From assembly GCA_965218975.1 (NCBI GenBank), contig OZ244717.1:1568001-1632000 (forward strand): a stretch of 64,000 nt of DNA, read 5' to 3'. Below, piece by piece: positions 1 to 64,000 of the stretch (position 1 is its first letter; each line of letters begins with the position of its first letter). This stretch comes from Candidatus Oxydemutatoraceae bacterium (GTDB taxonomy: Bacteria > Pseudomonadota > Gammaproteobacteria > Poriferisulfidales > Oxydemutatoraceae). The translations under genes were made by a program, and so were the position numbers. The notes beneath the pieces were generated by a model. The model saw only the letters and a program-made list of their open reading frames with translations, had not been told where the DNA came from and made no database searches.

Positions 1-459
1 GACGTCATAAATATTATCCCGCCCCAAAAAGCCGGACACATCGCCCACGTTGCCGGTGTAACCGATGAATCGGGGTGGTGTCCGGTACATTTGGATACAT
101 TTGAATCTACCAAACATGCGGGGATTCATATTATCGGCGATGCCAGCATCGCGACAGGTTTGCCTAAGTCCGGTTACGCCGCAAACTCAGAAGCAAAAGT
201 CTGCGCCGCAGCGGTTGTTGCTTTAATGGCGGGGAACAAACCCGGAATACCTTCTTATGTCAACACATGTTATAGCATTGCGGCACCGAATTACGGAATA
301 TCCGTCGCCGCAGTTTATCGTTTGTCAGATGATAAAAGCTCGATCAAGAAAATTTCGGGAGGATTGTCACCCGCAGATGCTTCCGATGAAATTAAGGCGC
401 GAGAAGCGCAATATGCTTACAGTTGGTTTGAAAATATCACTCAAGATATGTTTGCATAA
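1..459 (+). CDS. fccB: Flavocytochrome c sulfide dehydrogenase flavoprotein subunit (FccB/SoxF family), C-terminal part, 5'-truncated by the window
   Basis: Frame open from base 1 ([12 protein letters not shown]...GWCPV...IHIIGDA...PKSGYAANS...NTCYS...W), typical FccB C-terminal motifs. Confidence 0.85.
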
Positions 460-723
460 AATTAGCGGCAGACAAACATATCCTTCTTCAGTTGCAAACT
501 TGGGGTATGGAAATTCTTGATGCTCTATAAACCACCATTAAAATTCGCTATGCTGATACGCTACATAAAATCATTAATTAAACGGTGGGTAAATAAATTT
601 ATTGCCCGAATGACACGGATGTAACAAATTGATTCGCCGCCAGATTAATTCAATTGGCGAAATGGCCTTTAAACAACCCACTATATTGCCTGAATAGAGA
701 ATACTACTACGGCGATTATTGCT

Positions 724-3700
724 TTGTTGCTGCGACAAAAATTACCTATACCTAGCCACACCAACTCGTCGGTTTACTGGGACCGCTTATATGGCTGCGC
801 TCAAGCGGATGCTGTCATACGCTCAATCGAAAATAATTTCGCTTTGCTTATCGTTGAAAATATATCGGAAGCATTGCGCTGGGAAAGCGAATTACGCTTC
901 TTCGCTGACAGCCGCTTACCTATTCATTTATTTCAAGATTGGGAAACACTCCCCTATGACATTTTTTCTCCCCACCAAAGCATCACTGCCACGAGGCTTA
1001 GCATCCTATCGCAAATACAAAAACATCCGTATGGGATCATTATCATCGCCGCCGATACTTTAATGCAAAGACTGCCGCCGGTTGATTTTGTATTGTCACG
1101 TAGTTTTTCGCTCACAACCGGGGAAGAATTTGATCTTGGCAAATTTCGCCGTTATCTCGATGCTAGCGGTTACCAAGCGGTGTCACAAGTTGTGGGACAT
1201 GGCGAATATACGGTACGCGGTTCAATTTTTGACATCTTTGCTCCGGGCAGTACGGAAGCGATTCGTATTGATTTACTAGATAACACAATCGATAGTCTGC
1301 GTTGGTTTGATCCTGAAACGCAGATAAGCACAAACACCGTTGATTCCATAGCTATTTTACCCGCGCGCGAATTCCCAACCGATGAAGAGAGTATTAAGCG
1401 ATTTCGTCGGCGGTTTCGCGAATTAATAGACAGCGCTCCGGAAGAATCTCTTATCTATCGCGATGCAAGCATAGGAAATTCACCCGCGGGCATTGAATAT
1501 TATTTTCCACTCTTCTTCAAGAACACTGCAAGCTTTTTTGATTATTTACCTGATTCCGCCACTTTATTCATGTCCGATAGCATCGTAGATTGTTATATAA
1601 AACATTGGCGCAACATTCAACAACGTTACACCCAAACTCGGTCGAATGTCGAATACCCGCCACTGGACCCTGATTTTCTATTTTTAAATCCTAACGAATT
1701 GCAAAAACTCAAAACAAAGTTCCCTCAGGTAGTAATCAGTAGCTTCAAAAATACTCAAGAACAAGCGTACCACGGCAATACCCACCTGTTACCAGCGTTA
1801 TTTTTACAAAAAGGCGTAGAAAATCCTGCGGCAAATCTGAAAAAACTGCTTAAGCAAGTTCATGGGCGCGCTTTGATTGTCGCAGAGACTGCCGGTTATC
1901 GTGAACAGATAATCGAAACATTAACAAAACAAAACATTTATCTCAAAGTTATCAATGATTGGCAAAGTTTCTTACAGGTACAGTCGGGTCCTTGTATTTG
2001 CATTGGCGAGCTACATACCGGCGCGTTGTTTGAAAAAGAAAATTTTGCAGTGATCTCCGATCATCAAATCCTCGACCGAAATATTAAGCGCAAACATCGG
2101 CGTCATAAGCGGACCAACTCGGCATTGCTATTTGAAAATTTAACCGAACTGGGAATAGATTGCCCGATCGTCCACGAAAAGTATGGCGTCGGACGTTATC
2201 GCGGTCTCGAAACATTGAATTTCGGAGGCAGTCCCGCTGAATTTCTCGTTTTAGAGTATGCAGATAAAGAGAAACTATATGTTCCGATTAGCTCCCTCAA
2301 TCTAATCACACGCTATACCGGAGGTAGTCCCGATACCGCTCCGCTACATGCTTTGAGCGGCAAGCAATGGCATAAAACCAAGCGTAAAGCGGCACAAAAA
2401 GCATTTGATACTGCCGTCGAATTATTGGATGCGCAAACCCGCCGCACAAAGGCACAAGGGTTTCAGCACAAAATCAACACTCAAGACTACCTAAAATTTA
2501 CCGAAGAATTTCCTTTTGAAGAAACACCGGATCAAATTAAAGTCATTGCGGAAATTTTAGACGATATGTGTAGCAGCATACCGATGGATCGTATCGTTTG
2601 CGGTGATGTAGGTTTTGGGAAAACGGAAATTGCTATGCGTGCCGCTTTTACCGCCGCGCAAAATAACCGTCAAACGGTGGTTTTAGTCCCGACAACATTA
2701 CTCGCTAATCAGCATTTTCAAAATTTCCGTGCCAGATTTGCCGATTGGGCAATACAAGTAGAAATACTTTCACGCTTTCTATCCCCGTCCGAGCAAAAGA
2801 AAGTGCGAGAAAAAATCAAAAATGGTGTTGCCGATATTGTCATCGGAACGCACAAGTTACTGTACCGCAACGTTGAATTCAAACGACCGGGATTAATTAT
2901 TATTGATGAGGAACACCGCTTTGGCGTGCGCCATAAGGAGTTGCTGAAATCACGCTATGTTAATTGCGATATCTTGACTCTATCCGCCACCCCCATCCCA
3001 CGCACATTGAATATGTCTCTCAGTGGTTTACGCGACTTATCCATCATCGCAACTCCGCCGCTAGGCAGGCTAGCGATTAAAACATTCGTTCATGAATGGA
3101 ATAATGAATTAATTAAAGAATCATGCCAGCGTGAACTCAAACGTGGCGGTCAAGTTTATTTTTTACACAATAATATTAGCACCATGGATGGTATCGTGAA
3201 AAAACTACACAGACTGCTGCCTCGAAGTAAAATTCTATCGGCGCACGGGAAGATGCCTGAACGTGAATTGGAGAGCGTTATGCTGGATTTCTATCGCAGG
3301 CGAATTAATATCTTAGTGTGTACAACGATCATCGAAAGCGGTTTGGACATTCCAACGGCCAACAGCATTATCATTAATGAGGCCGATCGGCTTGGTTTAT
3401 CGCAATTGCATCAACTGCGCGGAAGAGTCGGACGATCGCATCATCGTGCCTATGCTTATCTGCTACTCAGTAATTCCCGGGTTTATCTTCCGCATGACGC
3501 CGTTAAAAGACTCGAGGCAATCGAATCGCTTGAAGAGTTAGGTGCCGGCTTCGCGATTGCTTCGCAAGACTTAGAGATTCGCGGCGCGGGAGAATTGCTC
3601 GGGGACGGGCAAAGCGGGCACATCCGAGAAGTTGGCTTTACTCTGTACAACGAAATGCTTAAGCATGCGATAAATGCGCTACAGTCGGGGACCATGCCGA

Positions 3701-4170
3701 ACATGGACCGACCGCTCAACACCATCACTGAAGTTAACTTGGGCGAGCCTGCAATTATTCCTCAAGATTACGTACCTGACGTAAATATTCGATTGATTTT
3801 ATATCGCCGTATCGCGGCAGCCAAAGACATTAATCAGCTTGATGAACTACAGCGGGAAATTGTAGATCGATTTGGGAAATTACCGTCCTACTTAAAAAAT
3901 TTATTCACCAATGCGTCTTTGCGACTCGATTGCTTCTCCGTAGGAATTCAAAAGATCGCGGCAGGTTGTGAGAATATCCGTTTGGAGTTTGACCAAAATC
4001 CCAACATCAATTTCACACACCTAATGAACATTATTCAAGAAAGTCCCGAAACGTACCGTCTTGATAGAAACGGCCGATTGTCCATACGGCAAAAGCTTCC
4101 GGAAATGAAAGACCGTTTGGATGCCGTGCAAAATTTGCTTAATGAAATCACTTATATTAAAGCGGCATGA
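724..4170 (+). CDS. mfd: Transcription-repair coupling factor
   Basis: 1148 aa; DWETLPYD, CGDVGFGKTE, DEEHRFGV, SATPIPRTL, QLRGRVGRS, TRCF C-terminal domain. Confidence 0.98.
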   Translation: MLLRQKLPIPSHTNSSVYWDRLYGCAQADAVIRSIENNFALLIVENISEALRWESELRFFADSRLPIHLFQDWETLPYDIFSPHQSITATRLSILSQIQKHPYGIIIIAADTLMQRLPPVDFVLSRSFSLTTGEEFDLGKFRRYLDASGYQAVSQVVGHGEYTVRGSIFDIFAPGSTEAIRIDLLDNTIDSLRWFDPETQISTNTVDSIAILPAREFPTDEESIKRFRRRFRELIDSAPEESLIYRDASIGNSPAGIEYYFPLFFKNTASFFDYLPDSATLFMSDSIVDCYIKHWRNIQQRYTQTRSNVEYPPLDPDFLFLNPNELQKLKTKFPQVVISSFKNTQEQAYHGNTHLLPALFLQKGVENPAANLKKLLKQVHGRALIVAETAGYREQIIETLTKQNIYLKVINDWQSFLQVQSGPCICIGELHTGALFEKENFAVISDHQILDRNIKRKHRRHKRTNSALLFENLTELGIDCPIVHEKYGVGRYRGLETLNFGGSPAEFLVLEYADKEKLYVPISSLNLITRYTGGSPDTAPLHALSGKQWHKTKRKAAQKAFDTAVELLDAQTRRTKAQGFQHKINTQDYLKFTEEFPFEETPDQIKVIAEILDDMCSSIPMDRIVCGDVGFGKTEIAMRAAFTAAQNNRQTVVLVPTTLLANQHFQNFRARFADWAIQVEILSRFLSPSEQKKVREKIKNGVADIVIGTHKLLYRNVEFKRPGLIIIDEEHRFGVRHKELLKSRYVNCDILTLSATPIPRTLNMSLSGLRDLSIIATPPLGRLAIKTFVHEWNNELIKESCQRELKRGGQVYFLHNNISTMDGIVKKLHRLLPRSKILSAHGKMPERELESVMLDFYRRRINILVCTTIIESGLDIPTANSIIINEADRLGLSQLHQLRGRVGRSHHRAYAYLLLSNSRVYLPHDAVKRLEAIESLEELGAGFAIASQDLEIRGAGELLGDGQSGHIREVGFTLYNEMLKHAINALQSGTMPNMDRPLNTITEVNLGEPAIIPQDYVPDVNIRLILYRRIAAAKDINQLDELQREIVDRFGKLPSYLKNLFTNASLRLDCFSVGIQKIAAGCENIRLEFDQNPNINFTHLMNIIQESPETYRLDRNGRLSIRQKLPEMKDRLDAVQNLLNEITYIKAA

Positions 4171-4877
4171 AGCGAACAAATATAAAAAATAATTTAGTAT
4201 TATTCTCAATAATACTAGTCCTATCATTGTCGCCTTTATCCGTTAAGGCGCAGCAAAAAGAAAAATACGCGCATATTGAGCTGTTATTTTTTCAACCCAC
4301 CGAAATTGGCAAAGATGTTCTATACCGCTTGTCTGAAATGACGTCAGAAGCTCAGAGCACTCCTGCTTCGGCATTTAATCTGTTTAACACGGCCAAAGCG
4401 CCGGATAATCCCGTAGCACGTTTAAGCCGCAATTATCAGATGCTCGAAGAATATCAACGACTTAACAAGTCGGCGGCTTACAACGTGCTATACCATATCG
4501 CTTGGGTACAATCGCGCTATCCAATCGGACAAGAGATTCCAATTAAATTGCTGCCGCAACGTATCGGCAACTTCATCAATGCAACCGCATATTTAGCCTA
4601 CCACAACTTATATAAATTGAAACTGCTTGTTTCGTATGACGTGTCGATGAATCAGGAAGAAATAAATATCCCGGAAATACACCTGTTGCCGATTCGATTT
4701 GAAAAAGTAATGACTGATGACAAAATTTATCATCTTGATCATGCACTGTTCGGATTACTCGCAAAAATCACCGAATTCGACGTGAAGAAATTAAAAATGG
4801 ATGCCCAAATGACGACGAGTCCTCTTACTCAATCTGAGGGGCAGCTGAAAGAACAGAGCAAGATTCAATTAAATTGA
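4167..4877 (+). CDS. Secreted CsiV-like (peptidoglycan-binding) protein
   Basis: Signal peptide; YNVLYHIAWVQ and YHLDHALFGLL resemble CsiV motifs; lies directly after mfd as csiV often does. Confidence 0.6.
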   Translation: MKRTNIKNNLVLFSIILVLSLSPLSVKAQQKEKYAHIELLFFQPTEIGKDVLYRLSEMTSEAQSTPASAFNLFNTAKAPDNPVARLSRNYQMLEEYQRLNKSAAYNVLYHIAWVQSRYPIGQEIPIKLLPQRIGNFINATAYLAYHNLYKLKLLVSYDVSMNQEEINIPEIHLLPIRFEKVMTDDKIYHLDHALFGLLAKITEFDVKKLKMDAQMTTSPLTQSEGQLKEQSKIQLN

Positions 4878-6258
4878 TCATACGATGAAGACGTTCAAGA
4901 CTGCCGGTGTACCCGATCAGCCAAATCGTCGTTATTAGATCGGGGCTTGATGCGCCTCCGGTCAGAGCAAAGCGCACAACCGGGCCTAATTGTTTTAATG
5001 AAATTTTACAATCGCTTAATGCTCGGTCTAAAGCGATTCGAACCGTCTCTTTTGTCCAACCCGGCTCCATGCTCAACTGTCGGTGCAAAGATTTAAGCCA
5101 AGCTTTCTTTTCGGAAGTGAGAGTCTTGACCGAATCCTCGGAAAATTCCGGCATTTCATAAATAAATCCGGCATTTGCTGCCATTTCATGTAAATTATTA
5201 TGCCGCGTACACAGTATCTCAAACGCATTTTTAGTTAATTGCACCTCCTCTGCTATGTAGCCCGCTTGCTTAAGGTGCCGTGTAAACAACGCAATCATTG
5301 ACGCCGGTGCCGCTGCCTGCAAATAATGTCTATTCAACCAATCAAGTTTTTCCGGATTAAGCGAAGCGGGATTTTTTCCAATATGCCGGAAATCAAAATA
5401 GGCGATCATCTCATCGCGGCTAAAAATTTCCTGATCGCCATGCCCCCAACCCAAGCGTACCAAATAATTGCATAACGCCTCGGGCAGGTACCCCTGGTCA
5501 CGGTAATTGATAACCGATACCGCACCTTCTCGTTTCGACAGCCGTTTCCCACTGGCATCCAAAATCATTGGCACATGGGCATACTCCGGTTTCGGAACGG
5601 TGTCGTCAATCGCCCTCCACAAATGAATTTGCCGCGGAGTGTTACTTATATGATCGTCTCCGCGAATAATATGAGTGATGTGCATATCCATATCGTCAAT
5701 GACGACCGAGAAGTGGTAAGTAGGAACTCCATCGGAACGCAACAACACTAAATCATCCAACTCATTATTTTCTACAGTTATTTCACCGTGAATTTGGTCG
5801 GTAAAAGATACGCTGCCTTCTATCGGCGTCTTAAAGCGTAATGTAGGCGTTGTATTGGTATGCGATTTCTTTCGCGTACGGCAGCGCCTATTATAATGCG
5901 GCTTTTCACCGCGCCGAATTTGCTCGTCACGCAACGCTGCCAATTCCGCCTTAGTGCAATAACAGTGGTACGCATGTCCTTGTCGCAGCAGCTGATCGGC
6001 GATTTCATGATATCGCTCCAAACGTTCACTTTGAAAAAAAGGCCCTTCGTCATAATCAATCCCTAGCCATTCAAGAGCTTCTCGAATTGCTTGCACCGAA
6101 ACCTGCGTGGAACGTTGCCTATCGGTATCTTCGATCCGCAGTATAAACTTTCCCCCGTGGTGTCTTGAATAAAGCCATGAAAACAGCGCCGTGCGAGCGC
6201 TGCCGATATGCAAGAACCCGGTCGGACTCGGTGCAAAGCGAGTACGCACTACAGCCAT
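4825..6258 (-). CDS. gltX: Glutamate--tRNA ligase
   Basis: RTRFAPSPTGFLHIG (HIGH motif), RLSKR (KMSKS equivalent); start placed at MAVVRTRF. Confidence 0.97.
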   Translation of the reverse strand: MAVVRTRFAPSPTGFLHIGSARTALFSWLYSRHHGGKFILRIEDTDRQRSTQVSVQAIREALEWLGIDYDEGPFFQSERLERYHEIADQLLRQGHAYHCYCTKAELAALRDEQIRRGEKPHYNRRCRTRKKSHTNTTPTLRFKTPIEGSVSFTDQIHGEITVENNELDDLVLLRSDGVPTYHFSVVIDDMDMHITHIIRGDDHISNTPRQIHLWRAIDDTVPKPEYAHVPMILDASGKRLSKREGAVSVINYRDQGYLPEALCNYLVRLGWGHGDQEIFSRDEMIAYFDFRHIGKNPASLNPEKLDWLNRHYLQAAAPASMIALFTRHLKQAGYIAEEVQLTKNAFEILCTRHNNLHEMAANAGFIYEMPEFSEDSVKTLTSEKKAWLKSLHRQLSMEPGWTKETVRIALDRALSDCKISLKQLGPVVRFALTGGASSPDLITTIWLIGYTGSLERLHRMINLIESCSVLSAAPQIE

Positions 6259-6282
6259 CGGTCTACCGCAAAGCAATGAAAT

Positions 6283-6777
6283 TCAAGCAACATCCGCTAA
6301 AAATCCGCTCATAGATAATAACTGCACCCCTATAAAAGTAACGGCACCCGCAACCATATCATCAAGCATGATGCCCAATCCGCCATGGACATGCCGATCA
6401 AATAAACGAATCGGCCAAGGTTTTATCATGTCTAAGAAACGAAACAATACAAAAGCAATCACTAACCAAACCCATCCTGCCGGCAACGCAGTGAGGCCTA
6501 ATAACATTCCCACAACCTCATCAATTACGATAGCGTTCGGGTCCTGCCTTCCGAGTAGTCGCTCGGATCGTTTCGCTGCAAAGATTCCAATCACTGCAAT
6601 TGCCGCTACAATAAGCAAGTACGATAAAACCGATAGACCGCTAAGTAACAAATAAAACGGTATGGCCAATAACGTGCCGAATGTGCCGGGAATTTTCGGT
6701 ATCAATCCGACGCCGAATCCCAACGCGACAAAATGCGCCGGACTAGAAAATAGTGTCTTTAGGTTTAATGCTTGCAT
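6283..6777 (-). CDS. pgpA: Phosphatidylglycerophosphatase A
   Basis: PGTFGTL, DPNAIVIDEVVG, FRFLDMIKPWPI, GGLGIMLDD; follows thiL. Confidence 0.96.
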   Translation of the reverse strand: MQALNLKTLFSSPAHFVALGFGVGLIPKIPGTFGTLLAIPFYLLLSGLSVLSYLLIVAAIAVIGIFAAKRSERLLGRQDPNAIVIDEVVGMLLGLTALPAGWVWLVIAFVLFRFLDMIKPWPIRLFDRHVHGGLGIMLDDMVAGAVTFIGVQLLSMSGFLADVA

Positions 6778-6922
6778 GATGATTTACGGTATAAAGATAT
6801 GAAGAATCCATCCTGAATCAAGTTTTACGATATAGTTTTCTTGTACGGATAATCAATGCTATATTCAGGTTATGTTTATAAAAGCAAAAATTCATAAAGC
6901 TGACACCGCACACCGTGCACCG

Positions 6923-7891
6923 TTATTTTATTTGTGCGCCAAAGTGATCAAATCCGAGCACTTCCGGCAGTGGCATGGTTTGGCCATGCCGCCGACAATG
7001 CAAACCTAGCTCATTGCAGATATGCCCGACGCGAGTGACCGGAGTTAAAATTCCTTCCTGCCGCAAAGCGATACGTAGATTTGTTTCCGCAGACGGCGGC
7101 ATTGTAAACAAGAGTTCGTAATCGTCCCCCGCCGTGAACGGCAATAGCCAATCCTTTTCCGGCAATAACGGCATTACCGCCGGATGGACCGGCACTGTAT
7201 CAAGATTAAGCTCGGCACCGACCCTGCTTGCTTTTGTTAAGCGTGACAAATCTAATAATACCCCATCGGAAATATCAACTGCCGCCGTCGCGTACATAGC
7301 AATGGTACATCCTTCGTTGATTCTTGGTTCGGGTTTTAATAAACGCTCGCGACAAGGTTTTGCCGCCGGCATGTTCTTTTCTACCAGCTCCGCACAATGC
7401 CAGGCGATTCCGGAACCGCCGACATCACCGGTAATGTAGATTGCATCGCCCGTTTGAGCGCCTGATCTTAGCAAAGGCTTCGTATCGTTATTTAGTCTCC
7501 CGGTAACTTGCACAGTAATCACTAAAGGACCACGTACCAAATCTCCCCCGATTAACGATACATTCCAGTATTTTGCCAGACCCAAAAAGCCTTCGATGAA
7601 ACCGCCAATCCAGGATTCACCAATTTCCGGCGGCAAACTTAGCGAGAGCATTGCCCAACACGGTACACATCCCATCGCTGCCAAATCACTGAGATTAACC
7701 GCCAATGACTTATATCCGACATCAGCAGGATTATCGGTTTTTCTAAAATGCCGTTCAACAACTAACGAATCCAATGACATTACAAAACGCCCTTGTGCGT
7801 CAAGCAATGCGGCATCATCTCCGATTCCCAGCAACACATCCGTACGCGAATCAGTTTTTAAGTATTTCTCTATTAGATCCGTTTCAGTCAT
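6923..7891 (-). CDS. thiL: Thiamine-monophosphate kinase
   Basis: GIGDDAA, NLSDLAAMG, DISDG, GDDYELLFT. Confidence 0.96.
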   Translation of the reverse strand: MTETDLIEKYLKTDSRTDVLLGIGDDAALLDAQGRFVMSLDSLVVERHFRKTDNPADVGYKSLAVNLSDLAAMGCVPCWAMLSLSLPPEIGESWIGGFIEGFLGLAKYWNVSLIGGDLVRGPLVITVQVTGRLNNDTKPLLRSGAQTGDAIYITGDVGGSGIAWHCAELVEKNMPAAKPCRERLLKPEPRINEGCTIAMYATAAVDISDGVLLDLSRLTKASRVGAELNLDTVPVHPAVMPLLPEKDWLLPFTAGDDYELLFTMPPSAETNLRIALRQEGILTPVTRVGHICNELGLHCRRHGQTMPLPEVLGFDHFGAQIK

Positions 7892-8307
7892 GCAAGCTCT
7901 TTTACACGGTCTAAGACACCATTAACAAATCGATAACCTTCTTCTGCTCCAAATTTCTTTGTGAGCCCCACTGCTTCTGAAATTACTACGGCGCTATCAG
8001 TTTCTTTGAAAAACAGCATCTCATAAATCGCACTACGGATAATGACCTGCTCAATCGGATCAACCACGGCGAGCGGATAACCGATTACTCGACTGGCAAT
8101 TTGTTCAATTTCTTTCCGATGCTCCATACAACCTTTGATCAAATACTTAAAGTGTTCGGCGTCGGCATTCTTAAAATATTCTCCATTGCGAAACTCGTCG
8201 GCAATTATGGAAATGTCTTCACCGGTTAAGCACCAGCGATATAATGATTGCATGACCAACTTGCGCGATACGCTCCGCTTACGAATAAAATCGTAATGTT
8301 TATTCAC
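7888..8307 (-). CDS. nusB: Transcription antitermination factor NusB
   Basis: SRKLVMQSLY, VVISEAV..KKFG..FVNGVLD; ribH-nusB-thiL order. Confidence 0.95.
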   Translation of the reverse strand: MNKHYDFIRKRSVSRKLVMQSLYRWCLTGEDISIIADEFRNGEYFKNADAEHFKYLIKGCMEHRKEIEQIASRVIGYPLAVVDPIEQVIIRSAIYEMLFFKETDSAVVISEAVGLTKKFGAEEGYRFVNGVLDRVKELA

Positions 8308-8764
8308 TTAACTGACGCATTAAGTTGGCCATTTCCAATGCTGCGTTTGCCGCTTCTTCACCGCGGTTGATTTTACCGCCGCAACGTGCTTCCGCATCAA
8401 CATCATCATGAACTCCGAGAACCGCTTGTGTAATCGGAATGCGGGTGCGCAACGACACTTGCATCAATTGATGGCTGCAATTGCGCACGACACTATCGAA
8501 ATGTGCTGTTTCGCCGCGTATCACACAGCCTAATGCGACGATTGCATTGCATGGATGGGTTTCTAAGACTTGTTGCGCCACCAGCGGTATTTCCAAAGCC
8601 CCGGGCACTCGGATCACTCGAATGTCGCTTTCTTCCACCCCGGCGTCGGACAATACCTGCAATGCTCCATCCAATAAACGATTAACATGACGATCGTTAA
8701 AACGCGATGCGATAATGCAAAGAGACAGCCCTTTACCGTAATGATTGCCTTCAAAGATTTGCAT
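8300..8764 (-). CDS. ribH: 6,7-dimethyl-8-ribityllumazine synthase
   Basis: SRFN, VPGALEIP, LGCVIRGETAHF. Confidence 0.96.
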   Translation of the reverse strand: MQIFEGNHYGKGLSLCIIASRFNDRHVNRLLDGALQVLSDAGVEESDIRVIRVPGALEIPLVAQQVLETHPCNAIVALGCVIRGETAHFDSVVRNCSHQLMQVSLRTRIPITQAVLGVHDDVDAEARCGGKINRGEEAANAALEMANLMRQLSE

Positions 8765-8780
8765 AGCGAATTACAATCTA

Positions 8781-9869
8781 CTATGCCGGCTTACGAATAT
8801 ATTCTTCTATTGAAAGACCAAAACCACCCAAGCCATGAAATGATTTTTGTGAACTCATCACCCGCATTTTACCAACCCCTAAATCACGGAGAATTTGTCC
8901 TCCGACACCGACTTGCCAACAATCATAGGATAAAGATTTTTCCGCGCCGCCACCCAATGATTCCACTTGCCGACTTAAATGTTCCGGCAAGTGTAATAAT
9001 ACCAACACCCCTTCATTGACAGAGTCAATATATTTTAATGCGTCAGACAATCTCCAACTGCAATTTTCATTGTGTAAGCCTAATACGTCAGATAAACTAT
9101 TTTCGATATGCACCCTTACCAATGTCGGATGTTGCGAATTTGGCTCGCCGCGCACCAGTGCGATATGTTGCGTTTTATTAACCGTATCGTTATAAACATA
9201 TAAAACAAAATCCCCATAGTCCGTTTTTACCGGCATTTTACGGCTACGATGGATAGTTTTTTCGTCGCGAATGCGATAGCGAATTAAATCCTCGACCGTG
9301 CCAATTTTTAAATGGTGGGTCTGAGAGAATTTACCGATATCTCTGCGCCGTGCCACCGTACCGTCATCATTTAAAATTTCCACAATCACCGCCGCCGGCT
9401 CAAATCGCGCCAACCTTGCCAAATCACAGCCCGTTTCGGTATGTCCGGCGCGAGTCAAAACCCCCCCGGACTGTGCCATTAACGGAAAAATATGCCCGGG
9501 ACGGATGATATCGCTAGGTTTGGCCGACAGCGCAATAGTTTGAAGAATAGTATGTGATCGATCCTGCGCTGAAATACCGGTCGTGATTCCCGAACTTGCA
9601 TCGATTGATACGGTAAAATTCGTTGCGAATCGCGTATCGGTAGTACTCACCATCAATGGTAAATTCAGCTGTTTGCAACGTTCACGCGATAGCGCCAAGC
9701 AAATTAGACCGCGACCATACTTGCTCATAAAATTAATCGCTTGCGGAGTTACACATTCGGCAGCAAGCAACAAGTCACATTCGTTTTCGCGATCTTCATC
9801 ATCGGCGATGATAACCATTTTACCTGCCCGGACATCCGCGATAATTTCAGAGATGGGAGAAATATCCAT
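8781..9869 (-). CDS. ribB: 3,4-dihydroxy-2-butanone-4-phosphate synthase fused to a degenerate GTP cyclohydrolase II-like domain (RibBX type)
   Basis: DDEDRENE, RPGHIFPL, RAGHTE; the C-terminal domain has RVHIENSLSDVLG and lacks the Zn-binding cysteines of active GCH II. Confidence 0.92.
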   Translation of the reverse strand: MDISPISEIIADVRAGKMVIIADDEDRENECDLLLAAECVTPQAINFMSKYGRGLICLALSRERCKQLNLPLMVSTTDTRFATNFTVSIDASSGITTGISAQDRSHTILQTIALSAKPSDIIRPGHIFPLMAQSGGVLTRAGHTETGCDLARLARFEPAAVIVEILNDDGTVARRRDIGKFSQTHHLKIGTVEDLIRYRIRDEKTIHRSRKMPVKTDYGDFVLYVYNDTVNKTQHIALVRGEPNSQHPTLVRVHIENSLSDVLGLHNENCSWRLSDALKYIDSVNEGVLVLLHLPEHLSRQVESLGGGAEKSLSYDCWQVGVGGQILRDLGVGKMRVMSSQKSFHGLGGFGLSIEEYIRKPA

Positions 9870-9877
9870 AATGTTTG

Positions 9878-10468
9878 CTAATCAACCAATTGTCGTGCAA
9901 GATAACGAGCGATCAAATCCGCTTCGAGATTCACAGCCCTGCCTTTTTTATACGATGAAAGTATAGTATTTTCAAGTGTATAAGGAATTATATTCACCTG
10001 AAATATTGTTTTATGAATCGCATTAACAGTCAAGCTGACACCATCGACGCTAATAGAACCTTTCACCGCAATAAGCGGTATAATCGTTTCCGGCGCTTCA
10101 ATTTCAACTCGCATGCTTCCCCCTTCTTGGACACATGAAAAAACCGTACCAACGCCATCAATATGACCACTAACAAAATGTCCGTTGATCATGTCGCCGA
10201 CCCGCAAAGCATGTTCCAAATTTACCGAATCTCCTTCATTGAGCATCCCAAGTGTCGTGCAACGCAAAGTCTCAGCCGAGACGTCCAAAACAAATGTTTT
10301 ATTACGACACTCTTTGACAGTCAAGCATGCGCCGTTAACAGCAACACTGTCGCCGCGCATTAACTCAACGACAAATTGCTTTGAAGCATTAAAATGTATA
10401 CAACAATCTCGCATTTGTCGTTTGTATTGCGAAATGTTTCCGACGGTCTGAATAATTCCGTTGAACAT
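9878..10468 (-). CDS. ribE: Riboflavin synthase (alpha chain)
   Basis: MFNGII, GDSVAVNGACLTV, GHFVSGHIDG, KGSISVDGVSLTVN. Confidence 0.96.
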   Translation of the reverse strand: MFNGIIQTVGNISQYKRQMRDCCIHFNASKQFVVELMRGDSVAVNGACLTVKECRNKTFVLDVSAETLRCTTLGMLNEGDSVNLEHALRVGDMINGHFVSGHIDGVGTVFSCVQEGGSMRVEIEAPETIIPLIAVKGSISVDGVSLTVNAIHKTIFQVNIIPYTLENTILSSYKKGRAVNLEADLIARYLARQLVD

Positions 10469-10537
10469 TCGGTATCACATCATTAGCACACAGGCGGTTA
10501 TATATACTGCAAAATTTATGGAAAAACATCAATAATG

Positions 10538-11641
10538 TCATGGATTTTCCTTATGCAGTAAAATCCTCAAATCATCATCGATACGGGTTACATTCTGCCA
10601 TATAAAACGGTGCTTTTGCGCCATCGTTGTAATGCTTTCCATCCGCGCGAGCGGACGACCGCTGCCAAATACCGTTGGAGCCACATATAACAACAACTCG
10701 TCACAAAGCTCTTCTTGTAATAAAGCGCCCACTAAGCCGGAACCTGCTTCGACTTGCGCTTCGCAAAACCCTTCGTTGCCGAGTCGACGAAATAATTCCA
10801 CGAGTGGAACACGTTTCGCTGACGGATTAAATTGCCAAACGGCAATATTCTTATCCGTAAATGAAGCGACTGTCGATGGAGCATTATTGCAAGTGGCAAC
10901 GACTGCTTTTTCTTTTCCTTGATAAATTTTTGCGTGCGGGTCTGTACGTAGTTGACTATCTACTACCAAACGCAGAGGTTGGCGTACTTGACCGGAAATA
11001 CCGAGCTCGGCAGAGTTCAAACGTACATTTAGCCTAGGATCGTCAGTCAACACCGTGCCAAATCCCGTTAGCAATACATCGCTTTGTGCACGCCAACGCT
11101 GAACATCTGCCCGTGAAGCTTCTCCTGAAATCCAATTACTTTCTCCGGATTCCAATGAAATCCGCCCGTCAAGAGTAATGGCAGATTTAATCCGAATCCA
11201 TGGTCGTCGCTTCTCTGCTAAGGAAAAAAATCCGGGATTTAGAGCGCGCGCTTTTTCGGATAATACGCGACTTGTAATCCGAATACCTTGCTGTTGTAGT
11301 CGCATCATACTTTGCCCGTTGATTTTTTCAGTCGAATCTTGCGTTGCAATGATAACGCGAGCAACCTTTGCCGCAATCAAAGCATCGCAGCAAGGCGGTG
11401 TTTTACCCCAATGCATGCAGGGTTCAAGAGTGACATAAACATCGGCTCCTTGCGCATGTTCCTTTGCTTGTCTGAGTGCCATGGCTTCCGCATGATCATC
11501 ACCGGCACGTTCATGCCAACCCTCGCCGACGATTCGCCCGTCTTTTACAATCACGCAACCAACGCGCGGATTGGGCAATGTCGTATATACTCCTTTTGTA
11601 GCAAGCTTTAATGCGTGCTCCATGTAAGCAATATCATCCAT
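10538..11641 (-). CDS. ribD: Riboflavin biosynthesis deaminase/reductase
   Basis: PNPRVGCVI, HAE, TLEPC..GKTPPC; start placed at MDDIAYM. Confidence 0.96.
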   Translation of the reverse strand: MDDIAYMEHALKLATKGVYTTLPNPRVGCVIVKDGRIVGEGWHERAGDDHAEAMALRQAKEHAQGADVYVTLEPCMHWGKTPPCCDALIAAKVARVIIATQDSTEKINGQSMMRLQQQGIRITSRVLSEKARALNPGFFSLAEKRRPWIRIKSAITLDGRISLESGESNWISGEASRADVQRWRAQSDVLLTGFGTVLTDDPRLNVRLNSAELGISGQVRQPLRLVVDSQLRTDPHAKIYQGKEKAVVATCNNAPSTVASFTDKNIAVWQFNPSAKRVPLVELFRRLGNEGFCEAQVEAGSGLVGALLQEELCDELLLYVAPTVFGSGRPLARMESITTMAQKHRFIWQNVTRIDDDLRILLHKENP

Positions 11642-11648
11642 GCGGCAC

Positions 11649-12200
11649 TTAATCTTTATACCTGAACGAAACGTTTGAAACGCCAAAAAAATCTAACTGT
11701 CCGGAGGATGATATTTGATCCTTTTGTTTATTCTTTGTGACAGTAATTCGTTCAACCTCATCTTGAAATGCTCCTACATCCTTAAAGTTTCGATACACTG
11801 ACGCAAATCTGATATAAGCGACTAAATCAAGTTTTCGCAGCTCACGCATGACAACTTGTCCAATTTCTTGCGCGGAGATCTCAACCGGATTCCTTTTGAA
11901 AATTTGTTCGTGGATTCTTTTCTCCAGACCTTCGACTTTATCATTATCAAACGGTCTTTTTGTCAGTGCTAAACACAGACTTTTATGTAATTTTTGTTCA
12001 TCAAAAGCTTCGCTACGTCCATCGCATTTGATGACCAAGGGTAAATCCTTTTCGGGTGTAATCACTTTTTCAAGTGTCTGAAAACGCTCCCCGCATTTCG
12101 CATTGACACATATACGCCGCCGCTTTTTTTTCCGCTGGCTATAGCGAGTATCTATAACGCGTGATTTTGCTCCGCATTTAGGACACTGCACAATGAACAA
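11649..12200 (-). CDS. nrdR: Transcriptional repressor NrdR
   Basis: CPKC...RRR.C..CGERF zinc ribbon, ATP cone, VAYIRFASVY. Confidence 0.95.
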   Translation of the reverse strand: MFIVQCPKCGAKSRVIDTRYSQRKKKRRRICVNAKCGERFQTLEKVITPEKDLPLVIKCDGRSEAFDEQKLHKSLCLALTKRPFDNDKVEGLEKRIHEQIFKRNPVEISAQEIGQVVMRELRKLDLVAYIRFASVYRNFKDVGAFQDEVERITVTKNKQKDQISSSGQLDFFGVSNVSFRYKD

Positions 12201-12235
12201 AAGCCTGCCTACGGAATGGATTTATAAAACCGGCA

Positions 12236-13486
12236 TTACTCATAAACGGGAAACTTCCTACATAGCGCTTTGACTTTGTCACGTACCGTATCAATCACAG
12301 ACTCGTTGCCGATATCATCCAACACATCACAAACCATGTTTGTCAGTGCCATTGTCTCTTCCGTGCCAAAACCGCGCGTAGTAATTGCCGGTGTCCCGAA
12401 ACGCAAGCCGCTTGTAACAAAAGGTGATTGAGGGTCGTTCGGAACACTATTTTTGTTGACAGTGATATGCGCCCGTCCTAGTGCCGCGTCGGCATCTTTT
12501 CCGGTAATATTTTTGTCAATCAGACTCACTAACATCAAATGATTTTTAGTGCCGCCTGAAACAACGTTAAATCCGCGCTGAATCAAGATATCAGCCATAA
12601 GAGACGCATTTTCTTTCACCTGACGAATGTAAGTTTTAAATGCAGGTTCTAACGCTTCCTTAAAAGCAACAGCTTTTGCCGCAATGACATGCATTAATGG
12701 CCCTCCCTGCATCCCGGGAAATACCATTGAATTAATTTTTTTGGTGATGTCGCTATGCTTATGCGCAATAATAAAACCGCTGCGCGGACCGCGTAAGCTT
12801 TTGTGCGTAGTGGAGGTTACCACATCGGCAACCGGCACCGGATTCGGATATTCGCCGACGGCAACCAGTCCCGATACATGGGCCATATCCACCACCAAGT
12901 ATGCTTCCACTTTTTCAGCAATTTCTTTCATTCGCTCCCAATCGACAATTTGCGAATAAGCGGAAAACCCGCCAATCAGTATTTTCGGTTTGTGTTCCAA
13001 CACTAATGCTTCCATCTCGTCATAATCAATAAAACCGTTATCGTCAACACCGTACTGTACCGCTTTATAAATTTTGCCGGAAAAGTTCACTTTTGCGCCA
13101 TGAGTCAAATGTCCGCCATGAGCAAGGCTCATACCCATAATCGTTTCACCGGGCTCACACAAAGCAAGGAAGGCTGCGGCATTGGCCTGTGTCCCGGAAT
13201 GCGGCTGGACATTAGCATAATTGGCGCCATAAAGCTGCTTCAAGCGATCAATCGCCAGTTGTTCGGCAATATCAACATTTTCACAACCACCGTAATAACG
13301 TTTTGCCGGATAACCTTCCGCATATTTATTAGTCAAAACAGAACCTTGCGCTTCCAACACCCGTGGGCTTGCATAGTTCTCGGAAGCAATCAGCTCAATA
13401 TGTCCCTCTTGGCGGCGCCTTTCATTCTTCATCGCTTGCGCGAGTTCAGAATCAAATGATGCGATACTCATATTCCTGGAAAACAT
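12236..13486 (-). CDS. glyA: Serine hydroxymethyltransferase
   Basis: [25 protein letters not shown]. Confidence 0.98.
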
Positions 13487-13731
13487 GACTATATTCTCCC
13501 AATAAGATAGAAATTAAGTGTTAACTTTAAACTCATCCATTATAAGTTAAACTTATCAAAAGGAATAGGATAGTGCGCTTTCTTTATCATAGATATGTCA
13601 GAACAATTTTATTGCCGCGAATGGTCCGCCTGCAAAAGTTCGCTGAAAATTTTCAGTCAAGTATAAAGATGAAAAAAATTTTATTCCCGAGTGAAAAAGC
13701 ATGAATACGGAAAATATCATAGATGACTTGA

Positions 13732-14421
13732 TCACGCCCAAGGATTGGGTTGCAATTTGAAACGGAGAAAACGCACAATTCGATAGCCGAATAGCAGTGA
13801 TAAAATCATTAAATAGACCCAAGCTTTTTCATAGTCTGCACGAACCAACCACCAATAATGCAACAAACCGGCACTGATGGCGGCATATACCAGACGGTGC
13901 AAATTTTTCCATGCTTGCCCCATCCGAGCAACTGCCCAGCGAGTTGATGTTGCCGCTAGCGGCACCAACAAAACAAACGCACTAAATCCGGCAAGAATAA
14001 ACGGGCGTTCTTTAATATCTGCAACAATTTCATACCAACCAAAAAATTGATCGAGCCACAAGTAAGTGATGAAGTGACATACCGCATAAAAAAATGCCTG
14101 CAAACCCACTGCGCGACGGTACGATAGCAATACCGGTAACTTTAGCAGCTGCGCCAAAGGACGTACTGTTAAAGTAATCAACAATAACCGCAAAGTCCAA
14201 TCGCCGCTTTTTCGGGTTAAATATTCAATCGGGTTGGCGCCGGCGGTATCTGATAAAACTTTCCACAAGATAATGCTTAACGGTACCAAGCAAGCAAAGT
14301 GAATTAAAAGTCTAAAGCTAATGGAAAAAATTCGATTGGAAAATAGGGTATTCAAACATTGCCGAGCATTTATGTCCGCAGGCTTGAACACACAGCCCAT
14401 AATCAATATATTTGGTCTCAA
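13732..14421 (-). CDS. msrQ: Methionine sulfoxide reductase heme-binding subunit MsrQ (start uncertain)
   Basis: GANPIE..G.W.LR, RR.VGL.AFFY..H, W..LHRLVY; downstream of msrP. Confidence 0.92.
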   Translation of the reverse strand: MRPNILIMGCVFKPADINARQCLNTLFSNRIFSISFRLLIHFACLVPLSIILWKVLSDTAGANPIEYLTRKSGDWTLRLLLITLTVRPLAQLLKLPVLLSYRRAVGLQAFFYAVCHFITYLWLDQFFGWYEIVADIKERPFILAGFSAFVLLVPLAATSTRWAVARMGQAWKNLHRLVYAAISAGLLHYWWLVRADYEKAWVYLMILSLLFGYRIVRFLRFKLQPNPWA

Positions 14422-14423
14422 AT

Positions 14424-15362
14424 CTAAAAGTTTTTACGTAAATCCATTCCCCCGTAAAGCTCTGCTACTTCGTCATAGCCGTTAAATAAGAACGTCTTTC
14501 GCTTTCTAAACTCGCCGATACGACGCTCACGTTTTTGCGACCACCGCGGATGATGGACATCCGGGTTGACGTTGGAATAAAAACCATATTCGCTGGGGGC
14601 CGAACGTCCCCATGTGGTCGGAGGCATCTGTTCGACAAATTCTATCCGCTTGATTGACTTAATGCTTTTGAAGCCGTACTTCCACGGCACTACTAAACGC
14701 AACGGTGCGCCATTCTGATTCGGAAGTGCTTTTCCGTATAGACCAACAGCTAAAATAGTCAGAGGATGCATTGCTTCATCTATCCTCAACCCTTCGCGAT
14801 ACGGCCAATCTAATACTCGCCGTTTTTGTCCGGGCAAATTTTCCCTATCAAGAATCGATGTGAAAGCGACATATTTCGCTCGTGAGGTGGGGCTCGCCTG
14901 TTGAATTATTTTATTCAGCTCAAAGCCAACCCATGGAATCACCATTGACCAAGCTTCAACGCAGCGTAAACGGTAAATACGATCTTCCAAATGATGTGGT
15001 TGAACAAATTTTTCAATATCGTAAATGCTTGAATTTTCGCAATGGCCGGTAACCTCAATTGCCCAGGGTTCGGTAATCAAATACTTTGCCAATTTGGTGG
15101 GAGCGTACTTATCACTGCTTAATTCATAAAAATTATTATAAGTGGTAACTTTTTCATAAGGGGTTAATTCTTCATTGGTATTGAAACGACTATCAGGTAA
15201 ATCGCTCAAGTCAATTTTTAGTTTGGCAGTAGCAGGCGCCAACAAACCGACTGCTGTTGCTCCTGCGCCTGCCTTTAAAAATTTACGGCGGTTGATATAT
15301 ATATCCTCAGACGTAACTTCGTGCTCTTTTGCTTGCGAACGAATAAATTTACGAATCAACAT
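14424..15362 (-). CDS. msrP: Methionine sulfoxide reductase molybdopterin subunit MsrP
   Basis: Tat signal NRRKFLK, YNNFYE, RLRCVEAWSMVIPW, PWKYGFKSIKSI, HPRWSQ. Confidence 0.96.
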   Translation of the reverse strand: MLIRKFIRSQAKEHEVTSEDIYINRRKFLKAGAGATAVGLLAPATAKLKIDLSDLPDSRFNTNEELTPYEKVTTYNNFYELSSDKYAPTKLAKYLITEPWAIEVTGHCENSSIYDIEKFVQPHHLEDRIYRLRCVEAWSMVIPWVGFELNKIIQQASPTSRAKYVAFTSILDRENLPGQKRRVLDWPYREGLRIDEAMHPLTILAVGLYGKALPNQNGAPLRLVVPWKYGFKSIKSIKRIEFVEQMPPTTWGRSAPSEYGFYSNVNPDVHHPRWSQKRERRIGEFRKRKTFLFNGYDEVAELYGGMDLRKNF

Positions 15363-15424
15363 CTCCAATCTCCTTTGAGGTTTCTACCAAGATGCCAACA
15401 TAATAGCAGCTATTGCAAAATAAC

Positions 15425-16006
15425 TCATGAATGTGGAACCTGCCGACGGCTTGCTGCGGCAATTTCTGCAAAATTAACATCTTCGTAGCGAAATACTTGT
15501 TCTTGCATCAAGCTGCCACTATAACTATTTACCCAGTCTCTGTGTAATGCCAAGTCCTTATAAGTCGGTGGTATCACAGTAAAAACAACTGAATACAAAT
15601 CGGAAGTTCCCCCGGGCAAAGAAATATTCCTCGCATAGTGAAAATTATCTATTAAATTAATATGCGGCAACATATCAATGAAAGTGCTTAATCCTGTTTT
15701 TTGATTGGTTATTTTTGCGGTAATACGCAAATAGGGCACAAATCCACCTGCCGGGGCTCCCTTTGGAATGTTACGATCATGAGCCCAATTGACTTGCGCT
15801 TCAATATGAACATGTGTTTCATTCTCTGTCAAGTGTAATGAATCCGGCAATATTTGATCTTTAATCGCTCCCTCAAAGATAAATATAATACCCGGTTGAA
15901 CCCGTTTTTCACCAATAATCAACTCTATCGCGGATACCTCCGATGAACCCGCTAAAATAATTAACAAAAAAGACATTACGCTAAAAATCTTTTTAAATGG
16001 AACCAC
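15425..16006 (-). CDS. Periplasmic iron/metal-binding protein, P19/Tp34-like
   Basis: Signal peptide; HIEA, GFVPYL, PH..DNFHYARNI resemble P19 family motifs (HLEAD, PYL, DGPHYG.N). Confidence 0.65.
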   Translation of the reverse strand: MVPFKKIFSVMSFLLIILAGSSEVSAIELIIGEKRVQPGIIFIFEGAIKDQILPDSLHLTENETHVHIEAQVNWAHDRNIPKGAPAGGFVPYLRITAKITNQKTGLSTFIDMLPHINLIDNFHYARNISLPGGTSDLYSVVFTVIPPTYKDLALHRDWVNSYSGSLMQEQVFRYEDVNFAEIAAASRRQVPHS

Positions 16007-16151
16007 CTTAAAATCCTCGATAAATTGTTAATCAACAAACCGTCGCTGATGCAAGTTGAAAGAATCTTTTTTAATAAAAACTACCATTTAAGGCGTTATT
16101 ATATCAAATAATTTGAATGACTAGAGGAACCAAGAAGTGAAACATGCTCTA

Positions 16152-16175
16152 AAAGCTTCCTAAAGCGGAAGCTTT
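16152..16175 (-). terminator. Putative intrinsic terminator hairpin
   Basis: 9-bp inverted repeat aaagcttcc/ggaagcttt with a 6-nt loop and short T tail on the minus strand, just after the fieF remnant. Confidence 0.4.
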
Positions 16176-16194
16176 CCGGTTTAATTCGTGCCAA

Positions 16195-16709
16195 TTAAAG
16201 TTTTAAGTAGACTCGATTAATCGCCTGGTTTCTAATCTCCCCTTCTTGCAAAGCTTCCGGACCTTCGTGGATAATCGCTTCGGCGTTGGAAAATACCGCA
16301 TAGGCGATTCGATGCAATGAATCTGTCGCAGTTGTTATCGAGCCGGTTTTCTTCACGACATATTTCCGAAACCGGACCAAATATAACGATAATACCGACT
16401 GAACCGTGTTCAATCGGTTGTATATCCATTCATCGGTTCGTTGCCGCAACGACTAAAAAACAGACGAACCAATAATGAGTAAAGCTTGCACTGGTCCGGC
16501 AATTGCTTCCGCTTTACCATGCCCATAGCGAAAAAGATTGATCATTGAGGCAAGACCGCGAGAAAAGAATCAACTAGGCTGGAAAGAATTGTGATTGACC
16601 CGGTAATCATAAAGGCAACCGTTTTGACGGCAATCAGAAATGTTGTAACAGGCACCGAAGCATAGGCTGCCGCATGCATTAGTTTTTTGTGATCGTTTAA
16701 TGCCTTCAT
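16195..16709 (-). pseudogene. fieF: Cation diffusion facilitator (FieF/YiiP-like) remnant with frameshifts and internal deletions
   Basis: Fragments in different frames: TGSITILSSLVDS, RYGHGKAEAIAG, RKYVVKKTGS..TDSLH, AEAIIHEGP; about 515 bp in total versus ~900 bp for an intact gene. Confidence 0.8.
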
Positions 16710-16872
16710 AAATTGCTTGCATTAGTAAAATGCGCTATAGTCAAGCAGTTTAATACTGCACAAACTGTATCAAGAAGCGTACGGTAAAAGTTTCAAATGC
16801 GAGCTTTCATATATATTTTATCCTAATACTACTTTGAGCAGATAACTTGCCAAGCATCGCACAAGTGTCGCT

Positions 16873-19467
16873 ATGAGAAATAAAATCTTATTTGGTGTCG
16901 GATTATTCGCACTGCTAATCACACTTATAATGGTCGGGCTGCCATTTCTCGTTCCACAAACCACCGCTAAATCATTTTTGAACAATCAGACTCAATCCGC
17001 TATCGGAAGAGAGCTACGTATTAACAGCAATTTTCATTGGCAATTGATTCCGCAAGTTCGGATACGTGCGGAAGATGTACAGCTGGCCAATGCCGATTGG
17101 GCAAAGGAACCTATTATGCTTAGACTCGGGTCGGTCGAATTACACTTGGCATTGTGGTCGTTACTGCAATCTAAAGCGGAAATTGCAAAGTTAACCGTAT
17201 CGGATGCCCAAATCGTATTGGAAACCTCGCAATCGGGACAAAATAACTGGGAGTTTGCAGACAGTCAAACTGAAAGCAATTCCACGGATAGAAGCCGACA
17301 GTCAAGTAGCTTCCAGGGCCTTCTTGCTCAAAATATTGCAATCCGTCGCACGCAAATAATCATTAATGACCAACAGCGAGGAGTGCATAGAAAAATTACC
17401 GATTTTGAATTTGAAATTCCGCGGCTTGACTTTGAATCTCCACTGCAAATCAGCAGCGGATTTATAATTGACGGAAATCATGCGCACCTTGAAGCGAGAG
17501 TTTCTCATCCTAAAGCATTAGTGAATGCCGAAGCCAGCGAAATTGATTTTAATTTGGATATCCCGAATAAAGCTCAAGCAAAGATCGGCGGCAATATAAC
17601 GCTCGGAAAGAGTTGGGCAAAGACTCAAAGCGACCTCACCGCTAATTTGGAAATCCCTTATATTAGCCATGACGTCCGTAAATTTTTGGCAAAATTCATT
17701 CCTGACGGTATGTATAGCACGTTTTCCGCGCATGTTGCACAACTAGAGTCAATTCATTTGCGCGGCCATCTAAAAAAATTAGCATCACAACAAGATTCGA
17801 TCATGCTAGATGCGCAAATCGGCTACCGTGGCCGTACTATCAAAGTAGCTTCCAGTTTCGAAGCTGAAGAAACAAATTTATTTCAGGCAAAAATCAATCT
17901 GCGCAATGAAGAAGCGGAATTGTCTTACACCGGTAAAGCCGGGTTTGAACCGCAATTGCAAGCGGATGGTCAATATCGGATACGTATGACATCCGTACAA
18001 AAATTAGCGGACTACTTCAACTATGCCGACGTGCCGAGGATACCTATGAACGATATAGATATTTCCGGTGATATTCAAATAGTCGACAATATTTTCGCAT
18101 TTTCCTCAAACGGCAGCTTGCGCACAAATAATGAACCAGTCAGATTAAATATTGAGTTGTCTTCGGAAAACGGAATTAACAGCCGCATTAATACGAATAG
18201 CAAGGTGCGTATACCCGGAGCGGAAGCCGAATTCGACGGTACGCTTGAACTCGAACCGTCGCTTATGTTGGACGGGCAAGCGAACGTACAAATAAATTCT
18301 CCGGAGAATATCTTTGCTTGGTTAGATATAACATTACCCGCTTTTACCGAAAAAATTTCCGCACAATCCGAAATCCATTATGCGGATGATGGTGTTCGAC
18401 TGACACAGCTTAAAGTTATACAAGGTGAGCAAACTCTTACCGGAGAATTGAACTTGCTCGGGATAGGCACACAAAATCAACTGAAAGGCAAGTTACTCAC
18501 CACTAATTTCAATTTAGAAAAAATATTAGGGCCTAAAACGGATTCTTCTTCTGCTCAAGCTTCGAAACAAAAACAAGGCTGGGATAATACCCCTATTGAT
18601 CTCTCACCCTTGCGGAAATACGGAGCAGAATTGTCGTTGAGCATGGTGCAAGCTGATTTATACGGGTTAAAGCTTGACCAAGTCACTTTACAGCTACAGG
18701 CAAACAACGGTGATATTTCAATGAAAACCGATCAACTGAAACTGTATGGCGGCAACGGTTCAATTAATGCGAAGCTTGATGCGCGAACCGAACCTTATGT
18801 GATCATAGCCGAAGTAAACCTCTCCGATATTGAAATGCCAGGTCTGTTATCCGGTCTAAGCGGATTATCCAGACTCGAGGGTACACTCAAAATGAACGGC
18901 AAAATGACAATGCGCGGAACCAGTCAGGCTGAATTTGCAAGTTCGCTTGAAAGCAACGGTCGATTTACCGCAAAACACGGTAGCATCCGCGGTATTAACA
19001 TCCCAAACAAATTGCACGGTATCTTAAAAGCCTTGATGGTAGAGAAAGACCCGGCTGAACAAACCGAATACACCGGAATAAAAGCGAGCTGGAAAGCAAG
19101 CAAAGGTATTTTAAAAAATGATGACTTCATCCTTACTAGCTCGATAATGAAAATACCAGGTAGCGGTATAGTTGACATACCTTCGCGCACAATCGATTAT
19201 CAAATACGAGCCCAGCTGGCTTCTCTCTCACCTGACCGCTCAACTATGCCGACAGACGGTAAATTCGCCATTCCGATTCGCATATCGGGGCCTTGGAACG
19301 ATCCGTCAATCCGGCCTGATCTAAGTGCGATGCATCCCGATTTACTCAATCTTCTTGACAAAAAATATATTCAAGGCACAACGCGTACATTGCACAAAAT
19401 TTCGAAGAAAATCAAGGAACAATTGGATTCGGCGCTAGATAGTTTATTGCCGGACTTAGGCAGATAA
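16873..19467 (+). CDS. AsmA family protein
   Basis: N-terminal TM helix, GRELRI...L.NA.W, G.NNW, W..PIDLS.L, LYGG.G, G.L.NDDF, IPI.ISGPW.P. Confidence 0.88.
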   Translation: MRNKILFGVGLFALLITLIMVGLPFLVPQTTAKSFLNNQTQSAIGRELRINSNFHWQLIPQVRIRAEDVQLANADWAKEPIMLRLGSVELHLALWSLLQSKAEIAKLTVSDAQIVLETSQSGQNNWEFADSQTESNSTDRSRQSSSFQGLLAQNIAIRRTQIIINDQQRGVHRKITDFEFEIPRLDFESPLQISSGFIIDGNHAHLEARVSHPKALVNAEASEIDFNLDIPNKAQAKIGGNITLGKSWAKTQSDLTANLEIPYISHDVRKFLAKFIPDGMYSTFSAHVAQLESIHLRGHLKKLASQQDSIMLDAQIGYRGRTIKVASSFEAEETNLFQAKINLRNEEAELSYTGKAGFEPQLQADGQYRIRMTSVQKLADYFNYADVPRIPMNDIDISGDIQIVDNIFAFSSNGSLRTNNEPVRLNIELSSENGINSRINTNSKVRIPGAEAEFDGTLELEPSLMLDGQANVQINSPENIFAWLDITLPAFTEKISAQSEIHYADDGVRLTQLKVIQGEQTLTGELNLLGIGTQNQLKGKLLTTNFNLEKILGPKTDSSSAQASKQKQGWDNTPIDLSPLRKYGAELSLSMVQADLYGLKLDQVTLQLQANNGDISMKTDQLKLYGGNGSINAKLDARTEPYVIIAEVNLSDIEMPGLLSGLSGLSRLEGTLKMNGKMTMRGTSQAEFASSLESNGRFTAKHGSIRGINIPNKLHGILKALMVEKDPAEQTEYTGIKASWKASKGILKNDDFILTSSIMKIPGSGIVDIPSRTIDYQIRAQLASLSPDRSTMPTDGKFAIPIRISGPWNDPSIRPDLSAMHPDLLNLLDKKYIQGTTRTLHKISKKIKEQLDSALDSLLPDLGR

Positions 19468-19533
19468 TTAAAATTGACCAAGAAGAAAATAAAGCGACCA
19501 ACCCTAGATAGCTCTTAAGGATTTACAGGAAAA

Positions 19534-22500
19534 TTAGCTTCCCGAGACCCAGTCATACGCATTGCAGAACAGCTTGAGCCACGGCCCTGACTCCCCCCAT
19601 CTGTCATCGCGCCATGAATATTGGATACTGCGGAATAAACGTTCCGGGTGTGGCATCATAATCAGCACACGCCCATCCTCACTGCAAACACCGGTAATGC
19701 CGCTCAGGCTACCATTCGGATTTGCCGGATACTGCTCCGTTACCTGCCCGGTGCCATCAATGTAACGTACGCCGACATATTGTTCAATATTCATCTCTTG
19801 GCAAACCGCTCGCCCTTCAGCATGTGCAACCACAACGGGTAAACGCGACCCGATCATATCCTTTAGTAAAAGCGTCGGCGAAGGCACTACTTCAACCATA
19901 CACAGCCTTGCTTCAAATTGGTCCGAACGATTACGTTCGAATTTTGGGAAATGTGTTGCGCCTGGAATAATTTCTTTCAATTGTGACAACATTTGACAAC
20001 CGTTACAAATACCTAAGGATAAGGTATCGTCGCGGTTAAAAAAATTAATGAATTGCTCGCGTAATTTTTTATTAAACAATACGGATGCCGCCCAACCACG
20101 TCCCGCTCCTAATACATCGCCATACGAAAACCCACCACAAGCGGCAAGTACTTGAAATGATTCCAATGATGCTTGCCCGCTCAATAAATCACTCATATGC
20201 ACATCAACCGCATTAAACCCGGCATGATAAAATGCCGCTGCCATTTCTAAATGTCCGTTCACACCTTGCTCACGCAAAACGGCAACTTTCGGGTGCGTTT
20301 TCAGCATCGCCGACGGTTTTAACGCGCTCAAATCAAAGCTTAATTCGGCGAATAAATGCAATTTATTACATCGGACCGATGCAAACTCTTCCTCGGCGCA
20401 CGCCGGATTGTCGCGCAGCATCTGCATCTGATAACTTGTCTGCCACCAATCTCTTTTGAGTGTTTCCATATCCCACTCATATACATGATCTTCACCTTGA
20501 TAAATTGTTAATTTAGGCGCCGTTTGCACTATTGCAATTTTGCGACAGCAGTCCGTCAGACCCAATCGGTTTGCCTGTCGTTCAACTTCAACCACCGCAC
20601 TTTTTTCGACCTGTATCACTACGCCCACTTCTTCCGCAAATAATCCGCCAAGCAAATGATTCCCGAGTGTATCGGCAGATAAACGGATACCGCAATTCCC
20701 GGCAAACATCATTTCACACAATGTTGTAAATAAGCCGCCATCAGAACGATCATGATAAGAAAGCACTTTTCCATTGACATGTAACCAATTAATTAATTTA
20801 GAAAAAGAAATCAGGTATTCAGGCCTATCAAGATCGGGGCACGGCAAATGCAAATACTTTTTCGTCGGCATTGTTTGTAGTAAAGCCGAACCGCCAAGAC
20901 GATATTTGCCTGCGGAAAAATCAAACAACAACAAGCAACTGTCTTTCTTCGGCTGTAACTGCGGCGTTAAGCAGAAACGGACATCCATTACCGGAGCAAA
21001 CGCGGATACGATTAAAGATAACGGCGAAATAACAGAAAAACTGTCTTTTTTGTTTTGCCCGCGCACACTCATTGACAATGAATCCTTGCCGACCGGAATC
21101 GCGATCCCTAATGCCGGACACAACTCTTCTCCCACCTCGCGCACTGCTTCAAATAAAGCCGCATCTTCGTTTGGGTCGCCACATGCTGCCATCCAATTTG
21201 CTGACAAGCAAATATCTGGTAGTCGCTGAATACCTGCCGACAAAATATTAGTGATCGCCTCAGAAACGGCAATCCGTGCCGACGCTTTGGCATTGATTAT
21301 TCCAAGCGGAGTGCGCTCGCCTATCGCCATCGCTTCGCCGGTATAGTGAATGAAATCAGTCGCGCATACGGCACAATCAGCAACCGGTATTTGCCAAGGC
21401 CCGACCATTTGATCGCGCACTGTAAGCCCTCCCACAGTCCGATCGCCGATCGTAATAAGAAAATTTTTAGCGGCGACCGCGGGAAGCCTCAGCACTTGTT
21501 TTGCAGCGGACGCCAAGTCAACATCCGGAACGGATGAATATTGATTATTCCTTTCAGTCAATCGGATGCTCTTTTGCAAACGCGGCGGTTGGTCCAATAA
21601 TATATTCATCGGCATATCAATTGGCGGTGTTTGAGACACGTTATAATCTTCCAACAGCAATTGTCGCTGTGTTTGAGCATGACCAATAATTGCCATCGGG
21701 CAGCGTTCGCGGCGACAAATTGATTCAAACACGGATAAAGCTTGCGGGTCCAATGCAATCACGTAACGCTCTTGTGCTTCATTGCACCAAATTTCCATTG
21801 GCGACATCCCACTATCAGCGTTGGGAATATCACGTAATTGAATCCTCCCTCCGAGCTTTGCGCCGTGCAGTAATTCCGGAACTGCATTAGACAGACCTCC
21901 GGCCCCGACATCATGAATCGATAAAATCGGATTGTCCTCGCCTAATGCCATGCATTGCTCAATCACTTCCTGACAGCGCCTCTGCATTTCCGCGTTATCG
22001 CGTTGCACCGAAGCAAAATCCAAATCAGCGTCACTGCTGCCGCTGCTTTGCGAAGATGCCGCTCCACCGCCTAAACCAATCAACATTGCGGGGTTACCTA
22101 GTACTACAATCGGCGTGCCGGCAAAGAAAGCTTGCTTTTGAATATGCTGGGGGCGTAAATTGCCGAAACCGCCGGCAATCATAATCGGTTTGTGATATCC
22201 GTAATGACTATGATCATTTTGTTGTTCAAAAGTGCGGAAATAACCGCTCAAGCATGGGCGACCGAATTCATTGTTAAATGCTGCTGTTCCCAGCGGCGCT
22301 TCTAGCATTATCTGCAGCGGTGAAGCTAATTGTGTCGGATATTCGCTGTCAATTTCCCATTCATGAGTGAAATTGGGAATATGTAGATGGGAAACGGTAT
22401 AACCACATAATCCCCCTTTTGGTCTGCCGCCACAGCCGGTTGCCGCTTCATCCCGAATTTCGCCGCCCGATCCGGTTGCTGCGCCCGGGAAAGGAGAAAT

Positions 22501-23412
22501 TGCAGTCGGGTGATTATGAGTTTCCACTTTCATCAATATCGGCATAGCTTCTTTAACATACTCATATTCACGTGTCACAGGGTTACATTGCCAACGCATG
22601 CCATATTCTGCTCCTTGCATCACTGCGGAATTATCATGGTAGGCAAGCAGTACTCTCTCGGGACAACATTCATAAGTGTTACGAATCATTGCAAACAAGC
22701 TACGCGGATAGGTTTTACCATTTACTTCCCATACCGCATTGAAAATCTTATGTCTGCAATGCTCCGAGTTGGCTTGAGCAAACATAACCAACTCAGCATC
22801 CGTCGGTGTACGCTGCAACTGTTGATAGAACTTTGACAGATAAACAATCTCATCCGAGGATAAATTCAAGCCTAAACGCCTGCTTTCATTCGACAGTGTG
22901 GCAGGTTCGCTATCCGGCGAAATTATTTGTAAAGGTCGTGACGACGCATGGTTAAACAGATCATTTATCTCCGCTTTGAATCTCGCAATACGTTCGGTCA
23001 TCTTGTCATGCAAAATATCCGCAACTTGGGAACGCTGACTCGCATTCGATGCAGTGCCTGTCAATACATACAAACGACCATGTTCAATCCGTCCGACGGC
23101 AGAAAACCCCGCTAATTGAAGAATATCGGTTGCTTTACTCGACCACGCTGAAATAGTTCCTGAACGAGGTATAACCCAAAATCGTTCACCTGTTATCGTA
23201 GGAGACGGAATACACCCACCCAAAAGATCTTGCAGACACGCTAAATCATCGGCTGTCAAAGCATTCTTATTTTCCAGAAAATACAATGCATGGTTACGCA
23301 GGATCGAAATGGATGCATCAACAGCATATAACCGTTGATTCAGCCTATTACAAGCCGTTTCAGAGTGAACTTGGAAACCGGTCAGAATCTGCATTTTAGA
23401 AACTGCTATCAT
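19534..23412 (-). CDS. purL: Phosphoribosylformylglycinamidine synthase (large type)
   Basis: 1292 aa; [42 protein letters not shown]. Confidence 0.98.
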
Positions 23413-23434
23413 AGCCGAATTACTCCGATGAAGG

Positions 23435-23440
23435 TATAAT
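23435..23440 (+). promoter_or_regulatory. Putative sigma70 -10 box for ssrA
   Basis: TATAAT 16 nt upstream of the mature tmRNA 5' end. Confidence 0.5.
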
Positions 23441-23456
23441 TAACTAATTATTCCAT

Positions 23457-23825
23457 GGGGGCGATTTTGGTTTCGACGGAAATTGCAAAACTGGAGGTGC
23501 ATGCCGAGCCGTCAGGGAAACTCGTAAAACTGGTCTGAAAAACTATAGTTGCCAACGAAGACAACTACGCACTGGCGGCCTAAACAACCGACCATGCCTC
23601 TTATGAATGCGGTGCTTGTGCCCATTCAATAAGGGTCATACACACAAGATCGCAGCGAGATATTCCGCGTCTTTGCTGTTAAAGCTTGGTGACAGGTAGC
23701 GGAATCGCCAGTAGCAACTCCCGTTTAGTCGGAAGTTACTGGTAAAATAATTAGACTAAACTAAGCATGTAGTACCAAAAGCAGAGGATTTGCGGACGCG
23801 GGTTCGATTCCCGCCGCCTCCACCA
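23457..23825 (+). ncRNA. ssrA: tmRNA; tag peptide (A)ANEDNYALAA* encoded at 23551-23583
   Basis: 5' GGGGGCGATTTTGGTTTCGACGG, tag frame gccaacgaagacaactacgcactggcggcctaa, 3' T-arm GGTTCGATTCCCGCCGCCTCCACCA. Confidence 0.97.
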
Positions 23826-23861
23826 CCACTGGACTTCCTATAAAGTCCGATAGCGTCTAAA
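23801..23861 (+). repeat. attL (ssrA 3' end plus downstream block)
   Basis: ggttcgattcccgccgcc...cttcctataaagtccgatagcgt, repeated at 41711-41757. Confidence 0.88.
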
Positions 23862-23939
23862 TATTCTTTATAAACTAATCTATTAAGGTGCTTCATTGTC
23901 TTATAGTGTATAAAGTTATGTTGTAAAATCCAGCAGCTT

Positions 23940-23990
23940 TAGTAATACTCTTAGTAATACGATACATATTTCCTGAGGAGCGTATTACTA
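23940..23990. repeat. Putative integrase arm-type sites (TAGTAATAC x2 direct, x1 inverted)
   Basis: tagtaatac at 23940 and 23952, gtattacta at 23982; matching pair with the same 12-bp spacing at 41637 and 41649. Confidence 0.7.
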
Positions 23991-23992
23991 AA

Positions 23993-25180
23993 ATGCCACG
24001 GATAACCAAACCTCTCAGTGAAACAGAGATCAAACATGCCAAACCCAAAGACAAAACTTATAGCCTAGCAGACGGGAAAGGCTTATATCTCAAAATCAAG
24101 CCTAGCGGCTATAAAGTTTGAGTCTTCAACTATTACAGGCCATACACCAAAAAGCGTGTTGCTGACACCCTTGGCGAATACCCAGTTATTACTCTCGCCA
24201 AGGCACGTTCCAAACGTAATGAATACTTAAAGCTGCTTGCGGATGACATTGATCCGATTGAATATAAGCTTGAAAAGAAGAGGCTTCATAAAGCAGCCGA
24301 GTATCCAAATCACATGCAGAGGATATCTATAGATCATTAGAACTTCATATTTTCTCACACTCGGCAAACTGCCTATCCATAAAATCAGAGCAAAGCATGT
24401 CATTGAAGTACTAGACCCGATAGCGGCAGAAGGCTCCCTAGAAACTGTTAAACGCCTAACCCAGAGGTTGAACGAGATCATGGTCTACGCCGTGAACACC
24501 GACTTGGTAGCTGCAAACTATCTCTCAGGAGTCAGTAAAGCGTTTGCTTCACCGAAAAAAAACCACATGCCTACCCTAGCCCCAGAGCAGCTGCCTGAAT
24601 TAATGCGCACCATTGCTGATGCCAGCATCAAAAAGACTACTCGATGCCTGATTGAGTGGCAGCTGCACACAATGACCCGACCAGGCGAAGCAGCTGGAAC
24701 AAGATGGGAAGAGATAGATTTGGAGAAAAGATTTTGGGCTATTCCTGCCATGCGCATGAAAAAGAAACACCCTCATAAAGTTCCCCTCTCGCCGCAAATG
24801 CTGGCTCTGCTCAAAGTAATGAGGCCAATTAGCGCAAACAGGGAATATGTGTTTCCAGCGGACAGGAATCCTAGAGCCCACACTCATCCAGCAACAGCCA
24901 ACATGGCGCTTAAACGAATGGGGTATGGCGGCTTGTTGGTAGCACACGGTCTAAGGGCTCTGACCAGCACTACACTAAATGAGCAAGGCTTTAACCCTGA
25001 CATTATCGAGTCGGCATTAGCCCATACAGATAAAAATGATGTCAGGGGTGCATATAACCATGCTGAATATCTGGAGCGAAGAAAAGTCATGATGTGTTGG
25101 TGGTCTGCGACCATATAGAAGCTGCTGCAGATGGCAACCTAAGCCTTTCAGGTACAAAACAATTGAGGGCCGTCAACTAA
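23993..25180 (+). pseudogene. P4/CP4-57-family tyrosine integrase, inactivated
   Basis: MPRITKPLSETEIKHAKPKDKTYSLADGKGLYL; in-frame TGA at 24119 where Trp is expected; shortened middle region; TRPGE, HGLR, LAH, AYN catalytic motifs; frameshift near 25107. Confidence 0.9.
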
Positions 25181-25194
25181 CCCCGCTCTTAGCC

Positions 25195-25377
25195 TCATGC
25201 TTGTTGTCTGGACTCAATCCACTGAATGACTGCGCTTTCATGCCAGCCGAGCGAGCGGGCCCCGGTCAGTTTAATCTGTTTCGAGAAATTGCCCCTGGCA
25301 ATCTCCGCGTAAATGGTTGAGCGTGATAGTCCTGTTATACGTTGGACGTCCTTTAGCCTCAAAATCCTGAAACTCAT
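25195..25377 (-). CDS. alpA: AlpA family regulator/excisionase
   Basis: ILRLKDV..TGLSRSTIY....G.F.KQIKLTG.RS.GW. Confidence 0.92.
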   Translation of the reverse strand: MSFRILRLKDVQRITGLSRSTIYAEIARGNFSKQIKLTGARSLGWHESAVIQWIESRQQA

Positions 25378-25805
25378 TCATACCTCTTTTTTTCTACATG
25401 GCGCTCCTATGTTATGCAGAAAAAATAGAGAAACAATAGAAAATCGATACACGCGTTGTTTCGGTTTTTCGTATATTCTTTAATCGTTTTGCCCCCGAGA
25501 CGCACTGATTACGTTAGCGCTTTACGGAAAATCGGTAAAAACCGCGACAGTTCTTGTGACGGGTTTCTATAGACCCCTGATTTATGACTGTGCTGTACTA
25601 GCTTTAATGATCTGTGGCGACTGCATGACCTAGTCGCAACAAGTCCTTTACTGGTATTCCAGTAAAGGCACACAGGTCCCGGTGGGGCTTGTGGCAAATG
25701 GCACTTCCGGGATTATTGCAATCCTGCGAGCACCATCTAATCAACGTTTAGCTGTAACCAAAAGGAGGTGTATCACCCGTGAAAATAAACGGCGAGCCGA
25801 ACGCA

Positions 25806-25840
25806 ACCCGTCTCTGTGAAATCTTTACACAGAGACGGGT
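25806..25840. repeat. Perfect 13-bp inverted repeat with 9-nt spacer
   Basis: acccgtctctgtg-aaatcttta-cacagagacgggt. Confidence 0.85.
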
Positions 25841-26113
25841 ACGCAGTAGCCACGCTACCGCTCGTCAAATCAAGATATTGGCAACATGACCGCCGATACA
25901 AAAGCCGACCAACGCTCCGGTGCGGCCCTTCATCCGAAAGGCATTGAAGGGTACAGCACGCAACCCGCAGAGACTTACCTGTTCAGGCGTGCCAGGCATC
26001 AGGGGCTTGTCATTGTCCATACTGTCCCCAACGGACAGTCGCAGGCTGGGCGAACCAGCAAGGCGCGACCGGCGCTCAACCCGGTTTAACACTTACCAGA
26101 ATCAGGGGGATAT

Positions 26114-26480
26114 ATGGGCAAAGTTGGCGGCAACCGGAATTACGGCTACGGCAAGAAGCTGGCCTGGACCGGCAGGAATGCCCTGGCGAACCGGTATGGC
26201 GAGGGTCATTTCAGCACCCGAGCCACGCATGAGGAACGCTGAAATCAGTTTGCTAGTTTCCTGAAACAGGAAGGCATCAACGATGCCATAAAGATCAACC
26301 GGGACGTTATCCAGCGCTATGCAGAGTATCTGAGTACACTGGTGCACAGTGAAGACATGAAAGTAGCTTATGCGCAAAACCTGCTCTCCACTGTGAATGT
26401 CGTGCTGAAAACCATGCGCAAGGACAAGGTCCTGACCATCAGGCCTGCACAGTGCGTAGGACACCGTTCCAATGTCGAAC
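26114..26480 (+). pseudogene. Truncated integrase-domain protein (Integrase_1-like N-terminus)
   Basis: MGKVGGNRNYGYGKKLAWTGRNAL..RYGEGHFST..THEER*NQF...YAQNLLSTVNVVL; in-frame TGA at 26240 and truncation near 26480. Confidence 0.7.
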
Positions 26481-26709
26481 TTCTCGATTGTATTTATTTA
26501 TAGCCTGCTTTTGCTTATTCTGAATTTGGCGATTTTGACTCTGAACTTGAGACAATGATATTTTCTTAACCATAACCTGAGTTCCTTTCTTTTAATCTGC
26601 TACATACCATTAGAATAAAAAACACACCATCTAATCTCTCTTTTGCCATCTCCTAGTTCGGTAACATAAACTGAAAACAGTGGCCAACATTGCTCTATCT
26701 TAACCCGTG

Positions 26710-29397
26710 TTACACCGAGTAAGTGTTACTCAGAAAATCCTTCAACGATCTGTTTTCCAAAACTTCATCATGAGGGATTAACAGATAGTGCCAAGGTTTT
26801 TCGCCTTGGGTTTGGAGGTATTTACTTGCGTTGCTACACCATTCTTTTGCAGATTCTGCTTTAGCTAGCACCGCTGCATCTTCTATATCTGCACGAGCCT
26901 TGGTTTCTACCATCAACACACAATCATCTAGCTCTGCAACGAAGTCAGGGACATACTCTTTATGCTCAACACCCAACTTATACACAATCTGAAACTGACC
27001 ATTGACAGGTTTAAACCATTTTAACGCGTCACGTTCCAGTATTATTGAAAAGCGGCGCTCTGTATCGGTGTCAAATTTTTGCAACGGATAAAGACACTTT
27101 TCAAAGCCACCAAATAACATCTGTTTGATCTTTCCTACCTCTTCTAATGTCTCGCGGTAGTTCTGCACTGGTTGATTGGTTGCCTTGGTATAGACCACTT
27201 CTTTTAATGGAGTAAAGCCTGCTCTAACCGTTACTTCATAGCCACTAGCTGTTTCCCAGAAATGTTCAGCCATTTGCACGTGAATGTTATCGGCAATTAA
27301 TTTACCGTAGCCAAAGAAAATATTATGCAACTCGCCTTCAGAGTATTCTTTAACATCGCTGAAATAGGCAACTGCCTGACCAGCTAGATTGTAAATCAAG
27401 TCAGCGTGTTCGTCGTAGGAGATATCGTCCTTGTCTACCAAATGCTCAACAATATAGTCCTCAAGCCGCTGATACTTCTTTTGAGGCTGCGCCGATATTG
27501 AAATCTGTTGATTGGTTTGCAGGCTTTGGGAAATCAGTTCCCGGTCTGATGGCTGTAGATTCAGGTTCCCCAGATCCAATGTGAATGGATGATAGCCATA
27601 ACTGACTTCGCCTTTAGGCACCATTACAATACGCGGAATATCAATAGTCTGCTCAACCATCAATTGCGTTGCCTTAGTTACAACAGCTGCTAAATCAGCT
27701 TTTTCTTCTTTCAACAGGGCTAGTTGATCACCGGTAAGGTGCTCGGAGACTCGTTGCACAATCGCTTTTTGTATTTTCGTCGATAAAAGCTCTTTGGAAG
27801 TTGGCACTTCAACCGGATTATGCTGAAAACCCTTGATTACTTGCCATGCGGCATCGGCAACTTGGCGTTCGCGATCCGTTCCAAAGATCAATGTTTCAGC
27901 TTTGCCCGGATACTCGAGCTTTTTGCTTGATGCCGCGTCGGCGCTGGTCAATATCGTCTCTAGGTTAGGCTTAATGGCAACACTTTCCTTGGGTGTGTCC
28001 TTTTCATCTGAATCCAAAATAATCTGCTTTATGCGCAATGGATTTTCAGGATTATTGGCCTCATCAACGATTTCTTGAAAGCGGTCGTGAGCGATAATAC
28101 TGAGTTGATCAACTGCATCAACATCAGTTCGTTTACCATATGGCAGGCGCAAACCCCGGCCGATGGACTGTTCGATTAAAGTACGAGCATTGGCGGCTCG
28201 TAATGGCACAATAGTATATAGGTTAGTGACGTCCCAGCCTTCCTTGAGCATATTCACATGAATGACAACTTCCGTTGGTTCATTGAAACTTTCTACTTCT
28301 AACAAACGGGTAACCATTTCCTCTTCTGCAGACCCACTGCGACTACTGTCTACCTGAATAACCTTTCCTTTATAGCGACCATCAAATAATTGATTTTCAA
28401 GTAAATCCAGTAATTGCGCTGCGTGTGTCGTATCACGGGCGATCACCAGCATAAAGGGTTTAACTAGTGTTACCCCGTGCTGTTTAGCATATGTGAGCAG
28501 CTCCACCTTAGTACTTTCGTGTAGCCTGATACCGTCTTCCAGCTTGATGCGCTCTAACTGTTCAGCATTGTACTGAGAGACATTAAAATTTCGCTGAGTA
28601 ACAACAGCAGGTTCTTTTACGAAGCCATCGTCCATAGCTTGCGCCAATGGGTAATCTACTATCACATTCTTAAATGACACTGGCCCGCGGTTGCTTTCAG
28701 TGAAGGGCGTTGCCGTTAGTTCGAGACCCAACAATGGATTCAGTTCATTAAGTGAGCGTACTCCTGCACTAGCGCGGTAACGATGGGACTCATCCATTAA
28801 CATCACCAAATCCGGAAGACTGGCCAGGTAATTAAAATAACTGTCACCTATAGTTTCACGCAAGCGTTTAATACGCGGCGCCTTTCCGCCACGTACTTCA
28901 GAATTGATTTTGGAAATATTAAAAATGTTAATGGAAACGGGCGAAAGGATATCGCTAGTCCCTGTCGACTCATAGTTATCACCGGTGACAATTGGTGGCG
29001 GATAGGTAGTAAACTCTGCAATACCTTTAAATACGTATTTCGCAGTATTGGGAGTAAAGTCGGTAATTAGCTTATCGTAAATAGTAAGGTTGGGGGCAAG
29101 CACAAAAAAGTTCTTGATGTCATGTGCTAAATGTAAATAGCTGACAAATGCCCCCATCAAGCGCGTTTTACCCACACCGGTAGCCAATGCAAAGCATAGG
29201 GATGGGAACTCCCGTTCAAAATCGGTGAGTATTGGGAATTCAGCAGACAACATTTTCAATAGTGAATCCAGGTCTCGTTGTTTTCCCAACATAGCAGGCG
29301 CAATATCCAGTGCAACAGCCAGGGAGCGAAGTGACTCTTTCTGAGGAGCGCGGAGACTCAGTCGACTAGTAATGTAATTAATAATCCTGAGGTCCAT
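26710..29397 (-). CDS. Type III-like restriction subunit (SF2 helicase + PD-(D/E)xK nuclease)
   Basis: ATGVGKT, DESH, LKEGWD, EQSIGRGLR, C-terminal YVPDF...VETK; directly after the methylase; start placed at MDLRII. Confidence 0.9.
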   Translation of the reverse strand: MDLRIINYITSRLSLRAPQKESLRSLAVALDIAPAMLGKQRDLDSLLKMLSAEFPILTDFEREFPSLCFALATGVGKTRLMGAFVSYLHLAHDIKNFFVLAPNLTIYDKLITDFTPNTAKYVFKGIAEFTTYPPPIVTGDNYESTGTSDILSPVSINIFNISKINSEVRGGKAPRIKRLRETIGDSYFNYLASLPDLVMLMDESHRYRASAGVRSLNELNPLLGLELTATPFTESNRGPVSFKNVIVDYPLAQAMDDGFVKEPAVVTQRNFNVSQYNAEQLERIKLEDGIRLHESTKVELLTYAKQHGVTLVKPFMLVIARDTTHAAQLLDLLENQLFDGRYKGKVIQVDSSRSGSAEEEMVTRLLEVESFNEPTEVVIHVNMLKEGWDVTNLYTIVPLRAANARTLIEQSIGRGLRLPYGKRTDVDAVDQLSIIAHDRFQEIVDEANNPENPLRIKQIILDSDEKDTPKESVAIKPNLETILTSADAASSKKLEYPGKAETLIFGTDRERQVADAAWQVIKGFQHNPVEVPTSKELLSTKIQKAIVQRVSEHLTGDQLALLKEEKADLAAVVTKATQLMVEQTIDIPRIVMVPKGEVSYGYHPFTLDLGNLNLQPSDRELISQSLQTNQQISISAQPQKKYQRLEDYIVEHLVDKDDISYDEHADLIYNLAGQAVAYFSDVKEYSEGELHNIFFGYGKLIADNIHVQMAEHFWETASGYEVTVRAGFTPLKEVVYTKATNQPVQNYRETLEEVGKIKQMLFGGFEKCLYPLQKFDTDTERRFSIILERDALKWFKPVNGQFQIVYKLGVEHKEYVPDFVAELDDCVLMVETKARADIEDAAVLAKAESAKEWCSNASKYLQTQGEKPWHYLLIPHDEVLENRSLKDFLSNTYSV

Positions 29398-29398
29398 G

Positions 29399-31123
29399 TT
29401 ACCGACTCTTCTCATCAAACAACTCTACCTGTTCTGGTTTTTGCTCAGTCTCAAGTTGGGGTAGATTCGCTACATTCAGGCTGTAGTCGTCATGACCCCA
29501 CTCATAGCGATTGAGAACCATCTTGGGAATTTTCTTCAGAGTTAAATTTTCAAAGCGGTTGACCTTGCAGCGGAATGCACTGCAACATACTAAAAGCGTT
29601 CTGTCTTTGCCCACTTCGTCAGACAATACCTGCAGCTGCTCTAACGAAAGATTTTGTGTTGTGACATAAATAAAATCACTCTCGGTAGAATATCCCTGCT
29701 GCCAGAACACTGAATCTGAAGGCTCATAGGTAAAACCCTGCAGCTTGCAAATAGCTTCCGCCAGCATTTCCGGGTTGTAGTCTTTATTCACTACCCAGCG
29801 GCCCCAGCGGTCCTGCGCCAGTAGTGAAGGTGCAACCTTGTAATATCGAAAACCACCACCACCCTGCCAGTTTACAGGTTTGGAAATACCGCCTTGATCT
29901 TCACCATCAATCACTTTTTGCAGACGGGGAATAATATGAGTATGACAGTGCTCGCCTAGTTCTACCATAATCCAGCGGCGGCCTACTTTCTGGGCTACTG
30001 CACCAGTGGTACCAGAACCTGCAAAGGAGTCAAGCACTATATCTCCTTTATTTGAAAAGTGCTTTAGTATTATTTCGATAAGCTTTTCCGGTTTTTTTCC
30101 GCTTCGAAACTCTACTCTGCCTTCAAGGCGACAATTCCCGAAACTACTTGCGAGGTCATGAAAATTTTCTATAGGGCTCGTTTGGGTTGTAACTCTTTCT
30201 TCTAGCTGTTTAACAGGTACGCCCTGATAATATTTTCCTTTAGTTGCTCCTTCTCGCTTAGGGCCAGTGAAATATCTATAGTCAAATTTGTCATCTCCTA
30301 TTCCATATACTTTGTACAGAACACCTAGACCGTCCTTTTCGTATCTACCACTAAGATAATCTCTAAAAAAACGACCTGATGAATTACCATCTAGAATAGA
30401 GCCAGTAGCCCATATTTCTTTAAGGCCATCCTTAGAGCCTTCCATTTTTTCAATCGAATAAGTTCCTTTATTGAAGACAACAACGGTTTTTCCACCAAAC
30501 TTCAATTCCTTGCCGTCTTTTTTTTCTTTTACATAAAAACAAAACTTTTCAAAACTCTTTTTTTTCACATTCAAGTTTGGTTGACTTCCCCATGCTTTTC
30601 GATATATATGAACTTGTTCGATTTGTTTGTGAAAACTCATATCCTGTTTTAACGTTTTGTCTGCATACCTGACTCGAACATACATCGTACTTAAGTAATT
30701 TTCCCTCCCGAAAATCTCATCCATTAGAACTTTAAGGTAATGCCCTTCCGAATCGTCTATGTGACAGCAAATAAACCCGTCAATACTAAGCAAGGATCGA
30801 AGTGTTGCTAATCGGTCTCTCATTAGAGACAACCATGTTGAATGCTCTAAACCATCATCGTAATACTCAAAAGCATTTCCAGTGTTATATGGGGGATCAA
30901 TATAAATGCACTTTACCTTGCCAGCAAATTCCTGCTCTAGTGCCTTTAACGCTAACAAGTTGTCACCAAAAATCAGTTTGTTATCGAAAATGTCGTTATC
31001 GGTTACCCGATACTTGGCATGGTATGACTTATCTGGTTCTTCCAGCAAAATACGCGGCTCCAGCTTAGGGCGTTTGTCTTTGCCAATCCATGTGAGTTCA
31101 AGTTTGGTTTTTTGTTTAGTCAT
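29399..31123 (-). CDS. Type III-like Mod adenine DNA methyltransferase
   Basis: KLELTWIGK, GDNLLAL, YIDPPYNTG, DSFAGSGTT (beta-class order). Confidence 0.93.
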   Translation of the reverse strand: MTKQKTKLELTWIGKDKRPKLEPRILLEEPDKSYHAKYRVTDNDIFDNKLIFGDNLLALKALEQEFAGKVKCIYIDPPYNTGNAFEYYDDGLEHSTWLSLMRDRLATLRSLLSIDGFICCHIDDSEGHYLKVLMDEIFGRENYLSTMYVRVRYADKTLKQDMSFHKQIEQVHIYRKAWGSQPNLNVKKKSFEKFCFYVKEKKDGKELKFGGKTVVVFNKGTYSIEKMEGSKDGLKEIWATGSILDGNSSGRFFRDYLSGRYEKDGLGVLYKVYGIGDDKFDYRYFTGPKREGATKGKYYQGVPVKQLEERVTTQTSPIENFHDLASSFGNCRLEGRVEFRSGKKPEKLIEIILKHFSNKGDIVLDSFAGSGTTGAVAQKVGRRWIMVELGEHCHTHIIPRLQKVIDGEDQGGISKPVNWQGGGGFRYYKVAPSLLAQDRWGRWVVNKDYNPEMLAEAICKLQGFTYEPSDSVFWQQGYSTESDFIYVTTQNLSLEQLQVLSDEVGKDRTLLVCCSAFRCKVNRFENLTLKKIPKMVLNRYEWGHDDYSLNVANLPQLETEQKPEQVELFDEKSR

Positions 31124-31143
31124 ATAAGCTTAAATACTTTGAA

Positions 31144-33462
31144 TTACTTGGGTTGATGCATGGGGTGCATTTGTGTTTTCTTGCAACTGCATTCCCAGTA
31201 GCTACCCGATTTTTCGCTAGTGGGCAGACTACCGCAGTGTTGGCAAATCAGAGTATCTGCAAGTTCAAGTGCTAGATCAGCCATTTCTCGAACATTCTGG
31301 TCAGCCAGTTCTCCCGCCCGTTGATTAAAATGACAACCTACCAAATTGCGCACATTTATAGCCTCACTGAGCTTGTTGTAAATTGGAGCCAGTTCAATTT
31401 CTGAAACTCCATTCTCATTTCTTACTATTTTGAGCACTTTTTTTAATGCCTTATTAGGTGCACAGGCCAATTCATCAAGAGTAAAACGTGGCTCAATTAA
31501 GTGTGGAACCTTGCAACGGTAAGTGCGGCTGATAAACTCAAGCAGGCTTTCGAATAGGTGTCCCGTTTTAGATGCAATGACATCTCGATGAAAGTCATCT
31601 TCGTTCAGTTGCTGTCGCAGTTCTTGGGCATAACCGTGTGTTTTCCCTGTTCTGATGCCCTGATCAAAATTCCATGGTTTTAATTCTAATAATTGAACAG
31701 GAGTTGATGGACTTCGTGCAAAGCGGAATTGATCCCGTAATGGCCGGTAATGTGTAGTGATAAACAGCTGGGAAAAACTACCCGCTTCTGCAAGCAGCAT
31801 ATCCAATGTGCGTTTCAGGTGTTGCTGGTCGACGGAGCCCAAAACATCATCTAATACCACAACTGTTCGGACCGCGTTGTTTCGCTTAGCCAGCGCTAAA
31901 AAGATACATAGCCCGAGTGAGTCGAGATGGGATTCACTGTAATAGGGCTGAGGCTGAATATCCTGCAACTCGCCAAACGCGACGCCATAGATTAACGAAC
32001 CACGTTGACGTTCATCCAGTTTTAGTTTCAGTTGGCCGATTTTCTCCTTCGGGTGAATTTTTTGATAGAGTGCATCTACTTCTTTGGCAATTTCAAGCAA
32101 GATAGTTTCGACATAAGCCTTGCGTTTAACCTCGAATACTTCAACAGCCTGTTCCAGTCGGTTTTGTAGCACTTCTGTCTGCTTAGCTTCAATGGCCTTT
32201 TCATCCAAAGTTCGAACCAGTTGCTTGATGGTGGTTAGGGTATTGCTCTGCTTTTGAGTGGTATCCAATTCTGTTTGTAACTTGGGTAAACTCGTAATCA
32301 GCTCATTGTGCAAAGCTAATCCGACCTGTATCGCCTGCTCTCGCCTGTCTTCCTCGAAATTTTTAATAGATTCCAGTTGTGGAAAATCCTGGGCAAAGTG
32401 TGATTGCGCTGCTTCAGCATTTTCAAACAGCACGTCCTCGGCTCGTTTCAGCAGGGTCTTCTTGTCTTGCAGATTTCTTTCAGCTTTTAACTTCATGTCA
32501 CTTGCTCGCTTGATGTTGTCCATACCTGCAATACGCTGATCAATTCTCTGTATCAGTTTAGCTGGCTCTATTTCTGTTTGCTCACAGACAGGGCATAAAG
32601 TATCCGGGGTTTCGGTCAAATAGGCTTTAGCATCCTGTAACAAAATCACTAGTTGTGCATTACTCTGGGCTTCATGGAACTCAAGTTCAGCTAAATGTTT
32701 CTCTGCTTTATTTAAGCTTTCTTGAGCTCGGGAAAGCTGAGTATTTGCCTGCTCATAGCTTTGAACGCTAGAAGCAAGATTTTCTACCCCCTCAACTTCA
32801 GCTTTCAGTTTTTTCAACTCTATTTTCAGCACATCAAGTGATATGTTTGCCTGACTTCTCGCCCAAGCTTCAGCATCCAAATTCTCACCCAACCCGGGAT
32901 TACCTTCAGCTTCCCATAAACCTTGTAGAGATTCCAACGCCTGAGTGTTGGCTTTAGCTGCAGACTCGTACTTTTCTCTTGCCTCTTTGTAAGCTTGACG
33001 CAGAGAGGTCTCAGAGGTTTCTATTTGGGGGATATCAAGAAAGCTAGCTACTTCTTTGTACCGTTGTGCAGGGTCCGCATCGATGAACGCCTGTAACAAT
33101 TTTCTGCGCAGCACTTTTGTACTGGGCCTGTCAGGCGAGTTGCAAAGTTTTAAACCTTTGGTGTTGAGGGTAGCACTATAAGTTTGGACTCCAAATACCA
33201 AGTCTATTTTTACATCGGTTAATGACTTCCCAATAGCTGGGATAAAGGCTTCTTTACGCCTACCTTTACCTAGTTTCCAGTCATCCAGAAAAGCTGTGGA
33301 ACCATTCCCTGCACATTCCATAGCATCAACAATGGTAGATTTCCCAGTACCATTTTCACCAAATATCAGTACCAAAGGTTTGCTGACATCAAACGATAAA
33401 TCCAAAGGCTGAGTGGCGCCGCGAAAGTTATGAATGGCCAGACGTTTTATTCTGTCAGTCAT
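31144..33462 (-). CDS. Rad50/RloC-like ABC-type ATPase with zinc-hook coiled coil and putative C-terminal HEPN plus Cys cluster
   Basis: Walker A GENGTGKS, coiled coil with CPVC, signature YSESH, Walker B VVLDD, FITTH; C-terminal LFESLLE...RNLVGCH and CQHC...CSC. Confidence 0.78.
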   Translation of the reverse strand: MTDRIKRLAIHNFRGATQPLDLSFDVSKPLVLIFGENGTGKSTIVDAMECAGNGSTAFLDDWKLGKGRRKEAFIPAIGKSLTDVKIDLVFGVQTYSATLNTKGLKLCNSPDRPSTKVLRRKLLQAFIDADPAQRYKEVASFLDIPQIETSETSLRQAYKEAREKYESAAKANTQALESLQGLWEAEGNPGLGENLDAEAWARSQANISLDVLKIELKKLKAEVEGVENLASSVQSYEQANTQLSRAQESLNKAEKHLAELEFHEAQSNAQLVILLQDAKAYLTETPDTLCPVCEQTEIEPAKLIQRIDQRIAGMDNIKRASDMKLKAERNLQDKKTLLKRAEDVLFENAEAAQSHFAQDFPQLESIKNFEEDRREQAIQVGLALHNELITSLPKLQTELDTTQKQSNTLTTIKQLVRTLDEKAIEAKQTEVLQNRLEQAVEVFEVKRKAYVETILLEIAKEVDALYQKIHPKEKIGQLKLKLDERQRGSLIYGVAFGELQDIQPQPYYSESHLDSLGLCIFLALAKRNNAVRTVVVLDDVLGSVDQQHLKRTLDMLLAEAGSFSQLFITTHYRPLRDQFRFARSPSTPVQLLELKPWNFDQGIRTGKTHGYAQELRQQLNEDDFHRDVIASKTGHLFESLLEFISRTYRCKVPHLIEPRFTLDELACAPNKALKKVLKIVRNENGVSEIELAPIYNKLSEAINVRNLVGCHFNQRAGELADQNVREMADLALELADTLICQHCGSLPTSEKSGSYWECSCKKTQMHPMHQPK

Positions 33463-33465
33463 GGC

Positions 33466-33675
33466 CTACTTCTTTATTTGGTGGTTATTTTGTTCTGCCG
33501 CAATATCAACAAGCAAAGACCAGTCTTCCGGTTTCAGGTTGCCAGCAACTATTTTTTGCTGTAGATGTTTACGCCTGGTTTCACTAATAAGGTTTTTCCC
33601 GACCAGTTCATTGATAATTTCTTCAGCAAGCTTAGTTTGTGGTTGCAGTTTTTCGTTTTGGCTCGACATAGTCAC
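33466..33675 (-). CDS. Small hypothetical protein (69 aa) coupled to the ATPase
   Basis: GAGGAG RBS, stop 3 bp before the ATPase start, helical amphipathic pattern with G.LK.EDW. Confidence 0.7.
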   Translation of the reverse strand: MTMSSQNEKLQPQTKLAEEIINELVGKNLISETRRKHLQQKIVAGNLKPEDWSLLVDIAAEQNNHQIKK

Positions 33676-33693
33676 TCCTCGTCTATCAACCTC

Positions 33694-34605
33694 TTAATAT
33701 GGATTATTGTTAAGCACTTCTACCAGCTTTTGTATCGCTTGTGCGCGTTTGTCCTTATTCATCCTGCCCAAGTTAAGTTGCTTCCATCGAACTGCCGGTA
33801 ATTCCTTAGCACTGGGAAATGGCGATAGATTCCAGTTGGGCTCACCTTCTTTAAAGCCAATAAGAAACGCTTTATCTCGTTCCGTCATAGCACTTAGAAT
33901 TTTGACCGGCAAAGAGGATTGCACTTCACGCAGTCGTTCCAAACTGACATCCTTTTTTGTCATCCCCAGAAACTGATTATTATAGAGATGTCCCATATCC
34001 TGGATGTTAGGAGCCAGCATTTCATGAATCGGTTTGCCTTGGCTGATTAAATAAATTAGAAAAGCATCAAGTACCTCTCTTGTTAGTCCCTCGCCTTCTT
34101 CCAAAAACAGCAAGGTATCGAATAAATCTCGTGGATGTTGCCTTTGCAAAGCTGCACATAGTTTGCCTGCATACAATTCTGTTTTTGCCATGCAGTCTAT
34201 ATTCATGCCCCTATTGAATTCTTGCTCCAATGATGGGCATAAAGGCATCCCAACTGGTGGTAGCAAGGTCTCGCGTATCACATGATTGGGTTCAATTTTT
34301 GTTAATGCCTTTTCGTTCTGCACTAGAGCATTACCGGTCTTTGGATCAATGCTCACTTTTGTATCTGGCAATAACTTTTCAATCTCCGATTTAATGGCTT
34401 CCATATTATCCCGAATATCCTGCAGCGCTTCTTCGCGGCTATTCCGTGGTAAGTAATGCAAGTCAATATCTACAGAAAGTCTGGGGCAATCCAGAACAAA
34501 AAAATTGATGGCCGTGCCTCCTTTCAGTGCAAACACTTCTGTCTGGGCAACGATAGGCAATATGTCCAGCAGCAGGCTGACTTGCCTTTGGTGCTCTTCT
34601 CTCAA
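33694..34605 (-). CDS. abiEii: AbiEii/AbiGii family nucleotidyltransferase toxin (type IV TA)
   Basis: FALKGGTAIN, RLSVDIDL, KL.AAL.RQHPRDLFD. Confidence 0.92.
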   Translation of the reverse strand: MREEHQRQVSLLLDILPIVAQTEVFALKGGTAINFFVLDCPRLSVDIDLHYLPRNSREEALQDIRDNMEAIKSEIEKLLPDTKVSIDPKTGNALVQNEKALTKIEPNHVIRETLLPPVGMPLCPSLEQEFNRGMNIDCMAKTELYAGKLCAALQRQHPRDLFDTLLFLEEGEGLTREVLDAFLIYLISQGKPIHEMLAPNIQDMGHLYNNQFLGMTKKDVSLERLREVQSSLPVKILSAMTERDKAFLIGFKEGEPNWNLSPFPSAKELPAVRWKQLNLGRMNKDKRAQAIQKLVEVLNNNPY

Positions 34606-35399
34606 GAACCCACCCGCCAGTTCTCGGGTACTGTTATGCCAAATTCTGGATGCAGCAAGCCCCCGTTAACAATACTACGTTTACCTGTACCAAGATTGAC
34701 AGACTCCAAGTTTAGGTCGTTGTACCATTTGTGGCCGACAGTACTGGCTAACACTAAGAACAGCCGCTTGGCTTTTACCGATCTGCAAGCCTGGAGCGTG
34801 CTTTGCAGAAGCTGAACGCGCAAAGTCGTCAACCCCTCCATCAATTGCCAAGCTTCCTCAAAATCCGCGTATTTTGGCAATAAAAAGCAATACTCCAGCA
34901 TAGCTCGCTCAGGCGAACTAATCTTCAGCAATAATTTTTCAGTATGCCAATTAACCAAACTAGTGAAGGCTGGTCTGAATAACGCACTACCATTAAGTAC
35001 GCGCAGACTTGTGGCAAATGATTGGCGTCTAAACCAAAATGGTAATTTTTTATTTGATTCCACACTTAGCTGTAGAATCGGATTAGCCCCGACTTGCAGG
35101 TAATGCGCGCGCCCTTGGAGTTCTAATGCCGTCCGTGCCGCGGGGTAGACCATCAACTGCCGTTGCTGCAGAGCATAGATGGAACCTGCCAAAGTAGCCT
35201 CTGTACCAGCCCGTATCCAAGCTCCCCTACCCAAAGGCTCCAACCAACCGCTATTTTTATAGCGTTGTAGCAATTGGGGAGAAACATGCTGTGAATTAAG
35301 CCATCCACTGGTCATCGGTACCCCAGTAGGACATTTTGTCAGCAAACGGTTAATTTTGGTTACCGACAGCCTTTTATCCTGTGTTCGTGCAAAACTCAT
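34602..35399 (-). CDS. abiEi: AbiEi family antitoxin (type IV TA)
   Basis: wHTH-like N-terminus (SGWL..LGRG), TALELQG.AHY, SSPERAMLE, C.SVK.KRLFL; 4-bp overlap with the toxin gene. Confidence 0.9.
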   Translation of the reverse strand: MSFARTQDKRLSVTKINRLLTKCPTGVPMTSGWLNSQHVSPQLLQRYKNSGWLEPLGRGAWIRAGTEATLAGSIYALQQRQLMVYPAARTALELQGRAHYLQVGANPILQLSVESNKKLPFWFRRQSFATSLRVLNGSALFRPAFTSLVNWHTEKLLLKISSPERAMLEYCFLLPKYADFEEAWQLMEGLTTLRVQLLQSTLQACRSVKAKRLFLVLASTVGHKWYNDLNLESVNLGTGKRSIVNGGLLHPEFGITVPENWRVGS

Positions 35400-35528
35400 T
35401 TCAAATTGCCCAGGTTCACATATAACGTAACTATCTAGTTTGAAATCTTAATAGCAGATAAATAAATAGTATATCTATAGGTGATACCAGGCAACTAATT
35501 ATTTAATTATTTTCTCATAAATAAATAT

Positions 35529-35560
35529 ATAGTTTATTTATTATATATTATTTAAACTAT
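35529..35560. promoter_or_regulatory. Putative AbiEi operator inverted repeat
   Basis: atagttta-N16-taaactat in the very AT-rich region upstream of abiEi. Confidence 0.45.
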
Positions 35561-35566
35561 CAAAAA

Positions 35567-38401
35567 TCAGGCAACTTCCCAAAATATGTTAAATAGCTGT
35601 TCTTCATTGACTTTTTGCTCTAGTTTGGCTTCAAGGTCACTAATCAATTCCTCACGGGAACTATCTACTGCATCTTGTTTATCAAACAGTTCGTGACGCT
35701 TTCTACTACGCAGTTTCTCAAGCTCGCGCTGCTGTTTCTGCCATTGCAGTTTTTCATTCAGCCCTGGAGCCGCCTTAGCAGTACGGCGGATTTCTCTTAT
35801 TTCTTTATCTAGCTCTTTAATTTCCTGTTCAAGCCCTACTTTTAAGTCATCTGCCCACGCATCGATCTTTTCAACCTCTGTCTCAAAATATTTAAGATTG
35901 CGCTCATTTATCTCTTTTAGTATGCCGGTTTTCCGATGGCCTAATTCATCAACTAAAGCTGGTAGATAGTTGACTTGAGTTTTGTTACTCCAGAAAACAG
36001 GAAAGCCTAGCATCTTTTCCAATACCTCCTGAGGGAGTAATTCACCTTTATCTGTCTGACCGCAGAGCACAACATAGTCTTCTGCTCGCTCAAGAGACTC
36101 TACGGTTATCAGGTGCGCAGCCAATTGACCAGATTGTCCCCGTAATTTCTTGATGACTGCCGCTTGAGTGTCTGTCGCACTGTAGTCAAAAGTTAGCTTT
36201 GCAGTGGAAAGCTCCCTCTCCTTTGCTTGCTGAATCAACCATTGTGCCAAAGGATGGCCTAGTCGATAGATATGGGTTTCTCCTTCCCGCCGTGGCAACT
36301 CATACTCACCTAGCGATATATCTGCTGGTGCATTTACAGGCAGGCTTCCAAGAACAAAGCCACCATTTACCTCTGTAATTGAATCATCAAGCTCACCCTT
36401 AGTTAGCTTTAGAAGCATTTTTTCATAGCGGTCCAATGAGGCGGTGCTGTCTATCTTGATTTTCTGCAGTACATCTTCATCAAAATGTTCAAACAGTCGC
36501 TTTTGTGTATTAACCATCTGCGCACTAACTTTGTGGGCCAACTCGAGTTGTAATTGCTCAAAAGCCATGATGATTTGTTTGGGTTTCCGGCAGGTCTGAT
36601 AAATGTCCTTAATGCGCTTTTCAAAGTTGACCCCACTTTCAATAGCACCTAGCACTTCATCCGATGCGCCAAATACCCCGTCAAACAGTCTGAATTTTTG
36701 CTCTAACAGCTCATAAACTCTTCGGTCTGCTTCATTAGTCAGGTCAATAAAGTTGAGCACGACAACATCGTGCTTTTGCCCGTAGCGGTGACACCGACCA
36801 ATGCGCTGTTCAATCCGTTGTGGATTCCAAGGCAAGTCATAGTTAATCACTAGTGAGCAAAATTGTAGATTGACTCCCTCAGCGGCAGCCTCTGTGGCTA
36901 TCATGATTCGCCCATAATCGCGGAAATACTCAACCAAAGCAGCGCGAGTATCCGCTGTTTGGGAACCAGTGACTTTGTCTGAGTCTTGATGGTGAGTCAG
37001 CCAGTCTTTGTATATTTGTTTTGCTAACTGATCACTATTCGTTCCATTAAACAGTACAATACCGTCTCGATATTCGCTATCACTCAACAGCCGCAATAAA
37101 TAATCTTGGGTTTTACGGGATTCGGTAAAAATAATAGCTTTCTCATTAGCATTTAGCTCTTCCAGTTTCTCAAAGCCGATTTTTAATGCCTTGAATAAAG
37201 CATTGCCTTTACTGTTATGGCGAATATTTTCAGCTAACTCCTTGAAGCCTTTAAGTTCTTCAATTTCTGCCTGTATAGATTCACGTTTTTGTTGTGAGAT
37301 AGCAGGCTGCTCTTCCCATTCCTCAGACGTTTCACTCAAGGCTTCATAGTCCGCCTGAATTTCATCAATAGTTTGTCGATCGTCCAAATCCTGATCTTCG
37401 AGGCTACGCTCTAACCTTGTGATAATTGACCCTAGTGCACCTGCAATAGCAAAAGACGACGACGCCAAAAGCTTCCACATTACCATTGAAATCAGTTGGC
37501 GTTGCCCGGCAGGCAAAGCATTGAGTTCCGGACGACGAAGGTAATCTGATACCAAACTGTAAAGTCGCTGCTCGTCGCTGTTTGGAGTAAATTTTTGCAC
37601 CAATGGAATACGCTTGGTATAGGAAACATAAGCCTGCACCTGTTCCCTTAAAGTACGTTTGCACACTGGAGCAATTCTGTGCTTTAATCTAGCAAAGGAG
37701 TAAGTCTCGTTGACTCGCCCATACTGTATCCTGAAACTATTTATATCACCAAAAATTTTATTATCGAGAACACTGACTAAGCCATATAGTTCCAACAATG
37801 TGTTCTGTAACGGTGTGGCAGTTAGTAAAATCTTATCTACGGCTGATAACGCTTCCTTGATTGCCTTGGCGATCTTGTTACTTTTTTTATACACATTACG
37901 TAACCGATGCGCTTCGTCAATCACTGCTAAATCCCAAGGTACCATTTTCACATCATTTGCCTTAGTTTTAGCAAATTGGTAAGAGCAGATAATCAGCCCT
38001 TCACCAACATCAAAGGGGGTTCTTATTCCCTCTTTCTTGGCTTTGTTATAATTTGCGGACTCAAGAACCCTACCATCAATACCAAACTTATCCTGCATCT
38101 CCTGATGCCACTGTTTTCTAAGATTAGCTGGTACGATTACTAAAATGCGGCGTTTATACTCAGCCCACTTTTGAGCAATAACTAAACCAGCTTCAATTGT
38201 CTTACCCAAACCAACTTCGTCGGCAAGCAACACCCCTTTGTTTAGAGGACTTTTGAAGGCGAATAGTGCCGCATCAACCTGGTGAGGATTAAGATCAATT
38301 TGAGCGTCCATAATCGCACCAGTCAGCTTGTCCTGATCGTCAGATGAAAGACGGCGAGTGAGTTGCCATGCAAAATATTGTGTTTGGTAATGCGTATACA
38401 A
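35567..38401 (-). CDS. SNF2-family helicase with C-terminal coiled coil
   Basis: LLADEVGLGKT, IDEAH, LTATPLQN, YDLPWNP..IEQRIGRCHRYGQ. Confidence 0.93.
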   Translation of the reverse strand: MYTHYQTQYFAWQLTRRLSSDDQDKLTGAIMDAQIDLNPHQVDAALFAFKSPLNKGVLLADEVGLGKTIEAGLVIAQKWAEYKRRILVIVPANLRKQWHQEMQDKFGIDGRVLESANYNKAKKEGIRTPFDVGEGLIICSYQFAKTKANDVKMVPWDLAVIDEAHRLRNVYKKSNKIAKAIKEALSAVDKILLTATPLQNTLLELYGLVSVLDNKIFGDINSFRIQYGRVNETYSFARLKHRIAPVCKRTLREQVQAYVSYTKRIPLVQKFTPNSDEQRLYSLVSDYLRRPELNALPAGQRQLISMVMWKLLASSSFAIAGALGSIITRLERSLEDQDLDDRQTIDEIQADYEALSETSEEWEEQPAISQQKRESIQAEIEELKGFKELAENIRHNSKGNALFKALKIGFEKLEELNANEKAIIFTESRKTQDYLLRLLSDSEYRDGIVLFNGTNSDQLAKQIYKDWLTHHQDSDKVTGSQTADTRAALVEYFRDYGRIMIATEAAAEGVNLQFCSLVINYDLPWNPQRIEQRIGRCHRYGQKHDVVVLNFIDLTNEADRRVYELLEQKFRLFDGVFGASDEVLGAIESGVNFEKRIKDIYQTCRKPKQIIMAFEQLQLELAHKVSAQMVNTQKRLFEHFDEDVLQKIKIDSTASLDRYEKMLLKLTKGELDDSITEVNGGFVLGSLPVNAPADISLGEYELPRREGETHIYRLGHPLAQWLIQQAKERELSTAKLTFDYSATDTQAAVIKKLRGQSGQLAAHLITVESLERAEDYVVLCGQTDKGELLPQEVLEKMLGFPVFWSNKTQVNYLPALVDELGHRKTGILKEINERNLKYFETEVEKIDAWADDLKVGLEQEIKELDKEIREIRRTAKAAPGLNEKLQWQKQQRELEKLRSRKRHELFDKQDAVDSSREELISDLEAKLEQKVNEEQLFNIFWEVA

Positions 38402-38744
38402 TTTATTTACTTTGTTAGTCGTTATACCGCTTTGTCTTGTAGCTATCTGTTGAAATTAGCTGAGTCAGCTTAATACGGACAAGAAGCCTTTCTCTCCTAA
38501 CCTGCTGTTAGCGCCTTGATACCTATCAGTTTTCTCAAATATTCTGATGCTGCTTGTCGTCTAGCAGCTTGGTTGGTGTAGTCTTTAGCGGATTGAAAAT
38601 TTCAACAAATTTGAGTACAAATTCAGACTGGTCAAACGGCTTGTTTACCAGATCACTTAACTTTATTTCAATTACAGCAATATTCATTTTAAAACTTACG
38701 GCCCTGCCTAATACTTAACTTCATCAAAAAACCACTACCTATAA

Positions 38745-39348
38745 TCACGAAAACACCAACGGATGCTGCTTATACTCTATGCTGTCTTTTAGTGATATTG
38801 GTGTAGATTTCCTCCTGTAGCCACCCGATACAGTTCGAACTACAATTTCCCCACTGTTCATTGACTTTTGAAGAGCTGACTTAATTTGAGCTTCTGATGC
38901 AGGTGTAAAGCTACCAATAAGGTCTGTCAATTCAGAAAAAGTGACTGGGCTATCATACTCACAAAGCAGCTTCGGAATATCTTCTGACAATTGATTAATA
39001 CAGTGAACCTGAGCATCCTTACCAAAATCAAAACTCTCAGTGAAATCAAGGCTGAATTGCCCGGGAGTCTCTACAGCCTTATAACCCAATGCAAAAATAC
39101 CTTTATCTAGATGATGGGAAAGGAGAACCTTTCACTTCAGTGCCGGTTATAATATTGTTATAGCAGCCACCACCAGCAAAACCATTGACTATCGTCAATG
39201 GGAGCGACTCAACAGTCGCCTTACTCATATAAACCTCTATATAACATTTAATATAGTCTGTTATAAGTGAATGCTTAATTTGACTATGCTCGTCCAGATC
39301 AGGAAGTGAACGACCAATTTCCCATTGATATTTATCTTTCTTAGACAC
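38745..39348 (-). pseudogene. Three-Cys-motif partner protein (TcmP-like), internally deleted and split
   Basis: N fragment (HS..KH..Y...GFAGGG.Y...GSPF) and C fragment in separate short ORFs, directly downstream of the DUF5131 gene. Confidence 0.68.
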
Positions 39349-39374
39349 AAAACAACCTTATTGCTTCAGCACGC

Positions 39375-40115
39375 TTAAACGGCAACAACTGGAATCATAT
39401 CCCAGGTCTTTCCTTGAAGTTCTCTGCCATTTGCGACTTTGGACCTTCTCTTGCCATCGGCCCCCCATGTCCCCCATTGTTTAAAGAAAAAATCGACACC
39501 TGCTGAATGACATTGATCACGTATCGACAAAGCCCATTTTTCTTCCATGGGCCTCGCTCTTGAACCAGATTCCCCGCCAACGATTACCCAATGTATTCCT
39601 TTCAGCCGTACCCGACCAATGTCTTCAAGTAAAGGTTCAATTGATAAAAATCGCGTTTTAGCTTTTATCGCCTGCAAATGAATGATTCTTGGCTTGCCGT
39701 ACTTTTTATCTTCCACAGAAACACCCAGCCATGCATTATCCGGCACCCTTCTTTCTATGAAATATTCGCGCATCCTTTCAGCGCGCTTCGTCAAAATCTG
39801 GTAACTATGCCGAGGTGTGGCTCGTATGGTTTCCATTATGCGGTCTATAAAGCTAAATGGAACCTTTTCGTGAAACAAATCACTCATTGAATTAACGAAA
39901 TACATCGTCGGTTTTTTTCTATGTATTGGTTGCTGCAACCGTTCGGGCAATAGAGTCAGCTTAAAACCGTTTTCATAGCCCATCACACCCATAGCTTGAA
40001 GCCTTTTAGCCATAGTTTCGGCATAACAATGCTTACAACCAGACGAAACCTTTGTACAGCCGGTAATAGGATTCCAAGTTTGTTCTGTCCATTCTATTTT
40101 GCTATTCGTTGCCAT
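39375..40115 (-). CDS. DUF5131 (phage Gp37/Gp68-like, three-Cys motif) protein
   Basis: SKIEWT..TWNP.TGC.KVS.GC.HCYA, FVNSMSDLFH, WVIVGGESG, FFFKQWG. Confidence 0.92.
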   Translation of the reverse strand: MATNSKIEWTEQTWNPITGCTKVSSGCKHCYAETMAKRLQAMGVMGYENGFKLTLLPERLQQPIHRKKPTMYFVNSMSDLFHEKVPFSFIDRIMETIRATPRHSYQILTKRAERMREYFIERRVPDNAWLGVSVEDKKYGKPRIIHLQAIKAKTRFLSIEPLLEDIGRVRLKGIHWVIVGGESGSRARPMEEKWALSIRDQCHSAGVDFFFKQWGTWGADGKRRSKVANGRELQGKTWDMIPVVAV

Positions 40116-40573
40116 ATTCGTACCCCAGCATTTTTTTTAAATCTAACTAAGCGCCAAAATCATAGCTCCAACACCCCATTCTACTGAATGTATCTCATCC
40201 GATTTCCATTTGTGTATCTCTTTAATCTTAAAATTAGATTTTACTTTTAATCTTATTCAGTCTGAAGCGGGTCCCATCAATTGGACAGTAAAATCCGTTT
40301 CTTAAATGAACTCCACTGCCATCGGTTACGCCATCAAGGAAAGTCCTGATAGTAGATTGTAGTAAACTTAGTCTAGTGTCCTTCGGTCAAGACTGGTATG
40401 ACGTCGGCGTCGGTTAAAAATCTTCATAACTTGGCAAAACGCCAATTTGCGGACAACATACTAAGGCGATGACCAAGTAGTGCATAATTTACCGAAACAA
40501 CTAATAGAGGGAAGTTAATCGATGTCTTCTAAAAAAATGTTCCAAAAAAACTAAATCACCCTATTTTTTGTTC

Positions 40574-40936
40574 CTATTGCGTTTGTAGCCGCGGCTTTCT
40601 TTTCTTGAGGATATCAGGCTGGATCCCTATATCTAATCGGATCCCTAATATAAACATTCTCTGTCGGGCCTGAGGTACACCATATTTCCCTGCTTTTACA
40701 ATAAAAGATTTTAGATCAATACTTTCTCTAATTTCTCCTGAACAAGAAAGCGAATGTAATTGGTACTTCAAACCATTATTGTTTCTTTTAATCGCCCAGA
40801 TTGGCTTGGAAAGATCTTTAACCATTTTGTCGATTACCGGCTCACCATCTACCTGAGTCAACAGTAGCCCTTTGACATTTTCCATAACGAATACAGGTGG
40901 CCTACTTCCAAGACGAAGACACTCTTCATGAAGCAT
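40574..40936 (-). pseudogene. C5-cytosine DNA methyltransferase fragment
   Basis: FVMENVKGLL (motif VI) and YGVPQARQRMFILG (motif VIII) only; motifs I and IV absent. Confidence 0.75.
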
Positions 40937-41274
40937 TACGAATAAAAGAGGCTTACTGGAAGTATTAGCAAGAGTGGCGTTTAACCTTAGAATTGAGAAA
41001 TACCGTTGGTACAGGGCAAATTGATCAAACTGAACATTCGATCAACTTATGTCCAATTCCAAACGAAGCAGTGAAAGAAGTATATTACACGGAGCGAACA
41101 GCATCGCTGGATCTAGAAATAATAGAAGAAAGATTGAGTAATCCAAGCAATTGATTTAGAGCAAAAACACCCCTGAAGTTAGCTCCAGCGTCGGACGAAT
41201 ACGGATACGAAATTATGAAGACCCAGATTAACCTTAGCTAGCGAATAATCCAAAGTGATCAAGGAGAAACCAAC

Positions 41275-41520
41275 ATGACAAACGAAGAAATTGCAGCATT
41301 CGTGCTCGTGGTACACGTGCGCAACGTGGCACTAGAGAAGGTGCCGGATGAAGCAGTTGATCTGAACGATTGTTTAAGTGACAACCTCCCGGTTAAGGAA
41401 TGGCAAGAACTATACGCCGTAGCACTGAAAAATGCTGAGCGCTTTAATGAAGACGCCTATTCTGCTTCAGTCCTACGAGTGCATAAGGTACAGCCCCATA
41501 TTGCTTCTGCTGCACTCTGA
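41275..41520 (+). CDS. Hypothetical protein (81 aa)
   Basis: AAGGAG RBS before the ATG; no recognisable motif. Confidence 0.45.
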   Translation: MTNEEIAAFVLVVHVRNVALEKVPDEAVDLNDCLSDNLPVKEWQELYAVALKNAERFNEDAYSASVLRVHKVQPHIASAAL

Positions 41521-41710
41521 AGCTGTATTGAGTAAGCAAACTGGTAACAAATGAAGGCAACCCTGATGAACTGCTCACCTGACCAGCCAAGATGCCGGTT
41601 CGATTGAGGATAAATGGTAAATACTTTCCCTGTTCTTAGTAATACAGAAAGTAATACTTTGCTATCTTTAAAACTTTGAATATTCCCCTAAATCAAGTAG
41701 ATAGACTACA

Positions 41711-41757
41711 GGTTCGATTCCCGCCGCCCCTTCCTATAAAGTCCGATAGCGTTTAAA
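41711..41757 (+). repeat. attR (displaced ssrA 3' fragment, 14 bp shorter than attL)
   Basis: ggttcgattcccgccgcc-c-cttcctataaagtccgatagcgt. Confidence 0.88.
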
Positions 41758-41997
41758 CCACACATCAAGCGACTTCACAATATTGCTTCGTGTGTAACCA
41801 AACCATCCTTCAATCTCGCCTCCTGCACAACCAAGTATCGCCAAATTTTGCTTCTCCTTAAAAAATTATTCCACATCAAAATTGGTGAGCGAAACGGTTT
41901 AAAGGCTTGTCTTTCTCAGAAGAGAATTTTCACAACCCCGTATAAATTTCATCAAAAGTATTATCACCACATTCTAGAATAGCCATGAATCAATGCT

Positions 41998-42732
41998 TCA
42001 TAAACGCTTTATATGAAATAACAATTTTCTTATCCAAATACTTACATACATTCTTTTAATCAAACGAATTTTTTCAAAAATAGTTTGCGCAGGACGCTTT
42101 GCACTGACAGGAACATACCAGCAATTCTGCCTTGTACGTTTTACTAAAACATAACCGTGCTTTTTTAAATACCTATGCTTAGTCAAATGTAAATGTTTAT
42201 CCTCTAACAAAATCAACTTCGGCTTATAGTGTTCTAAATCAAATCCTCGCAGTACCTCTAGCTCAGCCCCTTCCACATCTATAGAGAGTAAATCAATCTG
42301 TTCAATATTGGCATCTAGCAAAATTGAGTTCAGTGTTCTGGCCCTTACAGTGATCTTTTTATGAAAACGAAAGTGCCCATCATCAATATTTTTCCTAATC
42401 GCGGATCTGGAGAAAAGATCAACTCCTTCTTTAGAGTTTCTAGGTATGAACAATGAAACTGTGCCGGTGTCCTCCGAGTCTATACATGTGCATTCGAAAA
42501 CCTTTGAGCCGGGTCTGTACCTCCTGCACCTTGCTGCCATTTCAGGAATAGGTTCAATCAACACACCGCGCCAACCCAAGCCATTTTCTAAGTACCAAGA
42601 CTGGGAACCAAAGCTAATCGGATCATTAGCTCCAACCTCTACAAAATAACCATTTCTTTTAAAATCAAAGTACTCTTGAATAAAAGCATTCTCGGCACTT
42701 GCCTGTAGGGATTTATCACGAATCCTAGCCAT
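41998..42732 (-). CDS. FkbM family methyltransferase
   Basis: GYFVEVGAND, GWRGVLIEP, IDLLSIDVEGAELEVLRG. Confidence 0.92.
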   Translation of the reverse strand: MARIRDKSLQASAENAFIQEYFDFKRNGYFVEVGANDPISFGSQSWYLENGLGWRGVLIEPIPEMAARCRRYRPGSKVFECTCIDSEDTGTVSLFIPRNSKEGVDLFSRSAIRKNIDDGHFRFHKKITVRARTLNSILLDANIEQIDLLSIDVEGAELEVLRGFDLEHYKPKLILLEDKHLHLTKHRYLKKHGYVLVKRTRQNCWYVPVSAKRPAQTIFEKIRLIKRMYVSIWIRKLLFHIKRL

Positions 42733-42895
42733 TGTTGATAAAAATATTAATTATGACTTTCAACAAAATATAAAAAAATACACACTGCATTCAATGTTTT
42801 TTTCATCCAAGCATTGATAATTCCGGTAACGCTTTTGTTTTAGAAAGGGTGCTGAAAGCCTCTTTCCGAGCCAATATACTATATAATGCTGCGAT

Positions 42896-43741
42896 ATGCC
42901 TATTTCTGTATCGGTAATCGTTACCACTTATAATCAGCCCCACTATCTTGAGTTGGTACTATGCGGGCTGAGTCTGCAAAAATCTCCCCCCTTAGAAATT
43001 CTTATCGCAGATGACGGATCAAACCAAGACACTGCAATTCTCGTAGAGAAGTGGCGAAAAAAAACTACCCTCTCAATCAATCATATTTGGCATGAAGATA
43101 TCGGAAACCGAAAATTAGAAATTTGCAACAAAGCTGTCGCAGAGGCAGCTGGCAATTATTTGCTATTTTTAGACGGTGACTCAATTCCGCATCCTTTTTG
43201 GGTAAACGATCACTTAAAAGCGGCAAAAAAAGGTTTTGTGCTATGCGGAAGAAGAGTAAGGCTAGGGCCGAAGATTTCTAAAGTAATTGATATCCCGTTT
43301 ATTGAGTCCGGAAAGTTGGAAAAAATTATCGGTCCGATCTTGCTGAGCGCGCTCAGCAAAGATACCAAGCGCTTTCTACTTGGGATGCGTCTGCCAAGAT
43401 GGTTGGCTAGATGTTTTCATCCGACCGAACGACGTCTTATGGGAATAAACTTTAGTTTGCATAAAAGCTTATTTGAAAGTGTTGGCGGATACTTTGGCTA
43501 TGATAAAGATTTTTATAAGTTAAAAGGGAGACCGCGGGAAGATGCACAGCTTGAAATACAGCTTCTAAAGGCAGGGGCTCGCCGGTATCCTCTCATCAAT
43601 CGGGCAGTTGTGTATCACCTATTTCACCCTGAAAGACTAGTCAATAAAGACCTTAATGAGTCAATCGAAAAAACCTACAAGTCAACTTTGCATAATAGAA
43701 AACTGAAGAAAAGCCGATCATTATTTCAACCCGAATGTTGA
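42896..43741 (+). CDS. Glycosyltransferase family 2
   Basis: SVIVTTYN, IADDGS, FLDGD, REDA, HL.H. Confidence 0.92.
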   Translation: MPISVSVIVTTYNQPHYLELVLCGLSLQKSPPLEILIADDGSNQDTAILVEKWRKKTTLSINHIWHEDIGNRKLEICNKAVAEAAGNYLLFLDGDSIPHPFWVNDHLKAAKKGFVLCGRRVRLGPKISKVIDIPFIESGKLEKIIGPILLSALSKDTKRFLLGMRLPRWLARCFHPTERRLMGINFSLHKSLFESVGGYFGYDKDFYKLKGRPREDAQLEIQLLKAGARRYPLINRAVVYHLFHPERLVNKDLNESIEKTYKSTLHNRKLKKSRSLFQPEC

Positions 43742-43933
43742 AGCAGACGCAACCTAGCCTGTCAATGAAACGAGACTCTATAAAAGAGGACAGCTTAAGC
43801 AGGTTTGTCACACCCGCACGGCTTCCTCTCCCTTGATTGTAAAAATACTATGCTTTAACACAGCCCTCTCTAATCCGGAGATAAACTCGAGAATCAAAGG
43901 TATTAACATGATTCGCCGCTACAGCATAAATAG

Positions 43934-44623
43934 TGTACGATGCCACCCTAAATGGGATTTTTGAAGAGCTTCGAGGGAAGCATTCGGCAGTAACATTCGG
44001 ATCGGTGCTTTCTGTTGCCCGTTGTCGGCATGAGGACGGTGCGGTTGAAGCGCTTGATGTGCGCGTTCATTTTCGGACACTTGGGATAGGTCAGCCGCTG
44101 CTCAATCACGGGTGATTCCCGGATGAACCGGGCAAACTGTCCTTGAAACTCACTCCCGCCGTCCGTCAGGGTGAGACGCGCCCGGAAAACCGATCGGTTT
44201 TCAGCGGCGAACGACCCGACAAGGACGTCGGGGCTGGCGCTCATTGACAGAACCAAGTCTCGTCATGGACGAGCAGGGTGAGACGCGCCCGGAAAACCGA
44301 TCGGTTTTCAGCGGCGAACGACCCGACAAGGATGTCGGGCTGGCGCTCATTGACAGAACCAAGTCTCGTCATGGACGAGCAGGGTGAGACGCGCCCGGAA
44401 AACCGATCGGTTTTCAGCGGCGAACGACCCGACAAGGATGTCGGGGCTGGCGCTCATTGACAGAACCAAGTCTCGTCATGGACGACAGGCACTTTGCTGA
44501 GCATTCACCAACAAACACAAAACGGTTCCATAACCGGTCATTGAATGCTTCCGTATCGATGAATAGCAGGTCTTCCGCATGATCGATACAATCTTCTTGT
44601 CCGGAATATATTGGACACGTACA
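43934..44623 (-). mobile_element. Non-autonomous IS481-like remnant no. 1 (690 bp) with internal 107-bp array
   Basis: Ends TGTACGATGCCA and TGTACGTGTCCA (inverted); transposase pieces LTDGGSEF..YPKCPKMNAHIKRFNRT and QEDCIDHAEDLLF. Confidence 0.8.
44167..44486 (+). repeat. 3 tandem copies of the ~107-bp multi-hairpin unit
   Basis: Units start cagggtgagacgcgcccggaaaaccgatcggttttc at 44167, 44274, 44380. Confidence 0.95.
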
Positions 44624-44712
44624 ACTTAATGCTCTCCGGACGATTCGATTTACAATGACCACCCGCCGCATACGCTCAATTATGCTATTGATTCGTGTTA
44701 TTTATCGTCGGT

Positions 44713-46344
44713 TTAAACGGTCTTTTGAATCGGCGTAGTTTTCCGCAGCGGATGAGGATATAGCGATTCATCCAGTCCGTTAAAATATTCATCAAGCGCA
44801 CGGAAAGACTGTCGGATATGAGTGAAATCGTCTTTTTGTAACACCAATACACGACTATCTTCAACCGCTTTCAACCAACTCATTGTCTTATGAGAAGTGC
44901 TTAGAGTACGCTCGCCCCAATGATCGCCCGGCTTAAGTATCCGGCGACACTCCTCGCCATTGCTCGGATCAACAAACCAAGACTCCAATGCGCCCGAAAC
45001 CACCATATAGAATCCATCGTTGATTTCACCCGGTTGAAAAATAATGTCGCCTTCGGCAAAACGTTGAAATTTGCAAGCATTGGTTGGCCGTTGCGAAATC
45101 TGTACGATGCTGCGCGGTAAAAAATAATCTAGAAACCAATCTATTGCGATTCGAATCCGCGTTGTTAGATTTGGTATCATCATCAAATAAAAACCACGCC
45201 AAAGAAGCCATACATGAAACCCGGAGAAACGCATTCCAAAAAACTCGGCGACGGCACGGTAATATCCCACCGATGCCATCATTCCTCGCGGCTTTAAATA
45301 AAACGGCTGCATATTCGTCTCGCGAATTTGCGCTGCAATATTTTCCGCCAGCTGTTTAGCTTCTCGCACTGCAAACTGCGCCGTCGGCGGTGCATACCCT
45401 GCGGATGCATCATCGCCAAGCGGAACCATCGCAGCATCACCTAAAGCCCAAACGTTCCGCAATGACTTCACTCGCAGATATTGATCGGCCGGTATACGCT
45501 CATGCTGTAATTCAACCGGCAAAGTACGTGCGATTGATGAGGCTTCCGTGCCTATCGTTAATATCAACGTCGCTGTCGGAACGGAGTGACCATCTTCTAA
45601 ATAAACGGCATTTGCAGTAGCCGACATTGCTGTTGTATTAAGTAGCAACTCTGTTCCGTACTTCTCCAACTTATTCTGAGCATACTTGCCAAGCGAAGCC
45701 GGTAACTCGGGCAACAATCTCGAACCTTTATGAATTAATAGAAGACGCACTTCTTTCTTGCGAATTCCCGGGTAATGCTTAAGTGTTTTGTGCAGCATTT
45801 CCAACACTTCGCCAGCAGTTTCAACACCGGAAAAACCACCGCCAACAACAACGAAGTTTAGCAAAATTTCTTTGAGCTTAGGGTCGTCGCACATATCCGC
45901 ATATTCCAGACATTGAATAATATGATTACGTAAAGTGTACGCATCGGATAAGTCTTTCATCATGAACCCGTGTTCGACGATTCCCGGCATTAAAGACAAA
46001 TTAGTGCGTAATCCGCATGCAATAACCAGATGGTCATAAGAAACTTTCACCAAGTGGTGCTTGTCCGCTTGAACAACATGAACACATTGACGATCCGTAT
46101 CTATATGCTGAATTCCTGCCATACGGAACTTTACGCCTTTCAACAGAGAACGTAGCGGCGTCACAGCATCGCGTGCGGTAATTGTGCCGCTTGCAACTTC
46201 CGGCAGCAACGGCTGAAACACAAAATAATTGGTCAGATTAATTAGTTCTATGTCAGCCTCAGGCAATATATGGCGTAGCCGCCTCGCGGTAAAGACGCCG
46301 GCAAAACCACCGCCAAGGATAAGAACATGAAGCGGGGTTTCCAT
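44713..46344 (-). CDS. Type II NADH dehydrogenase-like flavoprotein with C-terminal cyclic-nucleotide-binding domain
   Basis: ILGGGFAG, FQPLLPEVA, VGGGFSGVE.AGE, WALGD, PPTAQFA; tail F..GDIIF..GE..DGFY.V.SG...GD.WGE. Confidence 0.87.
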   Translation of the reverse strand: METPLHVLILGGGFAGVFTARRLRHILPEADIELINLTNYFVFQPLLPEVASGTITARDAVTPLRSLLKGVKFRMAGIQHIDTDRQCVHVVQADKHHLVKVSYDHLVIACGLRTNLSLMPGIVEHGFMMKDLSDAYTLRNHIIQCLEYADMCDDPKLKEILLNFVVVGGGFSGVETAGEVLEMLHKTLKHYPGIRKKEVRLLLIHKGSRLLPELPASLGKYAQNKLEKYGTELLLNTTAMSATANAVYLEDGHSVPTATLILTIGTEASSIARTLPVELQHERIPADQYLRVKSLRNVWALGDAAMVPLGDDASAGYAPPTAQFAVREAKQLAENIAAQIRETNMQPFYLKPRGMMASVGYYRAVAEFFGMRFSGFHVWLLWRGFYLMMIPNLTTRIRIAIDWFLDYFLPRSIVQISQRPTNACKFQRFAEGDIIFQPGEINDGFYMVVSGALESWFVDPSNGEECRRILKPGDHWGERTLSTSHKTMSWLKAVEDSRVLVLQKDDFTHIRQSFRALDEYFNGLDESLYPHPLRKTTPIQKTV

Positions 46345-46454
46345 TATTTAACGCACTTGGAAGCAGGAGTTTTTAAATTAGCCATATATAATATCCAACA
46401 CATTACGGATCAGTCAGCACATTCCTCTGTGTGGTTCGTATTCCCTACCGCTTA

Positions 46455-47162
46455 TTAAAACCAAAACTTCAAACCGACTAATACTCCAACGTCGGCGGTC
46501 CGCTTTTTTTTATTGCGCGCCAAGCTTGCGGTTTCACCGAATAATTTTTTCCAGTTCGCTCCGAAATACGGCGCTAGCCGTCTGGTAAACAAATAATGCC
46601 AACGCACTCCTAAATCAAGATCGGATAAACCGGAACCAATCCCTGTCGATACGTCGTTGAAACTATGAAAATTAATTTCAATATCGGGAATTAAAATTGA
46701 CCGTTCACTTAATGCCCATTCATATTCAGTTTCAAGGCGCAACCCCCAATCGCTATTTTCGCCGATGAAAAGTGTAATTTCCGTATCAATAAAGTACGGT
46801 GCGAGGCCTTCAACTCCGACTACCAACCAATCGCGGTCGGATTCAGGCTTAACATCATTACGCCAACCAAATTGAAAATCCCAATAAGGAGTGACGGCAT
46901 GTGAATATAACAATTGCCACTCTGTCTTTTCAGTCACACCTGAAGCACGCTTGCCTTCCGACTTCAAAGTAAGTTTGTGCCTATCTTTACCTACCCATGC
47001 GTTGATATCCCAAGTAATTGTAGAATCACCATCGTTGTGACTGATTCCAAATTCGGTAAACTCCACTTTCCACAACAAAGGATCATCCTCCATGTCTGCC
47101 GCCGCTTCATTCAAACCCCAAGTCGCGATGACAAACAGTGTTGCCGCTTGGAATCTACACAC
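46455..47162 (-). CDS. copB: Copper resistance protein B (start uncertain)
   Basis: W...AWVG.D..K..LKSEG, YWDFQ.GWR.D, GLAPY, GIGSGLS, ends WF. Confidence 0.9.
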   Translation of the reverse strand: MCRFQAATLFVIATWGLNEAAADMEDDPLLWKVEFTEFGISHNDGDSTITWDINAWVGKDRHKLTLKSEGKRASGVTEKTEWQLLYSHAVTPYWDFQFGWRNDVKPESDRDWLVVGVEGLAPYFIDTEITLFIGENSDWGLRLETEYEWALSERSILIPDIEINFHSFNDVSTGIGSGLSDLDLGVRWHYLFTRRLAPYFGANWKKLFGETASLARNKKKRTADVGVLVGLKFWF

Positions 47163-47167
47163 GATAC

Positions 47168-48973
47168 TTAACTCACGTATACTTCGCGAAACATGCCTGC
47201 CATATGATAGAGAAGGTGGCAATGATATGCCCAACGCCCTTTGGCGGATGCGGTGACGAGGTAGCTGATTTTTGATCCCGGTTGCACAACGACAGTATGC
47301 TTTCGCGGAATACGGACGTTATCGCCCGTTTCCAATTCACTCCACATACCGTGCAAATGAATCGGGTGGTTCATCATGGTATCGTTAACAAGCACAAAAC
47401 GCACCCGTTCACCATATTGCAAAGTTATTGGTTTGGCATCGGCATAACGGACACCATCAAACGACCACATATACCGATACATATTGCCCATTAAATGCAA
47501 CTCTATTTCGCGCTTGGGTTCGCGTTGATCAACCATCGGACTTAAATTGCGCAGGTCGGCATACGTCAAAACTCTACGTCCATATTTTGTCCGATGATCA
47601 CGCAATCCGACGCCGGGATCATCCAAGCGATATTGCGGATCTTCAGCGCGCATATCCACTTGCAAACCAAAACCATTTGAAGGCGTCGTTATCAGTCTGG
47701 CACTGCCATAGCCCGCTTTGCCTGATCCGATAAAGTCTTCGGTGCGCGACATACCCTGATGCTCAACATGGCGCCGGCTATGGCCTTTGTCCATCGCTTG
47801 AGGATGCTCAGCATGGTGTCGATCATCATCGTTTACGTGACCATTATGACTGCCATGCGCTACTCCCATATCTTGATGTGTCAGCACCGGCGTCGGGTCC
47901 ATCATCGGTACTTCTGCTTGCAGTTGCGGATCAGGAGTTAAAATTCCGCGAGCAAAACCGGAGCGATCAATTGCTTGCGCGAAAATTGTGTAGGCAGAAT
48001 CCGCCTTCGGCTCAACGATAACATCGTACGTTTCCGCAGCGCCTATTCTAAGATCGTCTACCAAAATAGGTTCGATATATTGGCCGTCAGCAGCGACCAC
48101 AGCCATCTTCAACCCCGGAATACGCACGTCAAAAAAGGTCATTGCTCCCGCATTGATAAAACGTAAGCGTATTTTTTCACCTTTCTTAAACAAACCCACC
48201 CAGCCATCTGTCGGCGATTTTCCATTCATTAGAAACGTATAAGTATGGCCAGTTACATCGGAGATATCATAATCAGACATCCGCATCCGGCTCCACATGC
48301 GACGGTCGGAAAATGTCTGCGCAACACCTTTTTCTTTGACCTCAGCGAACAAATCTTTTGCCGTGCGTTTTTTTATCCGATAGTACTCGCTTGATTTCTT
48401 AAGTGTCGCAAAAATTTTGTATGGCGACTCATCCGTCCATTCAGACAGGACAACGACATAATCACGGTCGTAACGAAAAGGTTCCGATTGTTTAGGTCGA
48501 ATAATAATCGCGCCATACAAGCCGGTTTGTTCTTGAAATCCCGAGTGGCTGTGATACCAATAGGTGCCACTTTGCCGCACATCAAATTGATAACGAAAAG
48601 TCTGATTGGGGTGAATGCCACCGAAGCTAAGCCCCGGCACGCCGTCCATATCGCTTGGAAGCAGAATGCCGTGCCAGTGAATTGCGCTGTCATGTGCCAG
48701 ATGATTGGTAACCGACAAAGTAACTCGATCACCTTCGTTCCAAAGCAATGTCGGTGCAGGCAAGCTATTGTTGATGGTCGTTGCAAATCGCTCCGCACCG
48801 GTGTAATTAACTTTTTGGTAAGCAAGATTTAAATTGAATTGGCTGCCGCTTAGAATCGGTACGGCGGTGTTTTGAAAAGCCGTCCGCACCGGATGGGAAC
48901 TCATCAGAGGAAGCGATGTCGCTAATGTACCGACTCCAACCACGAAACGCCGCCGCGACAATGAAAATGCCAT
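47168..48973 (-). CDS. copA: Copper-resistance multicopper oxidase (CopA/PcoA type)
   Basis: Tat signal SRRRF, IHWHG, YWYHSH, HPIHLHG, HCHLLYHM, His-rich linker. Confidence 0.96.
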   Translation of the reverse strand: MAFSLSRRRFVVGVGTLATSLPLMSSHPVRTAFQNTAVPILSGSQFNLNLAYQKVNYTGAERFATTINNSLPAPTLLWNEGDRVTLSVTNHLAHDSAIHWHGILLPSDMDGVPGLSFGGIHPNQTFRYQFDVRQSGTYWYHSHSGFQEQTGLYGAIIIRPKQSEPFRYDRDYVVVLSEWTDESPYKIFATLKKSSEYYRIKKRTAKDLFAEVKEKGVAQTFSDRRMWSRMRMSDYDISDVTGHTYTFLMNGKSPTDGWVGLFKKGEKIRLRFINAGAMTFFDVRIPGLKMAVVAADGQYIEPILVDDLRIGAAETYDVIVEPKADSAYTIFAQAIDRSGFARGILTPDPQLQAEVPMMDPTPVLTHQDMGVAHGSHNGHVNDDDRHHAEHPQAMDKGHSRRHVEHQGMSRTEDFIGSGKAGYGSARLITTPSNGFGLQVDMRAEDPQYRLDDPGVGLRDHRTKYGRRVLTYADLRNLSPMVDQREPKREIELHLMGNMYRYMWSFDGVRYADAKPITLQYGERVRFVLVNDTMMNHPIHLHGMWSELETGDNVRIPRKHTVVVQPGSKISYLVTASAKGRWAYHCHLLYHMAGMFREVYVS

Positions 48974-49070
48974 TTGGTCCTCTCCTACGTATATGACTCA
49001 CAAACTCACAAATACAAATTAATAACTTCTTGCCTATTACTATACAGTACTTAAAACGCAGGCTTTATCG

Positions 49071-49098
49071 CCCGATAAGAATATCCCGATAAGAATAT
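49071..49098. repeat. Perfect 14-bp tandem duplication upstream of copA
   Basis: cccgataagaatat x2. Confidence 0.8.
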
Positions 49099-49150
49099 AC
49101 TGTTACAGCTATTAAACCGATGCCGACAAATGCTTTTGGCTAGCAACCGG

Positions 49151-49224
49151 TGGCTATGGTTGGACTTGAACCAACGACCTCAGCATTATGAATGCCGCGC
49201 TCTAACCAGCTGAGCTACATAGCC
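49151..49224 (-). tRNA. tRNA-Met (CAT), elongator type; 3' end followed by CCG rather than CCA
   Basis: GGCTATGTAGCTCAGCTGGTTAGAGC..TTCATAA..GGTTCAAGTCC..ATAGCCA. Confidence 0.95.
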
Positions 49225-49249
49225 AAAGCCAACTGTGCAGATTATACCG

Positions 49250-50341
49250 TCAAACGTTAAAACGAAAATGTATGATATCGCCGGGTTGAACAACATAATC
49301 CTTGCCTTCGATTCTCAATCTTCCCGCTTCTTTCGCACCATGCTCTCCTTGATAAGTAATATAGTCATCATAGGAGATAACTTCGGCGCGAATGAAACCT
49401 TTTTCAAAATCACTATGAATACAAGCGGCCGCACACGGTGCGAGAGCATTTTTTTTTACTGTCCAAGCGCGAGTTTCTTTCTCTCCGGTGGTAAAGAACG
49501 TCAATAAATCAAGCAGGCGATAACCCGTTTCAATAATGTTTTCAAGGCCCGAATGTTCAATACCCCAATCATGCAAAAAGCGGCTGTGTTCGTTGGCCGG
49601 CAGACCGATTAATTCCGATTCAAAAGCGGCACAAATTGGTAGAACGCTCCATTGGTGCAATGCCGCATATTCTTGCAATTGCTCAACCAATTCACTTTCT
49701 TTTAAGCCGCCTTCGTCAGTATTGGCAATTAACATCATTGGTTTAGCGGTGATCAAATTCATTTCATCCGACACACGTGTTTCTTTTTTATCAAGCGTTA
49801 AATTGCGCACGTTATTTCCGTCGGCCAAATGATGGTATATTTTCTCCAAAGCTTGTAGTTTTATCAGATTGTCTTTATCGCCGGCTTTGGCAGATTTTTT
49901 GGTTTGATCAAGTGCCGCTTCGACAATTGCAAAATCGGCAAGCAGCAATTCGGTTTGAATCGTTTCAACGTCCGAAACTGTATCAATACGTCCTGCCACA
50001 TGAGTAATTTCATCATCTTCAAAGCAACGTACTACCTGCGCAATCGCATGAGTGCGTCGAATATGTTCAAGAAATTGATTGCCTAAACCCTCTCCTTTCG
50101 CCGCACCGTCAACCAAACCGGCAATATCAACAAACTCCAAAGTCGTCGGAATAACTTGCTTGGAATTCGCAATCGCGGCAATCCTGTCAAGCCGTTCATC
50201 GGGCACGGTGACCGTGCCGATATTGGGCTCTATGGTACAAAAAGGATAATTTTCCGCTGGCGCTGCTGCGGAAGTCAATGCATTAAATAAAGTTGACTTG
50301 CCGACATTAGGCAAGCCGACAATACCGCACTTAAAACCCAT
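49250..50341 (-). CDS. ychF: Redox-regulated ATPase YchF
   Basis: GIVGLPNVGKST, YPFCTIEPN, DIAGLV, HSDFEKGFIRAE, FRFNV. Confidence 0.98.
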   Translation of the reverse strand: MGFKCGIVGLPNVGKSTLFNALTSAAAPAENYPFCTIEPNIGTVTVPDERLDRIAAIANSKQVIPTTLEFVDIAGLVDGAAKGEGLGNQFLEHIRRTHAIAQVVRCFEDDEITHVAGRIDTVSDVETIQTELLLADFAIVEAALDQTKKSAKAGDKDNLIKLQALEKIYHHLADGNNVRNLTLDKKETRVSDEMNLITAKPMMLIANTDEGGLKESELVEQLQEYAALHQWSVLPICAAFESELIGLPANEHSRFLHDWGIEHSGLENIIETGYRLLDLLTFFTTGEKETRAWTVKKNALAPCAAACIHSDFEKGFIRAEVISYDDYITYQGEHGAKEAGRLRIEGKDYVVQPGDIIHFRFNV

Positions 50342-50350
50342 AAATTATCC

Positions 50351-50929
50351 CTATCGTACATGAAATTTGTTCATCACCGCGCTAAAATTTCCAGCACATA
50401 GCTCCGGCAGCAAAGGAATGATCGGTTGCAATGCACCCTTAATTTCAGTTTGCTCATCGGTGCTCGCGTCGCTTAATACATGCTTATCTACGAGCTCCTT
50501 TTTACCCGGATGACCAACGCCGATACGTAATCTCCAAAAATCAGGTCCTAGATGCGCAATAATATCGCGCAATCCGTTATGCCCGCCATGTCCACCACCT
50601 TGCTTTAGCCGTGCTTTTGCCAGCATAAAATCAATCTCGTCGTGCACCACTAAAATATTTTCCGGCAATATACGGTAAAAGCTGCTAACCGCCTGTAATG
50701 CCCTGCCACTTTGATTGATATACACATTATCCGCTCGAAATAACATAAGCGATGCTCCTCCTTCCAAATACGCCTTGCAAAGACTACCGAACAGCTTGTT
50801 ATTTTTATTCAACGGCCCAGCGTACTTCTGCGCCAACATTTCAATAAACCAATAGCCGACATTGTGCCGATGCTGCGCATATCGATCGCCCGGATTCCCC
50901 AGTCCGGCAATCAAAGAGATACCTTCCAT
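50351..50929 (-). CDS. pth: Peptidyl-tRNA hydrolase
   Basis: GLGNPG, RHNVG, HDEID, GGHNGLRDI, RLRIGVGHPG. Confidence 0.97.
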   Translation of the reverse strand: MEGISLIAGLGNPGDRYAQHRHNVGYWFIEMLAQKYAGPLNKNNKLFGSLCKAYLEGGASLMLFRADNVYINQSGRALQAVSSFYRILPENILVVHDEIDFMLAKARLKQGGGHGGHNGLRDIIAHLGPDFWRLRIGVGHPGKKELVDKHVLSDASTDEQTEIKGALQPIIPLLPELCAGNFSAVMNKFHVR

Positions 50930-50986
50930 GTCATTGGCGAAGTTAGTGTAATTACTACGATGGCAGAAGTTAAGAATTTACCCCTT

Positions 50987-51667
50987 TTATTCTTTATTTT
51001 CTTGTTTGCCGCCTTCAACCGCTCCCACTGTCTCAGTATCAACCGCAGCTTCCTCTCCTAAGACCTCTTTCTCTTCTTCAATTGCAGTGACCCGCGGAAT
51101 ATTCACACTAACAATTGCATTATCGCTTGCTTCACCATGTATTAGTGCAACGATTTCAACATGTTTGGGCAGCCGTATATCAGACAAATGCAGAGAATGT
51201 CCCAATTCAATATTAGCAACATCCACCTCAATAAATTCAGGTAAATACCTAGGCAAACACGAAACTTCAACATCACTTTGTAAATGACTAATCACGCCGC
51301 CCTGCTGCTTGACACCGATACAGGTTTCTTCATTCAGAAAATGTAAAGGTACATGTACTCGGATAGCTTGGCTTTCACTAACACGTAATAAATCAAGATG
51401 CATCACTCGTTCTTCGCTAGGATGACGTTGCAATCCGCGTAAAATTACAGGTTCTTCTTTGCCGTCAAGTTTTAGGGTCAAAATATGGGAATAAAATGCT
51501 TCGTTTTTTAGATGATTCGCAAGCTCATTCGCTTTGATTGAGATGGCAACAGACTCGCCACTTCCATACACGACGGCAGGTACCCAATTATTACGTCGCA
51601 AACGGCGATTAGCGCTCGTTCCAAGCGTATCGCGTCGCTGTGCCTTGATTTCAAATTCGTCTGTCAC
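50987..51667 (-). CDS. rplY: 50S ribosomal protein L25 / general stress protein Ctc
   Basis: G..ANRRLRR..VPAVVYG, QRHP, H.D, VPLHF, GVKQQGG, LPEFIEVD. Confidence 0.96.
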   Translation of the reverse strand: MTDEFEIKAQRRDTLGTSANRRLRRNNWVPAVVYGSGESVAISIKANELANHLKNEAFYSHILTLKLDGKEEPVILRGLQRHPSEERVMHLDLLRVSESQAIRVHVPLHFLNEETCIGVKQQGGVISHLQSDVEVSCLPRYLPEFIEVDVANIELGHSLHLSDIRLPKHVEIVALIHGEASDNAIVSVNIPRVTAIEEEKEVLGEEAAVDTETVGAVEGGKQENKE

Positions 51668-51843
51668 ATCTGCTGCCTATTGTCCAAAGAGCGATTTAGC
51701 GGGGAATTATAACAAAGCCTATTATGGAATCAAGAAATTGTACGATGCCACCCTAAATGGGATTTTTGAAGGGCTTCGGGGGAAGCGTTCGGCAGTAACA
51801 TTCGGATCGGTGCTTTCTGTCCGTTGCCGGCATAAGGACGGTG

Positions 51844-52048
51844 CAGGGTGAGACGCGCCCGGAAAACCGATCGGTTTTCGGTGGCGAACGACCCGACAAG
51901 GACGTCGGGGCTGGCGCTCATTGACAGAACCAAGTCTCGTCATGGGTGAGACGCGCCCGGAAAACCGATCGGTTTTCAGCGACGAACGACCCGACAAGGA
52001 CGTCGGGGCTGGGGTTCATTCGCAGAACCAAGTTTCGTCACAGACGAC
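51844..52048 (+). repeat. 2 copies of the ~107-bp unit (first slightly truncated)
   Basis: Starts at 51844 and ~51944. Confidence 0.92.
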
Positions 52049-52292
52049 AGACACTTTACTGACAACACGGCAACAAACACAAAACGGTTTCATAACCGGT
52101 CATTGAATGCTTCCGTATCGGCGAATAGCAGATCTTCTGCATGATCGATACAATCTTCTTGGACGGTGCGGTTGAAGCGCTTGATGTGCGCGTTCATTTT
52201 TGGACACTTGGGATAGGTCAGCCACTGCTCAATCACGGGTGATTCCCGAATGAGCCGGCAAACTGTCCTTGAAACTCACTCCCGCCGTCCGT

Positions 52293-52612
52293 CAGGGTGA
52301 GACACGCCCGGAAAACCGATCGGTTTTCAGCGGCGAACGACTCGACAAGGACGTCGGGGCTGGCGTTCATTGGCAAAACCAAGTCTCGTCATAGACGACA
52401 GGGTGAGACGCGCCCGGAAAACCGATCGGTTTTCAGCGGCGAACGACCCGACAAGGATGTCGAGGTTGAGGTTCATTCGCAGAACTAAGTCTTGTCACGG
52501 ACGAGCAGGGTGAGACGCGCCCGGGAAACCGATCGGTTTTCAGCGGCGAACGACTCGACAAGGACGTCGGGGCTGGCGCTCATTGACAGAACCAAGTCTT
52601 GTCACGGACGAC
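52293..52612 (+). repeat. 3 tandem copies of the ~107-bp unit
   Basis: Starts at 52293, 52399, 52506. Confidence 0.94.
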
Positions 52613-53230
52613 AGACACTTTACTGACAACACGGCAACAAACACAAAATGGTTTCATCAGCTCAAAGACTTTACTGCTGCCGAAATTCTGCCCGGCGCGG
52701 GCGACGCAACCTGTTGATCCGACGGTACGGTCGGCGCCGACCGCGGGCATCGAGGCGCTGCGGGATACGGCGCATCTTATCGAGGGCTGCGGCGATGATG
52801 CGCCCGATAGTCGAGACGCTGGGTGTGGCCAGGCCGTGGCGCTCGCACCACGGCTCAAGGTGTCCGGCTTCCCTCAAGGTCTGCCGCCACCGATACAAGG
52901 TACGGCGACTGACCTTGAATGCATCGCAGGCAGCGGCCATGCCATGGTTTTCCTGGAAGGTGAGAATTTTGAGTCGTTGTTTTGCATCGTAAGTCATAGT
53001 ATCCTAACTATGCCCAATTTTAGCGACCCGGTAAAACCCCCGGATTCGATAGCCTATATGTTGGATTTGCAAGGCTTCTCCTCCTGTCGGCAGGAGTGCC
53101 AAATGTTTCTGAGCTTATGCAATACCCTCATTGAACTAGCAACTTTTAACTAGTGTACGATGGCAACCGAATCGCTAAAGCTAATCAATTCTCCCACTAC
53201 TGCCGATAAGTTCTGGACGGATGTTGATCT

Positions 53231-55252
53231 TCAATTCGACGCGATAAAAACCTGTTCTTTAATCGCTTGGATTTCATCACGCAATACAGCGGCTTCTTCA
53301 AACTCTAAGTTGCGCGCATGACGGCGCATTTTTTCTTCGATTTTGCGCATTTGCTTCGCTGCTTCACTCGGACTCATCATCTGATAATCGTGGATTATCT
53401 TTTCCGCGACTCGGCGTTGCTTTTTCTTTCCTCGTTTGCCGACGCCAGCATAAGCTCCTTCCATAATATCGGCAACCGATTTGCGTATACCCATCGGCGT
53501 GATTTTATGTTTGCGGTTATAGCCAAGCTGCTTTTCGCGGCGGCGATTAGTTTCATCAATCGCACGGCGCATAGAACCGGTCATGGTATCGGCGTATAAA
53601 ATCGCGCAGCCGTGCAAATGTCGTGCCGCACGGCCGATAGTTTGAATCAATGAAATCTCCGAACGCAAAAACCCTTCCTTGTCGGCATCGAATATCGCAA
53701 CTAATGAAACTTCCGGAATGTCCAAACCCTCGCGCAGAAGATTAATGCCGACCAACACATCAAACACTCCTATCCTGAGATCGCGAATAATCTCAGTACG
53801 CTCAATCGTATCAATATCCGAATGCAGGTAGCGTACACGCACATCCTGCTCCAACAAGTAGTCGGTCAAATCCTCCGCCATTCGTTTGGTCAATGTCGTA
53901 ATTAATACTCGTTCTTCAATCTCCGCTCGACAATTAATTTCAGATAAAACATCATCCACCTGTGTGATTGCCGGACGCACTTTCACCCCCGGGTCCACTA
54001 GACCGGTGGGGCGCACCACTTGATCCGCTATTACTCCGCTACGCTTTTTTTCGTATGGCCCCGGCGTTGCTGAAACAAAAATTGTCTGCGGCGATAACTG
54101 TTCGAATTCCTCAAACATTAATGGCCGATTATCAAGCGCCGACGGCAAGCGAAAGCCATGCTCAACCAGCGTTTCCTTGCGCGAGCGGTCGCCGCGAAAC
54201 ATACCGCCGAACTGTGGAATCGAAGCATGACTTTCATCAATCACCATCAACGCATTTTTCGGGAGATAATCTAACAAGCAATGCGGCGGCTCTCCCGGTT
54301 CCCTGCCACTAAAGTAACGTGAGTAATTTTCAATCCCGTTGCAGTAACCGAGCTCGCTCATCATCTCGAGATCATATATGGTTCTTTGTTCAAGCCTTTG
54401 CGCTTCAAGCAATTTATTTTCTCGGCGCAAAAATTGCAGATGCTTTTCCAATTCAAGTTTAATTTGTTCAATCGCGTATAACACAGTTTCTCGCGGCATC
54501 ACATAATGCGATTTCGGGTAAATTGTCAAACGCGGAACGTAGCGAATAATCTCGCCGTTTAACGGATCAAAATAACTTAACCGCTCGACTTGATCGTCAA
54601 ACAACTCAATGCGCACTGCTTCCTTATCCGACTCCGCCGGATGAACATCAATCACATCGCCGCGGACGCGAAACGTTCCTCGAGTTAATTCGACATCATT
54701 GCGTTGATATTGCAGCTCGGCAAGACGCCACAGGAGCCTGCGCTGCCCCATATCGTCACCGCGGTCCAAGTGAATAATCATGTTCATATACTTGCGCGGG
54801 TCACCTAAACCATAAATCGCCGAAACCGTCGCAACAATAACCACCGCTTGATGCTCAAGCAATGCTTTTGTCGCCGACAAGCGCATCTGTTCAATATGAT
54901 CATTGACGGAAGCATCCTTCTCGATAAAAGTGTCACTACTCGGTACGTATGCTTCGGGCTGATAATAATCATAATAAGATACAAAATATTCCACTGCAGC
55001 ATCGGGAAAAAACTCCCGCATCTCGCCATAAAGTTGCGCTGCCAAAGTTTTATTGTGTGCCATGATAATCGTCGGGCGTTGAACCGCTTCCACCACATTA
55101 GCAATCGTAAACGTCTTGCCTGAACCGGTTACGCCGAGCAGAGTCAAGTATGACAAACCATCGTTCAGTCCCTCCACCAACTGCCGAATCGCAGCGGGCT
55201 GACCTCCCGCCGGTTGGTAATCAGTTTTTAATTTAAAAACTCTTTTCTTCAT
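53231..55252 (-). CDS. uvrB: Excinuclease ABC subunit B
   Basis: [36 protein letters not shown] tail. Confidence 0.98.
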
Positions 55253-55648
55253 TTTTGTGTAATACCGGATACATACTAGGCAAACACTTTATTAATAAAC
55301 AACCGGTATGTAATATAACGATGGCGATTTTTATGTACTCCTTTTTGCTGCAAAATGGAAGCGATGACAAGTATATTTATCAATAGTAACCTCGGCCATG
55401 CGTGACTTAGGGCACTTTTAAGGCCAATCGCAATGCCATATATATAAGCAAGTGAACCGGGCTGCATAATAGAAACAAAGCATCGCACCTACCTGCAGAT
55501 GCATGCTAAAATGCCCATAATGGACATTATATGGTAGACTTGTATAATATTTTCTATTCTTAGCCTATTTGGCGGGTATTCTTAGCAAACTTACATTTCA
55601 AGCTTTAGTATCCCAATTTGCAACCCAGACAATCGAGAGAATTGGACC

Positions 55649-56839
55649 TTGCCTATACATTTGTCCAAATGTGTTATTAATGCGACACCGTCGCAAACAA
55701 TGAGCATCAGCGCGATTGCAAACCAGCTGCGCAAACAGGGGAAAAACGTCATTAACCTAGCCGCCGGCGAACCTGCTTATGACACGCCTGACATTGTTAA
55801 AAAGGCAGGCATGCACGCAATTCAAAGCGGCAAAACACGCTATACGGCGGTTGACGGCATTCAATCTTTAAAGGATGAAATTTGCGAGAAATTTAGGCGT
55901 GAAAACCATTTGGAGTATACGCCGGAACAGATATTGGTCTCTTGCGGTGCCAAACATTCGTTATATAACTTGTTTCAAGCGCTATTAAACGATGGCGATG
56001 AAGTCATCATTCCGATACCTTATTGGGTTTCCTACCCCGAGATAGTAAAACTTGCAGGCGGAGTTCCGATTGAAGCGCAATGCGATGAAACACTGAAGTT
56101 GACACCGCAAACTTTCTCACAGGCAATCACTTCACGTACCCGTGCGGTGATTTTAAATAGCCCGAACAATCCGAGCGGCGCAGTGTACAGTCATGATGAA
56201 CTAAAAGCGCTTGCTGAAGTATTCCTGAAAAATCCGCAGCTCGTGATTGTCAGCGACGATATTTATGAGCATCTTATCTTCAATAAGAAGTTTGAAAATA
56301 TTGTTAATGTTTGCCCTGAACTATATGAGCGTACAGTTGTAATTAACGGTGTGTCAAAATCTTATGCGATGACCGGTTGGCGAATCGGCTATGCGGCAGG
56401 TGATAAAGAATTGATTAAAGGAATGAAAATTGTGCAATCGCAAAGCACTTCGAACCCCAATTCCATAGCGCAATATGCGGCGGTCTGCGCATTACAAAGC
56501 GCCGGTGATTTCATCGTCGGTCTGCGTGAGCGATCCGAAAAAAGGTGCGACATTGCATACGAAACGCTTACCAAAATTCATCATACCAGTTGTGTAAAAC
56601 CTGAAGGAAGCTTTTATATTTTCCCGAACGTTTCTAAAGCGATCGCTGCTTTGCCAGACTTTAATAGCGACTTAGATTTGTCTGAACACTTGTTAATCAA
56701 CTCGCTGGTTGCAACCGTGCCCGGCATCGCTTTCGGTGCCCCCGGGCATATTCGCATCTCATGCAGTGTTGATACCGAGTTATTGAAAGAAGGCATGCGA
56801 CGAATTCGGCAAGTACTAACTAGCAATGTGAAACAATAA
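55649..56839 (+). CDS. PLP-dependent class I (aspartate) aminotransferase
   Basis: GEP..DTP, NSPNNPSG, DDIYE, SKSYAMTGWRIGY; divergent from uvrB. Confidence 0.93.
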   Translation: MPIHLSKCVINATPSQTMSISAIANQLRKQGKNVINLAAGEPAYDTPDIVKKAGMHAIQSGKTRYTAVDGIQSLKDEICEKFRRENHLEYTPEQILVSCGAKHSLYNLFQALLNDGDEVIIPIPYWVSYPEIVKLAGGVPIEAQCDETLKLTPQTFSQAITSRTRAVILNSPNNPSGAVYSHDELKALAEVFLKNPQLVIVSDDIYEHLIFNKKFENIVNVCPELYERTVVINGVSKSYAMTGWRIGYAAGDKELIKGMKIVQSQSTSNPNSIAQYAAVCALQSAGDFIVGLRERSEKRCDIAYETLTKIHHTSCVKPEGSFYIFPNVSKAIAALPDFNSDLDLSEHLLINSLVATVPGIAFGAPGHIRISCSVDTELLKEGMRRIRQVLTSNVKQ

Positions 56840-57073
56840 CCGCATTTCCGCTCCCGACATAGTTTTTTGAACGTCTCTACTTGTGCAGCGCTTTTTTTCG
56901 CCGCAAATACTTAATTCTTCACGGTAGCTATACCAACTTTCGTCACATGAGAGTACGGCAATCTTACATTGGCCATAACAGTCATTATTACCCGGCCAGC
57001 CAAATTAATCGTACCCCAACGCATTCTCGCCACCGGCTTTCCGCTTGAAACCATAGCGTCGTGCACATGACTG

Positions 57074-58207
57074 TTACTGTTCATTGTTATCATTCCTCGA
57101 AATTAGTCTTTCAGAGAATTTCCATCCGGTGTTGATCGCTCGATAATGATAGAAATACTCTCGGCTGGATAAATGTCTTCTCATCTTTTTCTCCAGCCAA
57201 TTTTGCGCACGAGTCAGTCCGAGTTCATAAAGTACTTTGAGAGGTATTTTAGGAAGTATGTACATTATGTGGTCATATAAATTTGGCATTATATGCGCTC
57301 TATGCAAATCTAAAAATAAAGTTTTTCCCATTGCAACGATATACTTACAATCATCCTCTTTCAGATCGGCATATCTGTGAGTAAAGTGCTTGAACGAATA
57401 GCTTTCAGGCAACTTTTTATTTGTTTTTGTTCCAATCCAATAAGAATAAAAATAGACCAGTCGGCATCGCTTGTACCTTTTCAAGTCATGCGTTTGCAGC
57501 AGTTCATCAATATCGAAGTTCAACAGATGCCCGCTGCGGTACTTGTAACTGCATATCGTCAACAAACTTCTTTGCAGAAACATAACCTCCCACATATAGC
57601 ATCCATATACCTGAAAGTGCCTCTCTAAACCGAATTTGCAAGGTGCCGGAATGACAATGGCGTCGACTTTGGGTAACTGTCGGCTGTTGTTGTCATAGAT
57701 GATAACCCGGTCCACACCCAGCCTCTTGTAATGTTCAATCCAGTCTTTTATCCAATGTTCCCGGTTGTTTTTGTTTATCGCACATAACGTAAACCTGCTC
57801 TTAGTGCCGGTATTGTTGATCGGCACTTTCAACTCCCAGTGCTGACGACTTCCCATCCCCGCTACTTTGATCAAAACTTCATTCAGCGGTTTGACGTTGC
57901 GCACACATCCTTTGACCAAATACATTAAAGACAAAGAAGGAGGCGTGACCGTACGTAGCTTGATCGGTTTTCCGTTGACATAGATTTCCACGTCCAACTG
58001 CAAATTGCCCAAAGGCGGACCAGCCGCTATTATCCACTTGTTGGTGGAATCAAAGAATACGTCGTAGAACAGCGTGTCGAAATCGAAACACTCCTCCATA
58101 TGCCTCTTATCTATCTTAGCGGCAAGTTCTTTTCCCAGAAAATATGCCGGGTCCCGCCGCATCTCCCGCAACTTAATGCCTCTGAGCTGATGCACGTCGT
58201 GTTTCAT
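57074..58207 (-). CDS. GT-A fold glycosyltransferase-like protein (GT92/Glyco_tranf_2_4-like), paralog A
   Basis: WIEHY..LGVD..IYDN.S and NFDIDELL (DxD); start placed at MKHDVHQ. Confidence 0.72.
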   Translation of the reverse strand: MKHDVHQLRGIKLREMRRDPAYFLGKELAAKIDKRHMEECFDFDTLFYDVFFDSTNKWIIAAGPPLGNLQLDVEIYVNGKPIKLRTVTPPSLSLMYLVKGCVRNVKPLNEVLIKVAGMGSRQHWELKVPINNTGTKSRFTLCAINKNNREHWIKDWIEHYKRLGVDRVIIYDNNSRQLPKVDAIVIPAPCKFGLERHFQVYGCYMWEVMFLQRSLLTICSYKYRSGHLLNFDIDELLQTHDLKRYKRCRLVYFYSYWIGTKTNKKLPESYSFKHFTHRYADLKEDDCKYIVAMGKTLFLDLHRAHIMPNLYDHIMYILPKIPLKVLYELGLTRAQNWLEKKMRRHLSSREYFYHYRAINTGWKFSERLISRNDNNEQ

Positions 58208-58351
58208 AACCATCGGCACAGGATGACTTGCGTCGCGCCTGCAAGCAATGCAGAACCTGAACCGTCAAGGTATGAAGGGCCGGGTTCACCAAGCTTTTTA
58301 CGAACGTTTTCTATGAGTAGAAAAAACAATACTATTAAATTGAAAGTTTTA

Positions 58352-59470
58352 TTATTGTTTACTGTTGCCATTCATCGATATTGACCTTTTAGAGTGTTTC
58401 CACTCGGTATTGATCGCTCGATAATGATAATAGTAATCTTGGCTGTAATTTCCTTTCCCCATTATCTTGTTTTTCAGCCTTTGTCCGGTACGAATCAGCC
58501 CGAGCTTATAAAGCGCTTTAAGCACTACACGGACATACAACTTTTGTACCAAAGTACATTGGTGCGGCTTCAAGAATAAAGCCTCTTTCATGGCAATTAT
58601 ATATTTATAACTACAATTCCGCAAAGAGATATCTCTGCAAGTAAAATGTTTGAACGAATAGTTTTCAGGCAACTTTCCATCTGCTTTTGCTTTAATCCAA
58701 TAAGAATCAAAATAGACCTGTTTGTGTCGCTTGTACCTTCCCAAATTGCTCGTCTGCAACAGTTCATCAATATCAAAGTTCAACAGATACCCGCTGCGGT
58801 ACTTGTAGCTACATATCGTTAATAAACTTCTCTGAAGAAACCCTGCCCTCCACATCAAACTGCTTTTATACACCCGAATATATTTATTTAAGCCGTATTT
58901 GTAGGGTGCCGGAATGACAATGGCGTCGACTTCGGGTAACTGTCGGCTGTCGTTATCATAGATTATAACTCGATCTACGCCCAGCTTCCTATAATGTTCA
59001 ATCCAGTCTTTTATCCAATGCTCCCGGTTGTCTTTGTTTAAAGCACATAACGTAAATCTACTCTTGGCGCCGGTATTGTTAATCGGTATTTTCAACTCCC
59101 ACTGCTGCCGGCCTCTTATCCATCCCACTTTGATCAAAACTTCATTCAGCGGTTTGACGTTGCGCACACGTCCTTTGACCAAATACATTAAAGACAAAGA
59201 AGGAGGCGTGACCGTACGCAGCTTGACCGATTTTTCGTTGACATAGATTTCCACGTCCAACTGCAAATTGCCCAAAGGCGGACCAGCCGCTATTATCCAC
59301 TTGTTGGTGGGATCAAAGAATACGTCGTAGAACAGCGTGTCGAAATCGAAACACTCCTCCATATGCCTCTTATCTATCTTAGCGGCAAGTTCTTTTCCCA
59401 GAAAATATGTCGGGTCCCGCCGCATCTCCCGCAACTTAATGCCTCTGAGCTGATGCACGTCGTGTTTCAT
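58352..59470 (-). CDS. Glycosyltransferase-like protein, paralog B
   Basis: Same motifs; N-terminal half near-identical to paralog A. Confidence 0.72.
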   Translation of the reverse strand: MKHDVHQLRGIKLREMRRDPTYFLGKELAAKIDKRHMEECFDFDTLFYDVFFDPTNKWIIAAGPPLGNLQLDVEIYVNEKSVKLRTVTPPSLSLMYLVKGRVRNVKPLNEVLIKVGWIRGRQQWELKIPINNTGAKSRFTLCALNKDNREHWIKDWIEHYRKLGVDRVIIYDNDSRQLPEVDAIVIPAPYKYGLNKYIRVYKSSLMWRAGFLQRSLLTICSYKYRSGYLLNFDIDELLQTSNLGRYKRHKQVYFDSYWIKAKADGKLPENYSFKHFTCRDISLRNCSYKYIIAMKEALFLKPHQCTLVQKLYVRVVLKALYKLGLIRTGQRLKNKIMGKGNYSQDYYYHYRAINTEWKHSKRSISMNGNSKQ

Positions 59471-59613
59471 AACCATCGGCACAGGATGACTTGCACCGCG
59501 TCTGCAAGCAATGCAGAACTTAAACCGTCAAGGTATGAAGGCCTTGACTCGCCAAGCTTTTTACGAACGTTTTCTATGAGTAGAAAAAACATACTATTAA
59601 ATTGAAAATTTTA

Positions 59614-60747
59614 TTATTGTTTACTGTCGTTATTCGCAGAAATTGATCTTTCAGGAAATTTCCACCCGGTATTGATCGCTCGATAATGGTAGAAACACTC
59701 TCGGCTGTGGCTTCCTTTCTCTTTTACTTCTAGCCATTTCTTTACCCATTTCCTCGTACGGTGCAGCCCGAGCTTATAAAGCACTTCGCACACCACACGG
59801 ACATATAACTTTTGTACCAAAGTACATCTGTGCATCTTCAAGAATAAAACCTCTTTCATTGCAACGATATACTTAATATCATAAGGTGTATAAGTTTGCC
59901 GATCGGTATGTCTGTGAGTAAAGGACTTGAACGAATAGTTTTCAGGCAACTTTTTATTTGTTTTTGCTCCAATCCAATAAGGACGAAAATAGACCGTCTT
60001 GCATCGCTTGTACCTTTCCAAGTCATTCGTCTGTAGCAGTTCATCGATATCAAAGTTCAACAAATGCCCGCTGCGGTACTTGTAGCTACATATCGTCAAT
60101 AAACTTCTCTGAAGAAATCCTACTCTCCATATCAAACTGCTTTTATACACCCGAATATATTTATTTAAGCCGTATTTGTAGGGTGCCGGAATGACAATGG
60201 CGTCGACTTCGGGTAACTGTCGGCTGTCGTTATCATAGATTATAACTCGGTCTACGCCCAGCTTCCTATAATGTTCAATCCAGTCTTTTATCCAATGCTC
60301 CCGGTTGTCTTTGTTTAAAGCACATAACGTAAATCTACTCTTGGCGCCGGTATTGTTGATCGGCACTTTCAACTCCCACTGCTGCCGGCCTCTTATCCAT
60401 TCCACTTTGATCAAAACTTCATTCGGCGGTTTGACGTTGCGCACACGTCCTTTGACCAAATACATTGAATACAAAGAAGGAGGCGTGACCGTACGTAGCT
60501 TGATCGGTTTTCCGTTGACATAGATTTCCACGTCCAACTGCAAATTGCCCAAAGGCGGACCAGCCGCTATTATCCACTTGTTGGTGGAATCAAAGAATAC
60601 GTCGTAGAACAACGTGTCGAAATCGAAACACTCCTCCATATGCCTCTTATCTATCTTAGCGGCAAGTTCTTTTCCCAGAAAATATACCGGATCCCGCCGC
60701 ATCTCCCGCAACTTAATGCCTCTGAGCTGATGCACGTCGTGTTTCAT
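59614..60747 (-). CDS. Glycosyltransferase-like protein, paralog C
   Basis: Same motifs as paralog A. Confidence 0.72.
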   Translation of the reverse strand: MKHDVHQLRGIKLREMRRDPVYFLGKELAAKIDKRHMEECFDFDTLFYDVFFDSTNKWIIAAGPPLGNLQLDVEIYVNGKPIKLRTVTPPSLYSMYLVKGRVRNVKPPNEVLIKVEWIRGRQQWELKVPINNTGAKSRFTLCALNKDNREHWIKDWIEHYRKLGVDRVIIYDNDSRQLPEVDAIVIPAPYKYGLNKYIRVYKSSLIWRVGFLQRSLLTICSYKYRSGHLLNFDIDELLQTNDLERYKRCKTVYFRPYWIGAKTNKKLPENYSFKSFTHRHTDRQTYTPYDIKYIVAMKEVLFLKMHRCTLVQKLYVRVVCEVLYKLGLHRTRKWVKKWLEVKEKGSHSRECFYHYRAINTGWKFPERSISANNDSKQ

Positions 60748-60846
60748 AACCATTCAAGGTATGAAGGTTCGGTTTCACCGAATCTTTTACCCCCTCCACT
60801 ACGGGCAAAAAGCAGAAAGAATATGCTGTCAAAATCAGAAGTTTTA

Positions 60847-62004
60847 TTACTGTTCACTGTTACTACTCATCGAAATTGACCTTTGAGGATGTTTCCACCC
60901 GGTATTGATCCCTCGGTAATGATAGAAATACTCTCGGCTGAATAAATCTCTTCTCATCTTTTCCTCCAGCCATTTTTGCGCACGGCGCAGCCCGAGTTCA
61001 TAAAGCACTTTGAGAAGTATTTTGGGAAGTAATTCGTACGATATCATGCGTTCATATAAGCGCTCATATAATAAATTTTGCACCAAATACGCCCTATGCA
61101 AATCCAAGCATAAAACTTTTCCCATTGCAACGACATACTTCACATTCGCATAATCTAATCTGGTATCTCTGTAAATAAAATGCTTGAACGAGTAGTTTTC
61201 AGGCAACTTTCCATCCACCTCTGCTTCTACCCAATGAGAACGAAAATAGAGTATCTTACGTCGCTTGCACTTTTTCAAATCATTCGTTTGCAGCAATTCA
61301 TCGATATCAAAGTTCAACAAATGCCCGCTGCGGTACTTGTAACTACATATCGTCAATAAACTTCTCTGAAGAAATCCTACTCTCCATATCAAACTGCTTT
61401 TATACACCCGAATGTATTTATTTAAGCCGTATTTGTAGGGTGCCGGAATGACAATGGCGTTGACTTTGGGTAACTGTCGGCTGTTGTTGTCATAGAGGAT
61501 AACCCGGTCTACGCCCAGCCTCTTGTAATGTTCAATCCAGTCTTTTATCCAATGTTCCCGGTTGTTTTTGTTTATCGCACATAACGTAAACCTGCTCTTA
61601 GTGCCGGTATTGTTGATCGGCACTTTCAACTCCCAGTGCTGACGACTTCCTATCCCCGCTACTTTGATCAAAACTTCATTCAGCGGTTTGACGTTGCGCA
61701 CACATCCTTTGACCAAATACATTAAATACAAAGAAGGAGGCGTGACCGTACGTAGCTTGATCGGTTTTCCGTTGACATAGATTTCCACGTCCAACTGCAA
61801 ATTGCCCAAAGGCGGACCAACCGCTATTATCCACTTGTTGGTGGAATCAAAGAATACGTCGTAGAACAACGTGTCGAAATCGAAACACTCCTCCATATGC
61901 CTCTTATCTATCTTAGCGGCAAGTTCTTTTCCCAGAAAATATACCGGATCCCGCCGCATCTCCCGCAACTTAATGCCTCTGAGCTGATGCACGTCGTGTT
62001 TCAT
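60847..62004 (-). CDS. Glycosyltransferase-like protein, paralog D
   Basis: Same motifs as paralog A. Confidence 0.72.
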   Translation of the reverse strand: MKHDVHQLRGIKLREMRRDPVYFLGKELAAKIDKRHMEECFDFDTLFYDVFFDSTNKWIIAVGPPLGNLQLDVEIYVNGKPIKLRTVTPPSLYLMYLVKGCVRNVKPLNEVLIKVAGIGSRQHWELKVPINNTGTKSRFTLCAINKNNREHWIKDWIEHYKRLGVDRVILYDNNSRQLPKVNAIVIPAPYKYGLNKYIRVYKSSLIWRVGFLQRSLLTICSYKYRSGHLLNFDIDELLQTNDLKKCKRRKILYFRSHWVEAEVDGKLPENYSFKHFIYRDTRLDYANVKYVVAMGKVLCLDLHRAYLVQNLLYERLYERMISYELLPKILLKVLYELGLRRAQKWLEEKMRRDLFSREYFYHYRGINTGWKHPQRSISMSSNSEQ

Positions 62005-62147
62005 AACCATCGGCACAGGATGACTTGCACCGCGTCTGCAAGCAATGCAGAACTTAAACCGTCAAGGTATGAAGGCCTTGACTCGCCAAGCTTTTTACGA
62101 ACGTTTTCTATGAGTAGAAAAAACATACTATTAAATTTAAAATTTTA

Positions 62148-63308
62148 TTATTGTTTACTGTCGTTATTCGCAGAAATTGATCTTTCAGGAAATTTCCACC
62201 CGGTATTGATCCCTCGGTAATGATAGAAATACTCTCGGCTGAATAAATCTCTTCTCATCTTTTCCTCCAGCCATTTTTGCGCACGGCGCAGCCCGAGTTC
62301 ATAAAGCACTTTGAGAAGTATTTTGGGAAGTAATTCGTACGATATCATGCGTTCATATAAGCGCTCATATAATAAATTTTGCACCAAATACGCCCTATGC
62401 AAATCCAAGCATAAAACTTTTCCCATTGCAACGACATACTTCACATTCGCATAATCTAATCTGGTATCTCTGTAAATAAAATGCTTGAACGAGTAGTTTT
62501 CAGGCAACTTTCCATCCACCTCTGCTTCTACCCAATGAGAACGAAAATAGAGTATCTTACGTCGCTTGCACTTTTTCAAATCATTCGTTTGCAGCAATTC
62601 ATCGATATCAAAATTCAGCAGATGTCCGCTGCGATACTTGTAACTACATATCGTCAGCAAGCTTCTTTGTAGAAACATAGTCTCCCACATATAACATCCA
62701 TATACTAAATAGTATTTATTTAAGCCGTATTTGTAGGGTGCCGGAATGACAATGGCGTTGACTTTGGGTAACTGTCGGCTGTTGTTGTCATAGAGGATAA
62801 CCCGGTCTACGCCCAGCCTCTTGTAATGTTCAATCCAGTCTTTTATCCAATGTTCCCGGTTGTTTTTGTTTATCGCACATAACGTAAACCTGCTCTTAGT
62901 GCCGGTATTGTTGATCGGCACTTTCAACTCCCAGTGCTGACGACTTCCCATCCCCGCTACTTTGATCAAAACTTCATTCAGCGGTTTGACGTTGCGCACA
63001 CGTCCTTTGACCAAATACATTAAACATGAAAAAGGAAGTTTGGCCGTACGCAGCTTGAGCGGTTTTCCGTTGACATAGATCTCCACATCCAGCCGTAAGT
63101 TACCCAAAGACGGACCGGCCGCTATTATCCACTTGTTAGTGGGATCAAAGAATACGTCGTAGAACAATGTGTCGAAATCGAAACATTCCTCCATATGTCT
63201 GTTATCTATCTTAGCAGCAAGTTCTTTTCCCAGAAAATATGTCGGGTCCCGCCGCATCCCTTTCAGGCGAATACCTCTGAGCTGATGCACGTCGTGTTTC
63301 ATGGGCAT
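62148..63308 (-). CDS. Glycosyltransferase-like protein, paralog E (first of the array)
   Basis: Same motifs; start at MPMKHDVHQ, since the longer ORF-track start runs into the IS end. Confidence 0.72.
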   Translation of the reverse strand: MPMKHDVHQLRGIRLKGMRRDPTYFLGKELAAKIDNRHMEECFDFDTLFYDVFFDPTNKWIIAAGPSLGNLRLDVEIYVNGKPLKLRTAKLPFSCLMYLVKGRVRNVKPLNEVLIKVAGMGSRQHWELKVPINNTGTKSRFTLCAINKNNREHWIKDWIEHYKRLGVDRVILYDNNSRQLPKVNAIVIPAPYKYGLNKYYLVYGCYMWETMFLQRSLLTICSYKYRSGHLLNFDIDELLQTNDLKKCKRRKILYFRSHWVEAEVDGKLPENYSFKHFIYRDTRLDYANVKYVVAMGKVLCLDLHRAYLVQNLLYERLYERMISYELLPKILLKVLYELGLRRAQKWLEEKMRRDLFSREYFYHYRGINTGWKFPERSISANNDSKQ

Positions 63309-63320
63309 TAACAATAAATT

Positions 63321-64000
63321 TGTACGTGTCCAGATACATACTGGATTCTTGAATGTCAATAAAAAGGCGACCGACATGCAATATCAGCACATCGGCCACC
63401 GCATCAAAGGTTTCTATAAAATAGCCAATTTTACTTTAAAAATAGAGGCTCATGAACACAACGGCTCAACAGAAACACGATGCCCTGTTATTTTGGGAGG
63501 ATTGTAACCCCAAACGCATTCAAGGTCGGTCGCAGCACTTTGTACCGCTGGCGCCGGCGTTATCGCCGCACTGGCCTCAGCGCCTTACATGATCGCGGCA
63601 AAGCGCCGCGTAAGAGGCGCCAGCGGGTTGTCAGCAAAGTGCCTATCGTCCATGACGAGACTTGGTTCTGTCAATGAACGCCAGCCCCGACGTCCTTGTC
63701 GAGTCGTTCGCCGCTGAAAACCGATCGGTTTTCCGGGCGCGTCTCACCCTGCGCCAAGATTATCCGAATCTCGGCAGCAGTAAAAGCTTTGAACTGATGA
63801 AACCGTTTTGTGTTTGTTGCCGTGTTGTCAGTAAAGTGTCTGTCGTCCGTGACGAAACTTGGTTCTGCGAATGAACCCCAGCCCCGACATCCTTGTCGGG
63901 TCGTTCGCCGCTGAAAACCGATTGGTTTTCCGGGCGCGTCTCACCCTGCTCGTCCATGACGAGACTTGGTTCTGTTAATGAACCCAGCCCCGACGTCCTT
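63321..64000 (+). mobile_element. IS481-like remnant no. 3 (runs off the window) with 107-bp units
   Basis: Left end TGTACGTGTCCAGAT; MQYQHIGHRIKGFYK, AFKVGRSTLYRWRR, RQDYPNLG in broken frames. Confidence 0.8.
63646..64000 (-). repeat. 3 copies (last partial) of the ~107-bp unit in reverse orientation
   Basis: 63646-63751, ~63843-63948, 63949 to window end. Confidence 0.92.

Follow-up and report, generated by a model that had tools for sequence, protein, structure and literature searches.

What turns a row of related glycosyltransferase genes into a patchwork: a device that varies a surface glycan, or the ordinary fate of tandem gene copies? The question is raised by five neighbouring genes in a 64,000-nucleotide stretch of the genome of a Candidatus Oxydemutatoraceae bacterium (hereafter the window), which a preliminary description had read as mosaic paralogs forming a candidate locus for combinatorial glycan variation. 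As detailed below, the observation was confirmed, while its interpretation was supported only in part.

Layout of the array

The array occupies positions 57074-63308 on the minus strand and consists of five intact, co-oriented genes, A to E (Table 1). All frames are open and the start-to-start spacing between neighbouring genes is 1263, 1277, 1257 and 1298 nt, which agrees with the period of about 1.26-1.30 kb described before; the repeats are 79-92% identical. The longest ORF of gene E spans 62148-63377, but its most likely start is the ATG at 63308 (MPMKHD), the same end coordinate as in the preliminary description, because relatives begin there and because a terminator-like hairpin overlaps the start of the longer ORF. 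This hairpin (63366-63400) is the upstream edge of the array. Between the genes, the E-D spacer shows a single difference from the C-B spacer (59483-59613) and resembles the B-A spacer (58220-58351), whereas the D-C spacer (60754-60846) is shorter and has a different sequence. A promoter scan returned 15 sites where 14.8 were expected, and no promoter or ribosome-binding site was recognised.

Table 1. Window positions of the genes, spacer, shared tracts and boundary elements
Feature	Position	Strand	Description
Gene A	57074..58219	(-)	381 aa; last in array; upstream spacer and nt 1-503 near D (515 nt, 6 mismatches); nt 314-503 identical to E over 190 nt
Gene B	58352..59482	(-)	376 aa; head near A, C and D; nt 403-629 near C
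Gene C	59614..60753	(-)	379 aa; head near D and A; middle near B; final 61 nt identical to E
Gene D	60847..62016	(-)	389 aa; hybrid; head near C and A; nt 314-603 near E; nt 551-720 near C; nt 706-1125 identical to E
Gene E	62148..63308	(-)	386 aa from the ATG at 63308; transcriptionally first; GT92-like
Gene E head	first ~310 nt of gene E		diverges most among the five copies; 82-92% identical to the rest
Terminator-like hairpin	63400-63366	(-)	14 pairs, then a T run; immediately upstream of gene E
E-D spacer	62017..62147	(-)	carries the hairpin GTCAAGGCCTTCATACCTTGAC
420-nt D/E tract	62193..62612 in E; 60892..61311 in D	(-)	exactly 420 nt, 0 mismatches
442-nt tract	61770..62211	(-)	E tail, E-D spacer and D head; 7 mismatches between 62211-61770 and 59677-59236 (C tail, C-B spacer, B head)
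515-nt tract	61514..62028	(-)	12 nt of spacer upstream of D and D nt 1-503; 6 mismatches to 57717-58231 (gene A and sequence just before it)
Truncated helix-turn-helix transposase-like fragment	63480-63677	(+)	boundary, outside array
Two copies of a 106-nt dispersed repeat	within 63480..63984		boundary, outside array

The array is flanked by genes for an aspartate aminotransferase and UvrB, and no glycan genes adjoin it. The boundary elements at 63480..63984 are inverted relative to similar elements at 51840-52997. With a GC3 of 0.52 (0.385-0.49 in 14 housekeeping genes) and a codon-use correlation of 0.71 (0.76-0.94 in housekeeping genes), the array is slightly atypical for its genome.

Sequence exchange between the copies

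The amino-acid signatures that had first drawn attention to the mosaic were recovered in the sequences. Block 1 reads AG(M/I)GSRQH in A, D and E and WIRGRQQ in B and C, while block 2 reads VYKSSL(M/I)WR in B, C and D and VYGCYMWE in A and E. Taken alone, however, these two blocks fit one arrangement, ((B,C),D,(A,E)), and the conflict is carried by the DE, AC, CE and BD site patterns as well as by abrupt identity changes along the copies. The N-terminus had likewise been called near-constant, which holds for A-D (96-100% nucleotide identity over the first 312 nt) but not for E (82-92%).

Chance does not account for the pattern. The PHI statistic came to 0.198, compared with a mean of 0.384 under permutation, and none of 2000 permutations reached the observed value; the same was true when only third codon positions were used (0/2000). 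NSS was also never reached in 2000 permutations, with 38% of the informative site pairs being incompatible, and each of the longest identical runs shared by DE, AD, CD, AE and BC was reached in 0/2000 column shuffles. The 148 informative sites of the two-against-three type were clustered in runs and distributed over BC (61), DE (29), AE (15), AB (11), AC (11) and CD (6), followed by the minor pairs BE, AD and BD (4 each) and CE (3). For every one of the 15 five-taxon topologies, one or more of the six segments gave a rejection (AU p<0.05), with S3 requiring an A+E and S4 a D+E pair, although the segments were picked after the pattern had been seen, the p values are uncorrected for multiple tests and the rejections in S1 come from few sites. 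The earlier statement that no single duplication tree accounts for the array is therefore borne out. Synonymous divergence tells the same story: between D and E it drops from a dS of 0.42 in S1 to none of 37 synonymous sites differing in S4 and none of 44 in S5, whereas dS among A-D in S1 is 0-0.05 and pairs other than D/E range from 0.18 to 1.0 in S4-S5.

Homologous recombination has repeatedly copied tracts of 164-515 nt between the tandem units, including non-adjacent copies and stretches that cross gene boundaries. We found 11 such near-identical tracts (0-7 mismatches), connecting seven different copy pairs. The most recent exchange is the D/E tract, previously given as about 420 bp, in whose columns the remaining pairs are 51-90% identical, and the 515-nt A/D tract is an exchange between non-adjacent copies. 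The tail FPERSISANNDSKQ, noted before as common to C and E together with the spacer, lies within the 442-nt tract, which continues into the first 247 nt of the following gene; since this tract spans a gene tail, a spacer and a gene head, the unit of exchange or duplication crosses gene boundaries. Older shared blocks persist at 84-90% identity, for example between A and C in S4. Gene conversion or unequal crossover among the copies, as originally proposed, is the sole reading compatible with these mosaic data.

Two other accounts of the pattern were weighed against it. If the genes had simply been duplicated one after another and had then diverged independently, at rates that vary by region, some gradient along the gene would be expected, given that the N-terminal half is more conserved throughout the family (mean conservation 0.36-0.42, against 0.28 at the C-terminal end), but such a scheme without exchange is refuted by the PHI test, which held even at third codon positions, by the rejection of all 15 trees in some segment, by the near-identical tracts and by the shift from 0.42 to 0 in the synonymous divergence of one and the same gene pair; we give it virtually no credence. 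An assembly or polishing artefact, in which mis-joined strain variants or short-read polishing hide fewer or non-mosaic true copies, deserves slightly more consideration, as repeats of 1.26-1.30 kb at 79-92% identity are a known trouble spot for assemblers and these proteins occur on one contig only in a collection of 15 billion proteins, without an independent assembly. Yet the tracts are of several ages (0-7 mismatches over 164-515 nt) and are accompanied by the blocks at 84-90%, which polishing cannot produce, and with other pairs at 51-90% identity in the D/E columns cross-mapping reads could not have equalised diverged copies. As all five frames are open and the contig measures 2.08 Mb, which suggests a long-read assembly, we consider an artefact very improbable.

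The exchange has not erased all differences. A single clade unites the five copies in the tree of whole proteins (SH-aLRT 99) and in trees of the N-terminal (100) and C-terminal (96) halves, and the array is therefore of lineage-specific origin. Between aa 234 and 300 the copies are 56-73% identical to each other and 55-61% identical to proteins of other genomes; this region is as divergent within the array as between genomes, so divergent alleles have been kept despite homogenisation elsewhere.

The encoded enzymes

The glycosyltransferase assignment, which formerly relied on motifs, is now backed by profile searches. All five proteins match PF01697 (33.4-35.9 bits, cut-off 23) and four of the five match PF13704 at its cut-off. 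The best PF01697 stretch covers profile positions 3-43 in four proteins and 3-214 of 249 in B. A family profile built from 79 sequences matched the galactan synthase structure 8d3t_A across the DxD region (E = 2.7e-8), with profile positions 210-317 aligned to residues 232-346, including DxDE and a conserved histidine; a shallower family profile gave no match. The motifs are Y-D-N-x-S at aa 173-177 and a DxD in the form D235-I-D237-E. Y173, N175, S177, D235, D237 and E238 are invariant in the 79 family members, while H308 and H356 show at least 90% conservation across the 79 sequences and are invariant in all five copies. Judged by these similarities, the array encodes GT92-type glycosyltransferases with a putative GT-A fold. 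Of 40 family-conserved positions, 38 are invariant among the five copies, and because all five keep this conserved core, all five enzymes are probably active.

The proteins are basic (pI 9.5-9.8) and no transmembrane segment was detected in any of the five (maximum 19-residue hydropathy 1.15). Their N-terminal module (approximately aa 1-135) is family-specific, as 24/24 matches to it also carry PF01697; no Pfam model matched these 135 residues at E values up to 1, and the alignment to 8d3t does not reach them. In GT-A enzymes, as the preliminary description had stated, the region around and after the DxD motif shapes acceptor use. Placed on the enzyme by sequence motifs, the variation among the copies is concentrated after this motif: of the 146 residues in aa 234-379, 93 are variable, compared with 40 of 195 in aa 1-195.

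A profile search of genomes and metagenomes retrieved 1439 representative proteins with the same two-domain form. Among the literature matches listed, work on PF01697 concerned eukaryotes only and yielded no characterised bacterial member, and a search on bacterial GT92 glycosyltransferases likewise returned matches centred on eukaryotic enzymes. In the poplar beta-1,4-galactan synthase GalS1 (8d3t), a CBM95 at the N-terminus is reported to bind the acceptor and to precede a C-terminal GT-A domain that uses a histidine as base (PMC11062476). Both GalS1 and the window proteins thus have an N-terminal part followed by a catalytic domain, but the alignment to 8d3t takes in only some 108 of the 395 profile positions, and the window proteins are bacterial, cytoplasmic and without a membrane anchor.

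By-product or variation system

Arrays of this subfamily recur in related genomes. At least two paralogs were present in 9 of 13 contig groups among 43 close homologues, and a Ca. Porifericomitales MAG (CBDEFV010000007.1, locus L001) carries ten consecutive co-oriented genes with the same two Pfam matches, a spacing of 1132-1486 nt and proteins 49-54% identical to the window copies. This larger array resembles that of the window in sitting among housekeeping rather than glycan genes and in its atypical composition (GC 0.50, against 0.65 in the flank). It differs in its genomic neighbourhood, in having one copy with a G9 tract and in its history: the copies are 72-82% identical, the longest identical run is 59 nt, PHI is borderline (50/1000 permutations), indicating little recent exchange, and in the tree its paralogs are scattered among sequences of other contigs instead of grouping in one clade as the window's five do.

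No switch element was recognised at the locus. We found no homopolymer of at least 7 nt and no repeats of 2-7-nt units in at least four copies within 57000-63500. No silent or partial cassettes were present elsewhere in the 64-kb window (best outside match E = 0.087), and all five copies are full length with start codons; cassette-type variation, with one expressed gene and silent donors, was rejected as the window holds no truncated copies. Inverted repeats were absent from the array, all those found belonging to the flanking 106-nt repeat clusters, and no recombinase adjoins it, the sole integrase-like ORF found being at 24468-25118, and on these grounds an invertible-segment system such as a shufflon or invertible promoter was rejected. 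A diversity-generating retroelement was also rejected, given that only 24-33% of the differences involve an A in either copy, with transitions making up 66-77%.

The Neisseria lgt locus contains paralog pairs with recombination between them; its enzymes and those of the window belong to different families. Its five tandem glycosyltransferase genes, lgtABCDE, build the variable outer lipooligosaccharide (PMC2192810, PMC10327513) and vary through homopolymer tracts inside the genes (PMC10327513). The window array shares the tandem arrangement of five glycosyltransferase genes, but it consists of five copies of a single gene, which the lgt genes are not. As it has no homopolymer tract of 7 nt or more, phase variation of the lgt type was rejected.

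Another parallel is provided by the concerted evolution of tandem bacterial paralogs, in which gene conversion copies tracts of a few hundred nucleotides between repeats. Here too one part of the gene is homogenised, the alleles are mosaic and homogenisation is weakest at the edge of the array, in the head of E; what differs is that homogenisation stops near the catalytic motif, with alleles of the 3' half at a dS of 0.2-1.0. The mosaic is most likely ordinary evolution for tandem gene copies. We thus favour, as the probable explanation, a lineage-specific tandem expansion of surface-glycan transferases that was patched by gene conversion or unequal crossover and whose mosaic is a by-product. 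The five genes encode soluble, basic, two-domain glycosyltransferases; these may share one sugar donor, or draw on similar ones, and decorate a cell-surface glycan in different ways. The 5' third of A-D is homogenised, with older divergent alleles persisting in the 3' half except for the very recent D/E exchange, and the pattern probably arose from tandem repetition under purifying selection, with no dedicated variation device. The glycan in question would most likely be LPS core, O-chain or a capsule-like polymer, as suggested by distant single-copy homologues (26-32% identity): a clear glycan-gene neighbourhood surrounded 18 of their 24 loci, with weak context at two and none at four, though 14 of the 24 are from Halomonadaceae and hence not independent. 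LPS hallmarks, defined as an O-antigen ligase family member, a GT9 heptosyltransferase, a lipid A acyltransferase or a Kdo kinase, were found at 12 of the 24.

The same genes and recombination history could also serve an acceptor other than LPS or capsule, namely a protein, a small molecule or a secreted polymer. This would suit an array without glycan-pathway neighbours, the four distant homologues that likewise have no such context and a family in which no bacterial member is apparently characterised among the literature matches listed; with 18 of the 24 distant homologues lying among polysaccharide genes, LPS hallmarks at 12 of the 24 and the one plasmid match annotated as a capsule biosynthesis protein, we regard it as unlikely, if the least unlikely of the alternatives. 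Somewhat less probable still is the adaptive reading of the preliminary description, in which recombination was selected for new specificities that allow escape from phages or the host. The mosaic is real and includes very recent events (420 nt and 190 nt, 0 mismatches), variation is concentrated after the DxD motif and the copies differ as much from each other at aa 234-300 as from proteins of other genomes, all of which speak for this reading. Arrays moreover recur in relatives, and the named ones belong to sponge-associated groups (PMC12625764); O-antigen has been put forward as a determinant of recognition and as a phage receptor in sponge symbionts (PMC4453008), and nematode GT92 paralogs are reported to shape surface glycans and pathogen susceptibility (PMC13105082). 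Against it stand pairwise dN/dS values below 1 in all comparisons with meaningful counts. A/C in S4 gives 0.91, and A/B in S1 gives 1.39 from one synonymous and five non-synonymous differences; the values come from five recombining sequences and are still compatible with positive selection at single sites. The absence from the locus of repeat tracts, inverted repeats, silent cassettes and an adjacent recombinase, and the near absence of recent exchange in the ten-gene array of the relative, also speak against it, and we found no evidence of a selected or ongoing variation device. Homologous recombination by default places breakpoints in the most conserved stretches, which is where they lie here, and module-like blocks are for that reason no evidence of design. 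A standing, recombination-driven generator of specificities, in which all copies are expressed, ongoing exchange keeps yielding hybrid enzymes and cells with differing surface glycans evade sponge phagocytes or phages, is a shade more doubtful again; if true, it would do for glycans what antigenic-variation cassettes do for proteins, but with neither silent copies nor repeat tracts.

Under the favoured explanation of tandem expansion with a mosaic by-product, the array is a clean natural case of partial concerted evolution, with homogenisation in one half of a gene and old alleles kept in the other, and its five copies are natural chimeras with which the acceptor specificity of a GT-A enzyme could be mapped. 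The two-domain form of GT92 numbers 1439 representative proteins, yet the literature matches listed are centred on plants, nematodes and fungi. In uncultured gammaproteobacteria the subfamily has expanded to arrays of between five and ten tandem genes. Should the enzymes act on LPS or capsule, such arrays would offer a handle on a question of long standing, namely how sponge symbionts show their surface glycans to host cells and phages or hide them (PMC4453008).

A mosaic of five tandem genes

The five tandem genes A–E all lie on the minus strand (see table), and the repeat finder spaced them at 1263, 1277, 1257 and 1298 nt from start to start, in agreement with the co-oriented open reading frames (ORFs) of ~1.26–1.30 kb period on which the preliminary description was built. 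Transcription of the array would run in the order E, D, C, B, A. For gene E, the most likely start is the ATG at 63308, which that description had also taken as the end of the array, because relatives begin at the same conserved motif and a hairpin overlaps the start of the longer ORF. No further copy or fragment of an array gene was found in the window (best match outside 57000–63400, E = 0.087). Among 5.8 billion protein clusters searched, the 2.08-Mb contig carrying the window was represented in four clusters only, with D and E in one, and we therefore conclude that the genome contains five full-length copies. A promoter scan gave matches at chance level, and the E–D spacer folded no better than its shuffles (z = −1.5). 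The antisense ORFs (MPLIYLSGKFF...) that face the conserved 5' portion of array genes recur only because the underlying DNA repeats, and nothing marks them as genes.

Features of the window, similarity along the codon alignment and protein variability of the array
Feature	Position	Strand	Remark
Gene A	57074–58219	minus	ORF call
Gene B	58352–59482	minus	ORF call
Gene C	59614–60753	minus	ORF call
Gene D	60847–62016	minus	ORF call
Gene E (longest ORF)	62148–63377	minus	ORF call
Terminator-like hairpin	63400–63366		14 pairs; terminator scan
Antisense ORFs	58100–58384; 59363–59605; 61897–62220	plus	80–107 aa
Dispersed-repeat clusters	44167–44489; 51840–52690	plus	some tandem runs of two or three
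Dispersed-repeat cluster	63624–63984	minus	as for the other clusters
Truncated HTH transposase-like fragments (IS630-type HTH, HTH_28)	52671–52997; 63480–63677	minus; plus
FkbM-family methyltransferase and GT2 glycosyltransferase	41998–43741
tmRNA gene (tag ANEDNYALAA), then integrase fragment and defence island	23457–38401
Integrase fragment	24468–25118
Restriction-enzyme-like protein and DNA methyltransferase	26710–31123		defence island
AAA ATPase	31144–33462		defence island
AbiEii/AbiEi toxin-antitoxin pair	33694–35399		defence island
DISARM DrmD-like helicase	35567–38401		defence island
Sliding windows	alignment nt 1–312		A, B, C, D mutually 96–100%; E 82–92%
Sliding windows	alignment nt 313–591		A = D = E (99–100%) versus B = C (97–100%); between groups 82–89%
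Sliding windows	alignment nt 592–705		B = C = D (92–99%); A closest to E (79–87%)
Sliding windows	alignment nt 706–1125		D = E identical; A closest to C, then B to C, then A to D/E, 84–90%
Sliding windows	alignment nt 1126–1185		C = E identical
Array proteins	residues 1–102		variable among five: 20/102
Array proteins	residues 103–195		variable among five: 20/93
Array proteins	residues 196–233		variable among five: 14/38
Array proteins	residues 234–300		variable among five: 38/67
Array proteins	residues 301–379		variable among five: 55/79

In a codon alignment of 1185 columns, pairwise nucleotide identity ranged from 79.1% (B/E) to 92.4% (D/E), and the 148 informative sites dividing the copies two against three were clustered in runs along the gene. 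Every variable protein block named in the preliminary description was found in the five proteins, as was the tail shared by C and E; the near-constant N-terminus described there holds for A–D but not for E. In the proteins, the variable blocks lie at residues 120–128, at 199–213 and from 243 onwards to the C-terminus. A diagonal scan revealed 11 near-identical tracts between copies, among them the D/E 3' block (420 nt, 0 mismatches), located precisely at the positions first read for it (60892–61311 and 62193–62612), a 515-nt tract with 6 mismatches in the non-adjacent copies D and A, and a 190-nt tract without mismatches in E and A. A further tract of 442 nt with 7 mismatches runs from the tail of E through the spacer into the head of D, and its counterpart runs from the tail of C through the spacer into the head of B; it therefore crosses gene boundaries.

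Recombination tests gave a PHI of 0.198 (permuted mean, 0.384) and a neighbour similarity score of 0.911 (versus 0.617), neither of which was reached in 2000 permutations, and PHI was likewise at 0/2000 for third codon positions only and for first plus second positions. The longest identical runs of the five pairs tested were each equalled in 0/2000 column shuffles. That no single tree fits, as had been proposed, was borne out by AU tests in which all 15 five-taxon topologies were rejected (p<0.05) in at least one of six alignment segments (S1, S2 and so on); these segments were drawn after the pattern had been seen, and the p values are uncorrected for multiple tests. For the gene as a whole the best tree is BC|A|DE, which is rejected in S1 (0.018) and S3 (0.014); S3 admits only topologies with an A+E pair, S4 only those with a D+E pair. 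The first and second variable protein blocks, which had been described as assorting independently, fit one tree when taken alone, ((B,C),D,(A,E)). A stronger argument for exchange comes from synonymous divergence: between D and E, dS is 0.42 in S1, 0 in S2 and saturated in S3, followed by synonymous differences at 0/37 sites in S4 and 0/44 in S5, and such jumps can be explained by DNA copying but not by selection at the protein level. The mosaic among the five copies is real.

Enzyme family and catalytic core

The assignment to a glycosyltransferase family, previously made by motif, was sustained by HMM search, as PF01697 (glycosyltransferase family 92, GT92) was detected in all five proteins (33.4–35.9 bits; cut-off 23) and the PF13704 cut-off was reached by four; these Pfam matches begin near residue 143. 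By sequence, the array enzymes are GT92 members. A 48-sequence family profile had no match in the PDB, and a deeper one (79 sequences) aligned with GalS1, a galactan synthase from poplar (8d3t, E = 2.7e-8), across the region of the DxD motif (D235-I-D237). Y173, N175, S177, D235, D237 and E238 are invariant in the 79 sequences, with H308 and H356 conserved in at least 90%. Given that 38 of the 40 positions conserved in at least 80% of the other 78 members are invariant among A–E, all five look catalytically competent. The proteins are basic (pI 9.5–9.8) and without a membrane segment.

The first 135 residues had no Pfam match, and this N-terminal module is confined to the array's GT92 family (PF01697 present in 24/24 matches). 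GalS1 is described as binding its acceptor polymer by an N-terminal module and as using a histidine as catalytic base (PMC11062476); that the N-terminal module of the array proteins might act likewise is a guess by analogy. NCBIfam yielded no match for the two proteins run, tblastn against phage records found none, and tblastn against plasmids gave a single weak match in uninformative surroundings.

Relatives, surroundings and likely substrate

The source is an uncultured gammaproteobacterium that lacks a close public genome. The window's UvrB has its relatives in uncultured gammaproteobacteria, with 86% identity to the top match and 75% to the best named one, which belongs to a Ca. Oxydemutatoraceae MAG. 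Among genome loci, the nearest for the glycosyltransferase sits in a Ca. Porifericomitales MAG. As both groups are described as sponge-associated (PMC12625764), a similar lifestyle seems plausible for this bacterium. A profile search with the family returned 1439 representatives at E ≤0.001 and 196 at E ≤1e-30. The 43 close homologues (44–59% identity) come from few contigs, and 9 of 13 contig-length classes carry 2–10 paralogs. In the family tree, A–E form one clade (SH-aLRT 99), as they do in the N-terminal (100) and C-terminal (96) halves, and paralogs from other contigs interleave; the array is therefore a lineage-specific expansion. Path lengths among A–E are 0.6–0.9 changes per site in the C-terminal half versus 0.08–0.29 in the N-terminal half, and across residues 234–300 the five are no closer to each other (56–73% identity) than to outside proteins (55–61%).

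The locus most like the array is the one in the Porifericomitales MAG, which holds ten consecutive, co-oriented family genes 1132–1486 nt apart. Its copies are 72–82% identical, with a longest identical run of 59 nt and PHI reached in 50/1000 permutations, so that recent exchange within it is little, borderline at best. Its first gene contains a G9 run (8901–8909 of that locus) with the frame open as assembled. Slippage at such homopolymer tracts can turn genes on or off; the window array has no such G tract. GC3 is 0.52 in the window array versus 0.385–0.49 in 14 housekeeping genes, and GC is 0.50 in the ten-gene array (8579–21052) versus 0.65 in its flank. Both arrays are thus atypical for their own genome, in opposite senses, which could reflect foreign origin or a family-specific bias.

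Beside the window array there are no glycan genes: it is flanked on one side by uvrB and an aspartate aminotransferase gene and on the opposite side by repeats and a transposase fragment. The repeat is 98–106 nt long, with 10 copies in the window against 0 expected (95% mean identity); it belongs to no Rfam family, folds no better than shuffles (z = −1.6) and is absent from all 26 other loci examined. The clusters at 51840 and 63624 are mutually inverted (219 nt, 91%) and flank an 11-kb segment with uvrB, the aminotransferase gene and the array. Each transposase-like fragment adjoins a cluster in mirrored arrangement, and the two fragments resemble decayed insertion sequences bordering this segment at either end.

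Among 24 distant homologues in genomes (26–32% identity), all with neighbourhoods inspected, 18 lie among polysaccharide genes; glycan context is weak in two (L003, L005) and absent in four (L016, L017, L020, L023). LPS hallmarks (O-antigen ligase family, GT9 heptosyltransferase, lipid A acyltransferase or Kdo kinase) accompany 12 of the 24, and since 14 are from Halomonadaceae these counts overstate independence. Because of such neighbours, and across this low identity, we infer that the substrate may be a surface glycan, most likely the LPS core or O-chain. One distant homologue, in Chromohalobacter israelensis (L021, 9899–10997), is split into overlapping ORFs (9899–10504 and 10452–10997) and is probably a frameshifted gene within an otherwise intact LPS-type cluster. 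The FkbM and GT2 genes of the window lie at a distance of 13 kb from the array, in DNA of lower GC (0.40). A link between them and the array, drawn from the similar neighbours of a Desulfobacteraceae homologue, was rejected as family-level similarity only.

Origin of the mosaic

An assembly artefact is unlikely to have produced the mosaic, as the tracts differ in age and the identical D/E tract sits where the remaining copies are just 51–90% alike. We likewise consider it improbable that the array is a device for glycan variation, the adaptive reading originally proposed; nothing in evidence requires one. The array has no homopolymer of at least 7 nt, simple repeat or internal inverted repeat, the window holds no silent cassettes, and the copies show no adenine-specific differences. 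Matches to defence-system or phage families were also missing (PADLOC and PHROGs, three of the five proteins run in each).

Instead, the pattern is the expected product of homologous recombination between tandem repeats under purifying selection. Pairwise dN/dS was 0.08–0.32 in S2–S3 and 0.30–0.91 in S4–S5, and 0.20–0.22 in S1 for E versus the other copies; the sole value above 1 (A/B in S1, 1.39) derives from 1 synonymous and 5 non-synonymous differences. Exchange begins and ends within the most conserved stretches, homogenising the 5' part and seldom crossing the diverged 3' part.

Among described systems, the closest likeness is to loci with several glycosyltransferase genes in tandem, for instance Neisseria lgtABCDE, as presented in PMC2192810 and PMC10327513; unlike that locus, the window array comprises five copies of one gene and is without phase-variable tracts. 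At the level of search results, the literature searched returned no description of bacterial GT92 arrays, nothing but unrelated work when gene conversion of tandem glycosyltransferases was sought, and nothing on sponge-symbiont glycosyltransferases, LPS and phagocytosis or on 'biosynthesis protein CapZ'. The array represents a well-documented case of partial concerted evolution within an uncharacterised family of bacterial glycosyltransferases.
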